DNA from: a phage
DNA length: 48,115 bases
Strand: one strand, 5' to 3'
Sequence record: PX962436.1
Shown: positions 1 to 48,115 of the stretch, piece after piece
How the letters are laid out: each line of letters opens with the position of its first letter
How positions within the stretch are numbered: the first letter of the stretch is position 1
Program-made: the position numbers and the translations under genes
The notes under the pieces: generated by a model
Told to the model about the DNA's origin: nothing
The model's input: the letters and a program-made list of their open reading frames with translations, nothing else
Database searches by the model: none

Positions 1-430
1 GCACATCATCAGCGCGCAAGAGGGCAGACCGATAGAATCATTGGTAATGAGCGCCGGATTACGCGCGCTTGAACAACAGGCTGACTGGGTGTTAGTGGAA
101 GGTGCTGGCGGCTGGTTTACGCCGCTTTCTGACACTTTCACTTTTGCAGATTGGGTAACACAGGAACAACTGCCGGTGATACTGGTAGTTGGTGTGAAAC
201 TCGGCTGTATTAATCACGCGATGTTGACTGCGCAGGCAATACAACACGCCGGACTGACTCTGGCGGGTTGGGTGGCGAACGATGTTACGCCTCCGGGAAA
301 ACGTCACGCTGAATATATGACCACGCTCACCCGCATGATTCCCGCGCCGCTGCTGGGAGAGATCCCCTGGCTTGCAGAAAATCCAGAAAATGCGGCAACC
401 GGAAAGTACATAAACCTTGCCTTGTTGTAG
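1..430 (+). CDS. bioD: dethiobiotin synthetase, 3' portion (about 143 codons); the 5' portion lies at 47868..48115
   Basis: Frame-2 translation HIISAQEGRPIESLVMSAGLRALEQQADWVLVEGAGGWFTP...KYINLALL matches the BioD C-terminus; stop at 428-430. Confidence 0.9.
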   Translation, partial: HIISAQEGRPIESLVMSAGLRALEQQADWVLVEGAGGWFTPLSDTFTFADWVTQEQLPVILVVGVKLGCINHAMLTAQAIQHAGLTLAGWVANDVTPPGKRHAEYMTTLTRMIPAPLLGEIPWLAENPENAATGKYINLALL

Positions 431-914
431 CCATTCTGTATTTGGTTAAATTGCGAGCGAGATCGCGTCTTCGATTGACTGCAATTTAACCAATTAAATT
501 CTAAAATAATCACGAAAAAAATTTTACTTCCGCCTCATGCGGCGAATGTGGGAATTGCCCAGGCGGCGGGGGATAGGGGCTGGAGACAGTTATCCACTAT
601 TCCTGTGGATAACCATGTGTATTAGAGTTAGAAAACACGAGGCAAGCGAGAGAATACGCGGCTTGCACGCGAATTGGCGTTAAAGACGGCTCAAAGAAAT
701 ATCTTTTATTTTTTAACTGGTTAGATAAATGCAATGGCAGTCACTGAACAGGCATCTCTTGCCATAAAACTGTCATCACTCATCTTGACAAATGTTAAAA
801 AAGCCGTTGCTTTGGGGATAACCCGGTAAGGCCGGAGTTTTATCTCGCCACAGAGTAAATTTTGCTCATGATTGACAGCGGAGTTTACGCTGTATCAGAA
901 ATATTATGGTGATG

Positions 915-934
915 AACTGTTTTTTTATCCAGTA
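915..934. promoter_or_regulatory. LexA operator (SOS box) in the uvrB promoter region
   Basis: aaCTGTttttttatCCAGta fits the CTGT-N8-ACAG LexA pattern and overlaps a TATAAT -10 hexamer about 75 bp upstream of uvrB. Confidence 0.6.
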
Positions 935-1008
935 TAATTTGTTGGCATAATTAAGTACGACGAGTAAAATTACATACCTGCCCGCCCAACTCCTTCAGGT
1001 AGCGACTC

Positions 1009-3030
<2,022 letters not shown>

Positions 3031-3067
3031 CAGGATAGCGAAGAAGACTGATGACAAACGGAAAACA

Positions 3068-3165
3068 GCCTGATGCGCTACGCTTATCAGGCCTACATTT
3101 TCTCCGCAATATATTGAATTTGCGCGGTTTGTAGGCCGGATAAGGCGTTCACGCCGCATCCGGCA
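3068..3165. repeat. REP/BIME palindromic units downstream of uvrB
   Basis: GCCTGATGCGCTACGCTTATCAGGC and GTAGGCCGGATAAGGCGTTCACGCCGCATCCGGCA are typical REP stem sequences. Confidence 0.6.
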
Positions 3166-3221
3166 TAAACAACGCGCACTTTGTCTTCAATAGGAAGCCG
3201 GAATTTTCCTTCGGATTTCCG

Positions 3222-4190
<969 letters not shown>

Positions 4191-4384
4191 TTAACCTGCC
4201 AATATTGAGGATACAAACTATTTTCTTCTACCTCTAAAGGACGATGCACGCTATGCCTCCCTGATGATGTATATCAAAGTAAAACCGCCATTTTCCCTTA
4301 TTCTGTAGCGAAATAGCACGATCATGACGCTATATACATGATTACATAGCGAAAGTGTGGATGGTAAAAATCTCATTTACACGC

Positions 4385-4520
4385 TAGTATCGGCATAACC
4401 ACTAAACACTCTAGCCTCTGCACCTGGGTCAACTGATACGGTGCTTTGGCCGTGACAATGCTCGTAAAGATTGCCACCAGGGCGAAGGAAGAAATGACTT
4501 CGCCTCCCGTATCTGGAAAG
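4385..4520 (+). ncRNA. probable molybdenum-cofactor (Moco) riboswitch in the moaA leader
   Basis: Structured 5' leader directly upstream of moaA with conserved-looking GCCUCCC and GGAAAGG elements; boundaries approximate. Confidence 0.45.
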
Positions 4521-4526
4521 GTGTAC

Positions 4527-5516
4527 ATGGCTTCACAACTGACTGATGCATTTGCGCGTAAGTTTTACTACTTGCGCCTGTCGATTACCGATGTGTGTAA
4601 CTTTCGTTGCACCTACTGCCTGCCGGATGGGTACAAGCCGAGCGGCGTCACCAATAAAGGCTTTCTAACCGTCGATGAAATTCGCCGGGTTACGCGCGCC
4701 TTCGCCAGTCTGGGCACCGAAAAAGTGCGCCTGACAGGCGGTGAGCCGTCTTTACGCCGCGACTTTACCGATATCATCGCCGCTGTGCGAGAAAATGACG
4801 CTATCCGCCAGATTGCGGTCACCACCAATGGTTACCGTCTGGAACGCGATGTGGCGAACTGGCGCGATGCGGGACTTACTGGCATCAACGTCAGCGTTGA
4901 TAGTCTGGACGCCCGCCAGTTTCACGCTATTACCGGGCAGGATAAATTCAACCAGGTCATGGCAGGGATCGATGCTGCATTTGAGGCCGGTTTTGAGAAG
5001 GTCAAAGTCAATACCGTGCTGATGCGTGATGTGAATCATCATCAGCTCGACACTTTTCTGAACTGGATCCAGCATCGTCCCATCCAGCTGCGTTTCATCG
5101 AACTGATGGAAACGGGCGAGGGCAGCGAGCTCTTCCGTAAGCATCACATCTCTGGTCAGGTTCTGCGTGACGAGTTACTGCGTCGCGGCTGGATCCACCA
5201 ATTACGTCAACGCAGCGACGGCCCCGCGCAAGTCTTTTGTCATCCGGATTACGCCGGAGAGATTGGCCTTATCATGCCGTATGAAAAAGACTTCTGCGCC
5301 ACTTGCAACCGCCTGCGCGTTTCCTCCATTGGTAAACTCCATCTCTGCCTGTTTGGTGAAGGCGGCGTTAACCTGCGCGATCTGCTGGAAGACGATACCC
5401 AGCAACAGGCGCTGGAAGCGCGTATTTCAGCGGCGCTGCGGGAGAAGAAACAGACCCATTTCCTGCATCAAAACAACACCGGTATTACGCAAAACTTATC
5501 GTACATTGGCGGCTAA
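4527..5516 (+). CDS. moaA: GTP 3',8-cyclase MoaA (radical SAM, 329 aa)
   Basis: CNFRCTYC radical-SAM motif; start at MASQLTDAF (the ORF-track start at 4446 is an upstream extension). Confidence 0.9.
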
Positions 5517-5537
5517 AACGTCAAAAGGAGAGATCAG

Positions 5538-6050
5538 ATGAGTCAGGTAAGCACTGAATTTATCCCGACCCGTATTGCTATTCTTACGGTTTCTAATCGT
5601 TGCGGTGAAGAAGACGATACCTCCGGTCACTATCTGCGCGATTCGGCGCAAGAAGCGGGCCATCACGTTGTCGATAAAGCCATTGTGAAAGAAAACCGCT
5701 ACGCTATTCGCGCTCAGGTATCTGCGTGGATCGCCAGCGACGATGTACAAGTGGTGTTGATTACGGGGGGTACTGGCCTGACGGAAGGTGATCAGGCTCC
5801 CGAAGCACTGCTGCCGTTATTCGACCGTGAAGTTGAAGGTTTTGGTGAAGTGTTCCGGATGTTGTCGTTCGAAGAGATTGGCACTTCCACGTTGCAATCT
5901 CGAGCGGTAGCGGGCGTCGCTAACAAAACGCTGATTTTCGCCATGCCGGGTTCGACCAAAGCGTGCCGTACCGCATGGGAAAATATCATCGCGCCGCAGC
6001 TGGATGCCCGTACGCGTCCGTGTAATTTCCATCCACATTTGAAGAAATAA
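5538..6050 (+). CDS. moaB: molybdenum cofactor biosynthesis protein B
   Basis: 170 aa ORF, MogA/MoaB fold sequence, operon position. Confidence 0.9.
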
Positions 6051-6052
6051 GT

Positions 6053-6538
6053 ATGTCGCAACTGACCCATATCAACGCCGCTGGCGAAGCGCACATGGTG
6101 GATGTCTCCGCCAAAGCGGAAACCGTGCGTGAAGCGCGGGCGGAAGCCTTTGTCACCATGCGCAGCGAGACGCTGGCGATGATTATTGATGGTCGCCACC
6201 ACAAAGGCGACGTATTTGCCACTGCGCGTATTGCCGGTATTCAGGCGGCAAAACGCACCTGGGATCTGATCCCGCTGTGTCATCCGCTGATGCTCAGCAA
6301 AGTTGAAGTCAATTTACAGGCCGAGCCGGAGCACAATCGGGTGCGTATAGAAACCTTATGCCGCCTGACCGGGAAAACCGGTGTCGAAATGGAAGCGTTA
6401 ACCGCGGCCTCCGTGGCGGCGCTGACCATTTATGACATGTGCAAAGCGGTGCAAAAAGATATGGTGATTGGTCCGGTACGTTTGCTGGCGAAGAGCGGCG
6501 GCAAGTCAGGTGACTTTAAGGTGGAAGCGGATGATTAA
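6053..6538 (+). CDS. moaC: cyclic pyranopterin monophosphate synthase MoaC
   Basis: 161 aa ORF, operon position. Confidence 0.9.
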
Positions 6539-6776
6539 AGTTCTTTTTTTCGCCCAGGTGCGCGAGTTGGTGGGAACAGATGCAACCGAAGTGGCTGCGG
6601 ATTTCCCAACCGTTGAAGCGTTACGCCAACATCTGGCTGCGCAGAGCGATCGCTGGGCGCTGGCGCTGGAAGATGGCAAATTGCTGGCTGCCGTCAACCA
6701 GACGCTGGTGAGTTTTGACCATCCGCTGACTGACGGCGACGAAGTGGCTTTCTTCCCGCCGGTAACCGGAGGTTAA
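6531..6776 (+). CDS. moaD: molybdopterin synthase sulfur-carrier subunit MoaD (81 aa)
   Basis: Starts [12 protein letters not shown], ends with C-terminal GG; overlaps moaC end. Confidence 0.9.
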
Positions 6777-6777
6777 G

Positions 6778-7230
6778 ATGGCAGAAACCAAAATTGTTGT
6801 CGGCCCGCAGCCATTCAGCGTAGGAGAAGAGTATCCGTGGCTGGCGGAGCGTGATGAAGACGGTGCGGTAGTCACCTTTACCGGTAAGGTGCGCAACCAT
6901 AACCTTGGCGACAGCGTCAAAGCATTAACCCTCGAACACTATCCGGGGATGACTGAAAAAGCACTGGCAGAAATTGTCGATGAAGCGCGTAACCGCTGGC
7001 CGCTGGGGCGCGTCACGGTGATTCACCGCATCGGGGAATTATGGCCGGGCGATGAAATCGTTTTTGTCGGTGTCACCAGTGAGCACCGCAGCAGTGCGTT
7101 TGAAGCCGGGCAGTTTATTATGGATTATCTCAAAACCCGCGCACCGTTCTGGAAGCGCGAAGCCACGCCGGAAGGCGACCGCTGGGTTGAAGCTCGGGAG
7201 AGCGATCAGCAGGCGGCAAAACGCTGGTAG
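6778..7230 (+). CDS. moaE: molybdopterin synthase catalytic subunit MoaE
   Basis: 150 aa ORF, operon position. Confidence 0.9.
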   Translation: MAETKIVVGPQPFSVGEEYPWLAERDEDGAVVTFTGKVRNHNLGDSVKALTLEHYPGMTEKALAEIVDEARNRWPLGRVTVIHRIGELWPGDEIVFVGVTSEHRSSAFEAGQFIMDYLKTRAPFWKREATPEGDRWVEARESDQQAAKRW

Positions 7231-7240
7231 TTTTTTGTTA

Positions 7241-7267
7241 GCCGGATAAGGCACCGCTGCGTCCGGC
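7241..7267. repeat. REP element downstream of moaE
   Basis: GCCGGATAAGGCACCGCTGCGTCCGGC palindromic unit. Confidence 0.45.
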
Positions 7268-7365
7268 AATTTCACCGCTCAGTACATGCGTTTACGCTGC
7301 GTCGATGCACAGCCTCCTCATTTGCAGTATCCTTAAGATATTCCTTATATCTTCAGGAGATCGTC

Positions 7366-8070
7366 ATGGACAGATTCCCACGTTCTGATTCAATCGTACA
7401 ACCCCGGGCTGGCTTGCAAACTTATATGGCGCAAGTCTATGGCTGGATGACCGTTGGCTTGTTGCTGACCGCATTTGTTGCCTGGTATGCGGCTAATTCC
7501 GCGGCCGTGATGGAGCTGTTGTTCACTAACCGTGTCTTTTTAATCGGTCTGATCATCGCGCAATTAGCATTGGTTATTGTGTTATCAGCGATGATTCAAA
7601 AGCTGAGCGCAGGTGTAACGACGATGCTCTTTATGCTTTATTCGGCGCTGACGGGTCTTACGCTTTCCAGTATATTCATTGTCTATACCGCTGCTTCTAT
7701 CGCCAGTACTTTCGTCGTTACTGCCGGGATGTTCGGCGCAATGAGCCTGTACGGTTACACCACGAAGCGCGATTTAAGTGGCTTTGGCAATATGCTGTTT
7801 ATGGCGTTAATCGGCATTGTGCTGGCATCGCTGGTCAACTTCTGGCTGAAAAGCGAAGCGTTGATGTGGGCAGTCACCTACATCGGCGTGATTGTCTTTG
7901 TCGGATTGACGGCGTATGACACCCAGAAACTGAAAAATATGGGTGAGCAGATAGATACCCGCGACACGTCGAACCTGCGCAAATATTCCATTCTTGGCGC
8001 GTTAACCTTGTATCTGGACTTCATCAACCTGTTCCTGATGTTGCTGCGGATCTTCGGCAACCGCCGTTAA
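7366..8070 (+). CDS. ybhL: Bax-inhibitor-1 family inner membrane protein
   Basis: 234 aa polytopic membrane ORF at the K-12 ybhL position. Confidence 0.85.
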   Translation: MDRFPRSDSIVQPRAGLQTYMAQVYGWMTVGLLLTAFVAWYAANSAAVMELLFTNRVFLIGLIIAQLALVIVLSAMIQKLSAGVTTMLFMLYSALTGLTLSSIFIVYTAASIASTFVVTAGMFGAMSLYGYTTKRDLSGFGNMLFMALIGIVLASLVNFWLKSEALMWAVTYIGVIVFVGLTAYDTQKLKNMGEQIDTRDTSNLRKYSILGALTLYLDFINLFLMLLRIFGNRR

Positions 8071-8274
8071 TTCTTTTTCACCATCACTATCCCGGCCATG
8101 TGTCGGGATTTTTTTCTTACTAAAAACGACACTTAACAAGTACCAGGTATAAAATACGCCTTATGGCCGAGCGGAAGTGTTTTCCGTATCCATAAATACA
8201 AAAGTATTTTGTATGCGTGGTTTTAAATTTATTGATGGTGAATATTAATATTTTTTCTAAGGACAACTAAAAGA

Positions 8275-8988
8275 ATGGAATCATACTCGAAAAACAGCAA
8301 TAAATTAGATTTTCAGCACGAGGCCAGGATATTAAACGGTATATGGCTCATTACCGCTTTAGGTTTGGTGGCAACCGCAGGACTGGCCTGGGGAGCTAAG
8401 TATCTCGAAATTACGGCAACCAAATATGATTCACTACCAATGTATGTCGCCATAGGGTTATTATTACTTTGTATGTATGGCTTAAGTAAGGATATCAACA
8501 AGATAAATGCCGCCATCGCAGGCGTAATATATCTGTTTTTACTCTCTTTGGTGGCGATTGTCGTTGCAAGTTTAGTTCCTGTATATGCCATTATCATCGT
8601 GTTTAGCACTGCGGGCGCGATGTTTTTAATCAGTATGCTGGCCGGTTTATTATTTAATGTTGATCCTGGTTCTCACCGTTTTATCATTATGATGACGTTG
8701 ACAGGGTTGGCCCTGGTAATCATCGTGAATGCGGCATTAATGAGTGAACGGCCCATTTGGGTAATAAGTTGCTTAATGATTGTGTTATGGTCAGGCATTA
8801 TCTCGCATGGACGAAATAAGCTCCTTGAACTGGCGGGAAAATGCCATAGTGAAGAGTTATGGAGTCCGGTTCGTTGCGCTTTTATAGGCGCATTAACACT
8901 CTATTACTATTTTATCGGCTTCTTTGGGATACTTGCAGCAATAGCGATAACGCTTGTCTGGCAAAGGCATACGCGGTTTTTTCATTAG
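8275..8988 (+). CDS. ybhM: BI-1-like inner membrane protein
   Basis: 237 aa polytopic membrane ORF at the K-12 ybhM position. Confidence 0.8.
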   Translation: MESYSKNSNKLDFQHEARILNGIWLITALGLVATAGLAWGAKYLEITATKYDSLPMYVAIGLLLLCMYGLSKDINKINAAIAGVIYLFLLSLVAIVVASLVPVYAIIIVFSTAGAMFLISMLAGLLFNVDPGSHRFIIMMTLTGLALVIIVNAALMSERPIWVISCLMIVLWSGIISHGRNKLLELAGKCHSEELWSPVRCAFIGALTLYYYFIGFFGILAAIAITLVWQRHTRFFH

Positions 8989-9023
8989 TCGTAAATGCAC
9001 ATACTAAAGAACTTAACTAAACT

Positions 9024-9980
9024 TCACATCGCCGCTTCATTTTTCGCCCGTAGCTTCTTCGCCTGGCTTTCCAGCAACAGGTAACAGATCAGCGCCAGCA
9101 GCAGTGGGATAAAGTAATACAGCACACGGTAAGCGAGTAGGGCGGCGATAATGCTCCCTTTGGATGTATGCTCCCCAGCCAGTAGCGCGATAAACACCGC
9201 TTCCAGCACACCAATCCCCGCCGGAATATGCACGATGACGCCAGCAATACTACTAACCAGCAACACGCCCAGTACAAAGAAATAGTTCACGCTTTGACCG
9301 AGTAACAGCCAGATTATCGCTCCCATTACCATCCAGTTAACGCTGGAAATCAGCATCTGAGCGAGGGCGAATTTCCATGAAGGCAGCACCAGTTTTTGCC
9401 CTTTGATGGTCATATGGCGGTGCTTCGCGAAAGCGCAAAACCACAAATAAACCGCGATAATCGTCAGTAAGCCAATGCCGAGAATACGCAGCGTAGTTTG
9501 ATCGACATACCAGTGATCCGGCAACTCCACCACGCCTGCGGTAAAGATAATCCCTGCCAGTAAAATATAGCCCAGCCAGTTGGTGGTAATACTGAGCGAG
9601 AAAATCCGCGTAATAGTGCTGCCCGGTAACCCTAGTCGGGAGTACAAACGATAGCGCATACCAATGCCGCCGACCCAGGTACTGAGCGTCAGGTTGAAGG
9701 CGTAGCAGATAAACGACACCAGCATCACCTGGCGCTTCGCCAGTTTGTGACCGCAGTAAAAGCGGGCGAGCAGGTCATAGCAGCCGTAAATCAGATAGCT
9801 GACGACCACCAGCCCGACCGCACTAAGCAGCGCAACGCGATTGTAGTCGCGGATGACCTTCCAGACCTCTTCCCAGTCCACTTTTTTGGCGTAGACCACC
9901 AGCAACACAATCACCGCGATAAACAACAGCCAGGTGAGGATCTTCTTTGCTAAGCGCCAGCGCGGGTGTGATTTACTCAT
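9024..9980 (-). CDS. ybhN: UPF0104 inner membrane protein
   Basis: 318 aa membrane ORF, last gene of the ybhP-clsB-ybhN operon. Confidence 0.85.
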   Translation of the reverse strand: MSKSHPRWRLAKKILTWLLFIAVIVLLVVYAKKVDWEEVWKVIRDYNRVALLSAVGLVVVSYLIYGCYDLLARFYCGHKLAKRQVMLVSFICYAFNLTLSTWVGGIGMRYRLYSRLGLPGSTITRIFSLSITTNWLGYILLAGIIFTAGVVELPDHWYVDQTTLRILGIGLLTIIAVYLWFCAFAKHRHMTIKGQKLVLPSWKFALAQMLISSVNWMVMGAIIWLLLGQSVNYFFVLGVLLVSSIAGVIVHIPAGIGVLEAVFIALLAGEHTSKGSIIAALLAYRVLYYFIPLLLALICYLLLESQAKKLRAKNEAAM

Positions 9981-11221
9981 CAGGGTTTTACCCCCGTGTT
10001 TTCAGTTTCTACCCGATCCTGAGTTTCCATTGTCGGTTGTGCGGGCGGATCAACCTGCGCCAGACGTGGCGTGTGTGCCGGAAGCCAGCCAACCAGCGCC
10101 GGGAAGTGGCGTAAAAAGTGGAACGCCAGCACGCTTTTGGTCAGGTTCCACCAGGTGCGTTTGGGCAGCATGGTTTCATCCACCTGCTGACAATCTGCGG
10201 CGATAATGCCGTTCAGATTATCGCGCAGCGTCTGGTTAAAATTACGATCGTGGATGAAGACATTTGCTTCGAGATTCAGTGACAAACTGAGCGGATCGAG
10301 ATTACTGGACCCTACTGTCGCCCAGTGATCGTCCATCAATGCTACTTTGCCGTGGAGCGGGCGGCGGCGGTACTCAAACACCTGAACGCCGCCTTTAACC
10401 AGATAGTTATACAGCAAGCGCGCGCCGACTCTGACAATCGGCATATCCGGTTCGCCCTGAATGATCAGTTTGATCCGCACCCCGCGGCGTGCCGCTTTAC
10501 GCAAGGCGTGTAAAAATCGATAGCCGGGGAAGAAGTAGGCGTTGGCGATAATGACTTCCCGCCGCGCCTGAGTGAGCATTTTCAGATAGTGGCGTTCTAT
10601 ATCATCGCGGTGTTCTTCGTTATCGCGCCAGACCAGCAATACCTGCGCTTCTCCCGGCTGGCGATTTTCTTCCGCTTTGTGATGACGTCGCCACCAGCGT
10701 CGTGCCGCGCTCTGTCCAGGCAGGTTTTCCAGCTCAAACTGGAGAATATCTTCGACAATCGGCCCTTCAAGGCGTACCGCGTAATCCTGTTTAGCCTCTG
10801 GACCGTAGCTGGACATATGCTCGGCGGAGTAATTCAGCCCGCCAATAAAGGCGATACGCGCGTCGATCACCACAATTTTGCGATGCATCCGGCGAAACAC
10901 ATTGGTGCGCATACCAAAAAGGCGAGGGCGGGGATCGTAGTAGCGAAATACCACGCCAGCTGCCGTCAGTTCATTGACAAACTCATCGCTGAGATCCGGC
11001 GAACCGTAGCCATCCAGCAAGACTTCCGCTTTAACCCCGCGTTGCGCTGCTGCCAGTAGTGCCGCATGCAGCTGTTTGCCGACGTCATCCTCAAACCAGA
11101 TAAACGTTTCAAGAATGATGCGTTCTTGTGCCTCGCCAATCGCCTTAAACACCGCGGGATAATATTGCTCGCCGTTTTCCAGCAACTCGATCTTATTGCC
11201 TTCACGCCAGCTACATTTCAT
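9980..11221 (-). CDS. clsB: cardiolipin synthase B (phospholipase D family)
   Basis: 413 aa ORF with two HxK(x4)D motifs ([17 protein letters not shown]). Confidence 0.9.
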
Positions 11222-11979
11222 AAATGAATCTCCGCACTTAAAGGGGCATGATCAGAAAGGTGTCGCCATGTCTGCAGCGGCAACGCGGTTGGCGCGCTGG
11301 CGCTGGCATTTTTGACGTAGATCCTGTCCAGACGTAGTAGAGGAAATTGCACCGGAAACGTGCGCGCCGGGCGTCCGTGGGCGCGGGTAAATATCTCATC
11401 CAGTCCGGCCTGCACTTTTAACGGATGATTAGCTTTTTGCCGCCAGTCATTGAAATCACCCGCCACCAATACCGGTTCGCCGTCCGGTAGCTCATTCACC
11501 CATTCGGCGAGCATCGCAAGCTGCGCCTGACGGTGCGCCTCACGCAGGCCCAGATGTACGCACATCACATGAATCGCTTTTCCGGTCATCGGCGGCACAA
11601 TGCGGCAGTAGAGCACGCCGCGCTTTTCCGCACCATCGACCGAAACATCGCGATTCTCATAATGTTCAATGGGATAACGTGAAAGAACCGCGTTACCGTG
11701 ATGCCCTTCCGGGTATACGGCATTGCGACCGTAGGCAAAATCGCTCCACATGGTGTCGGCGAGAAACTCGTAGTGCGAGGTATCGGGCCAGTTTTCCACA
11801 TGCAGCGGATGAACTTCGTGCGCGCCCATCACTTCCTGCAGGCAAACAATATCGGCGCTGACGGTACGCACGGCATCGCGAAGTTCCGGCAAAATGAAGC
11901 GTCGGTTAAACGCGGTAAAGCCTTTGTGAATGTTGATGGTGAGCACCTTGAACGAAAATTGTTGTGTTTGATCGGGCAT
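11218..11979 (-). CDS. ybhP: endonuclease/exonuclease/phosphatase family protein
   Basis: 253 aa ORF, EEP-fold sequence, operon position. Confidence 0.85.
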
Positions 11980-12111
11980 AATTTTCCTGTCTTTGCCTCT
12001 TATCTCATTGAAATAGTGTAGTCGGCGTCACAAAAAGGTGCGGTCTTACGGAATTTTCCGTAAAGTTCGGTACTCTGAGTAAGTAGAGATAAATTCTTCA
12101 GGAGAGAAGCC

Positions 12112-12522
12112 ATGAAGTGGCAACAACGTGTTCGTGTCGCAACGGGTCTAAGTTGCTGGCAGATTATGTTGCATTTACTGGTAGTGGCGCTGCTGGTGGT
12201 GGGCTGGATGAGTAAGACTCTGGTTCACGTCGGCGTGGGATTATGCGCACTGTATTGTGTCACGGTAGTGATGATGCTGGTGTTTCAGCGCCACCCCGAG
12301 CAACGCTGGCGTGAGGTGGCAGACGTGCTGGAAGAGCTGACCACGACCTGGTATTTTGGCGCAGCGCTGATTGTGCTGTGGCTGTTGTCCCGCGTTCTGG
12401 AAAACAACTTTTTGCTGGCAATTGCAGGGCTGGCAATCCTTGCCGGCCCGGCGGTAGTGTCTTTGCTGGCGAAAGATAAGAAGTTACATCACCTTACGTC
12501 TAAACATCGCGTACGCCGCTGA
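12112..12522 (+). CDS. ybhQ: inner membrane protein
   Basis: 136 aa hydrophobic ORF at the K-12 ybhQ position. Confidence 0.8.
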
Positions 12523-13590
12523 CCCTGTCGTGGCCGTTATCACCAGTAGCGGCCACAAACTATTCCACACAATATCCAGACTCGCATCCTTCAAATAAAT
12601 CTGCTTGGTAATGTCCGTAAAGTGGCGAATAGGGTTAATCCACGTCAGGTTTTGCAGCCAAACTGGCATGTTTTCCACCGGCGAAACGTAACCGGAAAGG
12701 AGAATGGCGGGCATCATAAAGACAAACACGCCGATAAACGCCTGCTGTTGTGTCGAGCAGAGTGATGAAATCAACAGACCGAATCCCACCAGCGATAAAC
12801 CGTAAATCACCATCGTAAAGTAGAACAGCGCCAGCGATCCGGCGAAGGGGATTTGATACGCCCAGATACCAATCGCCAGCACAATGGTGGCCTGGAAGGT
12901 GGCGACAATTAACGCCGGTACGGCTTTGCCGATGAAGATCTGCCAGGTGGTGAGCGGCGAAACCAGTAGCTGATCGAGCGTACCTTGTTCACGTTCGCGG
13001 GCGACGGAAAGTGAAGTGACGATCATTACGCCGATAGTGGTGATCATGGCGATCAGCGACGGCACCACAAACCATTTGTAGTCGAGATTCGGGTTATACC
13101 AGTTGCGTACTACCAGCTCGCTGTTGTTAGGTTTCGGTTTTCCTTCCAGCAGCTCCTGCTGATAATTTTTGACGATCTGTTGCAGGTAGTTGGCGGCAAT
13201 TTGCGCACTGTTGGAGTTACGCCCGTCGAGGATCAACTGCAACGGCGCGGTCTGGAAGGTATCCAGTTTGCGCGAGAAGTCAGCCGGGAAACGCACCAGG
13301 AGTAACGCCTTTTGTGTGTCGATGGTCGGGCGGATCTCCTGTGGGCTTTTCAGCAGCAGCACATGTGTAAAGGCGCTGGCGCGGGCAAAACGTTGAGTAA
13401 GTTCCACCGAATGCTCGCCGTTATCTTCATCGTAGATGGCGATGGTGGCGTTAGTCACTTCCAGCGTGGCGGCGAACGGGAACAGGATCACCTGAATTAG
13501 CACGGGTAAAATCAGAATCGCGCGGGTTTGTGGTTCGCGCAGCAACGACTGCAACTCTTTGCGGATTAACGTCCATAAGCGATGAAACAT
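12484..13590 (-). CDS. ybhR: ABC-2 type transporter permease
   Basis: 368 aa polytopic ORF, ybhFSR operon. Confidence 0.85.
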
Positions 13591-13600
13591 GCTCTTCTCC

Positions 13601-14734
13601 CTAATCCAGCCGACGTTTGGTTTTCAGCCACGTCAGGCCGATAAACATCACCGCCGAAGCGATCAAAAACAGCACGTTTACCACCAGCACCACTGGAATA
13701 TTCCCGGCGAGGAACAGGCTTTGCAGGGTGCTGACGAAATAACGAGCGGGAATAATGTACGTCACCGCGCGGATCACCGCGGGCATACTGTCGATCTGAA
13801 AAATAAAGCCGGAAAGCATAATCGACGGCAGAAAAGCCGCGTTCAGAGCGACCTGAGCGGCATTGAACTGGTTGCGGGTTATCGTGGAAATCAGCAGCCC
13901 CATCCCCAGGGTACTGAGTAAAAACAGGCTGGAGATAAAAAACAGAATCAGCAGCGACCCGCGATACGGCACGCCGAGAATAAACACTGACACCAGCATA
14001 CACAGCAACATCGCCAGCATCCCGAGAAAGTAATAAGGGATCAGCTTACACAGCAGCAGTTCCGTGCGGGTAATCTCCGTAGAGAGCAGAGCCTCCATGG
14101 TGCCGCGTTCCCATTCTCGCGCCACCACCAGCGAGGTGAGAATCGCGCCGATGACCGTCATGATGATGGTCACCGCACCCGGGATAATAAAGTGCTGGCT
14201 TATCGCCGCCGGGTTAAACCAGTAGCGGGTTTGTACATCAATAAGCGGTTCAAAAGTCTGCCCGTTGTCCTCCGCTCGCTGCATTTGCCAGATCTGCCAG
14301 ATCCCTTCGACATACCCCTGCACAAAGTTAGCGGTATTCGGCTCACTGCCGTCGGTGATCACCTGAATCGGTGCGGTGGCGTTGGCGCGCTCCATCTGTT
14401 CCGCAAAATCCACCGGAATAACCACCAGACCGCGAATTTTCCCCGCCTGCATTTTGGCGATCAGTTCCTGACGGTTATCGCTGATGGTGGCGTCGATGTA
14501 GGGCGAACCGGTCATGGTGTGGGTGAAATCCAGCGCCGCTTCGCTACGCTGTTCCAGTAAAATCCCGACCCGCAGCTTGCTGGAGTCGAGGTTAATGCCG
14601 TAACCAAAAATAAACAGCAGTAGCAGCGGGATCACTACCGCAATCAGCCAGCTACTCGGATCGCGAACGATCTGCCGCGTCTCTTTAACGCACAGCGCCC
14701 GTACGCGACGCCAGGACAGGATCGGGTTACTCAT
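13601..14734 (-). CDS. ybhS: ABC-2 type transporter permease
   Basis: 377 aa polytopic ORF, ybhFSR operon. Confidence 0.85.
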
Positions 14735-15725
14735 TGCTATGCTCCTTATCCCAGTCGTGGATCAACTGAATAAAGGCTTGCTCCATGGTGGGATCGGGTT
14801 GCTCGTCGTTGGCCGACTGCGCTTTCAAATCATCCGGCGTGCCGCTGGCAATTAATTTCCCACGGTACACCAGGCCGATGCGGTCGCAATATTCTGCTTC
14901 ATCCATAAAGTGAGTGGTGACCATCACCGTGACGCCTTTCTCTACCATGCTGTTGATATGCAGCCAAAATTCGCGGCGGGTGAGGGGATCAACGCCGGAC
15001 GTTGGTTCGTCGAGAAACAGAATGTCCGGTTCATGCATCAGCGAACAGGCCAGCGCCAGCCGCTGTTTAAAACCTAATGGCAGTTCATCGGTCGCGTGGG
15101 AGGCGATACTTTTCAGGCCAAATGCCTCGCTCATACGGGAGATTTTTTCGTTCTGCGCCCGACCGCGTAAGCCATACACACCAGAGAAAAAGCGTAAATT
15201 CTGTTCGACCGTCAGGTTGCCGTAGAGCGAAAATTTTTGCGCCATATAGCCGAGATGCTGGCGCGCTTTACCGGAACTCTCTTTCAGATCCATCCCCAGC
15301 ACCAGCGCCTGGCCGGAAGTCGGCACCAGCAAACCGCACATCATCTTAAAGGTGGTCGATTTACCCGCGCCGTTTGGCCCCAGCAAACCAAAAATCTCCC
15401 CACGTTTAACGGCAAAGTTGACGTGATCGGTGGCGGCAAAATCACCAAATTTCTTGGTCAGTTCTTTCGCTTCGATCACCGTCTCGCCGGGTGTGCCTTC
15501 TACCGTATGCAATATTGCACCCAGCGGCGATTCTGAGGTTCCGGCACCACCCAGCAAATCAATAAACGCATCTTCAAAACGCGGCGTAGTTTCGTTGATG
15601 TTGATTTCCGGCATCCCGTCGGCATGGCGAATATCGTCTGGTGTGGCCTCTTTTTTGAGGATCAGACGTACCGATTTCCCCTGAATCATGCCGTCGCTGA
15701 CCTGCGGCAGTTTCAAGGCGCGGTG
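14727..15725 (-). pseudogene. ybhF: 5'-truncated ABC transporter ATPase: only the second ABC domain and linker remain; the 5' limit is approximate
   Basis: Minus-strand translation has one complete ABC domain (Walker A GPNGAGKST, signature, Walker B) preceded by the C-terminal tail of a first domain (FEDAFIDLLGG); the rest of the 523-codon ORF (15730..16298) is antisense to the methylase. Confidence 0.75.
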
Positions 15726-15729
15726 AAAC

Positions 15730-16655
15730 CCAACGGTTGGGACAATCAGTGGAAAGGGGACGAAGATTACCTGAAGTGGCTGGACCACTGTCTGGCTCAG
15801 TTCTGGCGGGTGCTGAAACCTGCCGGAAGCCTTTACCTGTTCTGTGGACATCGCCTCGCATCTGATATCGAGATCATGATGCGTGAACGTTTCAACGTTC
15901 TTAACCATATTATCTGGGCGAAGCCGTCCGGACGATGGAACGGGTGTAATAAAGAAAGTCTGCGCGCATATTTTCCCGCAACAGAACGCGTTCTGTTTGC
16001 TGAACATTACCAGGGACCATATCGCGGCAAAAGTGACGGCTATGCGGCAAAAGAAAGTCAACTCAAACAGCACATAATGGCACCGCTGATTTCGTATTTC
16101 AGGGATGCTCGTGCCGAACTGGGTATAACGGCAAAACAGATTGCCGAAGCCACTGGTAAGAAAAATATGGTTTCCCACTGGTTTGGTGCCAGTCAGTGGC
16201 AGTTGCCGAATGAGGCTGACTACCGGAAGTTGCAGGCACTGTTTTCCCGTATAGCGGCAGAGAAATTTCAGGAACAACAACTGGAACAACCACACCACCA
16301 GCTGGTGGCATCTTATGATTCACTGAATCGCAAATATTCTGAATTGCTGGATGAGTTTAAAACTCTCCGGCGCTATTTCTCCGTATCAGTTTCCGTGCCT
16401 TATACCGACGTCTGGACGCATAAACCCGTTCAGTTCTACCCGGGTAAACATCCGTGTGAGAAGCCCGCGGATATGCTCCGGCAAATAATCAGTGCCAGTA
16501 GTCGACAAGGCGATCTGGTTGCTGATTTCTTTATGGGATCCGGTTCCACAATAAAAGCGGCAATGGCGCTGGGGCGTCGGGCGTTAGGTGTTGAACTTGA
16601 GTCAGAGCGGTTTAATCAGACGGTGAAAGAGGTAAGTGAACTGGTGGGGAAATAA
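15730..16655 (+). pseudogene. phage N6-adenine/N4-cytosine DNA methyltransferase, 5'-truncated at the host-phage junction
   Basis: C-terminal FxGxG motif (DFFMGSGST) and W-rich region (GWDNQWKGDEDYLKWL) are present, but the DPPY catalytic motif expected just upstream is replaced by ybhF antisense sequence. Confidence 0.6.
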
Positions 16656-16731
16656 TTCTGGTGGCCACGTTGCGTGGCCTTTTTATTTCCAACACAGCAC
16701 CCGCAAATATCGCGAGGTGAGAGATGACGAA

Positions 16732-17067
16732 ATGCCTCATAACCCAAATACCTGGCCGGACTGGCTGGAGTTGTTTCAGAGCTGGTGGCGTGGAGATACG
16801 CCGCTGGGCGCAGTGATTATGTCGATTGTTATGGCTGGTTTGCGCATCGCCTATTTTGGCGGTGGTGGTGGCTGGAAGCGAAAAACGCTCGAGATTTTGC
16901 TATGTGGCGCTCTGACGTTGACCTTTGCATCCGCGCTTGAGTATGTCGGATGGCCTAAATCGCTTTCTGTTGCCATTGGTGGTGGGGTGGGGCTGATCGG
17001 TGTCGATGCTATTCGTGGGGCTGCAATGAGAGTAATCGGTAACAAGTTTGGTAGCTCGAAGGAGTAA
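16732..17067 (+). CDS. phage holin (not lambda S), about 112 aa with three predicted transmembrane segments
   Basis: Sits immediately upstream of the endolysin; hydrophobic segments and a GGGGG loop; GAGGTGA SD-like sequence before ATG 16732; the ORF-track start at 16636 overlaps the methylase end. Confidence 0.6.
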   Translation: MPHNPNTWPDWLELFQSWWRGDTPLGAVIMSIVMAGLRIAYFGGGGGWKRKTLEILLCGALTLTFASALEYVGWPKSLSVAIGGGVGLIGVDAIRGAAMRVIGNKFGSSKE

Positions 17068-17070
17068 TTT

Positions 17071-17547
17071 ATGCAGGTACTAAATTCCCAGCGTAAAGCT
17101 TTCCTGGATATGGTTGCATGGTCAGAAGGAACTGATAACGGACGTCAGAAAACCAGAAATCATGGTTATGACGTCATTGTAGGCGGAGAGCTATTCACTG
17201 ATTACTCCGATCACCCTCGCAAACTTGTCACGCTAAACCCAAAACTCAAATCAACAGGCGCCGGACGCTACCAGCTTCTTTCCCGTTGGTGGGATGCCTA
17301 CCGCAAGCAGCTTGGCCTGAAAGACTTCTCTCCGAAAAGTCAGGACGCTGTGGCATTGCAGCAGATTAAGGAGCGTGGCGCTTTACCTATGATTGATCGT
17401 GGTGATATCCGTCAGGCAATCGACCGTTGCAGCAATATCTGGGCTTCACTGCCGGGCGCTGGTTATGGTCAGTTCGAGCATAAGGCTGACAGCCTGATTG
17501 CAAAATTCAAAGAAGCGGGCGGAACGGTCAGAGAGATTGATGTATGA
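17071..17547 (+). CDS. R: endolysin (lambda R-type lytic transglycosylase); the first ~15 codons are non-lambda, the remainder matches lambda R
   Basis: Translation matches lambda R from QRKAFLDM to the end, but the N-terminus reads MQVLNS (lambda: MVEINN) and residue 15 is V (lambda: L). Confidence 0.9.
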
Positions 17548-18005
17548 GCAGAGTCACCGCGATTATCTCCGCTCTGGTTATCTGCATCATCGTCTGCCTG
17601 TCATGGGCTGTTAATCATTACCGTGATAACGCCATTACCTACAAAGCCCAGCGCGACAAAAATGCCAGAGAACTGAAGCTGGCGAACGCGGCAATTACTG
17701 ACATGCAGATGCGTCAGCGTGATGTTGCTGCGCTCGATGCAAAATACACGAAGGAGTTAGCTGATGCTAAAGCTGAAAATGATGCTCTGCGTGATGATGT
17801 TGCCGCTGGTCGTCGTCGGTTGCACATCAAAGCAGTCTGTCAGTCAGTGCGTGAAGCCACCACCGCCTCCGGCGTGGATAATGCAGCCTCCCCCCGACTG
17901 GCAGACACCGCTGAACGGGATTATTTCACCCTCAGAGAGAGGCTGATCACTATGCAAAAACAACTGGAAGGAACCCAGAAGTATATTAATGAGCAGTGCA
18001 GATAG
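17544..18005 (+). CDS. Rz: spanin inner-membrane subunit Rz
   Basis: 153 aa ORF at lambda 45966..46427 by map offset. Confidence 0.9.
17764..17946 (+). CDS. Rz1: spanin outer-membrane lipoprotein Rz1, nested in Rz in the +1 frame
   Basis: 60 aa ORF with lipobox (VVVGC) and proline-rich region, embedded in Rz. Confidence 0.85.
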
Positions 18006-18036
18006 AGCTGACCATATCGATGGGCAACTCATGCAA

Positions 18037-18330
18037 TTATTTTGAGCAATACACACGCGCTTCCAGCGGAGTATAAATGCCTAAAGTAATAAAACCGAGC
18101 AATCCATTTACGAATGTTTGCTGGGTTTCTGTTTTAACAACATTTTCTGCGCCGCCACAAATTTTAGCTGCATCGACAGTTTTCTTCTGCCCAATTCCAG
18201 AAACGAAGAAATGATGGGTGATGGTTTCCTTTGGTGCTACTGCTGCCGGTTTGTTTTGAACAGTAAACGTCTGTTGAGCACATCCTGTAATAAGCAGGGC
18301 CAGCGCAGTAGCGAGTAGCATTTTTTTCAT
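18037..18330 (-). CDS. bor: Bor lipoprotein (serum-resistance-type lysogenic conversion protein)
   Basis: 97 aa, lipobox LITGC; matches lambda Bor. Confidence 0.9.
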   Translation of the reverse strand: MKKMLLATALALLITGCAQQTFTVQNKPAAVAPKETITHHFFVSGIGQKKTVDAAKICGGAENVVKTETQQTFVNGLLGFITLGIYTPLEARVYCSK

Positions 18331-18619
18331 GGTGTTATTCCCGATGCTTTTTGAAGTTCGCAGAATCGTATGTGTAGAAAATTAAACAAACCCTAAACAA
18401 TGAGTTGAAATTTCATATTGTTAATATTTATTAATGTATGTCAGGTGCGATGAATCGTCATTGTATTCCCGGATTAACTATGTCCACAGCCCTGACGGGG
18501 AACTTCTCTGCGGGAGTGTCCGGGAATAATTAAAACGATGCACACAGGGTTTAGCGCGTACACGTATTGCATTATGCCAACGCCCCGGTGCTGACACGGA
18601 AGAAACCGGACGTTATGAT

Positions 18620-19153
18620 TTAGCGTGGAAAGATTTGTGTAGTGTTCTGAATGCTCTCAGTAAATAGTAATGAATTATCAAAGGTATAGTAATATCTTTT
18701 ATGTTCATGGATATTTGTAACCCATCGGAAAACTCCTGCTTTAGCAAGATTTTCCCTGTATTGCTGAAATGTGATTTCTCTTGATTTCAACCTATCATAG
18801 GACGTTTCTATAAGATGCGTGTTTCTTGAGAATTTAACATTTACAACCTTTTTAAGTCCTTTTATTAACACGGTGTTATCGTTTTCTAACACGATGTGAA
18901 TATTATCTGTGGCTAGATAGTAAATATAATGTGAGACGTTGTGACGTTTTAGTTCAGAATAAAACAATTCACAGTCTAAATCTTTTCGCACTTGATCGAA
19001 TATTTCTTTAAAAATGGCAACCTGAGCCATTGGTAAAACCTTCCATGTGATACGAGGGCGCGTAGTTTGCATTATCGTTTTTATCGTTTCAATCTGGTCT
19101 GACCTCCTTGTGTTTTGTTGATGATTTATGTCAAATATTAGGAATGTTTTCAC
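18620..19153 (-). CDS. lambda right-end hypothetical protein
   Basis: 177 aa ORF in the lambda-identical segment between bor and cos. Confidence 0.5.
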
Positions 19154-19315
19154 TTAATAGTATTGGTTGCGTAACAAAGTGCGGTCCTGCTGGCATTCTG
19201 GAGGGAAATACAACCGACAGATGTATGTAAGGCCAACGTGCTCAAATCTTCATACAGAAAGATTTGAAGTAATATTTTAACCGCTAGATGAAGAGCAAGC
19301 GCATGGAGCGACAAA

Positions 19316-19522
19316 ATGAATAAAGAACAATCTGCTGATGATCCCTCCGTGGATCTGATTCGTGTAAAAAATATGCTTAATAGCACCATTTCTATGAGTT
19401 ACCCTGATGTTGTAATTGCATGTATAGAACATAAGGTGTCTCTGGAAGCATTCAGAGCAATTGAGGCAGCGTTGGTGAAGCACGATAATAATATGAAGGA
19501 TTATTCCCTGGTGGTTGACTGA
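19316..19522 (+). CDS. lambda right-end hypothetical protein (68 aa)
   Basis: ORF in the lambda-identical segment. Confidence 0.4.
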
Positions 19523-19686
19523 TCACCATAACTGCTAATCATTCAAACTATTTAGTCTGTGACAGAGCCAACACGCAGTCTGTCACTGTCAGGAAAGTGG
19601 TAAAACTGCAACTCAATTACTGCAATGCCCTCGTAATTAAGTGAATTTACAATATCGTCCTGTTCGGAGGGAAGAACGCGGGATGT

Positions 19687-19881
19687 TCATTCTTCATCAC
19701 TTTTAATTGATGTATATGCTCTCTTTTCTGACGTTAGTCTCCGACGGCAGGCTTCAATGACCCAGGCTGAGAAATTCCCGGACCCTTTTTGCTCAAGAGC
19801 GATGTTAATTTGTTCAATCATTTGGTTAGGAAAGCGGATGTTGCGGGTTGTTGTTCTGCGGGTTCTGTTCTTCGTTGACAT
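19687..19881 (-). CDS. lambda right-end hypothetical protein (64 aa)
   Basis: ORF in the lambda-identical segment. Confidence 0.4.
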   Translation of the reverse strand: MSTKNRTRRTTTRNIRFPNQMIEQINIALEQKGSGNFSAWVIEACRRRLTSEKRAYTSIKSDEE

Positions 19882-20039
19882 GAGGTTGCCCCGTATTCAG
19901 TGTCGCTGATTTGTATTGTCTGAAGTTGTTTTTACGTTAAGTTGATGCAGATCAATTAATACGATACCTGCGTCATAATTGATTATTTGACGTGGTTTGA
20001 TGGCCTCCACGCACGTTGTGATATGTAGATGATAATCAT

Positions 20040-20260
20040 TATCACTTTACGGGTCCTTTCCGGTGATCCGACAGGTTACGGGGCGGCGACCTCGCGGGTT
20101 TTCGCTATTTATGAAAATTTTCCGGTTTAAGGCGTTTCCGTTCTTCTTCGTCATAACTTAATGTTTTTATTTAAAATACCCTCTGAAAAGAAAGGAAACG
20201 ACAGGTGCTGAAAGCGAGCTTTTTGGCCTCTGTCGTTTCCTTTCTCTGTTTTTGTCCGTG
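20040..20260 (+). other. lambda cos (cosQ-cosN-cosB) in the ligated/circular form; cosN 12-nt overhang GGGCGGCGACCT at 20081..20092
   Basis: Lambda right-end sequence ...CCGACAGGTTACG runs directly into the left-end sequence GGGCGGCGACCTCGCGGGTTTTCGCTATTTATGAAAATTTTCCGG. Confidence 0.9.
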
Positions 20261-20269
20261 GAATGAACA

Positions 20270-20789
20270 ATGGAAGTCAACAAAAAGCAGCTGGCTGACA
20301 TTTTCGGTGCGAGTATCCGTACCATTCAGAACTGGCAGGAACAGGGAATGCCCGTTCTGCGAGGCGGTGGCAAGGGTAATGAGGTGCTTTATGACTCTGC
20401 CGCCGTCATAAAATGGTATGCCGAAAGGGATGCTGAAATTGAGAACGAAAAGCTGCGCCGGGAGGTTGAAGAACTGCGGCAGGCCAGCGAGGCAGATCTC
20501 CAGCCAGGAACTATTGAGTACGAACGCCATCGACTTACGCGTGCGCAGGCCGACGCACAGGAACTGAAGAATGCCAGAGACTCCGCTGAAGTGGTGGAAA
20601 CCGCATTCTGTACTTTCGTGCTGTCGCGGATCGCAGGTGAAATTGCCAGTATTCTCGACGGGCTCCCCCTGTCGGTGCAGCGGCGTTTTCCGGAACTGGA
20701 AAACCGACATGTTGATTTCCTGAAACGGGATATCATCAAAGCCATGAACAAAGCAGCCGCGCTGGATGAACTGATACCGGGGTTGCTGA

Positions 20790-20815
<26 letters not shown>
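20270..20815 (+). CDS. Nu1: terminase small subunit
   Basis: MEVNKKQLADIFGASIRTIQNWQEQGMP matches lambda Nu1. Confidence 0.95.
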
Positions 20816-24496
<3,681 letters not shown>

Positions 24497-24516
<20 letters not shown>

Positions 24517-25816
24517 TCTCCCGCATATTGCCAGCATGGCCTTTAATGAGCCGCTGATGCTTGAACCCGCCTATGCGCGGGTTTTCTTTTGTGCGCTTGC
24601 AGGCCAGCTTGGGATCAGCAGCCTGACGGATGCGGTGTCCGGCGACAGCCTGACTGCCCAGGAGGCACTCGCGACGCTGGCATTATCCGGTGATGATGAC
24701 GGACCACGACAGGCCCGCAGTTATCAGGTCATGAACGGCATCGCCGTGCTGCCGGTGTCCGGCACGCTGGTCAGCCGGACGCGGGCGCTGCAGCCGTACT
24801 CGGGGATGACCGGTTACAACGGCATTATCGCCCGTCTGCAACAGGCTGCCAGCGATCCGATGGTGGACGGCATTCTGCTCGATATGGACACGCCCGGCGG
24901 GATGGTGGCGGGGGCATTTGACTGCGCTGACATCATCGCCCGTGTGCGTGACATAAAACCGGTATGGGCGCTTGCCAACGACATGAACTGCAGTGCAGGT
25001 CAGTTGCTTGCCAGTGCCGCCTCCCGGCGTCTGGTCACGCAGACCGCCCGGACAGGCTCCATCGGCGTCATGATGGCTCACAGTAATTACGGTGCTGCGC
25101 TGGAGAAACAGGGTGTGGAAATCACGCTGATTTACAGCGGCAGCCATAAGGTGGATGGCAACCCCTACAGCCATCTTCCGGATGACGTCCGGGAGACACT
25201 GCAGTCCCGGATGGACGCAACCCGCCAGATGTTTGCGCAGAAGGTGTCGGCATATACCGGCCTGTCCGTGCAGGTTGTGCTGGATACCGAGGCTGCAGTG
25301 TACAGCGGTCAGGAGGCCATTGATGCCGGACTGGCTGATGAACTTGTTAACAGCACCGATGCGATCACCGTCATGCGTGATGCACTGGATGCACGTAAAT
25401 CCCGTCTCTCAGGAGGGCGAATGACCAAAGAGACTCAATCAACAACTGTTTCAGCCACTGCTTCGCAGGCTGACGTTACTGACGTGGTGCCAGCGACGGA
25501 GGGCGAGAACGCCAGCGCGGCGCAGCCGGACGTGAACGCGCAGATCACCGCAGCGGTTGCGGCAGAAAACAGCCGCATTATGGGGATACTCAACTGTGAG
25601 GAGGCTCACGGACGCGAAGAACAGGCACGCGTGCTGGCAGAAACCCCCGGTATGACCGTGAAAACGGCCCGCCGCATTCTGGCCGCAGCACCACAGAGTG
25701 CACAGGCGCGCAGTGACACTGCGCTGGATCGTCTGATGCAGGGGGCACCGGCACCGCTGGCTGCAGGTAACCCGGCATCTGATGCCGTTAACGATTTGCT
25801 GAACACACCAGTGTAA
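24497..25816 (+). CDS. C: head maturation protease/scaffold C (GTG start)
   Basis: 439 codons from GTG 24497 (MTAELRNLPHIASMAF); the ORF-track start at 24362 is an upstream extension. Confidence 0.85.
25211..25816 (+). CDS. Nu3: scaffolding protein Nu3, in-frame internal start within C
   Basis: Met at C codon 239, at the lambda Nu3 map position. Confidence 0.7.
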   Translation: MDATRQMFAQKVSAYTGLSVQVVLDTEAAVYSGQEAIDAGLADELVNSTDAITVMRDALDARKSRLSGGRMTKETQSTTVSATASQADVTDVVPATEGENASAAQPDVNAQITAAVAAENSRIMGILNCEEAHGREEQARVLAETPGMTVKTARRILAAAPQSAQARSDTALDRLMQGAPAPLAAGNPASDAVNDLLNTPV

Positions 25817-25825
25817 GGGATGTTT

Positions 25826-26158
25826 ATGACGAGCAAAGAAACCTTTACCCATTACCAGCCGCAGGGCAACAGTGACCCGGCTCATACCGCAACCGCGCCC
25901 GGCGGATTGAGTGCGAAAGCGCCTGCAATGACCCCGCTGATGCTGGACACCTCCAGCCGTAAGCTGGTTGCGTGGGATGGCACCACCGACGGTGCTGCCG
26001 TTGGCATTCTTGCGGTTGCTGCTGACCAGACCAGCACCACGCTGACGTTCTACAAGTCCGGCACGTTCCGTTATGAGGATGTGCTCTGGCCGGAGGCTGC
26101 CAGCGACGAGACGAAAAAACGGACCGCGTTTGCCGGAACGGCAATCAGCATCGTTTAA
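25826..26158 (+). CDS. D: head decoration protein D
   Basis: 110 aa, [20 protein letters not shown]. Confidence 0.9.
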
Positions 26159-26213
26159 CTTTACCCTTCATCACTAAAGGCCGCCTGTGCGGCTTTTTTT
26201 ACGGGATTTTTTT

Positions 26214-27239
26214 ATGTCGATGTACACAACCGCCCAACTGCTGGCGGCAAATGAGCAGAAATTTAAGTTTGATCCGCTGTTTCTGCGTCTCTTTTTCCGT
26301 GAGAGCTATCCCTTCACCACGGAGAAAGTCTATCTCTCACAAATTCCGGGACTGGTAAACATGGCGCTGTACGTTTCGCCGATTGTTTCCGGTGAGGTTA
26401 TCCGTTCCCGTGGCGGCTCCACCTCTGAATTTACGCCGGGATATGTCAAGCCGAAGCATGAAGTGAATCCGCAGATGACCCTGCGTCGCCTGCCGGATGA
26501 AGATCCGCAGAATCTGGCGGACCCGGCTTACCGCCGCCGTCGCATCATCATGCAGAACATGCGTGACGAAGAGCTGGCCATTGCTCAGGTCGAAGAGATG
26601 CAGGCAGTTTCTGCCGTGCTTAAGGGCAAATACACCATGACCGGTGAAGCCTTCGATCCGGTTGAGGTGGATATGGGCCGCAGTGAGGAGAATAACATCA
26701 CGCAGTCCGGCGGCACGGAGTGGAGCAAGCGTGACAAGTCCACGTATGACCCGACCGACGATATCGAAGCCTACGCGCTGAACGCCAGCGGTGTGGTGAA
26801 TATCATCGTGTTCGATCCGAAAGGCTGGGCGCTGTTCCGTTCCTTCAAAGCCGTCAAGGAGAAGCTGGATACCCGTCGTGGCTCTAATTCCGAGCTGGAG
26901 ACAGCGGTGAAAGACCTGGGCAAAGCGGTGTCCTATAAGGGGATGTATGGCGATGTGGCCATCGTCGTGTATTCCGGACAGTACGTGGAAAACGGCGTCA
27001 AAAAGAACTTCCTGCCGGACAACACGATGGTGCTGGGGAACACTCAGGCACGCGGTCTGCGCACCTATGGCTGCATTCAGGATGCGGACGCACAGCGCGA
27101 AGGCATTAACGCCTCTGCCCGTTACCCGAAAAACTGGGTGACCACCGGCGATCCGGCGCGTGAGTTCACCATGATTCAGTCAGCACCGCTGATGCTGCTG
27201 GCTGACCCTGATGAGTTCGTGTCCGTACAACTGGCGTAA
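26214..27239 (+). CDS. E: major capsid protein E
   Basis: 341 aa from MSMYTTAQLLAANEQ. Confidence 0.9.
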   Translation: MSMYTTAQLLAANEQKFKFDPLFLRLFFRESYPFTTEKVYLSQIPGLVNMALYVSPIVSGEVIRSRGGSTSEFTPGYVKPKHEVNPQMTLRRLPDEDPQNLADPAYRRRRIIMQNMRDEELAIAQVEEMQAVSAVLKGKYTMTGEAFDPVEVDMGRSEENNITQSGGTEWSKRDKSTYDPTDDIEAYALNASGVVNIIVFDPKGWALFRSFKAVKEKLDTRRGSNSELETAVKDLGKAVSYKGMYGDVAIVVYSGQYVENGVKKNFLPDNTMVLGNTQARGLRTYGCIQDADAQREGINASARYPKNWVTTGDPAREFTMIQSAPLMLLADPDEFVSVQLA

Positions 27240-27280
27240 TCATGGCCCTTCGGGGCCATTGTTTCTCTGTGGAGGAGTCC

Positions 27281-27679
27281 ATGACGAAAGATGAACTGAT
27301 TGCCCGTCTCCGCTCGCTGGGTGAACAACTGAACCGTGATGTCAGCCTGACGGGGACGAAAGAAGAACTGGCGCTCCGTGTGGCAGAGCTGAAAGAGGAG
27401 CTTGATGACACGGATGAAACTGCCGGTCAGGACACCCCTCTCAGCCGGGAAAATGTGCTGACCGGACATGAAAATGAGGTGGGATCAGCGCAGCCGGATA
27501 CCGTGATTCTGGATACGTCTGAACTGGTCACGGTCGTGGCACTGGTGAAGCTGCATACTGATGCACTTCACGCCACGCGGGATGAACCTGTGGCATTTGT
27601 GCTGCCGGGAACGGCGTTTCGTGTCTCTGCCGGTGTGGCAGCCGAAATGACAGAGCGCGGCCTGGCCAGAATGCAATAA
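27281..27679 (+). CDS. FI: DNA packaging protein FI
   Basis: 132 aa from MTKDELIARL. Confidence 0.85.
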   Translation: MTKDELIARLRSLGEQLNRDVSLTGTKEELALRVAELKEELDDTDETAGQDTPLSRENVLTGHENEVGSAQPDTVILDTSELVTVVALVKLHTDALHATRDEPVAFVLPGTAFRVSAGVAAEMTERGLARMQ

Positions 27680-27690
27680 CGGGAGGCGCT

Positions 27691-28044
27691 GTGGCTGATT
27701 TCGATAACCTGTTCGATGCTGCCATTGCCCGCGCCGATGAAACGATACGCGGGTACATGGGAACGTCAGCCACCATTACATCCGGTGAGCAGTCAGGTGC
27801 GGTGATACGTGGTGTTTTTGATGACCCTGAAAATATCAGCTATGCCGGACAGGGCGTGCGCGTTGAAGGCTCCAGCCCGTCCCTGTTTGTCCGGACTGAT
27901 GAGGTGCGGCAGCTGCGGCGTGGAGACACGCTGACCATCGGTGAGGAAAATTTCTGGGTAGATCGGGTTTCGCCGGATGATGGCGGAAGTTGTCATCTCT
28001 GGCTTGGACGGGGCGTACCGCCTGCCGTTAACCGTCGCCGCTGA
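27691..28044 (+). CDS. FII: head-tail connector FII
   Basis: 117 aa lambda FII. Confidence 0.9.
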   Translation: MADFDNLFDAAIARADETIRGYMGTSATITSGEQSGAVIRGVFDDPENISYAGQGVRVEGSSPSLFVRTDEVRQLRRGDTLTIGEENFWVDRVSPDDGGSCHLWLGRGVPPAVNRRR

Positions 28045-28055
28045 AAGGGGGATGT

Positions 28056-28634
28056 ATGGCCATAAAAGGTCTTGAGCAGGCCGTTGAAAACCTCAGCCGT
28101 ATCAGCAAAACGGCGGTGCCTGGTGCCGCCGCAATGGCCATTAACCGCGTTGCTTCATCCGCGATATCGCAGTCGGCGTCACAGGTTGCCCGTGAGACAA
28201 AGGTACGCCGGAAACTGGTAAAGGAAAGGGCCAGGCTGAAAAGGGCCACGGTCAAAAATCCGCAGGCCAGAATCAAAGTTAACCGGGGGGATTTGCCCGT
28301 AATCAAGCTGGGTAATGCGCGGGTTGTCCTTTCGCGCCGCAGGCGTCGTAAAAAGGGGCAGCGTTCATCCCTGAAAGGTGGCGGCAGCGTGCTTGTGGTG
28401 GGTAACCGTCGTATTCCCGGCGCGTTTATTCAGCAACTGAAAAATGGCCGGTGGCATGTCATGCAGCGTGTGGCTGGGAAAAACCGTTACCCCATTGATG
28501 TGGTGAAAATCCCGATGGCGGTGCCGCTGACCACGGCGTTTAAACAAAATATTGAGCGGATACGGCGTGAACGTCTTCCGAAAGAGCTGGGCTATGCGCT
28601 GCAGCATCAACTGAGGATGGTAATAAAGCGATGA
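28056..28634 (+). CDS. Z: tail completion protein Z
   Basis: 192 aa lambda Z. Confidence 0.9.
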   Translation: MAIKGLEQAVENLSRISKTAVPGAAAMAINRVASSAISQSASQVARETKVRRKLVKERARLKRATVKNPQARIKVNRGDLPVIKLGNARVVLSRRRRRKKGQRSSLKGGGSVLVVGNRRIPGAFIQQLKNGRWHVMQRVAGKNRYPIDVVKIPMAVPLTTAFKQNIERIRRERLPKELGYALQHQLRMVIKR

Positions 28635-39723: not shown

Positions 39724-40935
39724 GTGAATATGGCAGTAAAGATTTCAGGAGTCCTGAAAGACGGCACAGGAAAACCGGTACAGAACTGCACCATTCAGCT
39801 GAAAGCCAGACGTAACAGCACCACGGTGGTGGTGAACACGGTGGGCTCAGAGAATCCGGATGAAGCCGGGCGTTACAGCATGGATGTGGAGTACGGTCAG
39901 TACAGTGTCATCCTGCAGGTTGACGGTTTTCCACCATCGCACGCCGGGACCATCACCGTGTATGAAGATTCACAACCGGGGACGCTGAATGATTTTCTCT
40001 GTGCCATGACGGAGGATGATGCCCGGCCGGAGGTGCTGCGTCGTCTTGAACTGATGGTGGAAGAGGTGGCGCGTAACGCGTCCGTGGTGGCACAGAGTAC
40101 GGCAGACGCGAAGAAATCAGCCGGCGATGCCAGTGCATCAGCTGCTCAGGTCGCGGCCCTTGTGACTGATGCAACTGACTCAGCACGCGCCGCCAGCACG
40201 TCCGCCGGACAGGCTGCATCGTCAGCTCAGGAAGCGTCCTCCGGCGCAGAAGCGGCATCAGCAAAGGCCACTGAAGCGGAAAAAAGTGCCGCAGCCGCAG
40301 AGTCCTCAAAAAACGCGGCGGCCACCAGTGCCGGTGCGGCGAAAACGTCAGAAACGAATGCTGCAGCGTCACAACAATCAGCCGCCACGTCTGCCTCCAC
40401 CGCGGCCACGAAAGCGTCAGAGGCCGCCACTTCAGCACGAGATGCGGTGGCCTCAAAAGAGGCAGCAAAATCATCAGAAACGAACGCATCATCAAGTGCC
40501 GGTCGTGCAGCTTCCTCGGCAACGGCGGCAGAAAATTCTGCCAGGGCGGCAAAAACGTCCGAGACGAATGCCAGGTCATCTGAAACAGCAGCGGAACGGA
40601 GCGCCTCTGCCGCGGCAGACGCAAAAACAGCGGCGGCGGGGAGTGCGTCAACGGCATCCACGAAGGCGACAGAGGCTGCGGGAAGTGCGGTATCAGCATC
40701 GCAGAGCAAAAGTGCGGCAGAAGCGGCGGCAATACGTGCAGAAAATTCGGCAAAACGTGCAGAAGATATAGCTTCAGCTGTCGCGCTTGAGGATGCGGAC
40801 ACAACGAGAAAGGGGATAGTGCAGCTCAGCAGTGCAACCAACAGCACGTCTGAAACGCTTGCTGCAACGCCAAAGGCGGTTAAGGTGGTAATGGATGAAA
40901 CGAACAGAAAAGCCCACTGGACAGTCCGGCACTGA
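39724..40935 (+). CDS. stf: side tail fibre protein, N-terminal reading frame (lambda orf-401)
   Basis: 403 aa with Ala/Ser-rich repeats; terminates at TGA 40933-40935 while the tail-fibre sequence continues in another frame. Confidence 0.85.
   Translation: MNMAVKISGVLKDGTGKPVQNCTIQLKARRNSTTVVVNTVGSENPDEAGRYSMDVEYGQYSVILQVDGFPPSHAGTITVYEDSQPGTLNDFLCAMTEDDARPEVLRRLELMVEEVARNASVVAQSTADAKKSAGDASASAAQVAALVTDATDSARAASTSAGQAASSAQEASSGAEAASAKATEAEKSAAAAESSKNAAATSAGAAKTSETNAAASQQSAATSASTAATKASEAATSARDAVASKEAAKSSETNASSSAGRAASSATAAENSARAAKTSETNARSSETAAERSASAAADAKTAAAGSASTASTKATEAAGSAVSASQSKSAAEAAAIRAENSAKRAEDIASAVALEDADTTRKGIVQLSSATNSTSETLAATPKAVKVVMDETNRKAHWTVRH
40230..40640 (+). repeat. imperfect tandem coding repeats within stf (AAKTSETNA-type units)
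   Basis: Recurrent AAKTSETNA / AAKSSETNA / AAKTSETNA peptide units; this also generates long spurious ORFs in other frames. Confidence 0.6.
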
Positions 40936-41311
40936 CCGGAACGCCAACAGCACCAACCGCGCTCAGGGGAACAAACAATACCCAGATTGCGAACACCGCT
41001 TTTGTACTGGCCGCGATTGCAGATGTTATCGACGCGTCACCTGACGCACTGAATACGCTGAATGAACTGGCCGCAGCGCTCGGGAATGATCCAGATTTTG
41101 CTACCACCATGACTAACGCGCTTGCGGGTAAACAACCGAAGAATGCGACACTGACGGCGCTGGCAGGGCTTTCCACGGCGAAAAATAAATTACCGTATTT
41201 TGCGGAAAATGATGCCGCCAGCCTGACTGAACTGACTCAGGTTGGCAGGGATATTCTGGCAAAAAATTCCGTTGCAGATGTTCTTGAATACCTTGGGGCC
41301 GGTGAGAATTC
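40847..41311 (+). pseudogene. stf: side tail fibre second frame (lambda orf-314), 3'-truncated at the EcoRI deletion junction; start approximate
   Basis: Frame continuing TGTPTAPTALRGTNNTQIANTAFVLAAIAD...EYLGAGENS, then unrelated sequence after GAATTC. Confidence 0.75.
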
Positions 41312-42175
41312 TAAGCGGAGATCGCCTAGTGATTTTAAACTATTGCTGGCAGCATTCTTGAGTCCAATATAAAAGTATTGTGTACCTTTTGCTGGGTCAG
41401 GTTGTTCTTTAGGAGGAGTAAAAGGATCAAATGCACTAAACGAAACTGAAACAAGCGATCGAAAATATCCCTTTGGGATTCTTGACTCGATAAGTCTATT
41501 ATTTTCAGAGAAAAAATATTCATTGTTTTCTGGGTTGGTGATTGCACCAATCATTCCATTCAAAATTGTTGTTTTACCACACCCATTCCGCCCGATAAAA
41601 GCATGAATGTTCGTGCTGGGCATAGAATTAACCGTCACCTCAAAAGGTATAGTTAAATCACTGAATCCGGGAGCACTTTTTCTATTAAATGAAAAGTGGA
41701 AATCTGACAATTCTGGCAAACCATTTAACACACGTGCGAACTGTCCATGAATTTCTGAAAGAGTTACCCCTCTAAGTAATGAGGTGTTAAGGACGCTTTC
41801 ATTTTCAATGTCGGCTAATCGATTTGGCCATACTACTAAATCCTGAATAGCTTTAAGAAGGTTATGTTTAAAACCATCGCTTAATTTGCTGAGATTAACA
41901 TAGTAGTCAATGCTTTCACCTAAGGAAAAAAACATTTCAGGGAGTTGACTGAATTTTTTATCTATTAATGAATAAGTGCTTACTTCTTCTTTTTGACCTA
42001 CAAAACCAATTTTAACATTTCCGATATCGCATTTTTCACCATGCTCATCAAAGACAGTAAGATAAAACATTGTAACAAAGGAATAGTCATTCCAACCATC
42101 TGCTCGTAGGAATGCCTTATTTTTTTCTACTGCAGGAATATACCCGCCTCTTTCAATAACACTAAACTCCAACAT
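41237..42175 (-). pseudogene. ea59: ea59 N-terminal fragment (about 290 codons, P-loop ATPase with Walker A GRNGCGKTT) fused to a 22-codon out-of-context tail
   Basis: Minus-strand ORF starting MLEFSVIERGGYIP; lambda-derived part ends at the EcoRI site (…GDLRLEF), after which the ORF reads antisense stf to a stop. Confidence 0.75.
41306..41311. other. deletion junction at a single EcoRI site (lambda EcoRI-B fragment, 21226..26104, absent)
   Basis: GAATTC sits at the lambda 21226 position by map offset; sequence to its right is antisense ea59, which begins at lambda 26104. Confidence 0.8.
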
Positions 42176-42679
42176 ATAGTAACCCTTAATTTTATTAAAA
42201 TAACCGCAATTTATTTGGCGGCAACACAGGATCTCTCTTTTAAGTTACTCTCTATTACATACGTTTTCCATCTAAAAATTAGTAGTATTGAACTTAACGG
42301 GGCATCGTATTGTAGTTTTCCATATTTAGCTTTCTGCTTCCTTTTGGATAACCCACTGTTATTCATGTTGCATGGTGCACTGTTTATACCAACGATATAG
42401 TCTATTAATGCATATATAGTATCGCCGAACGATTAGCTCTTCAGGCTTCTGAAGAAGCGTTTCAAGTACTAATAAGCCGATAGATAGCCACGGACTTCGT
42501 AGCCATTTTTCATAAGTGTTAACTTCCGCTCCTCGCTCATAACAGACATTCACTACAGTTATGGCGGAAAGGTATGCATGCTGGGTGTGGGGAAGTCGTG
42601 AAAGAAAAGAAGTCAGCTGCGTCGTTTGACATCACTGCTATCTTCTTACTGGTTATGCAGGTCGTAGTGGGTGGCACAC

Positions 42680-42775
42680 AAAGCTTTGCACTGGATTGCG
42701 AGGCTTTGTGCTTCTCTGGAGTGCGACAGGTTTGATGACAAAAAATTAGCGCAAGAAGACAAAAATCACCTTGCG
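42680..42775 (-). terminator. lambda sib/tI retroregulator region with an intrinsic terminator hairpin (leftward transcripts)
   Basis: On the minus strand, stem AGCGCAAGGTGATTTTTGTCTTCTTGCGCT followed by AATTTTTTG; located at the lambda b-side of att. Confidence 0.5.
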
Positions 42776-42779
42776 CTAA

Positions 42780-42925
42780 TGCTCTGTTACAGGTCACTAA
42801 TACCATCTAAGTAGTTGATTCATAGTGACTGCATATGTTGTGTTTTACAGTATTATGTAGTCTGTTTTTTATGCAAAATCTAATTTAATATATTGATATT
42901 TATATCATTTTACGTTTCTCGTTCA
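42780..42925. promoter_or_regulatory. attP P-arm (Int arm-type P1/P2, IHF, Xis and Fis binding region)
   Basis: CTCTGTTACAGGTCACTAATACCATCTAAGTAGTTGATTCATAGTGACTGCATATG...TTTACGTTTCTCGTTCA matches the lambda P-arm. Confidence 0.85.
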
Positions 42926-42940
42926 GCTTTTTTATACTAA
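42926..42940. other. attR core (phage P-arm / bacterial B'-arm junction), common core GCTTTTTTATACTAA
   Basis: 15-bp att core flanked on the left by lambda P-arm and on the right by chromosomal TTGAGCGAAACG leading to ybhB. Confidence 0.85.
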
Positions 42941-43030
42941 TTTGAGCGAAACGGGAAGGTAAAAAGACAAAAAGTTGTTTTTAATACCTTTAAGTGATAC
43001 CAGATGGCATTGCGCCATCTGGCAGAGTGA

Positions 43031-43507
43031 TTAACTAAACATCGCAGTAATCGAGGCGCTTGCCAGAGAGTGGAAATGAACGTTAAACCCGACCATCGCG
43101 CCGCTGGCACCTTCATCGACATCAATACGTTCTATATCCAGCGCGTGAACGGTAAAAATGTAGCGATGAGTTTCGCCTTTCGGCGGTGCTGCGCCATCGT
43201 ACCCGGTTTTACCAAAGTCGGTACGCGTCTGCAAAACGCCGTCTGGCATTGCTACCAGACCAGAGCCAAACCCTTGCGGTAATACGCGGGTATCAGCGGG
43301 TAAGTTAACAACTACCCAGTGCCACCAGCCGGAGCCGGTTGGCGCATCCGGGTCGTAGCAGGTGACAACAAAACTTTTCGTTCCCGCAGGAACATCATCC
43401 CACGCCAGATGCGGTGAAATATTATCGCCATCGTAACCCATGCCGTTAAAGACATGACGATGCGGCAATTTATCGCCATCGCGCAGATCGTTACTGATGA
43501 GTTTCAT
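43031..43507 (-). CDS. ybhB: PEBP/YbhB family protein
   Basis: 158 aa ORF at the K-12 position between attB and bioA. Confidence 0.9.
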   Translation of the reverse strand: MKLISNDLRDGDKLPHRHVFNGMGYDGDNISPHLAWDDVPAGTKSFVVTCYDPDAPTGSGWWHWVVVNLPADTRVLPQGFGSGLVAMPDGVLQTRTDFGKTGYDGAAPPKGETHRYIFTVHALDIERIDVDEGASGAMVGFNVHFHSLASASITAMFS

Positions 43508-43565
43508 GAACCCTCCTTTCTTGTTTGCAGAAAGTGTAGCCAGAAACCCTCACGCGGACTTCTCG

Positions 43566-44855
43566 TTATTGGCAAAAAAATGTTTCATCCTGTACCGCGC
43601 GGTTAACCGCTGCGGTCAGACGCTGCAACTGTTGCGGGAGAATAATATAGGGCGGCATCAGGTAAATCAGTTTGCCAAAAGGCCGGATCCAGACACCCTG
43701 TTCGACAAAGAATTTTTGCAGCGCCGCCATATTCACCGGACGAGTGGTTTCGACTACGCCGATTGCCCCCAGCACGCGCACATCGGCAACCATTTCGGCA
43801 TCACGGGCGGGGGCAAGTTGCTCGCGCAGCTGTACTTCAATAGCCGCCACCTGTTGCTGCCAGTCGCCAGATTCGAGAATCGCCAGGCTGGCGTTTGCTG
43901 CCGCGCAGGCCAGCGGATTGCCCATAAAAGTTGGCCCATGCATAAAGCAGCCGGCTTCGCCGTTACTGATGGTTTCTGCAACCTCGCGCGTGGTAAGTGT
44001 GGCGGAAAGGGTCATTGTGCCGCCGGTTAAGGCTTTACCGAGGCACAAAATGTCCGGCGCGATTTCTGCATATTCACAGGCAAACAGTTTGCCGGTACGA
44101 CCAAATCCGGTGGCGATCTCGTCGGCAATCAGCAAGATACCTTCGCGATCGCACATTTTGCGGATTCGTTTTAACCATTCCGGATGGTACATGCGCATCC
44201 CGCCTGCGCCCTGGACAATCGGCTCAATGATCACCGCCGCGATTTCATGACGATGCGCCGCCATCAGGCGGGCAAAGCCCACCATATCGCGCTCATCCCA
44301 TTCGCCATCCATGCGGCTTTGCGGGGCGGGAGCAAACAGGTTTTCTGGCAGGTAGCCTTTCCACAGACTGTGCATTGAGTTATCCGGATCGCACACCGAC
44401 ATCGCGCCAAAGGTATCGCCATGATAACCATTGCGGAAGGTCAGAAAACGCTGGCGCGCTTCGCCTTTGGCTTGCCAGTACTGCAACGCCATTTTCATCG
44501 CCACTTCCACCGCTACGGAACCGGAGTCCGCGAGAAAAACGCACTCCAGCGGTTGCGGCGTCATCGCCACCAGTTTGCGGCACAGCTCAATGGCTGGCGC
44601 ATGGGTGATACCGCCAAACATCACATGCGACATGGCATCAATTTGCGACTTCATCGCCGCATTAAGCTGCGGGTGATTGTAGCCGTGGATCGCCGCCCAC
44701 CAGGACGACATACCGTCAACCAGGCGTCTGCCGTCAGACAAAATCAGCTCGCAACCTTCGGCGCTCACCACCGGATAAACCGGCAGAGGGGAGGTCATGG
44801 ATGTGTATGGGTGCCAGATATGGCGTTGGTCAAAGGCAAGATCGTCCGTTGTCAT
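43566..44855 (-). CDS. bioA: adenosylmethionine-8-amino-7-oxononanoate aminotransferase (429 aa)
   Basis: Start at [20 protein letters not shown]; the ORF-track start at 44966 is an upstream extension running through the bio operator. Confidence 0.9.
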
Positions 44856-44862
44856 AATCGAC

Positions 44863-44896
44863 TTGTAAACCAAATTGAAAAGATTTAGGTTTACAA
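44863..44896. promoter_or_regulatory. bio operator (BirA binding palindrome) between divergent bioA and bioBFCD promoters
   Basis: TTGTAAACCAAATTGAAAAGATTTAGGTTTACAA imperfect palindrome. Confidence 0.8.
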
Positions 44897-44941
44897 GTCT
44901 ACACCGAATTAACAACAAAAAACACGTTTTGGAGAAGCCCC

Positions 44942-45982
44942 ATGGCTCACCGCCCACGCTGGACATTGTCGCAAGTCACAGAATTATTTGAAAAACCGTT
45001 GCTGGATCTGCTGTTTGAAGCGCAGCAGGTGCATCGCCAGCATTTCGATCCTCGTCAGGTGCAGGTCAGCACGTTGCTGTCGATTAAGACCGGAGCTTGT
45101 CCGGAAGATTGCAAATACTGCCCGCAAAGCTCGCGCTACAAAACCGGGCTGGAAGCCGAGCGGTTGATGGAAGTTGAACAGGTGCTGGAGTCGGCGCGCA
45201 AAGCGAAAGCGGCAGGATCGACGCGCTTCTGTATGGGCGCGGCGTGGAAGAATCCCCACGAACGCGATATGCCGTACCTGGAACAAATGGTGCAGGGGGT
45301 AAAAGCGATGGGGCTGGAGGCGTGTATGACGCTGGGCACGTTGAGTGAATCTCAGGCGCAGCGCCTCGCGAACGCCGGGCTGGATTACTACAACCACAAC
45401 CTGGACACCTCGCCGGAGTTTTACGGCAATATCATCACCACACGCACTTATCAGGAACGCCTCGATACGCTGGAAAAAGTGCGCGATGCCGGGATCAAAG
45501 TCTGTTCTGGCGGCATTGTGGGCTTAGGCGAAACGGTAAAAGATCGCGCCGGATTATTGCTGCAACTGGCAAACCTGCCGACGCCGCCGGAAAGCGTGCC
45601 AATCAACATGCTGGTGAAGGTGAAAGGCACGCCGCTTGCCGATAACGATGATGTCGATGCCTTTGATTTTATTCGCACCATTGCGGTCGCGCGGATCATG
45701 ATGCCAACCTCTTACGTGCGCCTTTCTGCCGGACGCGAGCAGATGAACGAACAGACTCAGGCGATGTGCTTTATGGCAGGCGCAAACTCGATTTTCTACG
45801 GTTGCAAACTGCTGACCACGCCGAATCCGGAAGAAGATAAAGACCTGCAACTGTTCCGCAAACTGGGGCTAAATCCGCAGCAAACTGCCGTGCTGGCGGG
45901 CGATAACGAACAACAGCAGCGTCTGGAACAGGCACTGATGACCCCGGACACTGACGAATATTACAACGCGGCAGCACTATGA
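44942..45982 (+). CDS. bioB: biotin synthase (radical SAM)
   Basis: 346 aa, CPEDCKYC motif. Confidence 0.95.
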
Positions 45983-47133
45983 GCTGGCAGGATAAAATCA
46001 ACGCGGCCCTCGATGCGCGGCGTGCTGCCGATGCCCTGCGTCGCCGTTATCCAGTGGCGCAAGGAGCAGGACGCTGGCTGGTGGCGGACGATCGCCAGTA
46101 TCTGAACTTTTCCAGTAACGATTATTTAGGTTTAAGCCATCATCCGCAAATTATCCGTGCCTGGAAGCAGAGTGCGGAGCAATTTGGCGTCGGTAGCGGC
46201 GGCTCCGGTCACGTCAGCGGTTATAGCGTGGCACATCAGGCGCTGGAAGAAGAACTGGCCGAGTGGCTGGGCTATTCGCGGGCACTGCTGTTTATCTCTG
46301 GTTTTGCCGCTAATCAGGCGGTCATTGCCGCGATGATGGCGAAAGAGGACCGTATTGTTGCCGACCGGCTTAGCCATGCCTCATTGCTGGAGGCTGCCAG
46401 TTTAAGCCCGTCGCAGCTTCGCCGTTTTGTTCATAACGATGTCACTCATCTGGCGCGACTGCTTGCTTCCCCCTGTCCGGGGCAGCAAATGGTGGTGACA
46501 GAAGGCGTGTTCAGCATGGACGGCGATAGTGCGCCACTGGCGGAAATCCAGCAGGTAACGCAACAGCACAATGGCTGGTTGATGGTCGATGATGCCCACG
46601 GCACGGGCGTTATCGGGGAGCAGGGGCGCGGCAGCTGCTGGCTGCAAAAGGTAAAACCAGAATTGCTGGTAGTGACTTTTGGCAAAGGATTTGGCGTCAG
46701 CGGGGCAGCGGTGCTTTGCTCCAGTACGGTGGCGGATTATCTGCTGCAATTCGCCCGCCACCTTATCTACAGCACCAGTATGCCGCCCGCTCAGGCGCAG
46801 GCATTACGTGCGTCGCTGGCGGTCATTCGCAGTGATGAGGGTGATGCACGGCGCGAAAAACTGGCGGCACTCATTACGCGTTTTCGTGCCGGAGTACAGG
46901 ATTTGCCGTTTACGCTTGCTGATTCATGCAGCGCCATCCAGCCATTGATTGTCGGTGATAACAGCCGTGCGTTACAACTGGCAGAAAAACTGCGCCAGCA
47001 AGGCTGCTGGGTCACGGCGATTCGCCCGCCAACCGTACCCGCTGGTACTGCGCGACTGCGCTTAACGCTAACCGCTGCGCATGAAATGCAGGATATCGAC
47101 CGTCTGCTGGAGGTGCTGCATGGCAACGGTTAA
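45979..47133 (+). CDS. bioF: 8-amino-7-oxononanoate synthase
   Basis: 384 aa PLP-dependent enzyme. Confidence 0.95.
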
Positions 47134-47875
47134 TAAACAAGCCATTGCAGCGGCATTTGGTCGGGCAGCCGCACACTATGAGCAACATGCAGATCTACAG
47201 CGCCAGAGTGCTGACGCCTTACTGGCAATGCTTCCACAGCGTAAATACACCCACGTACTGGACGCGGGTTGTGGACCTGGCTGGATGAGCCGCCACTGGC
47301 GGGAACGTCACGCGCAGGTGACGGCCTTAGATCTCTCGCCGCCAATGCTTGTTCAGGCACGCCAGAAGGATGCCGCAGACCATTATCTGGCGGGAGATAT
47401 CGAATCCCTGCCGTTAGCGACTGCGACGTTCGATCTTGCATGGAGCAATCTCGCAGTGCAGTGGTGCGGTAATTTATCCACGGCACTCCGCGAGCTGTAT
47501 CGGGTGGTGCGCCCCAAAGGCGTGGTCGCGTTTACCACGCTGGTGCAGGGATCGTTACCCGAACTGCATCAGGCGTGGCAGGCGGTGGACGAGCGTCCGC
47601 ATGCTAATCGCTTTTTACCGCCAGATGAAATCGAACAGTCGCTGAACGGCGTGCATTATCAACATCATATTCAGCCCATCACGCTGTGGTTTGATGATGC
47701 GCTCAGTGCCATGCGTTCGCTGAAAGGCATCGGTGCCACGCATCTTCATGAAGGGCGCGACCCGCGAATATTAACGCGTTCGCAGTTGCAGCGATTGCAA
47801 CTGGCCTGGCCGCAACAGCAGGGGCGATATCCTCTGACGTATCATCTTTTTTTGGGAGTGATTGCTCGTGAGTAA
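47120..47875 (+). CDS. bioC: malonyl-ACP O-methyltransferase (251 aa)
   Basis: Start at [17 protein letters not shown]; SAM-MTase motif LDAGCGPG. Confidence 0.9.
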
Positions 47876-48115
47876 ACGTTATTTTGTCACCGGAACGGAT
47901 ACCGAAGTGGGGAAAACTGTCGCCAGTTGTGCACTTTTACAAGCCGCAAAGGCAGCAGGCTACCGGACGGCAGGTTATAAACCGGTCGCCTCTGGCAGCG
48001 AAAAGACCCCGGAAGGTTTACGCAATAGCGACGCGCTGGCGTTACAGCGCAACAGCAGCCTGCAGCTGGATTACGCAACAGTAAATCCTTACACCTTCGC
48101 AGAACCCACTTCGCC
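47868..48115 (+). CDS. bioD: dethiobiotin synthetase, 5' portion (GTG start, 82 codons); continues at window position 1
   Basis: [17 protein letters not shown]... through YTFAEPTSP at the window end. Confidence 0.9.

Follow-up and report, generated by a model that had tools for sequence, protein, structure and literature searches.

The window (the whole stretch of DNA that we analysed, 48,115 bp) is composed of sequences from three parents, identified by sequence comparison: the chromosome of E. coli BL21(DE3), a foreign lambdoid segment, and the right part of the DE3 prophage (Table 1). Host DNA that ends within a truncated ybhF gene is joined to a fragment of a phage DNA methyltransferase gene (junction A), which is followed by a terminator-like hairpin, a holin gene, and the first codons of an endolysin gene, R, that changes over to the DE3 allele within its coding sequence (junction B). 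From junction B onward, the sequence is 100% identical to the DE3 record EU078592 up to the att core and 100% identical to BL21(DE3) from there to position 48115, such that the prophage arm, the att core, and the host genes running from ybhB and bio through to ybhF are collinear as well as identical with the BL21(DE3) chromosome. The sole mismatch to BL21(DE3) within positions 1 to 15722 is a non-synonymous variant at position 3667, which alters YbhK; an exact-protein look-up returned no record of the resulting D155V protein.

Table 1. Features of the 48,115-bp window, with positions counted from its first base.
Feature	Position	Strand	Remarks
E. coli B chromosomal DNA (bioD 3' part, uvrB, ybhK, moaABCDE, ybhL, ybhM, ybhN, clsB, ybhP, ybhQ, ybhR, ybhS, ybhF')	1..15722	+	Equals BL21(DE3) NC_012971.2 796511..812232, with one base differing (3667)
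Single-base difference from BL21(DE3)	3667..3667	-	A for T on the + strand, YbhK D155V; from sequence comparison
Truncated ybhF, C-terminal 331 codons and stop	14727..15722	-	N-terminal 247 codons, with the first ABC domain, lost
Junction A, illegitimate joint	15720..15725	.	Host identity to 15722, foreign identity from 15722; 1-nt overlap (G)
N6/N4 DNA methyltransferase, 3' 310 codons	15723..16655	+	First 40 codons (with DPPY) missing; full gene 350 aa in 14EC001
Intrinsic terminator-like hairpin between methylase and S	16663..16689	+	7 pairs (6 G-C) and a T-run; SfV has an annotated terminator at the same place
Holin S, lambda holin family, foreign allele	16732..17067	+	PF05106, E = 2.5e-27, profile positions 2-99 of 99
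Hybrid R gene	17071..17547	+	Codons 1-19 foreign; codon 20 onward equals DE3/lambda R
Junction B, crossover interval GGAAC, codon 20 of R	17128..17132	.	Last foreign-specific base 17127, first DE3-specific base 17133
DE3 right part (R, Rz, bor, cos, nu1-A...J, lom, stf, deleted b region)	17128..42925	+	100% EU078592
cosN, sole cos of the unit	20081..20092	+	
attR core GCTTTTTTATACTAA, sole att copy in the unit	42926..42940	+	
Host DNA right of attR (ybhB, bioA, bioB, bioF, bioC, bioD 5' part)	42941..48115	+	Identical to BL21(DE3) up to 796510

Closure and gene content of the unit

The last base of the window (position 48115) corresponds to position 796510 of BL21(DE3) and the first to position 796511, and because these bases are adjacent in that chromosome, the 48,115-bp window forms a single closed unit. 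Phage lambda packages genomes of ~78-105% of 48.5 kb, and the length of the unit, which is 99% of the 48,502 bp of lambda, lies inside this range, whose limits are themselves established knowledge. The sequence-only reading had viewed the unit as the product, excised or duplicated, of recombination between two copies of R, one of which lay some 20 kb past attB, and this geometry is upheld: the two ends adjoin in BL21(DE3), and attR is separated from junction A by 20,897 bp.

According to the ORF map and annotation, the unit contains none of the genes from int through Q, and to the left of position 17128 there is only host DNA together with the foreign methylase fragment and S. The origin of replication, immunity, the early genes, Q and the late promoter are all absent, and the unit does not qualify as a viable lambdoid phage, which would have a replication origin and replication genes, immunity, Q and a late promoter. 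Three hallmarks of a lambda specialized transducing genome of the aberrant-excision type (bio side) are present: a prophage arm that continues uninterrupted across att into host DNA, a non-homologous joint between host and phage, and a single cos in a molecule of packageable length.

The foreign segment and its two joints

The foreign segment spans ~1.4 kb and comprises the methylase fragment, the holin gene S and the beginning of R (19 codons). Positions 15722 to 17132 agree at every base (100%) with prophages of E. coli strains 14EC001, H7 and E89, and share 94-95% identity with mEp460_4F5 and SfV. Complete identity is limited to prophages of unrelated wild strains, and no B-lineage genome occurs among those matches that are at least 98.3% identical to the segment; judged by these comparisons, the foreign 1.4 kb is not from the B host. 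A native methylase-holin-R cassette was sought beside ybhF in the host and not found; ybhF of BL21(DE3) is intact and flanked by hlyD/cecR. A cassette elsewhere in the B host was also considered and rejected, as DLP12 of BL21(DE3) carries essD-rrrD instead.

The 40 codons missing from the methylase gene end in ...D-P-P-Y-F-K, and the DPPYFK codons directly precede the joint in the parental gene. What is retained matches only positions 20-220 of the PF01555 profile, which falls short of a complete domain, and the truncated methylase is presumably inactive. No promoter-like sites were detected in positions 15200-17300. The foreign S matches the PF05106 profile over its full length, is annotated in 14EC001 as "phage holin, lambda family", and aligns poorly with the S of DE3. 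The same order of methylase, terminator, S and R is common to late modules of the DLP12-type/lambdoid arrangement Q-(porin)-methylase-S-R-Rz-bor (14EC001, H7 and E89; mEp460, SfV and cdtI), in which, however, a full 350-aa methylase with its DPPY motif stands behind Q and a late promoter, and R is foreign throughout (at least 6% off lambda), all of which the unit lacks. The terminase of the 14EC001 prophage, the closest one, is of the HNH/P27 type and not of the lambda type, and packaging of the unit would therefore have to rely on DE3 functions.

At junction A, the window follows BL21(DE3) through position 15722 and the 14EC001/H7/E89 prophage from position 15722 to 17132. The in-register similarity of the two parents around the joint (8 of 20 positions) is not significant, which characterizes the joint, at the level of sequence comparison, as illegitimate, i.e., made without homology. 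A microhomology origin was considered on account of a 7-nt motif, TTCAAGG, that the parents share just left of the joint, but the two copies are 4-5 nt out of register, and we take their presence as chance. Intact YbhF of BL21(DE3) (578 aa), the tandem ABC ATPase of the YbhFSR transporter, contains two ABC_tran domains, only one of which is present in the retained 331 aa. The sequence-only reading correctly recognized an illegitimate host-phage junction in ybhF near 15,700-15,740, now placed at 15722, the loss of the first ABC domain and, at the same point, of the methylase N-terminus with its DPPY motif, as well as the non-lambda nature of the DNA from the methylase fragment through the holin to the start of R. 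We searched for junction A among 5,426 complete E. coli genomes, 50,697 phage records and 72,556 plasmids, as well as IMG/VR, JGI metagenome contigs and GTDB species genomes, and found no match; the fusion ORF that it creates is unrecorded among 153 billion gene positions.

The lambda/non-lambda crossover that had been proposed within R exists as well, but its position, given as ~17116 after about 15 codons, is refined to 17128-17132, after 19 foreign codons. The R-Rz-bor regions of the two parents are homologous over ~1.17 kb (17128 to ~18300) at 95-96% identity, with blocks of complete identity of up to 201 nt, and the crossover is situated in the first such block, which has 5 nt and marks the extreme edge of the homology. 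A crossover in this edge block is atypical for simple homologous recombination, and the earlier suggestion of just such an event in R is in tension with it, given the 1.17 kb of homology at 95-96% that was available. A position at the homology edge would instead follow from annealing, in which heteroduplex covers the homology from end to end and one of the daughters ends up with DE3 alleles throughout.

The hybrid R protein is unrecorded among 153 billion gene positions, and junction B was found neither among the same 5,426 E. coli genomes, 50,697 phage records and 72,556 plasmids nor in JGI metagenome and GTDB genome contigs; its absence from IMG/VR is a weak negative, as the foreign parent's own 45-mer is likewise missing from that collection. 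Given that neither junction is on record, we do not take their combination for a chance pattern. An inherited natural mosaic, combining the foreign S with a lambda-identical R, was ruled out: the 3' part of R differs from lambda at 32 or more of 420 bases in all 99 IMG/VR contigs that carry the foreign S allele, and the best match among complete E. coli genomes over the interval from methylase to Rz is 98.5%. Because none of these 99 contigs has a lambda-identical R, and the hybrid R is carried by no genome, phage or contig searched, the join to DE3 is recent and not an inherited mosaic.

How the unit may have arisen

In the explanation that we favor, and to which we assign about half of the total weight, the joint closes a transducing or duplication unit that resembles lambda dbio, depends on a helper, and was derived from BL21(DE3) by one illegitimate and one annealing-type event. 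The former would be a homology-independent end-joining of a break in ybhF to a break in the foreign methylase gene, as reflected in the 1-nt overlap seen in the sequence; in the latter, the foreign R would have been joined to the R of DE3 through their homology, possibly by single-strand annealing of the lambda Red type. Either the insertion at ybhF would have come first, or a hybrid prophage would have formed first and then undergone aberrant excision. The 1.4 kb foreign fragment would thereby bridge the right part of DE3 and 20.9 kb of chromosome (ybhB, bio, uvrB, moa ... ybhS, and ybhF cut at codon 247).

Such a unit, present in tandem or as a concatemer, could be cut from cos to cos and packaged, provided that an induced DE3 or a helper contributed the lambda terminase; when integrated, it would constitute a tandem duplication of 48 kb. 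Because it lacks an origin, immunity, Q and a late promoter, and because a terminator precedes S, it would be a passive, helper-dependent passenger, in effect an extreme transducing genome of the lambda-dbio type with bio-uvrB-moa-ybhLMN-clsB-ybhPQRS as its putative cargo. Against this explanation, a lysate would be expected to contain very little of a DNA that can neither replicate nor express its late genes, unless selection had enriched it as a transductant or a duplication.

The same structure could arise if all or part of a foreign lambdoid prophage had first become inserted into the ybhF gene of a strain derived from BL21(DE3), and ordinary recombination between the two R genes, 48 kb apart and in direct orientation, had then produced a circle or a tandem duplication, without any packaging. 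We regard this as unlikely, even though its geometry fits exactly, the ~1.17 kb of R-Rz-bor homology at 95-96% is adequate for recombination, and it invokes the same number of events as the favored explanation. No genome with such an insertion is known among the 5,426 complete E. coli genomes, nor does any of these or BL21(DE3), with its intact ybhF, have the second lambdoid lysis module beside ybhF on which the sequence-only reading had relied. Moreover, a random insertion would fall at a packageable distance and in the right orientation with a probability that we estimate at only ~0.1-0.2%, and a RecA-type exchange would not be expected in a 5-nt block when blocks of 50-201 nt exist.

The position of the crossover also bears on whether junction B is physical. 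Junction A might be real, with a foreign phage in ybhF of a DE3 lysogen, while junction B and the circularity were generated computationally, by an assembler or a cycle-finding program passing through a collapsed R-Rz-bor repeat common to DE3 and the inserted phage, a 48 kb graph cycle being then reported as a circular "phage". The switch occurs exactly where the two R sequences become alignable, which is where a collapsed-repeat consensus is predicted to place it, and only DE3 alleles are present across the whole of the downstream repeat. A de Bruijn path, however, would have kept the foreign alleles at 17133 and 17145 until the 50-nt block at 17146-17195, which is not the case in the window; a short-read de Bruijn chimera at R is ruled out by the missing alleles at these two positions. 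Two chromosomal copies of equal depth would have been polished to a mixed rather than a clean DE3 sequence, and an artefact does not predict a unit of lambda-packaging length, so that we consider a computational junction B rather improbable.

Signs of processing are nonetheless evident in the coordinates. Positions 17128-42925 are numerically equal in the window and in GenBank record EU078592, and the foreign and host DNA to their left (17,127 bases) is exactly as long as the DE3 left arm that it replaces. Since the sequence stands in DE3 register, it was either rotated to, or built on, the DE3 reference frame, and some human or software processing must have been involved. Reference-aware processing of this kind would suit a computational junction B, and it would equally suit a sequence that is, as a whole, a chimera with no biological counterpart, whether it came from chimeric library molecules, from reads of a mixed sample (BL21(DE3) and a wild E. 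coli or phage), or from in silico composition on a DE3/BL21(DE3) frame. Such a chimera would also explain why the sequence is in no database searched (E. coli genomes, phages, plasmids, IMG/VR, JGI metagenome and GTDB, along with the protein look-ups) and why junction A is essentially without homology. But rotation of a real circle to the reference would preserve all DE3 coordinates automatically, and it would take a large coincidence for two independent joins, one of them in frame and at a homology edge, to produce a closed unit with one cos and the size of lambda. The private non-synonymous substitution in YbhK argues for a real clone over a paste-up of reference sequences, and DN1, described below, offers a close and real precedent. 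A chimera of the whole sequence is, in our estimation, quite improbable.

Going beyond the favored explanation, a wild lambdoid phage that infected BL21(DE3), a standard expression strain, may have bridged an excision-locked DE3, with a second cos located one head-length downstream, such that packaging in situ from cos exported 21 kb of chromosome along with all of the lambda structural genes. This would open to cos phages a route to mobilization resembling lateral transduction and allow DE3 genes to escape, the product being a "giant natural cosmid", devoid of origin and promoter, that depends on helper functions; we view this as a speculative scenario with a low probability.

If the unit is real, then DE3, which is supposedly immobile due to its disrupted int, can be mobilized together with neighboring chromosomal genes by recombination with a wild lambdoid phage, and an illegitimate event and an annealing-type homologous event can combine into a packageable unit. 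Crossovers at the edge of diverged homology would, in the same case, bear on how the boundaries of phage mosaics are made and re-used. The practical bearing concerns phage contamination and the containment of BL21(DE3) cultures.

Known relatives of the unit

A new type of genetic system is not revealed by this sequence, as specialized transduction, the exchange of markers among prophages, and a lambda-bio phage derived from DE3 (DN1) are already known. In the Campbell model of aberrant excision, lambda bio and dbio phages consist of the prophage arm on the attR side and host DNA from the bio side, connected by an illegitimate joint and subject to a size limit from cos to cos. The unit resembles these classical phages in that an attR arm and contiguous bio-side host DNA replace the phage genes of the other end. 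In classical phages, however, host DNA is joined to the same prophage, whereas the joint of the unit was supplied by a third party, a wild lambdoid phage, and the loss of everything from int to Q goes far beyond the deletions of plaque-forming lambda bio.

Escherichia phage DN1 (MF374379.1) is a transducing phage of the lambda-bio type that derives from DE3 and was isolated from a lysed culture of recombinant BL21(DE3). It shares with the unit its DE3 parent, a host arm of attR-ybhB-bioABFCD-uvrB-ybhK, an illegitimate joint between host and phage, a single cos, and a packageable size. Its host DNA amounts to 10 kb and ends in moaA, as opposed to 20.9 kb ending in ybhF, and its joint connects attR-ybhB-bio-uvrB-ybhK-moaA' to position 11407 of DE3 by an illegitimate event with 5-nt microhomology; that is, DN1 is joined to DE3's own DNA, whereas the unit has a joint to a foreign phage with a 1-nt overlap and a second, homologous joint in R. 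DN1 retains imm21, O, P, Q, pR' and S-R and is a viable phage of 41.6 kb, whereas the unit has lost every early and regulatory function.

A literature search for this molecule, or for transducing particles derived from DE3, returned nothing relevant beyond a study of the exchanges between lambda and resident prophages, which include the R-Rz-cos-nu1-A region (De Paepe et al., 2014; PMC3945230). These exchanges proceed mainly via Red, tolerate divergence, and are stimulated left of the cos cut (PMC3945230). As proposed for the unit, an infecting lambdoid phage and a resident prophage recombined within the R-Rz-bor/cos homology; the recombinants in that study, however, are viable phages resulting from two homologous exchanges, whereas the unit combines one homologous exchange, at the edge of the homology, with one illegitimate joint.

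Parentage and closure of the unit

ORF listing and similarity searches divide the window into E. coli B chromosome, a foreign lambdoid late-gene module and a part of DE3, the prophage of BL21(DE3), followed by bacterial DNA again. Because the last base of the window corresponds to BL21(DE3) coordinate 796510 and the first to 796511, which are neighbors in that chromosome, the window is one closed unit of 48,115 bp, whether circular, linear from cos to cos or a single repeat within a tandem duplication. Neither int through Q, nor ori, nor pR' appears in the window's ORF map or annotation. Read at the level of sequence, the parentage of the three segments, the two joints, the closure around a single cos and the missing int-Q, ori and pR' can be taken as shown.

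Features of the 48,115-bp unit
Feature	Position	Strand	Observation
E. coli B chromosome	1-15722		NC_012971.2 796511-812232 apart from one base; bioD end, uvrB, ybhK, moaABCDE, ybhL, ybhM, ybhN, clsB, ybhP, ybhQ, ybhR, ybhS, ybhF 3' part
YbhK D155V	3667 (ybhK)	-	from single-base difference
Molybdenum-cofactor riboswitch	4395-4539		5' of moaA; BL21(DE3) annotation; ordinary
Truncated ybhF	to 15722	-	last 331 codons, one ABC domain
Foreign module	15722-17132		100% identity to prophages of E. coli 14EC001, H7, E89
Terminator-like hairpin	16663-16689		foreign allele
Holin S	16732-17067		PF05106; foreign allele
DE3 prophage part	17128-42925		100% identity to EU078592
cosN	20081-20092		single copy
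DE3-specific b-region deletion	41109-42175		fuses and extends orf-314 and ea59
att core	42926-42940		single copy
attR, ybhB, bioA, bioBFC	42926-48115		exactly as BL21(DE3), up to 796510

The b-region deletion, which splits the lambda match in two while the DE3 match stays single, identifies the late arm by sequence as DE3 rather than wild-type lambda. The sole difference from BL21(DE3) in 46.7 kb is an A for T in ybhK; the best matches listed among complete E. coli genomes all lack this change, and no record of the variant protein was found. In similarity searches, the foreign module is 94-95% identical to phages mEp460_4F5 and SfV.

The two junctions

As the sequence-only reading had described, ybhF and the methylase are truncated at the same point, which three-way alignment and base-by-base comparison place at 15722/15723 (junction A). 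Intact YbhF has 578 aa and two ABC_tran domains, one of which is gone; the methylase, 350 aa in 14EC001, is 40 codons short in the window (+ strand), and the parental reading across the cut, ...I-V-T-D-P-P-Y-F-K/V-K-P..., puts the break two codons 3' of the lost DPPY, with the match to PF01555 starting at profile position 20. Host identity extends through 15722 and foreign identity begins at 15722, such that the parents share a single G; their in-register likeness around it is 8/20, and the joint is effectively homology-independent. The heptamer TTCAAGG is common to both parents left of the joint (window 15713-15719; 5994-6000 of the 14EC001 prophage locus), its copies being shifted in register by 4-5 nt relative to the junction, and may be a trace of slipped microhomology pairing or chance.

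The methylase fragment, holin and 5' end of R had also been called non-lambda, and the foreign allele indeed extends through R codons 1-19. The proposed crossover inside R (junction B) exists and gives way to uniformly DE3 sequence, but moves from about 17,116 to 17128-17132: foreign-specific bases end at 17127 and DE3-specific ones begin at 17133, after which no base up to 42925 differs from DE3. The parents are homologous over R, Rz and bor, between 17128 and about 18300, at 95-96% identity, in identity blocks of 5, 11, 50, 44 and up to 201 nt, whereas left of 17128 they differ at 10 of 40 positions and, further left, are unalignable; the crossover thus occupies the 5-nt block that opens the homology, at its outermost edge. 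It lies directly 3' of the GAA codon for R residue 19 (window 17125-17130), which we take to be the catalytic Glu19 of lambda endolysin. With this residue kept and differences from lambda R limited to a few N-terminal residues, the hybrid R is probably functional. No promoter-like site was seen 5' of S, and a strong terminator precedes it.

Source of the module and apparent novelty of the hybrid R

The sequence-only reading proposed an exchange inside R whose partners were a lambda prophage at attB and a second lysis module residing beside ybhF. Its geometry fits: attR lies 20,897 bp from junction A, and the proposed exchange would loop out or duplicate exactly the 48,115-bp unit. The resident cassette, however, was not found: in BL21(DE3), ybhF is intact and flanked by hlyD and cecR, the DLP12 prophage carries essD-rrrD instead of a methylase and lambda-type holin, and junction A occurs in 0 of 5,426 complete E. 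coli genomes, about 80 of them DE3 or B strains. The 1.4 kb therefore came from outside the strain. Nor would simple RecA-type recombination be expected to place a crossover within a block of 5 nt.

The identical module of 14EC001 resides in a DLP12-like prophage (NZ_CP024127.1 4002073-4015951; ninE', ybcO, rusA, ylcG, quuD, porin), whose left side is cut by an IS3 element adjoining a truncated tssM. Its HNH/P27-type terminase and HK97-type portal imply that a donor of this type would not package from lambda cos.

The hybrid R appears new. Over the methylase-to-Rz stretch, matches among complete E. coli genomes and phage records do not exceed 98.5%, a look-up across 153 billion gene positions gave no copy of the hybrid protein, and a 45-mer spanning the crossover was found in neither JGI metagenomes, GTDB genomes nor IMG/VR, the last a weak negative, since IMG/VR also lacks the parental 45-mer. 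In 99 of 99 IMG/VR contigs carrying the same S allele, R and its lambda counterpart differ over the 3' part at 32 or more of 420 bases, which, with the lack of a matching record, rules out a pre-existing natural mosaic of this module and DE3-identical R and makes the join a recent event or an artefact. Three of the loci with this S allele (L013, L104, L106) have an Rz near lambda (8/458 differences) yet an R 3' part 9% different; by sequence comparison, additional boundaries of natural mosaicism therefore lie within the lysis cassette.

Proposed assembly of the unit

Window coordinates 17128-42925 are numerically those of EU078592, and the non-DE3 left part, at 17,127 bases, is exactly as long as the DE3 left arm in whose place it stands, which suggests a sequence rotated to, or built on, the DE3 reference. 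Were foreign phage DNA truly present in ybhF, junction B and the circularity could stem from a graph-cycle finder or from a long-read consensus in which the R-Rz-bor repeat had collapsed. A de Bruijn path through short reads is an unlikely source, because the foreign alleles at 17133 and 17145, which are not kept, would persist. That the whole is chimeric or composed is disfavored by the private YbhK SNP, the lambda-sized single-cos closure and the precedent of phage DN1 (MF374379.1), the unit's nearest relative, from a BL21(DE3) culture lysate.

DN1 shares with the unit the DE3 left arm and the attR-ybhB-bio-uvrB-ybhK host DNA, with moaA (BL21 801365) joined to DE3 11407 over a 5-nt microhomology, GTGGC (DN1 32886-32890), as against 1 nt at junction A. 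The unit carries twice the host DNA, is joined through a fragment of a foreign phage and has a second, homologous junction; DN1 is viable and keeps imm21-O-P-Q-S-R, whereas the unit lacks any early function. Structurally, it has the makeup of a specialized transducing genome and not that of a viable phage, and is a further case of an already known kind, that of specialized transducing units or aberrant products of phage-host recombination, here from a laboratory strain.

Most likely, the two joints arose from an encounter of BL21(DE3) with a wild lambdoid phage. A phage fragment broken in the methylase gene would have been end-joined to a chromosomal break in ybhF and its other side annealed to DE3 across the R-Rz-bor homology. 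Single-strand annealing would form heteroduplex over the entire homology, with flaps trimmed at its edges, and replication would yield one daughter in which every allele as far as the edge comes from the same parent, exactly the pattern at junction B. Lambda Red anneals diverged phage and prophage homologies, notably R-Rz-cos, stimulated by a cos cut (PMC3945230), and DE3 encodes exo, bet and gam. Alternatively, a hybrid prophage or an insertion may have come first, followed by illegitimate or homologous excision. At 99% of lambda's length, the unit is of a size consistent with selection through cos-to-cos packaging. With int disrupted, DE3 is unable to excise, and its full late region means that terminase and capsids can come from DE3. 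The outcome would be an extreme transducing genome of the lambda-dbio type, passive and dependent on a helper; after recombination into a chromosome it would form a 48 kb tandem duplication.

Follow-up and report, generated by a model that had tools for sequence, protein, structure and literature searches.

The window, meaning the whole stretch of 48,115 bp under analysis (phage record PX962436.1), contains the 3' part of the host gene ybhF, a truncated DNA methyltransferase gene, a terminator-like hairpin, the holin gene S, the endolysin gene R, and the spanin genes Rz and Rz1, in this order (Table 1). As the initial annotation proposed, the lysis cassette is mosaic and combines an S allele foreign to lambda, and equally foreign opening codons of R, with the remainder of lambda R. 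The donor bases reach to 17127 and the lambda/DE3 bases begin at 17133, and the right border of the foreign DNA, formerly set at 17115, therefore lies at 17128-17132. High nucleotide identity to lambda over 15,730-17,115 had been named as the observation that would speak against a mosaic. There is no meaningful identity to lambda or DE3 in 15722-17127, and the mosaic therefore stands.

Table 1. Positions of genes, joints, and sites in the 48,115-bp window.
Feature	Positions	Strand	Remarks
ybhF, 3' part (host ABC-transporter ATPase)	14727-15722	-	Cut at the novel joint; N-terminal half missing
Illegitimate joint of ybhF and donor methyltransferase gene	15722-15723		Overlap of 1 nt (G); three-way comparison of the window, BL21(DE3), and E. 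coli H7
5'-truncated beta-class N6A/N4C DNA methyltransferase gene	15723-16655	+	Codons 41-350 and stop
Intrinsic-terminator-like hairpin between methyltransferase gene and S	16663-16688	+	Terminator scan and fold
Holin S, SfV type, 111 aa	16732-17067	+	Lambda-family class I (predicted); start per SfV annotation and PGAP
Chimeric endolysin R, 158 aa	17071-17547	+	Codons 1-19 of donor (SfV/H7) type, remainder lambda/DE3
Homologous-recombination crossover interval GGAAC within R	17128-17132		Last base differing from BL21(DE3), 17127; first base differing from H7, 17133
Rz (i-spanin)	17544-18005	+	ORF list; DE3 annotation, same coordinates
Rz1 (o-spanin), embedded in Rz	17764-17946	+	DE3
bor lipoprotein gene, DE3/lambda	18037-18330	-	ORF list; DE3/BL21(DE3) annotation
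cosN, sole cos in the circle	20081-20092	+	Single exact match; same coordinates annotated in DE3
att core (attR), sole att core in the circle	42926-42940	+	Single exact match; BL21(DE3) annotation

The non-lambda stretch (15722-17132, 1,411 nt) is identical at 1,411/1,411 nt to SfV-like prophage DNA of E. coli 14EC001, H7, and E89, and has 95.3% identity to the orf48-S-R region of phage SfV (SfV 34281-35759). The donor, which the initial annotation had left without a name, can be identified and is the late-region module of SfV-like prophages. The order of this module is Q, terminator, orf47, methyltransferase, terminator, S, and R in the SfV annotation, and quuD, porin, orf, methyltransferase, S, and R in 14EC001. 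The native order running from Q to methyltransferase, terminator, S, and R is also present in E. coli 2017.15.02CC, and SfV shares the methyltransferase-S-R arrangement with 269 of 5,426 E. coli genomes. The window resembles the SfV module (NC_003444.1, 34162-36106) in having the same gene order, the same terminator, and an identical holin protein. In contrast, it lacks Q, pR', orf47, and the first 40 methyltransferase codons, and its R from codon 20 on is that of lambda/DE3 and not the SfV-type R-Rz. A resident cryptic prophage of E. coli B was also considered as the source of the patch and was rejected, because the complete E. coli genomes matching the patch at 98.4% or more are non-B strains. 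The parts of the mosaic are already known, and the mosaic itself is real.

The small membrane-protein gene lies directly before R, as first described, with its stop codon at 17065-17067 and the R ATG at 17071. The position 16636, at which the initial annotation began, marks no more than the GTG start of the longest possible ORF, which overlaps the methyltransferase stop (16655) and crosses the terminator hairpin at 16663-16688; the annotated gene begins with the ATG at 16732 and encodes 111 aa instead of the 112 aa first given. This protein is identical to SfV S at 111/111 aa and occurs on at least 1,000 contigs, where it is labelled 'phage holin, lambda family'. The claim that it is unrelated to lambda S is refuted. 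The holin shares 25% of its residues with lambda S over 79 aa (E = 3e-6) in an alignment that covers all three transmembrane domains (TMDs), and both proteins match PF05106 and TIGR01594 over their full length. The window holin scores 125.9 bits against the TIGR01594 equivalog (cut-off 55.05), with residues 1-109 on profile positions 2-106 of 107, and 95.6 bits against PF05106 (cut-off 23.8). It is thus, as far as sequence can tell, a genuine class I holin of the lambda family.

Lambda S (S105/S107), the prototype class I holin, belongs to the same curated family and has 107 aa compared with 111 aa in the window. Both proteins have three hydrophobic segments in like order, a short glycine-containing loop between TMD1 and TMD2, a basic C-terminal tail, and a gene directly upstream of R. 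The three hydrophobic segments noted initially appear as three Kyte-Doolittle peaks, with centres at about residues 28-39, 58-67, and 82-96, and these align with the peaks of lambda S. The three-TMD statement is based on hydropathy and on this alignment, and the putative topology, N-out/C-in in this family, on hydropathy only. The GGGGG loop is likewise present, with its five consecutive glycines (G43-G47) placed between the first and second peaks, and the tail RVIGNKFGSSKE has a net basic character. On the contrary, the N-terminus of the window holin is longer than that of lambda S and acidic (MPHNPNTWPDWLELFQSWWRGD), and S and R are separated by a 3-nt spacer, whereas the lambda genes overlap by 17 nt. 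The dual-start motif is a feature of lambda-type regulation, and a holin can belong to the family without it. The Met-Lys-Met motif is absent from the window holin, whose N-terminus reads MPHNPN... and whose next in-frame Met is codon 30, inside TMD1; there is therefore no obvious S107-type antiholin. The holins of SfI, SfII, SfIV, and SfV are also devoid of the dual-start motif (PMC3851460).

The endolysin departs from lambda R in its first codons, about 15 of which had been described as different. Residues 2, 3, 4, 6, and 15 differ, and the two proteins are identical from residue 16. Overall, the chimeric R is 97% identical to DE3/lambda R, matches the 1AM7 lambda lysozyme with E = 7.8e-104, and has an invariant S18-E19-G20. 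It is predicted to be a lambda-type lytic transglycosylase in which E19, the catalytic residue of lambda R, is kept; no Pfam or NCBIfam model matched it. The crossover within R is in frame and at homologous positions, beside perfect-identity stretches of 50 and 44 nt. The exact 158-aa chimera is absent from a collection of 15 billion proteins and from the assembly index. One IMG/VR contig matched the 39-mer of the R crossover and was rejected as the same recombinant, because it carries an unrelated R allele that is 92% identical over 399 nt only. Rz and Rz1 are DE3 copies without any mismatch to BL21(DE3). The lysis cassette is an ordinary one of the standard holin-endolysin-spanin kind, since its SfV-type holin is very common and has been joined to lambda/DE3 R by homologous recombination.

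The methyltransferase fragment matches PF01555 with E = 8.9e-36 over profile positions 20-220 of 221. The full-length H7 methyltransferase reads ...IVTDPPYFKVKPNGW..., and the window copy starts at VKPNGW. The catalytic motif IV (DPPY), at residues 35-38 in the H7 protein of 350 aa, falls within the missing codons 1-40, and the AdoMet-binding motif I, FxGxG, is kept (DFFMGSGST). Of these two motifs, which together define membership in PF01555, the window copy has only the latter, and it is predicted to be a dead fragment and a non-functional member of the family. The first 40 codons are missing because the gene is joined illegitimately to host ybhF. The initial annotation considered a methyltransferase to be an unusual neighbour of a lysis cassette, and this could not be upheld. 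Such a gene is usual in SfV, in 14EC001, and in this module as a whole, and is the regular neighbour of the SfV-type holin, in the Q-to-S 'moron' slot. The unusual point is not the presence of the methyltransferase gene but that it is cut at codon 41 and fused to ybhF.

The lambdoid Q-to-S 'moron' slot contains the stx genes in Stx phages and an IS1/low-GC insert in SfIV. The accessory genes that lie there, after Q/pR' and ahead of S, have their own terminator and are transcribed by Q-modified polymerase (PMC3851460; SfV annotation). When compared to an intact slot, the window keeps only the 3' 310 moron codons and nothing that drives transcription. The hairpin behind them consists of GGCCACG-TTG-CGTGGCC followed by TTTTTATTT, and its SfV counterpart is annotated as a putative rho-independent terminator. 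In cdtI, mEp460, Ayreon, PhiR40_1, and PhiR55_1, the methyltransferase and terminator unit is present beside other holins, and similarity to the window ends at 16719. The methyltransferase-terminator unit forms a module that can be separated from the S-R unit.

The left joint lies in ybhF, which is annotated at 811237-812973 in BL21(DE3), and the identity of the window to BL21 stops at 15722. Both parents contain a TTCAAGG heptamer near this joint, 4 nt out of register. Recombination at the common heptamer was rejected as the origin of the joint, because the product retains the extra CGCG of ybhF and the joint is 4 nt off that homology. A 35-mer spanning the joint is absent from IMG/VR, GTDB genomes, and JGI metagenomes. 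Similarly, none of the phage and plasmid records searched by megablast spans the ybhF/methyltransferase joint, none of the complete E. coli genomes carries it, and the 343-aa fusion ORF has no exact record in the assembly index or the protein collection. Neither the patch nor the ybhF joint was found in complete BL21-type RefSeq genomes.

Outside the patch, the window is one continuous BL21(DE3) segment of 46.7 kb (765523-812231) with a single SNP; exact DE3 comparisons were made against the BL21(DE3) chromosome. Positions 1-15721 have 100% identity with NC_012971.2 796511-812231, and the bioD reading frame continues from the end of the window into its start, which gives a closed circle of 48,115 bp. 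In the circle, the DE3 part extends from R to attR and is followed by about 21 kb of host DNA (ybhB-bio-uvrB-moa-ybhF') and finally by the patch; the genes after attR are ybhB, bioA, bioBFC, and bioD. Its length is 99% of that of lambda (48.5 kb; 48,507-bp record). The numbering of window positions 17071-42925 coincides exactly with that of the DE3 GenBank record, and the first 17 kb is different DNA. DE3 coordinates 1-17127 (int region, N, cI, O, P, Q, pR', and S) are wholly missing. The observation that Q and the late promoter are missing upstream of the cassette holds for the entire window, in which int, cI, O, P, Q, and pR' are all absent. A literature search for DE3-derived transducing or hybrid phages, or for the PhiR phage series, found nothing relevant. 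Neither joint is present in any collection searched, and the origin of the circle is uncertain.

The window looks like a defective lambda-bio-type transducing genome, or like a constructed sequence. Lambda bio phages result from aberrant excision, by illegitimate recombination between the prophage and DNA to the right of attR. The likeness to this system includes a contiguous right arm of the prophage followed by attR and bio-side host DNA. It also includes one novel phage/host joint almost without homology, one cos, and a packageable size. The window has the prophage arm with contiguous host DNA, the hybrid att, and the single illegitimate joint of a lambda bio genome, and one cos per unit at a length within packaging limits. 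In contrast, it lacks the replication and late-control genes that plaque-forming lambda pbio retains. The substitution takes out attL through Q and pR', including ori, O, and P, and the phage side of the joint is foreign SfV-type DNA instead of lambda. With ori, O, P, Q, and pR' removed, the molecule is therefore unable to replicate or to express late genes, and at best it could only be of the helper-dependent defective type. DE3 itself cannot excise normally because the T7 RNA polymerase insert interrupts int.

The cassette would probably work if it were transcribed, because holins and endolysins are interchangeable and this S already occurs together with lambda-like R alleles in natural prophages. 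S would build up in the inner membrane and, at a programmed time, form holes there. R, a cytoplasmic transglycosylase, would then pass through the S holes and cut the murein, and Rz/Rz1 would disrupt the outer membrane last. In this molecule the cassette is probably silent, because the patch starts inside the methyltransferase gene, no plus-strand promoter-like site was found in 15300-16732, and S is separated from the joint by a terminator.

The comparisons establish the identity and family of every part, the positions of both joints, and the absence of Q and pR' from the window. The patch is very probably a late-operon leader and lysis piece of an SfV-like lambdoid prophage that has been joined to DE3 R and to host ybhF. 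The simplest natural origin would start with a single homologous crossover of an SfV-like genome with DE3 inside R. The methyltransferase gene would next be linked to ybhF, 46.7 kb away, by one illegitimate event, and the product would be selected through lambda cos-to-cos packaging. The outcome would be a defective, ori-less transducing genome of the lambda bio type. A circle without ori forms no concatemers alone, and packaging would therefore need a tandem or in-situ arrangement. We propose only tentatively that the 48.1-kb unit was formed naturally and packaged by lambda terminase, as a transducing element of capsid size that lacks ori and derives from DE3, a prophage supposed to be immobile. 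If the circle was genuinely packaged, it would represent recombination between laboratory DE3 and a wild SfV-like phage, with export of host genes from BL21(DE3). The standard protein-expression strain could then export chromosomal DNA in lambda capsids after meeting wild lambdoid phages, which would be of modest interest for biosafety and strain stability.

It is unlikely, but worth weighing, that the joints are non-biological and come from an assembly chimera, or from a built or rotated sequence of BL21(DE3) and other E. coli DNA. Both joints are unique across all collections searched, the patch is 100% identical to sequenced genomes, and the exact register with the DE3 GenBank record suggests human or software handling. 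However, the same register is expected if a circular contig was merely rotated to the nearest reference. The parents have only 1 nt and 5 nt in common at the two joints, and stretches as short as these would not suffice for a k-mer or overlap mis-join. Moreover, the R crossover falls in frame at homologous positions next to the 50- and 44-nt stretches of perfect identity, and a closed 48,115-bp circle with one cos and 99% of the lambda length is what packaging selection would give.

A chromosomal tandem duplication of 48,115 bp could also be imagined, with no free or packaged circle, if an SfV-like phage had recombined with the DE3 of some BL21(DE3) derivative; the repeated unit would run from R through attR-bio-uvrB to ybhF' and on into 'methyltransferase-S-R. 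Such a duplication would likewise produce the novel joint and make the end of the window seem to continue into its start, and would provide two tandem cos sites. We regard it as improbable, since only by coincidence would the window be exactly as long as the duplication unit, and since no complete RefSeq BL21-type genome has the patch or the joint.

Next to no credit can be given to a new kind of lysis module, with a holin unrelated to lambda S, an unidentified donor, and an atypical methyltransferase neighbour: even though the holin is only 25% identical to lambda S and its N-terminus and five-glycine loop are unlike those of lambda S, it matches the curated lambda-holin models over its full length, is 100% identical to SfV S, carries the lambda-family label on at least 1,000 contigs, and follows the methyltransferase gene in SfV and in the 269 E. 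coli genomes mentioned above. The lysis cassette is one more lambdoid lysis-module mosaic, which combines an already described SfV holin allele with the R of lambda. It shows that a pairwise identity of 25% can mask clear family membership, and its seemingly odd neighbour turned out to be a deletion joint.

The mosaic described by the initial annotation, in which a non-lambda holin and the start of R are joined to lambda R, is real: the sequence is of donor type up to 17127 and of lambda/DE3 type from 17133, DE3 being the lambda-type prophage of E. coli BL21(DE3). The foreign patch (15722-17132, 1,411 nt) comprises a methyltransferase fragment, a terminator, the holin gene S, and the start of R. 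Its donor, previously left unnamed, is now known to be an SfV-like prophage module. Among 5,426 complete E. coli genomes, strains 14EC001, H7, and E89 carry a copy with 100% identity, in agreement with a base-by-base comparison, and the patch occurs at ≥99% identity in 19 records and with at least 80% coverage in 269 genomes. Among phage records, megablast aligned window 15722-17200 with Shigella phage SfV 34281-35759 (orf48 methyltransferase, S, and the start of R) at 95.3% identity, and Escherichia phages vB_EcoM-720R4 and mEp460_4F5 share 94.6-94.7% identity with the patch region. The components of the mosaic are known ones, brought together by ordinary mechanisms. Overall, the initial annotation is confirmed in part as an observation and supported in part as an interpretation.

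Features of the lysis region and of the enclosing molecule (window coordinates)
Feature	Position	Strand	Remarks
ORF across left joint	14727-16298	-	523 aa; crosses ybhF/methyltransferase joint
ORF across left joint	15624-16655	+	343 aa; crosses ybhF/methyltransferase joint
Maximal ORF with holin	16636-17067	+	GTG start overlapping last codons of upstream gene
R	17071-17547		Residues 2, 3, 4, 6, and 15 unlike lambda/DE3 R; no difference from residue 16 onward
cosN	20081-20092		Only cosN in window
J	35585-38983		Same position in DE3 record
att core (attR)	42926-42940		Only att core in window

The methyltransferase had been considered an unusual neighbour for a lysis cassette, and it proves to be standard in the donor. 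In 14EC001 the module sits within an SfV-like prophage with the order ninE-ybcO-rusA-quuD(Q), porin, orf, methyltransferase, S, R, Rz, and iss; beyond these come HNH, a P27-type terminase, an HK97-type head, and a contractile tail. In SfV the order is Q, terminator, orf47, methyltransferase, terminator, S, R, and Rz/Rz1. The methyltransferase is thus a normal neighbour of the SfV-type holin in the Q-to-S slot, which is where lambdoid phages hold 'morons' (PMC3851460). In phages cdtI, mEp460, Ayreon, PhiR40_1, and PhiR55_1, the match takes in the methyltransferase and terminator but does not extend past window position 16719, just ahead of S, so that methyltransferase plus terminator and S-R are separately exchangeable modules. 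The 14EC001 prophage is seemingly complete. Within 2944-9444 of the H7 locus (NZ_CP010171.1), the identical methyltransferase-S-R-Rz-iss module lies in a remnant with an IS1 copy on each side, and its neighbours are an ompC-like porin gene and the CP4-6 genes yagK-yagM.

The physical features of the holin were correctly described by the initial annotation, except that its start lies at 16732 rather than 16636 and its length (111 aa) was off by one residue. The maximal ORF spans a hairpin and T run, GGCCACG-TTG-CGTGGCC TTTTTATTT, at 16663-16688 (terminator scan, fold), and ATG 16732 is the sole in-frame ATG ahead of the hydrophobic core. Both the SfV annotation and PGAP, in its calls on identical genes, choose the same start. 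The product has an acidic N-terminus, three hydropathy peaks (centres ~28-39, 58-67, and 82-96), a loop of five consecutive glycines (G43-G47) past the first peak, and a basic C-terminal tail; 3 nt separate the stop codon (17065-17067) from the R ATG. The terminator scan also flagged a second stem-loop (CTGGCCGGACTGGCTGG) at 16752-16768, 20 nt within the coding region, which might influence translation initiation, standing in for the sdi structure of lambda.

Contrary to the initial annotation, this holin is related to lambda S. Both proteins match PF05106 (Phage_holin_3_1, 'Lysis protein S'; cut-off 23.8 bits) across the whole profile, with 95.6 bits for the window holin and 105.3 bits for DE3/lambda S, and the window holin scores 125.9 bits against the NCBI equivalog model TIGR01594 'phage holin, lambda family' (cut-off 55). 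Direct BLASTP gives 25% identity to lambda S over 79 residues (E = 3e-6), spanning all three hydrophobic segments and placing the GGGGG loop opposite the N-G-G loop of lambda. The protein is identical to protein S of SfV (111/111), and at least 1,000 contigs, from E. coli, Salmonella, and their relatives, carry exactly this sequence, named there 'phage holin, lambda family'. In contrast to lambda S, it does not have the Met-Lys-Met dual start; the SfIV genome paper reports the same lack for the SfI, SfII, SfIV, and SfV holins and describes the control of their lysis timing as unknown (PMC3851460).

At the left joint, identity to the BL21(DE3) chromosome stops at 15722 and donor identity starts at 15722/15723. 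On the host side the break falls in the middle of ybhF, a minus-strand gene; on the donor side it follows codon 40 of the methyltransferase gene. The intact protein has the sequence ...IVTDPPYFKVKPNGW..., while the window copy begins at VKPNGW and has therefore lost the catalytic DPPY motif and retained FxGxG, with a PF01555 match from profile position 20. At the joint the parents have one base (G) in common, and although both contain a TTCAAGG heptamer, the two copies are offset by 4 nt; hence the joint is illegitimate, and this joint with host DNA accounts for the truncation. The two ORFs across it were rejected as genes, being read-through fusion artefacts, and the 343-aa product has no record in any collection searched.

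The right joint differs in kind. The last base unlike BL21(DE3) is 17127 and the first unlike H7 is 17133, which confines the exchange to the five bases GGAAC at 17128-17132. It is in frame, at homologous positions, with stretches of 11, 50, and 44 nt identical in both parents directly to its right, the pattern expected from homologous recombination with heteroduplex resolution. Residues S18-E19-G20 persist in the chimeric R, which aligns with the lambda lysozyme structure 1AM7 at E = 7.8e-104. Neither a collection of ~15 billion proteins nor the assembly index contains this exact protein, so the exchange looks recent and particular to this molecule. Downstream of R, the Rz, Rz1, and bor genes are the same as in DE3. 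An R allele in IMGVR_UViG_2636415418_000001 (9407-9883) is 92% identical to the window R and has the same crossover-spanning 39-mer; by this comparison, R alleles of lambdoid phages are themselves fine-scale mosaics.

By homology, S would build up in the inner membrane and open holes at a set time, cytoplasmic R would pass through them to cleave murein, and Rz/Rz1 would then finish envelope disruption. Natural prophages already combine SfV-type S with near-lambda R alleles, and the chimera should therefore be functional if transcribed. In the native SfV-like context, Q-modified polymerase from pR' would transcribe the cassette past the terminators flanking the methyltransferase moron. Q and the late promoter are indeed missing upstream, as the initial annotation had implied: nothing of DE3 1-17127 (lacI, T7 RNA polymerase, xis, red, N, cI, O, P, Q, pR', lambda S) is in the window. 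A scan of the plus strand from 15300 to S gave no sigma-70-like site, and the terminator at 16663 stands between the left joint region and S. The cassette is most likely a silent, promoterless passenger here.

Window 1-15721 is 100% identical to BL21(DE3) NC_012971.2 796511-812231 (bioD', uvrB, ybhK, moaABCDE, ybhL-ybhS, ybhF'), and the DE3 late genes are present from R to the b region. When rotated (17128-48115, then 1-15721), the window aligns gaplessly to BL21(DE3) 765523-812231. Since its ends (48115 and 1) meet inside bioD with the reading frame unbroken, it is a closed 48,115-bp circle or exactly one tandem-repeat unit. In form it is a lambda-bio-type substitution, with the prophage right arm, attR, bio-side host DNA, one illegitimate joint, and lambda size; so much is replaced that the molecule would be unable to replicate or to transcribe its late genes.

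The simplest origin has three steps, the first two read from the joints. Through a single homologous exchange within R, involving an SfV-like genome and integrated DE3, donor ...Q-methyltransferase-S-R' would come to lie just upstream of DE3 'R-Rz-cos-A...J-attR-bio...ybhF. The methyltransferase gene and ybhF, separated by 46.7 kb, would then recombine illegitimately and yield the 48.1-kb unit as a circle or tandem repeat. Finally, and by conjecture, cos-to-cos packaging would select a unit of such size. A chromosomal tandem duplication is an alternative. Another is a non-biological sequence, including deliberate construction: the coordinates of window 17071-42925 are exactly those of the DE3 GenBank record (NC_042057/EU078592), with R, cos, and J in shared register, and window 1-17127 is unrelated to DE3 1-17127 yet of the same total length, a possible hint of handling. 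Put another way, on the BL21(DE3) genome the first window base is at DE3 start + 48,115. If the molecule is a circle, however, the register probably reflects rotation against the DE3 reference. A k-mer mis-assembly is unlikely, as the joints offer just 1 and 5 nt of sequence common to the parents. No collection searched contains either joint. The three-step route remains the likeliest, and the BL21(DE3)-derived circle around the cassette is a curiosity whose provenance deserves a check. The sole difference from NC_012971.2 across the 46.7 kb, a SNP at 3667 (A vs T) in minus-strand ybhK, could tag a particular B-strain derivative. Two ordinary host features were also detected by Rfam: a molybdenum-cofactor riboswitch upstream of moaA (4395-4539, plus strand; 103.6 bits) and the ES036/CssrF sRNA just downstream of uvrB (3089-3130, minus strand; 43.4 bits).

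What the first reader, a model, noticed from the sequence alone, without database searches (positions are those of the whole stretch)
41237..42175. Precise deletion of the lambda EcoRI-B fragment leaves a chimeric, truncated ea59 P-loop ATPase and a truncated stf
A single GAATTC at 41306 maps to lambda 21226, and the sequence beyond it begins at lambda 26104, so 4,878 bp between two EcoRI sites is missing. This is a restriction-site-precise deletion typical of lambda cloning vectors. It removes tfa, ea47, ea31 and the 3' half of ea59. It leaves about 290 codons of Ea59 (Walker A GRNGCGKTT) fused to 22 codons of antisense stf. Whether this orphaned ATPase domain is expressed or active is unknown.
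Basis: partly seen in the sequence, partly recalled or inferred. Interest (0 to 1): 0.6.

Follow-up and report, generated by a model that had tools for sequence, protein, structure and literature searches.

The report
Engineered EcoRI deletion scar in DE3
This is the well-known, already annotated scar of a test-tube deletion (lambda EcoRI sites 1 and 2 joined) carried by the DE3 prophage of the laboratory strain BL21(DE3); it leaves a dead front half of the lambda ea59 ATPase gene and is of no biological novelty.

Summary
The single GAATTC at window 41306-41311 joins lambda 21226 to lambda 26104, and 4,878 bp are missing. ORF 41237-42175 (-) encodes Ea59 residues 1-290 plus 22 residues read from antisense orf-314 (stf).

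The sequence is 100% identical to the DE3 prophage of E. coli BL21(DE3). GenBank EU078592 already annotates this exact ORF as "ea59 ... C-terminal extended due to deletion". The same junction is in 19 complete genomes, all named as BL21 or DE3 laboratory strains or their derivatives.

A second vector mark is a silent point mutation that destroys lambda's BamHI site at 5505. The deletion is therefore a laboratory artefact inherited from a lambda cloning vector.

The remnant is best read as a pseudogene:
- It keeps Walker A but loses the only Walker B, the H-loop region and the C-terminal ATPase lobe.
- Its nuclease partner Ea31 is gone.
- It is cut off from pL by attR and sits behind the tI terminator.

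Full-length Ea59/Ea31 match Septu-like defence models (PtuA; PDC-M01A/B), which is a useful side note but is not a property of this fragment.

Verdict: already known, low interest. One thing is unexplained: the window itself is a 48,115-bp circular-permuted chimera of DE3 late genes, 20.9 kb of host DNA and 1.4 kb of foreign prophage.

The parts
41306..41311 (.). Fusion EcoRI site (GAATTC) joining lambda 21226-21231 to lambda 26104-26109. It is the scar of the in vitro deletion of the 4,878-bp fragment between EcoRI sites 1 and 2.
   Evidence: Identical in DE3 (EU078592, NC_042057), in phage DN1 and in 19 complete BL21/DE3-lineage laboratory genomes.
41237..42175 (-). ea59' is a truncated chimeric ORF of 312 aa. 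Residues 1-290 are Ea59 (N-terminal domain plus the Walker A lobe) and residues 291-312 are read from antisense orf-314. It is predicted to be a non-functional pseudogene.
   Evidence: for sequence and annotation. Searches show that only the N-terminal part of the ATPase profiles is covered.
41590..41613 (-). Walker A (P-loop) codons GRNGCGKT, Ea59 residues 195-202. This is the only catalytic motif retained.
   Evidence: motif position. Coordinates were computed from the ORF start at 42175.
41109..41372 (+). orf-314' is the truncated C-terminal stf segment. It has 68 native residues plus 19 residues read from antisense ea59. It converges on ea59' and overlaps it over 41237-41372.
   Evidence: (annotated "orf-314 ... 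C-terminal extended due to deletion").
39730..40935 (+). orf-401, the N-terminal stf segment. It is already separated from orf-314, as in the lambda reference sequence.
   Evidence: one mismatch to lambda, at window 40741.
42739..42781 (-). Lambda tI (sib) intrinsic terminator, a 12-bp G+C-rich stem followed by UUUUUU. It lies between attR/ybhB and the ea59' start. It would stop non-antiterminated transcripts coming from the host bioA-ybhB side.
   Evidence: fold; whole 171-nt stretch z = -3.45. One search gives the coordinates. One search shows phage O276 annotates "Transcription terminator tI" at the equivalent of window 42740-42779.
42926..42940 (.). attR core (GCTTTTTTATACTAA). This is the prophage/host boundary. 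It separates ea59' from int-xis-pL, the route by which ea59 is transcribed in non-integrated lambda.
   Evidence: colinearity with lambda ends at 27738; ybhB and bioA follow.

Best explanation
The feature is the scar of a laboratory deletion. Lambda DNA was cut with EcoRI and religated without the 4,878-bp fragment between sites 1 and 2 (lambda 21226-26104), giving the classic srI-lambda(1-2) deletion used to make room in lambda cloning vectors and to remove restriction sites from them. The window carries the version of this backbone found in the DE3 prophage of E. coli BL21(DE3). By my recollection DE3 was built from the BamHI vector lambda D69.

The deletion removes the C-terminal 246 codons of orf-314 (stf), all of tfa, ea47 and ea31, and Ea59 codons 291-525. 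What remains of ea59 is an open but dead gene fragment.

- It encodes the N-terminal domain and the Walker A half of a split ABC/SMC-type ATPase head. It lacks Walker B, the H-loop region and the C-terminal lobe needed to hydrolyse ATP. This is shown.
- It lacks its nuclease partner Ea31. This is shown.
- In the integrated state it cannot be reached by pL transcription. It is shielded from host read-through by the tI terminator, and it is crossed by convergent late transcription. These three points are inferred.

The fragment therefore does nothing. It is a pseudogene by-product of vector construction.
For: - Breakpoints fall exactly on the two lambda EcoRI sites, with one regenerated GAATTC.
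- The junction region is 100% identical to the DE3 records EU078592 and NC_042057 and to phage DN1. It is also identical in 19 complete E. coli genomes, all named as BL21 or DE3 laboratory strains or their derivatives.
- Lambda lysogens of K-12 match only from the EcoRI site onward and carry a full "AAA family ATPase".
- GenBank annotates the ORF at the same coordinates as "ea59 ... C-terminal extended due to deletion".
- A second engineering mark is present. Lambda BamHI 5505 GGATCC reads GGATAC at window 25588, a silent Ile codon change. The deleted fragment also held BamHI 22346 and HindIII 23130 and 25157. The DE3 record has only two BamHI sites, flanking the lacI-T7 insert, and one HindIII site.
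- Walker A is at 195-202 and the sole Walker B, LVLFDE, is at 387-392 in the deleted part.
- Pfam AAA_21 and AAA_15 hits at residues 310-430 are lost in the fragment.
- The PADLOC PtuA model is covered 3-518/520 by full-length Ea59 but only 3-301/520 by the fragment.
- Alignment to solved PtuA chains places the Walker B and H-loop region at Ea59 382-472.
- Ea31 and the other deleted genes are absent from the whole window.
- The tI hairpin is upstream of ea59' and no sigma-70-like promoter is found on the - strand between attR and the start codon.
- Ea47, Ea31 and Ea59 are dispensable for lambda growth (PMC2966988; PMC10695390; PMC12318184).
Against: - The lambda D69 pedigree could not be confirmed from the paper library. 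It rests on my recollection of Mizusawa & Ward 1982, Studier & Moffatt 1986 and Studier et al. 2009.
- The ORF keeps an intact start codon and a plausible ribosome-binding site (AAGGG upstream of the ATG at 42175). Translation of any stray transcript is therefore possible.
- Terminators are leaky, and no expression data were available.
- The window is not the complete DE3 prophage. lacI, T7 gene 1, imm21, O, P and Q are missing. The immediate source is therefore a DE3 derivative or a chimera.
Confidence: 0.96

Rival explanations
1. This is a spontaneous natural b-region deletion (like b2, b221, b515, b519 or b527) that arose in vivo by slippage or microhomology between the two GAATTC hexamers. 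It was not made in vitro.
For: Lambda's b region is dispensable and many spontaneous deletions of it are known. Phage O276, for example, carries b515 and b519, which truncate ea59 and ea47, and lambda gt10 carries b527 (PMC2966988). A 6-bp direct repeat at both ends is formally compatible with microhomology-mediated deletion.
Against: Both ends coincide exactly with neighbouring sites of one restriction enzyme. The named spontaneous deletions have other end points. The same backbone has a silent BamHI-site knock-out. The junction is seen only in the DE3 laboratory lineage among 5,426 E. coli genomes and 50,697 phage records.
Confidence: 0.02
2. The truncated Ea59 is a functional neo-protein. 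Its N-terminal domain plus P-loop is expressed in BL21(DE3), for example by read-through from bioA-ybhB. It binds ATP or a phage trigger and acts as a sensor, a decoy or a dominant-negative subunit.
For: The ORF is open, with its start codon and a Shine-Dalgarno-like AAGGG intact. The host genes bioA and ybhB are on the same strand upstream. The N-terminal ~127 residues appear to be a separable module: one PDC-M01A model starts at Ea59 residue 128, and residues 17-85 match the single-gene candidate PDC-S34.
Against: Walker B, the H-loop region and the whole C-terminal lobe are missing, so a split ABC-type head cannot be completed. The partner Ea31 is absent. The tI terminator lies between ybhB and the ORF and no promoter-like site is found. 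The 22-residue tail is random antisense sequence. There has been no selection, because the allele is about 50 years old and was made in vitro. No literature mentions the locus tag.
Confidence: 0.02
3. The junction is an assembly or sequencing artefact of this particular window, which is itself chimeric.
For: The window is a chimera with two unusual junctions elsewhere, at 15722 and at 17128-17132.
Against: The EcoRI junction is reproduced at 100% identity over 3.3 kb in 19 independently finished genomes and 3 phage records. It lies far from the chimeric junctions.
Confidence: 0

Closest known systems
DE3 prophage of E. coli BL21(DE3) (GenBank EU078592 / NC_042057; features ECD_10057 and ECD_10058)
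   Same: Window 17128-42925 is identical, with the same coordinates, including the EcoRI fusion site, ea59' (41237-42175) and orf-314' (41109-41372). The attR-ybhB-bioA context is the same.
   Different: The window lacks DE3 positions 1-17088 (attL, lacI, lacUV5-T7 gene 1, int', xis ... imm21 ... O, P, Q, S). In their place it has host DNA and a foreign methylase-holin segment.
Classical lambda EcoRI-fragment deletion vectors (srI-lambda 1-2 deletion; lambda gt-type vectors and, by my recollection, lambda D69)
   Same: The EcoRI fragment 21226-26104 is precisely removed and one site is regenerated. Unwanted BamHI and HindIII sites are removed along with it.
   Different: The identity of the vector parent could not be verified with the tools and rests on recollection. 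The other three lambda EcoRI sites are still present in the DE3 record, unlike lambda gt10, in which they were abolished (PMC2966988).
Other laboratory b-region deletions that truncate ea59 (b515 in phage O276; b527 in lambda gt10)
   Same: They also remove non-essential ea genes and leave a truncated ea59 next to tI and attP (PMC2966988).
   Different: They have different end points that are not at restriction sites, and a different extent. O276 loses 170 aa of Ea59, compared with 235 aa here.
Septu defence system PtuA/PtuB and PADLOC candidate system PDC-M01 (A = ABC-type ATPase, B = partner protein)
   Same: Full-length lambda Ea59 matches the PtuA model PDLC00282 end to end (E 5e-184) and PDC-M01A (E 4e-201). 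Ea31 matches PDC-M01B (E 6e-113). There are weak but specific sequence matches to solved retron and Septu PtuA chains. The window ORF matches the N-terminal ~300 positions of the same models.
   Different: The window ORF has lost positions ~300-520 of the models (Walker B and the C-terminal lobe), and the B gene is deleted. It is a fragment of a family member and not a working system. Anti-phage activity of lambda Ea59/Ea31 was not tested here and I found no paper showing it.
Phage DN1 (MF374379), a lambda-bio-type transducing phage from a BL21(DE3) lysate
   Same: It carries the same DE3 left arm, the same ea59' and orf-314' junction, attR and the adjacent bio-uvrB host DNA.
   Different: DN1 ends its host segment in moaA and rejoins DE3 in the imm21 region, so it keeps cI, cro, O, P and Q. 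The window continues to ybhF and rejoins through a foreign methylase-S-R' segment, with no replication or immunity genes.

Membership tests
DE3 / lambda srI(1-2)-deletion vector backbone | A single GAATTC joins lambda 21226 to lambda 26104, with 4,878 bp absent. | tested here: met
DE3 / lambda srI(1-2)-deletion vector backbone | Sequence identity with the deposited DE3 prophage across the junction and to attR-ybhB-bioA. | tested here: met
   100% over 2.6-3.3 kb. Window 17128-42925 is identical to EU078592.
DE3 / lambda srI(1-2)-deletion vector backbone | Other vector marks in the late arm, namely removal of the BamHI site at lambda 5505. | tested here: met
   GGATCC reads GGATAC at window 25588.
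DE3 / lambda srI(1-2)-deletion vector backbone | The lacI-lacUV5-T7 gene 1 insert in int, the imm21 substitution, and the O-P-Q early region. | tested here: not met
   Window 1-17088 has no similarity to DE3 1-17088. It is host DNA plus a foreign prophage segment. The window therefore holds only the late/right part of DE3.
DE3 / lambda srI(1-2)-deletion vector backbone | Documented descent from vector lambda D69. | not testable with these tools
   No paper was found in the library. This rests on recollection only.
Septu PtuA / PADLOC PDC-M01A ABC-type ATPase | Walker A P-loop. | tested here: met
   GRNGCGKT at residues 195-202. Weak AAA_23 and ABC_tran hits at 171-217.
Septu PtuA / PADLOC PDC-M01A ABC-type ATPase | Walker B, H-loop region and the C-terminal AAA_21/AAA_15 lobe. 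| tested here: not met
   LVLFDE 387-392 and the AAA_21/AAA_15 region 310-430 exist only in full-length Ea59. The fragment ends at residue 290.
Septu PtuA / PADLOC PDC-M01A ABC-type ATPase | End-to-end coverage of the family profile. | tested here: not met
   The fragment covers 3-301 of 520 (PtuA PDLC00282) and 2-294 of 510 (PDC-M01A). Full-length Ea59 covers 3-518 and 2-507.
Septu PtuA / PADLOC PDC-M01A ABC-type ATPase | An adjacent partner gene (PtuB / PDC-M01B; lambda Ea31). | tested here: not met
   No Ea31 similarity anywhere in the window. In lambda, Ea31 matches PDC-M01B and is named an HNH endonuclease in RefSeq. It has no Pfam or NCBIfam hit.
Septu PtuA / PADLOC PDC-M01A ABC-type ATPase | Demonstrated anti-phage activity. 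| not testable with these tools

The most novel reading that the evidence does not exclude
The 290-residue Ea59 N-terminal fragment (a separable N-terminal module plus the Walker A lobe of a Septu-like PtuA ATPase) is made at low level in BL21(DE3) through leaky read-through from bioA-ybhB across tI. It then has a biological effect, for example nucleotide or trigger binding, or poisoning of related PtuA-type oligomers, and so subtly alters phage sensitivity in the most widely used protein-expression strain.
Probability: 0.02. Interest if true: 0.3.

Novelty: already known. Interest (0 to 1): 0.05.

Why it matters
It matters very little as a discovery. The deletion is a roughly 50-year-old engineering step, it has been annotated in GenBank since the BL21(DE3) genome was deposited, and it lies in a region shown repeatedly to be dispensable.

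There are two small practical points.

1. Automated annotation calls the remnant "hypothetical protein", "P-loop NTPase" or "ATP-binding cassette domain-containing protein" in different BL21(DE3) assemblies. It should be flagged as a pseudogene.
2. Lambda's Ea59/Ea31 pair matches Septu-like defence models. DE3 lysogens therefore lack a candidate prophage-encoded defence module that wild-type lambda lysogens carry. This is worth remembering when BL21(DE3) is used as a host in phage-defence assays.

Tried and rejected
- I looked for papers documenting the D69-to-DE3 pedigree and the deletion. Nothing usable was in the library, so the pedigree is stated as recollection only.
- I looked for papers linking Ea59/Ea31 to Septu or to defence. 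None did. Only "ATP-dependent endonuclease, non-essential" was found.
- I searched for the locus tag and protein accessions in papers, hoping for expression data. There were no hits.
- Rfam found nothing in 40900-43700. The simple terminator scan missed tI, and it was found only by folding.
- NCBIfam gave only sub-threshold ABC-type hits.
- I tried to trace the window's source by scanning for the ybhF'|methylase junction 41-mer in viral, genome and metagenome contigs, and in the plasmid and phage collections. There was no match.
- The EcoRI-junction 32-mer is absent from IMG/VR viral contigs.
- I considered the natural-deletion, functional-neo-protein and assembly-artefact readings and rejected them (see the rival explanations).
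- I did not run the large protein searches or structure prediction. The answer would not change the verdict and the cost to shared resources was not justified.

Full report
**1. The observation**

The hexamer GAATTC occurs only twice in the 48,115-base window, at 1029 and at 41306. I fetched the lambda reference NC_001416 and compared it base by base.

- Window 20081-41311 is colinear with lambda 1-21231, with two mismatches and two single-base indels.
- Window 41306-42940 is colinear with lambda 26104-27738, with no difference.
- The two blocks share only the hexamer at 41306-41311.
- In this part of lambda the only EcoRI sites are at 21226 and 26104, so exactly 4,878 bp are missing.

ORF 41237-42175 on the minus strand is 312 codons. 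Its first 290 residues are identical to lambda Ea59, including the Walker A motif GRNGCGKT at 195-202. The last 22 residues are read from the antisense of orf-314. On the plus strand, orf-314 keeps 68 residues and gains 19.

tblastn and blastn find no trace in the whole window of Tfa (orf-194), Ea47, Ea31, the C-terminal 235 residues of Ea59 or the C-terminal 246 residues of orf-314.

**2. What it is**

The junction region (window 40300-42950) is 100% identical to the two deposited sequences of phage DE3 (EU078592, NC_042057) and to phage DN1, which was isolated from a BL21(DE3) lysate. With the adjoining host genes ybhB and bioA it is 100% identical to 19 complete E. coli genomes. All of them are named as BL21 or DE3 laboratory strains or their derivatives (BL21(DE3), BLR(DE3), C41, C43, Rosetta2, BL21 Star, Nico21, BAP1 and others). 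Lambda lysogens of K-12 match only from the EcoRI site onward and carry a full-length "AAA family ATPase".

The GenBank record of DE3 annotates CDS 41237..42175 (-) as [quoted passage not shown]. It annotates CDS 41109..41372 (+) as "orf-314 ... C-terminal extended due to deletion". These are the same coordinates as in the window. The finding is therefore already recorded in the public annotation.

**3. Why the deletion is a laboratory product**

- Both end points fall on neighbouring sites of one enzyme, with one site regenerated.
- The same late arm differs from reference lambda at only four positions. One of them, C5509A (window 25588), converts the BamHI site GGATCC at 5505 into GGATAC while leaving an Ile codon unchanged.
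- The deleted fragment contained lambda's BamHI site at 22346 and its HindIII sites at 23130 and 25157.
- The DE3 record has only two BamHI sites, both flanking the lacI-T7 RNA polymerase insert, and a single HindIII site.

This is the signature of a lambda cloning vector tailored for BamHI. From memory, DE3 was made by Studier and Moffatt (1986) in the BamHI vector lambda D69 of Mizusawa and Ward (1982), which carries the srI-lambda(1-2) deletion, imm21 and nin5. I could not confirm this in the paper library. PMC2966988 confirms the positions of lambda's EcoRI sites within ORF314, Ea59, exo, O and S, and confirms that Ea47, Ea31 and Ea59 are not needed for viability.

**4. What the remnant can and cannot do**

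Full-length Ea59 is a split ABC/SMC-type ATPase.

- Walker A is at 195-202.
- The only Walker B (LVLFDE) is at 387-392, followed by an H-loop-like ATHSP.
- Pfam AAA_21 and AAA_15 match residues 310-430.
- The best alignment to solved PtuA chains covers 382-472.

The breakpoint at residue 290 lies between the two lobes. The fragment therefore keeps the P-loop but cannot complete an active site.

In PADLOC, full-length Ea59 covers the Septu PtuA model PDLC00282 from 3 to 518 of 520 (E 5e-184) and PDC-M01A from 2 to 507 of 510. Ea31 covers PDC-M01B. The fragment stops at about position 300 of these models. The partner gene ea31 is deleted.

Expression is also unlikely, for four reasons.

- In free lambda, ea59 lies downstream of int and attP on the leftward strand, so it is read by N-antiterminated transcripts from pL (established lambda biology). 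In the integrated state attR (core at 42926-42940) separates it from pL.
- What lies upstream instead is the host bioA-ybhB operon on the same strand. Between that operon and the ea59' start codon sits a strong hairpin followed by a U-run at 42781-42739. The record of phage O276 annotates this as "Transcription terminator tI" at the equivalent position.
- No sigma-70-like promoter is predicted on that strand between attR and the start codon.
- Late transcription through stf' would run antisense across the ORF. This last point is inference.

The start codon and a Shine-Dalgarno-like AAGGG are intact, so trace translation cannot be excluded, and I found no expression data. I conclude with high confidence that ea59' is a pseudogene by-product of vector construction.

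**5. The stf side**

orf-401 and orf-314 are already separate reading frames in the lambda reference, and the window matches it apart from one mismatch at window 40741. By my recollection this split is the frameshift carried by laboratory lambda (PaPa). The deletion therefore truncates an already defective side-tail-fibre gene and removes its assembly factor tfa.

**6. Comparison with what is known**

The nearest relatives are the DE3 prophage itself (identical), the classical EcoRI-fragment deletion vectors, and other laboratory b-region deletions that truncate ea59. Examples are b515 in phage O276 and b527 in lambda gt10.

In terms of family, the parent protein belongs with Septu-like PtuA ATPases. 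The fragment fails three defining features: Walker B with the C-terminal lobe, full profile coverage, and a partner gene. It should not be filed as a working member.

Recent papers list ea59 as a non-essential "ATP-dependent endonuclease" (PMC10695390) and use lom-ea59 as a disposable cargo site (PMC12318184). I found no paper that tests Ea59/Ea31 as a defence system. That side question concerns wild-type lambda and not this window.

**7. Something unexpected about the window**

Only window 17089-42925 aligns to the DE3 record, at identical coordinates. All nine mismatches lie at 17091-17127, so identity is exact from 17128.

- Window 42926-48115 and then window 1-15721 are one continuous stretch of BL21(DE3) chromosome (791321 to about 812231). 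It contains attR, ybhB, bioABFCD, uvrB, ybhK, moaA-E, ybhL-S and a truncated ybhF. The stretch runs across the end and start of the window, so the sequence is circularly permuted.
- Window 15722-17132 is 100% identical to a lambdoid prophage of E. coli 14EC001. It carries a DNA methyltransferase lacking about 40 N-terminal codons, a holin and the first ~60 nt of R. This prophage segment is not found in BL21.
- The left junction shows no homology. The right junction is in register within R, inside a 5-nt interval.
- There is no lacI, T7 gene 1, int, xis, N, repressor, O, P or Q.
- Measured from cos (20081) the molecule is 48,115 bp, a size lambda can package.

This could be a defective transducing or recombinant molecule from a BL21(DE3) lysate, similar to phage DN1, or it could be a chimeric assembly. 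The junction sequence is absent from every collection I could scan. The exact coincidence with DE3 record coordinates is unexplained. None of this affects the finding, which lies 24 kb from the nearest odd junction.

**8. Verdict**

The feature is already known and annotated, its mechanism is an in vitro EcoRI deletion, and the leftover ATPase fragment is a dead remnant. Interest is low (0.05).

Noticed in passing
whole window; junctions at 48115/1, 15721/15722 and 17128-17132: The window is not a plain DE3 prophage. It is a circularly permuted 48,115-bp chimera of three parts: the DE3 late region (17128-42925, at the same coordinates as GenBank EU078592), 20.9 kb of contiguous BL21(DE3) chromosome (42926-48115 then 1-15721; attR to a truncated ybhF), and 1.4 kb of a foreign lambdoid prophage. 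It has no replication, immunity, int or T7 polymerase genes. Cos-to-cos length is 48,115 bp, which lambda can package. The source was not found in any collection. It could be a defective transducing particle, a recombinant or a chimeric assembly.
   Followed up: partly
window 15722-17132: This segment is 100% identical to a prophage of E. coli 14EC001 (NZ_CP024127). It carries a DNA methyltransferase missing its first ~40 codons, a lambda-family holin and the first ~60 nt of the endolysin gene R. It is joined without homology to host ybhF on the left. On the right it is joined in register to DE3 R, within a 5-nt interval.
   Followed up: yes
window 25588 (lambda 5509): A C-to-A change turns lambda's BamHI site at 5505 (GGATCC) into GGATAC. 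It is silent (ATC to ATA, Ile) in genes C and Nu3. It is a deliberate or selected restriction-site knock-out of the vector backbone.
   Followed up: yes
window 20218, 34346, 40741: These are the other differences from the lambda reference in the late arm: loss of G at lambda 138, an extra G at lambda 14266/14267, and A20661G inside orf-401.
   Followed up: no
window 42739-42781 (- strand): Lambda tI / sib terminator hairpin with a U-run. The simple terminator scan did not pick it up. It was recovered by folding, and phage O276 annotates it at the equivalent position.
   Followed up: yes
lambda NC_001416 24509-26973 (L002 6010-8474); not in the window: Wild-type lambda Ea59 and Ea31 match the PADLOC models for Septu PtuA and for the candidate two-gene system PDC-M01 (A and B) end to end. 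Ea59 residues 17-85 also match the single-gene candidate PDC-S34. Ea31 has no Pfam or NCBIfam hit, although RefSeq calls it an HNH endonuclease. I found no paper testing this pair as a defence system.
   Followed up: partly
window 3667: This is the single substitution relative to BL21(DE3) NC_012971.2 within the 20.9 kb of host DNA. By coordinate arithmetic it falls in ybhK.
   Followed up: no
window 4395-4539 (+) and 3089-3130 (-): Rfam finds the Moco (molybdenum cofactor) riboswitch upstream of moaA, and an ES036 (CssrF) sRNA match in the uvrB-ybhK intergenic region. Both are ordinary host features.
   Followed up: no
annotation column (BL21(DE3)-family genomes): The same 312-aa remnant is named inconsistently by automated annotation: "hypothetical protein", "P-loop NTPase family protein" and "ATP-binding cassette domain-containing protein". 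None flags it as a truncated gene.
   Followed up: no

What the first reader, a model, noticed from the sequence alone, without database searches (positions are those of the whole stretch)
41312..42175. Ea59 N-terminal region is a P-loop NTPase of uncertain function
Ea59 belongs to the lambda accessory b-region. The retained portion carries a canonical Walker A motif about 200 residues into the protein, after a non-ATPase N-terminal domain. An ATPase fused to nuclease or effector domains is a common architecture in phage-encoded defence or exclusion proteins, so a defence role is a hypothesis only. In this window the protein is truncated and probably inactive.
Basis: inference. Interest (0 to 1): 0.4.

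Follow-up and report, generated by a model that had tools for sequence, protein, structure and literature searches.

The report
Truncated lambda Ea59 nuclease-ATPase remnant
This is the dead front half of phage lambda's ea59 gene, cut off by a cloning-vector deletion that also removed its partner nuclease gene. The intact gene pair resembles a known kind of bacterial anti-phage system, so the feature is real but ordinary.

Summary
ORF 41237-42175 (-) encodes 312 aa. Residues 1-290 are identical to lambda Ea59, with a Walker A motif (G195RNGCGKTT) after a ~155-residue non-ATPase N-terminal domain.

The truncation is man-made. A single EcoRI site (41306-41311) joins lambda 21226 to 26104, the EcoRI-B deletion carried by the DE3 prophage. 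It removes Ea59 residues 291-525 (signature motif, Walker B, H-loop, C-terminal helices) and all of ea31, ea47 and tfa. The fragment should be inert.

Full-length Ea59 has no fused nuclease domain. It is an ABC-type ATPase, and its effector is the separate, translationally coupled gene ea31, an HNH nuclease. An Ea31 homologue lay immediately downstream in all 80 genome loci examined (69 non-lambda) and in Streptomyces and Clostridium plasmids.

PADLOC matches the pair end to end as candidate system PDC-M01, and Ea59 also matches one PtuA (Septu) model. Foldseek ranks solved PtuA structures first. Ea31 resembles PtuB only at the HNH motif.

The function is not uncharacterised. ea59 has been called the lambda endonuclease gene since 1982, and a 1994 paper title reports an ea59-like phage-resistance gene in S. 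lividans.

Verdict: already known, low interest.

The parts
41237..42175 (-). Whole ORF of the truncated ea59 (312 aa plus stop). It is annotated 'ea59, C-terminal extended due to deletion' in the DE3 record and 'hypothetical protein' in BL21(DE3) RefSeq.
41711..42175 (-). Ea59 N-terminal domain (residues 1-155). It is not an ATPase domain and is specific to the family.
   Evidence: No Pfam hit. It forms a separate domain in the AF2 model. It hits only PDC-M01A, PDLC00282 and PDC-S34 in PADLOC. Against 1.84 billion representatives it gave 1341 hits; 149 of the best 150 carry it at their N-terminus (one 600-aa protein at residues 110-247), the full-length ones being about 500-560 aa.
41306..41710 (-). 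Retained first part of the ABC ATPase core (residues 156-290): N-terminal beta strands, Walker A, and a conserved PPxEQPDP segment that may be the Q-loop.
41567..41593 (-). Walker A / P-loop, G195-R-N-G-C-G-K-T-T203.
   Evidence: invariant in the family
41306..41311 (.). Single EcoRI site (GAATTC) that forms the deletion junction, joining lambda 21226 to lambda 26104. The 4878-bp EcoRI-B fragment is missing.
   Evidence: The lambda EcoRI sites lie in ORF314 and Ea59 (PMC2966988).
41237..41305 (-). Read-through tail: 22 non-native codons plus the stop, read antisense to the orf-314 (tail fibre) remnant.
41109..41372 (+). Remnant of lambda orf-314 (side tail fibre). It is truncated by the same deletion and reads through into antisense ea59 sequence.
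42926..42940 (.). att core (GCTTTTTTATACTAA) of attR. Beyond it lie ybhB and bioA, so ea59' sits at the extreme right end of the prophage-derived DNA.

Best explanation
The feature is the 5' 55% of lambda ea59, left behind by the engineered EcoRI-B deletion (lambda 21226-26104) of the vector from which the DE3 prophage derives.

The intact system. Intact Ea59 is the ATPase subunit of a two-gene module, ea59-ea31. It has a family-specific N-terminal domain followed by an OLD/PtuA-type ABC ATPase. The ATPase motifs are Walker A at 195-203, signature S365-S-G-H, Walker B/D-loop LVLFDEPEVHLHP at 387-399 and an H-loop at H425. A helical insert and C-terminal helices complete the protein. Ea31, the downstream translationally coupled gene, is an HNH (CxxC...DH...N...CxxCN) nuclease.

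Inferred mechanism. By analogy with Septu PtuAB, Ea59 oligomerises through its ATP sites and holds Ea31 through its C-terminal helices. Nucleotide binding or hydrolysis then gates nucleic-acid cleavage. This would be the ATP-dependent lambda endonuclease described in 1982. In bacteria the cassette most probably acts as an anti-phage or anti-mobile-DNA system. In lambda it is an acquired accessory cassette, probably expressed in lytic growth.

In this window. The protein keeps only the N-terminal domain and Walker A. It lacks the signature motif, Walker B, H-loop and C-terminal helices, and its nuclease partner gene is deleted. It can neither hydrolyse ATP nor recruit a nuclease, so it is an inert relic.

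Shown: identity, junction, lost motifs, absent partner, family membership by profile, and conservation of the gene pair.
Inferred: complex formation, ATP gating, the defence role, and the inactivity of the fragment.
For: Identity and junction:
- Residues 1-290 are 100% identical to lambda Ea59. The junction is one EcoRI site with lambda flanks at 21226 and 26104.
- The region is 100% identical to DE3 (EU078592) and to phage DN1.
- 91 of 5426 complete E. coli genomes carry the same junction; the 12 listed are BL21/DE3-type laboratory strains.

Lost motifs:
- Walker B LVLFDE starts at residue 387. S365, S366, G367, H368, D391, E392 and H425 are invariant in the family, and all lie beyond residue 290.

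Partner gene:
- ea31 (lambda 24509-25399) lies inside the deleted interval.
- An Ea31 homologue lies directly downstream on the same strand in 80 of 80 genome loci. Of these, 69 are non-lambda, at 46-69% Ea59 identity and from many phyla.
- The same holds on a Streptomyces plasmid (BLASTP 3e-31) and a C. perfringens plasmid (1e-23).
- The HNH residues C108, C111, D121, H122, N138, C143, C146 and N147 are invariant in 35 Ea31 homologues.

Family:
- Ea59 matches PADLOC PDC-M01A (3.9e-201, 2-507 of 510) and PtuA model PDLC00282 (5.4e-184, 3-518 of 520). Ea31 matches PDC-M01B (5.8e-113, 1-282 of 285).
- The fragment alone matches at 1.7e-95 and 2.3e-87.
- The Foldseek hits down to rank 43 for the Ea59 model are PtuA-containing retron I-A or Septu complexes, all with probability 1.00, including E. 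coli Septu 8eea and 8ee4.
- The closest solved structures by sequence include retron PtuA, an OLD-family nuclease and AriA.

Defence context:
- The commonest families among 112 immediate neighbours of non-lambda loci are type I restriction HsdR domains (5-9 members). YgjP, UvrD-type helicases, resolvases and M78 peptidases also recur.
- PDC systems were defined from genes embedded in BREX, DISARM and type I RM loci.
- PDC-M01 is co-called with Septu in a B. cereus survey.

Precedent:
- Zhou et al. 1994 reported a phage-resistance gene similar to the lambda ea59 endonuclease gene. A 54%-identical homologue still carries the name 'phage Hau3 resistance protein'.

Septu properties used for the analogy:
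- Both the ATPase and the HNH motifs are required for defence (PMC13096335).
- The PtuA C-terminal extension binds PtuB, the complex nicks DNA, and ATP inhibits the stand-alone system (PMC12819146).

Foreign origin in lambda:
- GC is 36-38% for ea59/ea31 against 56% for the J-lom-stf region.
- Among 50,697 phage records, only lambda-type records and two metagenomic contigs encode an Ea59 relative.
Against: - No experiment seen here shows that lambda Ea59-Ea31 excludes any phage. The b region is dispensable, and a CRISPRi screen scored ea59, ea31 and ea47 as non-essential.
- PDC-M01 is an untested candidate class.
- Ea31 is not demonstrably a PtuB. Its profile matches PtuB only over the HNH motif (E = 0.027). 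Its C-terminal half hits only PDC-M01B models. Its AF2 model finds no PDB neighbour at all (best E = 5.4).
- Foldseek TM-scores to PtuA are low (0.23-0.33 normalised to Ea59). The ranking may reflect mainly the shared ABC core.
- PADLOC 'PtuA' model PDLC00282 is probably just the Ea59 clade filed under that name, because it also matches the family-specific N-terminal domain.
- In a lysogen ea59 is separated from pL by integration. No promoter-like site above chance lies upstream of it. A classical prophage-encoded defence role is therefore not obvious.
- I could not read the 1982 or 1994 papers. The link between the purified enzyme and ea59/ea31 rests on titles, RefSeq naming and my own memory.
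Confidence: 0.8

Rival explanations
1. Ea59 is a single-chain ATPase-nuclease. On this view the lost C-terminal part would have been the nuclease or effector domain.
For: Some sources name homologues 'ATP-dependent nuclease' or 'ATP-dependent endonuclease of the OLD family'. An OLD-family structure (6p74) is among the sequence hits. One record annotates Ea59 as 'nuclease'.
Against: Pfam finds no Toprim or other nuclease domain in residues 291-525, only the second half of the ABC fold (AAA_21 and AAA_15 up to residue ~430). The model shows a helical insert, the Walker B and H-loop strands and terminal helices. The OLD match covers only the Walker B region. A dedicated HNH gene is invariably adjacent.
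Confidence: 0.05
2. Ea59-Ea31 is a lambda DNA-metabolism enzyme acting in the phage's own lytic cycle (recombination, host or competitor DNA processing). It would have no immunity function, and its resemblance to Septu would be only a shared enzymatic chassis.
For: The Ea proteins are delayed-early pL products made during lytic growth (textbook lambda knowledge, from my own memory). No promoter-like site above chance lies upstream of ea59. The enzyme was found as an endonuclease, described as single-stranded-DNA-dependent in PMC5241400. No exclusion phenotype for the b region appears in the papers searched.
Against: The cassette is nearly absent from phages. It is widespread in bacterial chromosomes and plasmids, often next to type I restriction genes. 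It is AT-rich and looks foreign in lambda. It is dispensable for lambda growth. A homologue was cloned as a phage-resistance gene.
Confidence: 0.15
3. The ORF encodes an ABC-transporter ATP-binding subunit, as annotated in phage O276 ('putative transporter, ABC binding cassette-like').
For: There are weak ABC_tran and NCBIfam transporter hits around the P-loop, and the O276 annotation says so.
Against: All transporter scores are far below the curated cut-offs (for example 37.8 against 254.85 bits) and are confined to ~30-60 residues around Walker A. No permease gene is adjacent. The DEPExHLHP motif and the invariable HNH partner place it with the OLD/PtuA-type soluble ABC ATPases.
Confidence: 0.01
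4. The truncated 312-aa product is still functional, for example as a stand-alone sensor domain or a dominant-negative nucleotide-binding protein.
For: The ORF is intact with its native start and upstream region. The complete N-terminal domain and P-loop are retained. RefSeq annotates it as a protein rather than a pseudogene.
Against: The cut falls inside helix 283-299 of the ABC fold. It removes every residue needed for ATP hydrolysis and dimer signalling. Its only known partner gene is deleted. The deletion is a laboratory construct with no selection behind it. In 149 of the best 150 hits to the N-terminal domain it sits at the N-terminus (one 600-aa protein carries it at residues 110-247); the full-length ones are ~500-560 aa, and the shorter ones look like contig-end fragments.
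Confidence: 0.03

Closest known systems
Full-length lambda Ea59 (525 aa) with Ea31 (296 aa): the lambda b-region 'ATP-dependent endonuclease' genes
   Same: Residues 1-290 are identical, with the same start and the same upstream DNA as far as att.
   Different: Residues 291-525 are replaced by 22 junk codons. ea31, ea47, tfa and most of orf-314 are deleted.
PADLOC candidate system PDC-M01 (A = ATPase, B = HNH protein)
   Same: Lambda Ea59 and Ea31 match the A and B profiles end to end (3.9e-201 and 5.8e-113). The gene order and tight coupling are the same in every locus examined. The association with type I restriction loci seen here matches how PDC systems were discovered.
   Different: PDC-M01 is an untested bioinformatic candidate. 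The window holds only 57% of the A gene (profile positions 2-294 of 510) and no B gene.
Septu (PtuA ABC ATPase + PtuB HNH nuclease), including the PtuAB effector of type I-A retrons (Eco7/Ec78, Ec83)
   Same: Both are a two-gene ABC-ATPase plus HNH-nuclease operon. Ea59 matches one PADLOC PtuA model end to end. PtuA structures are the top Foldseek hits and among the top sequence hits in the PDB. The DEPE-HLHP Walker B/D-loop is shared. PDC-M01 loci are co-called as Septu by current tools.
   Different: Ea59 has an extra ~155-residue N-terminal domain absent from the solved PtuAs, and TM-scores are only 0.23-0.33 (normalised to Ea59). Ea31 is about 80 residues longer than PtuB, resembles it only at the HNH motif (E = 0.027) and has no structural match. 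The NCBIfam PtuA equivalog score is 48 against a cut-off of 500. No reverse transcriptase is adjacent.
Streptomyces lividans 66 phage-resistance gene (Zhou, Deng, Hopwood, Kieser 1994; apparently the source of the database name 'phage Hau3 resistance protein')
   Same: The authors described it as similar to the lambda ea59 endonuclease gene and as conferring phage resistance (title). Streptomyces plasmids carry full-length Ea59 homologues (35-41% identity) with an Ea31-like gene directly downstream.
   Different: I could not read the paper or retrieve that exact gene. Whether it needs an Ea31-like partner was not checked.
Other ABC-ATPase nuclease defence systems: OLD, Gabija GajA, PARIS AriA/AriB
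   Same: They share the ABC ATPase chassis, with weak sequence hits at Walker B and the H-loop (6p74, 8ux9).
   Different: Their nuclease is a Toprim domain, fused or separate. Ea59 has no Toprim domain and pairs with an HNH protein instead.

Membership tests
Septu (PtuA/PtuB) | The A subunit is an ABC-type ATPase with Walker A, signature motif, Walker B/D-loop and H-loop. | tested here: met
   Met for full-length lambda Ea59: G195RNGCGKTT, S365SGH, LVLFDEPEVHLHP at 387-399, and H425, all invariant in 34 homologues; AAA_21 and AAA_15 above their cut-offs. In the window fragment only Walker A survives.
Septu (PtuA/PtuB) | The A subunit matches PtuA profiles. | tested here: inconclusive
   PADLOC PDLC00282 'PtuA' matches at 5.4e-184 end to end. 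That model also covers the Ea59-specific N-terminal domain, so it is probably the Ea59 clade itself. The next best PtuA models give only 8.7e-25 or weaker and are partial. NCBIfam PtuA NF041760 scores 48.4 bits against a cut-off of 500.
Septu (PtuA/PtuB) | The A subunit has the PtuA fold. | tested here: inconclusive
   The Foldseek hits down to rank 43 are PtuA-containing complexes (probability 1.00, E down to 3.9e-09), but TMq is 0.23-0.33 and rmsd is 12-21 A.
Septu (PtuA/PtuB) | An HNH nuclease gene lies adjacent, in the same operon. | tested here: met
   Met in lambda (overlapping ATGA), in 80 of 80 genome loci and on two plasmids from other phyla. In the window the gene is deleted.
Septu (PtuA/PtuB) | The B subunit is homologous to PtuB beyond the HNH motif, including the C-terminal domain that binds PtuA. 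| tested here: not met
   The profile matches PtuB at E = 0.027 over ~50 residues only. The C-terminal half hits only PDC-M01B models. The Ea31 model has no PDB neighbour, though its HNH segment was modelled with low confidence.
Septu (PtuA/PtuB) | The system confers anti-phage protection that depends on the ATPase and HNH motifs. | not testable with these tools
   Shown for E. coli Septu in PMC13096335. For the Ea59 family there is only the 1994 S. lividans title.
PADLOC PDC-M01 | A and B profile matches lie in adjacent genes. | tested here: met
   Met for lambda: 3.9e-201 (2-507 of 510) and 5.8e-113 (1-282 of 285). In the window, the A match covers 2-294 of 510 at 1.7e-95 and B is absent.
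OLD-family nucleases | A Toprim nuclease domain follows the ABC ATPase. | tested here: not met
   There is no Toprim hit in Pfam. The similarity to 6p74 is limited to Walker B.
Type I-A retron effector PtuAB | A reverse transcriptase and ncRNA lie upstream. | tested here: not met
   Upstream of lambda ea59 is the att region. No reverse-transcriptase family appears among the 25 commonest neighbour families.
ABC transporter nucleotide-binding subunit | Scores pass the family cut-offs and a permease partner is present. | tested here: not met
   All transporter scores are far below their cut-offs, and there is no permease neighbour.

The most novel reading that the evidence does not exclude
Lambda Ea59-Ea31, the ATP-dependent endonuclease purified in 1982, is the first biochemically characterised member of the widespread but untested Septu-like family PDC-M01. 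On this reading it is a working nucleic-acid-targeting conflict system that lambda captured from a bacterial defence island and uses during lytic growth against co-infecting phages or other mobile DNA. The family-specific N-terminal domain, which is what survives in this window, would be its trigger sensor.
Probability: 0.4. Interest if true: 0.5.

Novelty: already known. Interest (0 to 1): 0.2.

Why it matters
For this window it matters little. The feature is a laboratory scar: 91 of 5426 complete E. coli genomes carry the same junction, and the 12 listed are BL21/DE3-type laboratory strains.

Its practical value is for annotation. RefSeq calls the ORF a 'hypothetical protein', but it is better described as a truncated pseudogene of ea59.

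The wider point is a link I did not find stated in any paper I could search. Two accessory genes of the best-studied phage belong to a Septu-like ATPase-HNH family. Defence-finding tools list that family only as an untested candidate, yet old biochemistry (1982) and an old resistance phenotype (1994) already exist for it. Wild-type lambda, not DE3, would therefore be a convenient system for testing that family.

Tried and rejected
- The structure search for Ea31 gave nothing (best E = 5.4), so it neither supports nor excludes a PtuB fold. The HNH segment of the model had pLDDT 55-65.
- The promoter and terminator scan of 41000-43600 found nothing above shuffled expectation upstream of ea59. 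No statement about expression can be made from it.
- I could not obtain Benchimol et al. 1982, Li et al. 2024 (the Septu structure paper), Casjens and Hendrix 2015, or Zhou et al. 2004. Searches for 'Hau3 resistance' and for lambda 'b region' plus 'ATP-dependent endonuclease' found nothing.
- No held paper links ea59 to Septu or to defence.
- ea47 has no PADLOC hit, only a sub-threshold Pfam hit, and no homologue in any non-lambda locus. I do not count it as part of the module.
- I first assumed the window was a plain BL21(DE3) chromosome slice because its coordinates coincide with the DE3 record. That was wrong for the left 17 kb.
- The first attempts to scan neighbour proteins failed on a coordinate error and a size limit.
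Full report
WHAT IS THERE

The minus strand carries an ORF from 42175 to 41237 (312 aa). Translating it alongside lambda J02459 shows that residues 1-290 are identical to lambda Ea59 (525 aa). After residue 290 the ORF reads 22 unrelated codons and stops.

The break is a single GAATTC at 41306-41311. DNA to its left is identical to lambda up to position 21226, inside orf-314. DNA to its right is identical to lambda from 26104, inside ea59. These are the first two EcoRI sites of lambda, which lie in ORF314 and Ea59 (PMC2966988). The window therefore carries a clean deletion of the 4878-bp EcoRI-B fragment.

The same junction occurs in the DE3 prophage record, whose annotators wrote 'C-terminal extended due to deletion'. 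It also occurs in phage DN1 and in 91 of 5426 complete E. coli genomes; the 12 listed are BL21/DE3-type laboratory strains. It is a vector-construction scar.

THE OBSERVATION

The Walker A motif GRNGCGKTT sits at residues 195-203 (41567-41593). Eight of its nine residues are invariant across 34 homologues of 52-87% identity.

The preceding ~155 residues give no Pfam hit. In an AlphaFold2 model of full-length Ea59 (pLDDT 82.3, pTM 0.80) they form a separate beta-plus-helix domain ahead of the ABC core strands.

I searched this N-terminal domain against 1.84 billion representative proteins. It gave 1341 hits. In 149 of the best 150 the domain sits at the N-terminus; one 600-aa protein carries it at residues 110-247. 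The full-length hits are about 500-560 aa, and the shorter ones look like contig-end fragments. It is a hallmark of this clade rather than a widely shuffled module.

WHAT THE DELETION REMOVED

The deleted part of the protein holds everything an ABC ATPase needs beyond the P-loop:
- the signature motif (S365-S-G-H368);
- Walker B and the D-loop (LVLFDEPEVHLHP, 387-399);
- the H-loop (H425).

All of these are invariant in the family. The helical insert (283-381) and the C-terminal helices (478-521) are also lost. The cut falls inside helix 283-299.

The deleted DNA also contained ea31, ea47, tfa (orf-194) and most of orf-314.

WHAT FULL-LENGTH Ea59 IS

Pfam finds only ABC-type ATPase families (AAA_21 1.3e-16, AAA_15 8e-13) and no nuclease domain.

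The effector is the next gene. The ea31 start overlaps the ea59 stop (ATGA). Ea31 carries an HNH zinc-finger motif, C108-x2-C111 ... D121-H122 ... N138 ... C143-x2-C146-N147, which is invariant in 35 homologues.

The pairing is conserved as far as I could look:
- All 80 genome loci retrieved with an Ea59 profile have an Ea31 homologue immediately downstream on the same strand, usually 0-20 nt away. Of these, 69 are non-lambda, at 46-69% Ea59 identity, and span Gamma-, Beta- and Alphaproteobacteria, Desulfobacterota, cyanobacteria, Saccharibacteria and Flavobacteriaceae.
- A Streptomyces plasmid and a Clostridium perfringens plasmid carry 35-37%-identical ATPases. Each is followed by an overlapping gene that aligns with Ea31 over essentially its whole length in Streptomyces and from residue 80 onward in C. 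perfringens (3e-31 and 1e-23).
- ea47 is not part of the module. It appears only in lambda copies.

FAMILY PLACEMENT

PADLOC profiles match Ea59 end to end as PDC-M01A (3.9e-201) and as one 'PtuA' model, PDLC00282 (5.4e-184). Ea31 matches PDC-M01B end to end (5.8e-113). The window fragment alone scores 1.7e-95 and 2.3e-87.

PDC systems are untested candidates. They were derived from genes embedded in BREX, DISARM and type I restriction loci (bioRxiv 10.1101/2024.01.29.577857). In a B. cereus survey, PDC-M01 calls coincided with Septu calls (PMC11811056).

My own neighbour analysis agrees with that origin. Among 112 genes flanking 58 non-lambda loci, the commonest families are type I restriction HsdR domains (5-9 members). 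YgjP, UvrD-type helicases, resolvases and M78 peptidases also occur. Six cassettes start within 3 nt of the end of a ~1020-aa upstream ORF of HsdR size.

Structure comparison gives a consistent but weaker signal. The Foldseek hits for the Ea59 model down to rank 43 are PtuA-containing retron I-A or E. coli Septu complexes, with probability 1.00. Among sequence hits in the PDB, the best are PtuA of retrons Ec78 and Ec83, an OLD-family nuclease and AriA.

The case for calling the pair 'Septu' is nevertheless incomplete:
- TM-scores are only 0.23-0.33 (normalised to Ea59).
- PDLC00282 also covers the Ea59-specific N-terminal domain, so it is probably this same clade under another label.
- The NCBIfam PtuA equivalog is far below its cut-off (48 against 500 bits).
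- Ea31 resembles PtuB only around the HNH motif (E = 0.027).
- The Ea31 C-terminal half hits only PDC-M01B models.
- The Ea31 model has no neighbour in the PDB. Its HNH segment was poorly modelled.

I therefore describe the pair as Septu-like in architecture and as a member of PDC-M01, not as a demonstrated Septu.

HOW IT MOST LIKELY WORKS

For Septu and retron PtuAB, published work establishes several points. Both the ATPase and the HNH motifs are needed for defence (PMC13096335). A pair of PtuA C-terminal extensions clamps the PtuB C-terminal domain. The complex nicks supercoiled DNA, and ATP inhibits the stand-alone system (PMC12819146). tRNA-Tyr is cleaved in vivo.

By analogy, I infer that Ea59 oligomerises through its ATP sites, holds Ea31 by its C-terminal helices, and gates the HNH nuclease by nucleotide state. 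The N-terminal domain is a candidate sensor or substrate-binding module.

This fits the older description of a lambda-specified endonuclease:
- Benchimol, Lucko and Becker 1982; PMC5241400 describes it as single-stranded-DNA-dependent.
- RefSeq has used 'ATP-dependent endonuclease' for ea59 (PMC10695390).
- Zhou et al. 1994 call ea59 'the endonuclease gene' and report a similar gene that confers phage resistance in S. lividans 66.
- One 54%-identical homologue still carries the name 'phage Hau3 resistance protein'.

From memory, and not checked here, the 1982 enzyme required ATP and mapped to ea31 and ea59.

In lambda the cassette looks acquired. Its GC content is 36-38% against 56% for the neighbouring J-lom-stf DNA. 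Among 50,697 phage records, only lambda-type genomes and two metagenomic contigs encode a relative.

What it does for lambda is unknown. The genes are dispensable. In the textbook view (my knowledge) they are delayed-early pL products, cut off from pL in the integrated prophage. The consensus scan found no promoter-like site above chance upstream of ea59. A role during lytic growth, such as competition with co-infecting elements, is as plausible as classical lysogen immunity.

IN THIS WINDOW

The product has a P-loop but no catalytic glutamate, no signature motif, no H-loop and no partner-binding helices. There is no ea31 gene. It should neither hydrolyse ATP nor activate a nuclease. I take it to be an inert relic. 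This is an inference from sequence and was not tested.

NOVELTY AND SCORE

- The truncated gene, its origin and the ATPase nature of Ea59 are already recorded in databases.
- Profiles covering Ea59 and Ea31 already exist in PADLOC.
- A resistance phenotype for an ea59-like gene was published in 1994.
- I did not find any searchable paper that explicitly ties lambda Ea59-Ea31, and the 1982 enzyme, to the Septu-like PDC-M01 family.

That link is a useful lead for wild-type lambda, but it is not a property of this window. Interest is 0.2.

OUTSIDE THE FINDING

The window is not a simple BL21(DE3) chromosome slice. Only 17089-46505 is colinear with BL21(DE3), at 99.97% identity. Its last base and first base are adjacent positions within bioD, so the 48,115 bases are a circular permutation.

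The content is roughly 26 kb of lambda/DE3 late region (R, Rz, bor, cos, A-J, ea59', attR) and roughly 22 kb of E. coli DNA (ybhB and bio through uvrB and moa to a truncated ybhF). At 15624-17067 there is a Dam-like methyltransferase gene and a holin-like gene from a different lambdoid phage. No immunity, replication, int, lacI or T7 RNA polymerase genes are present.

It resembles the DE3-derived bio-transducing phage DN1 but carries more bacterial DNA.

Noticed in passing
window 1-48115 (junctions at 48115/1, ~15620, 17089, 20080/20081): The window is a circular permutation, not a plain chromosome slice. Position 48115 and position 1 are adjacent bases of bioD, as shown by comparison with phage DN1 (MF374379). 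The content is about 26 kb of DE3 late region with one cos and about 22 kb of E. coli DNA (ybhB-bio-uvrB-moa-clsB-ybhRS-ybhF'). There are no immunity, replication, int, lacI or T7 RNA polymerase genes. It looks like a lambda-sized defective bio-uvrB-moa transducing genome derived from DE3. No record in the phage collection covers it.
   Followed up: partly
window 15624-17088: A Dam-like DNA methyltransferase ORF (15624-16655, +) and a holin-like ORF (16636-17067, +) are about 92-94% identical to other lambdoid phages (mEp460, SfV). They abut a 5'-truncated ybhF on one side. On the other side they switch to DE3-identical sequence at 17089, at the start of R (17071-17547). This suggests homologous recombination between DE3 and another lambdoid element in the lysis cassette.
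   Followed up: partly
L004-L012, L048, L055 (genome contigs); plasmid records NZ_CP082339, NZ_CP104294, NZ_CP068597: Sequences 99.8-100% identical to lambda ea59-ea31 appear in assemblies of unrelated organisms, often as ~48.4-48.5 kb contigs or 'plasmids'. The organisms include Chromatiales, Shewanella, Pseudomonas, Streptomyces, Fusobacterium, Paenibacillus, Stenotrophomonas and Salmonella. There is also a 'Campylobacter phage CJLB-4'. These are almost certainly lambda control-DNA contamination.
   Followed up: no
window 41109-41372 (+): The orf-314 tail-fibre remnant is truncated by the same EcoRI deletion. It gains its own read-through tail by reading antisense into ea59, so the two artificial C-terminal extensions overlap on opposite strands.
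   Followed up: yes
L015, L020, L030, L033, L036, L077 (upstream ORF ends within 3 nt of the Ea59-homologue start): In several bacteria the Ea59-Ea31 cassette begins directly after a ~1020-aa ORF. Type I restriction HsdR families are the commonest neighbour hit, so the cassette appears to be embedded in or appended to type I R-M operons.
   Followed up: partly
L001 4187-5419 (lambda ea47): ea47 has very low GC (31%), no PADLOC hit and only a sub-threshold Pfam hit (vRNAP_dom, E = 0.034). No homologue was found next to any non-lambda Ea59-Ea31 pair. It is an unrelated orphan in the same AT-rich block.
   Followed up: partly
window 41237-42175; NC_012971.2 ECD_RS03990: RefSeq annotates the truncated ea59 in BL21(DE3) as an intact 'hypothetical protein' (WP_000889232.1), whereas the neighbouring tail-fibre remnant is flagged as a pseudogene. 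This is an annotation inconsistency.
   Followed up: no
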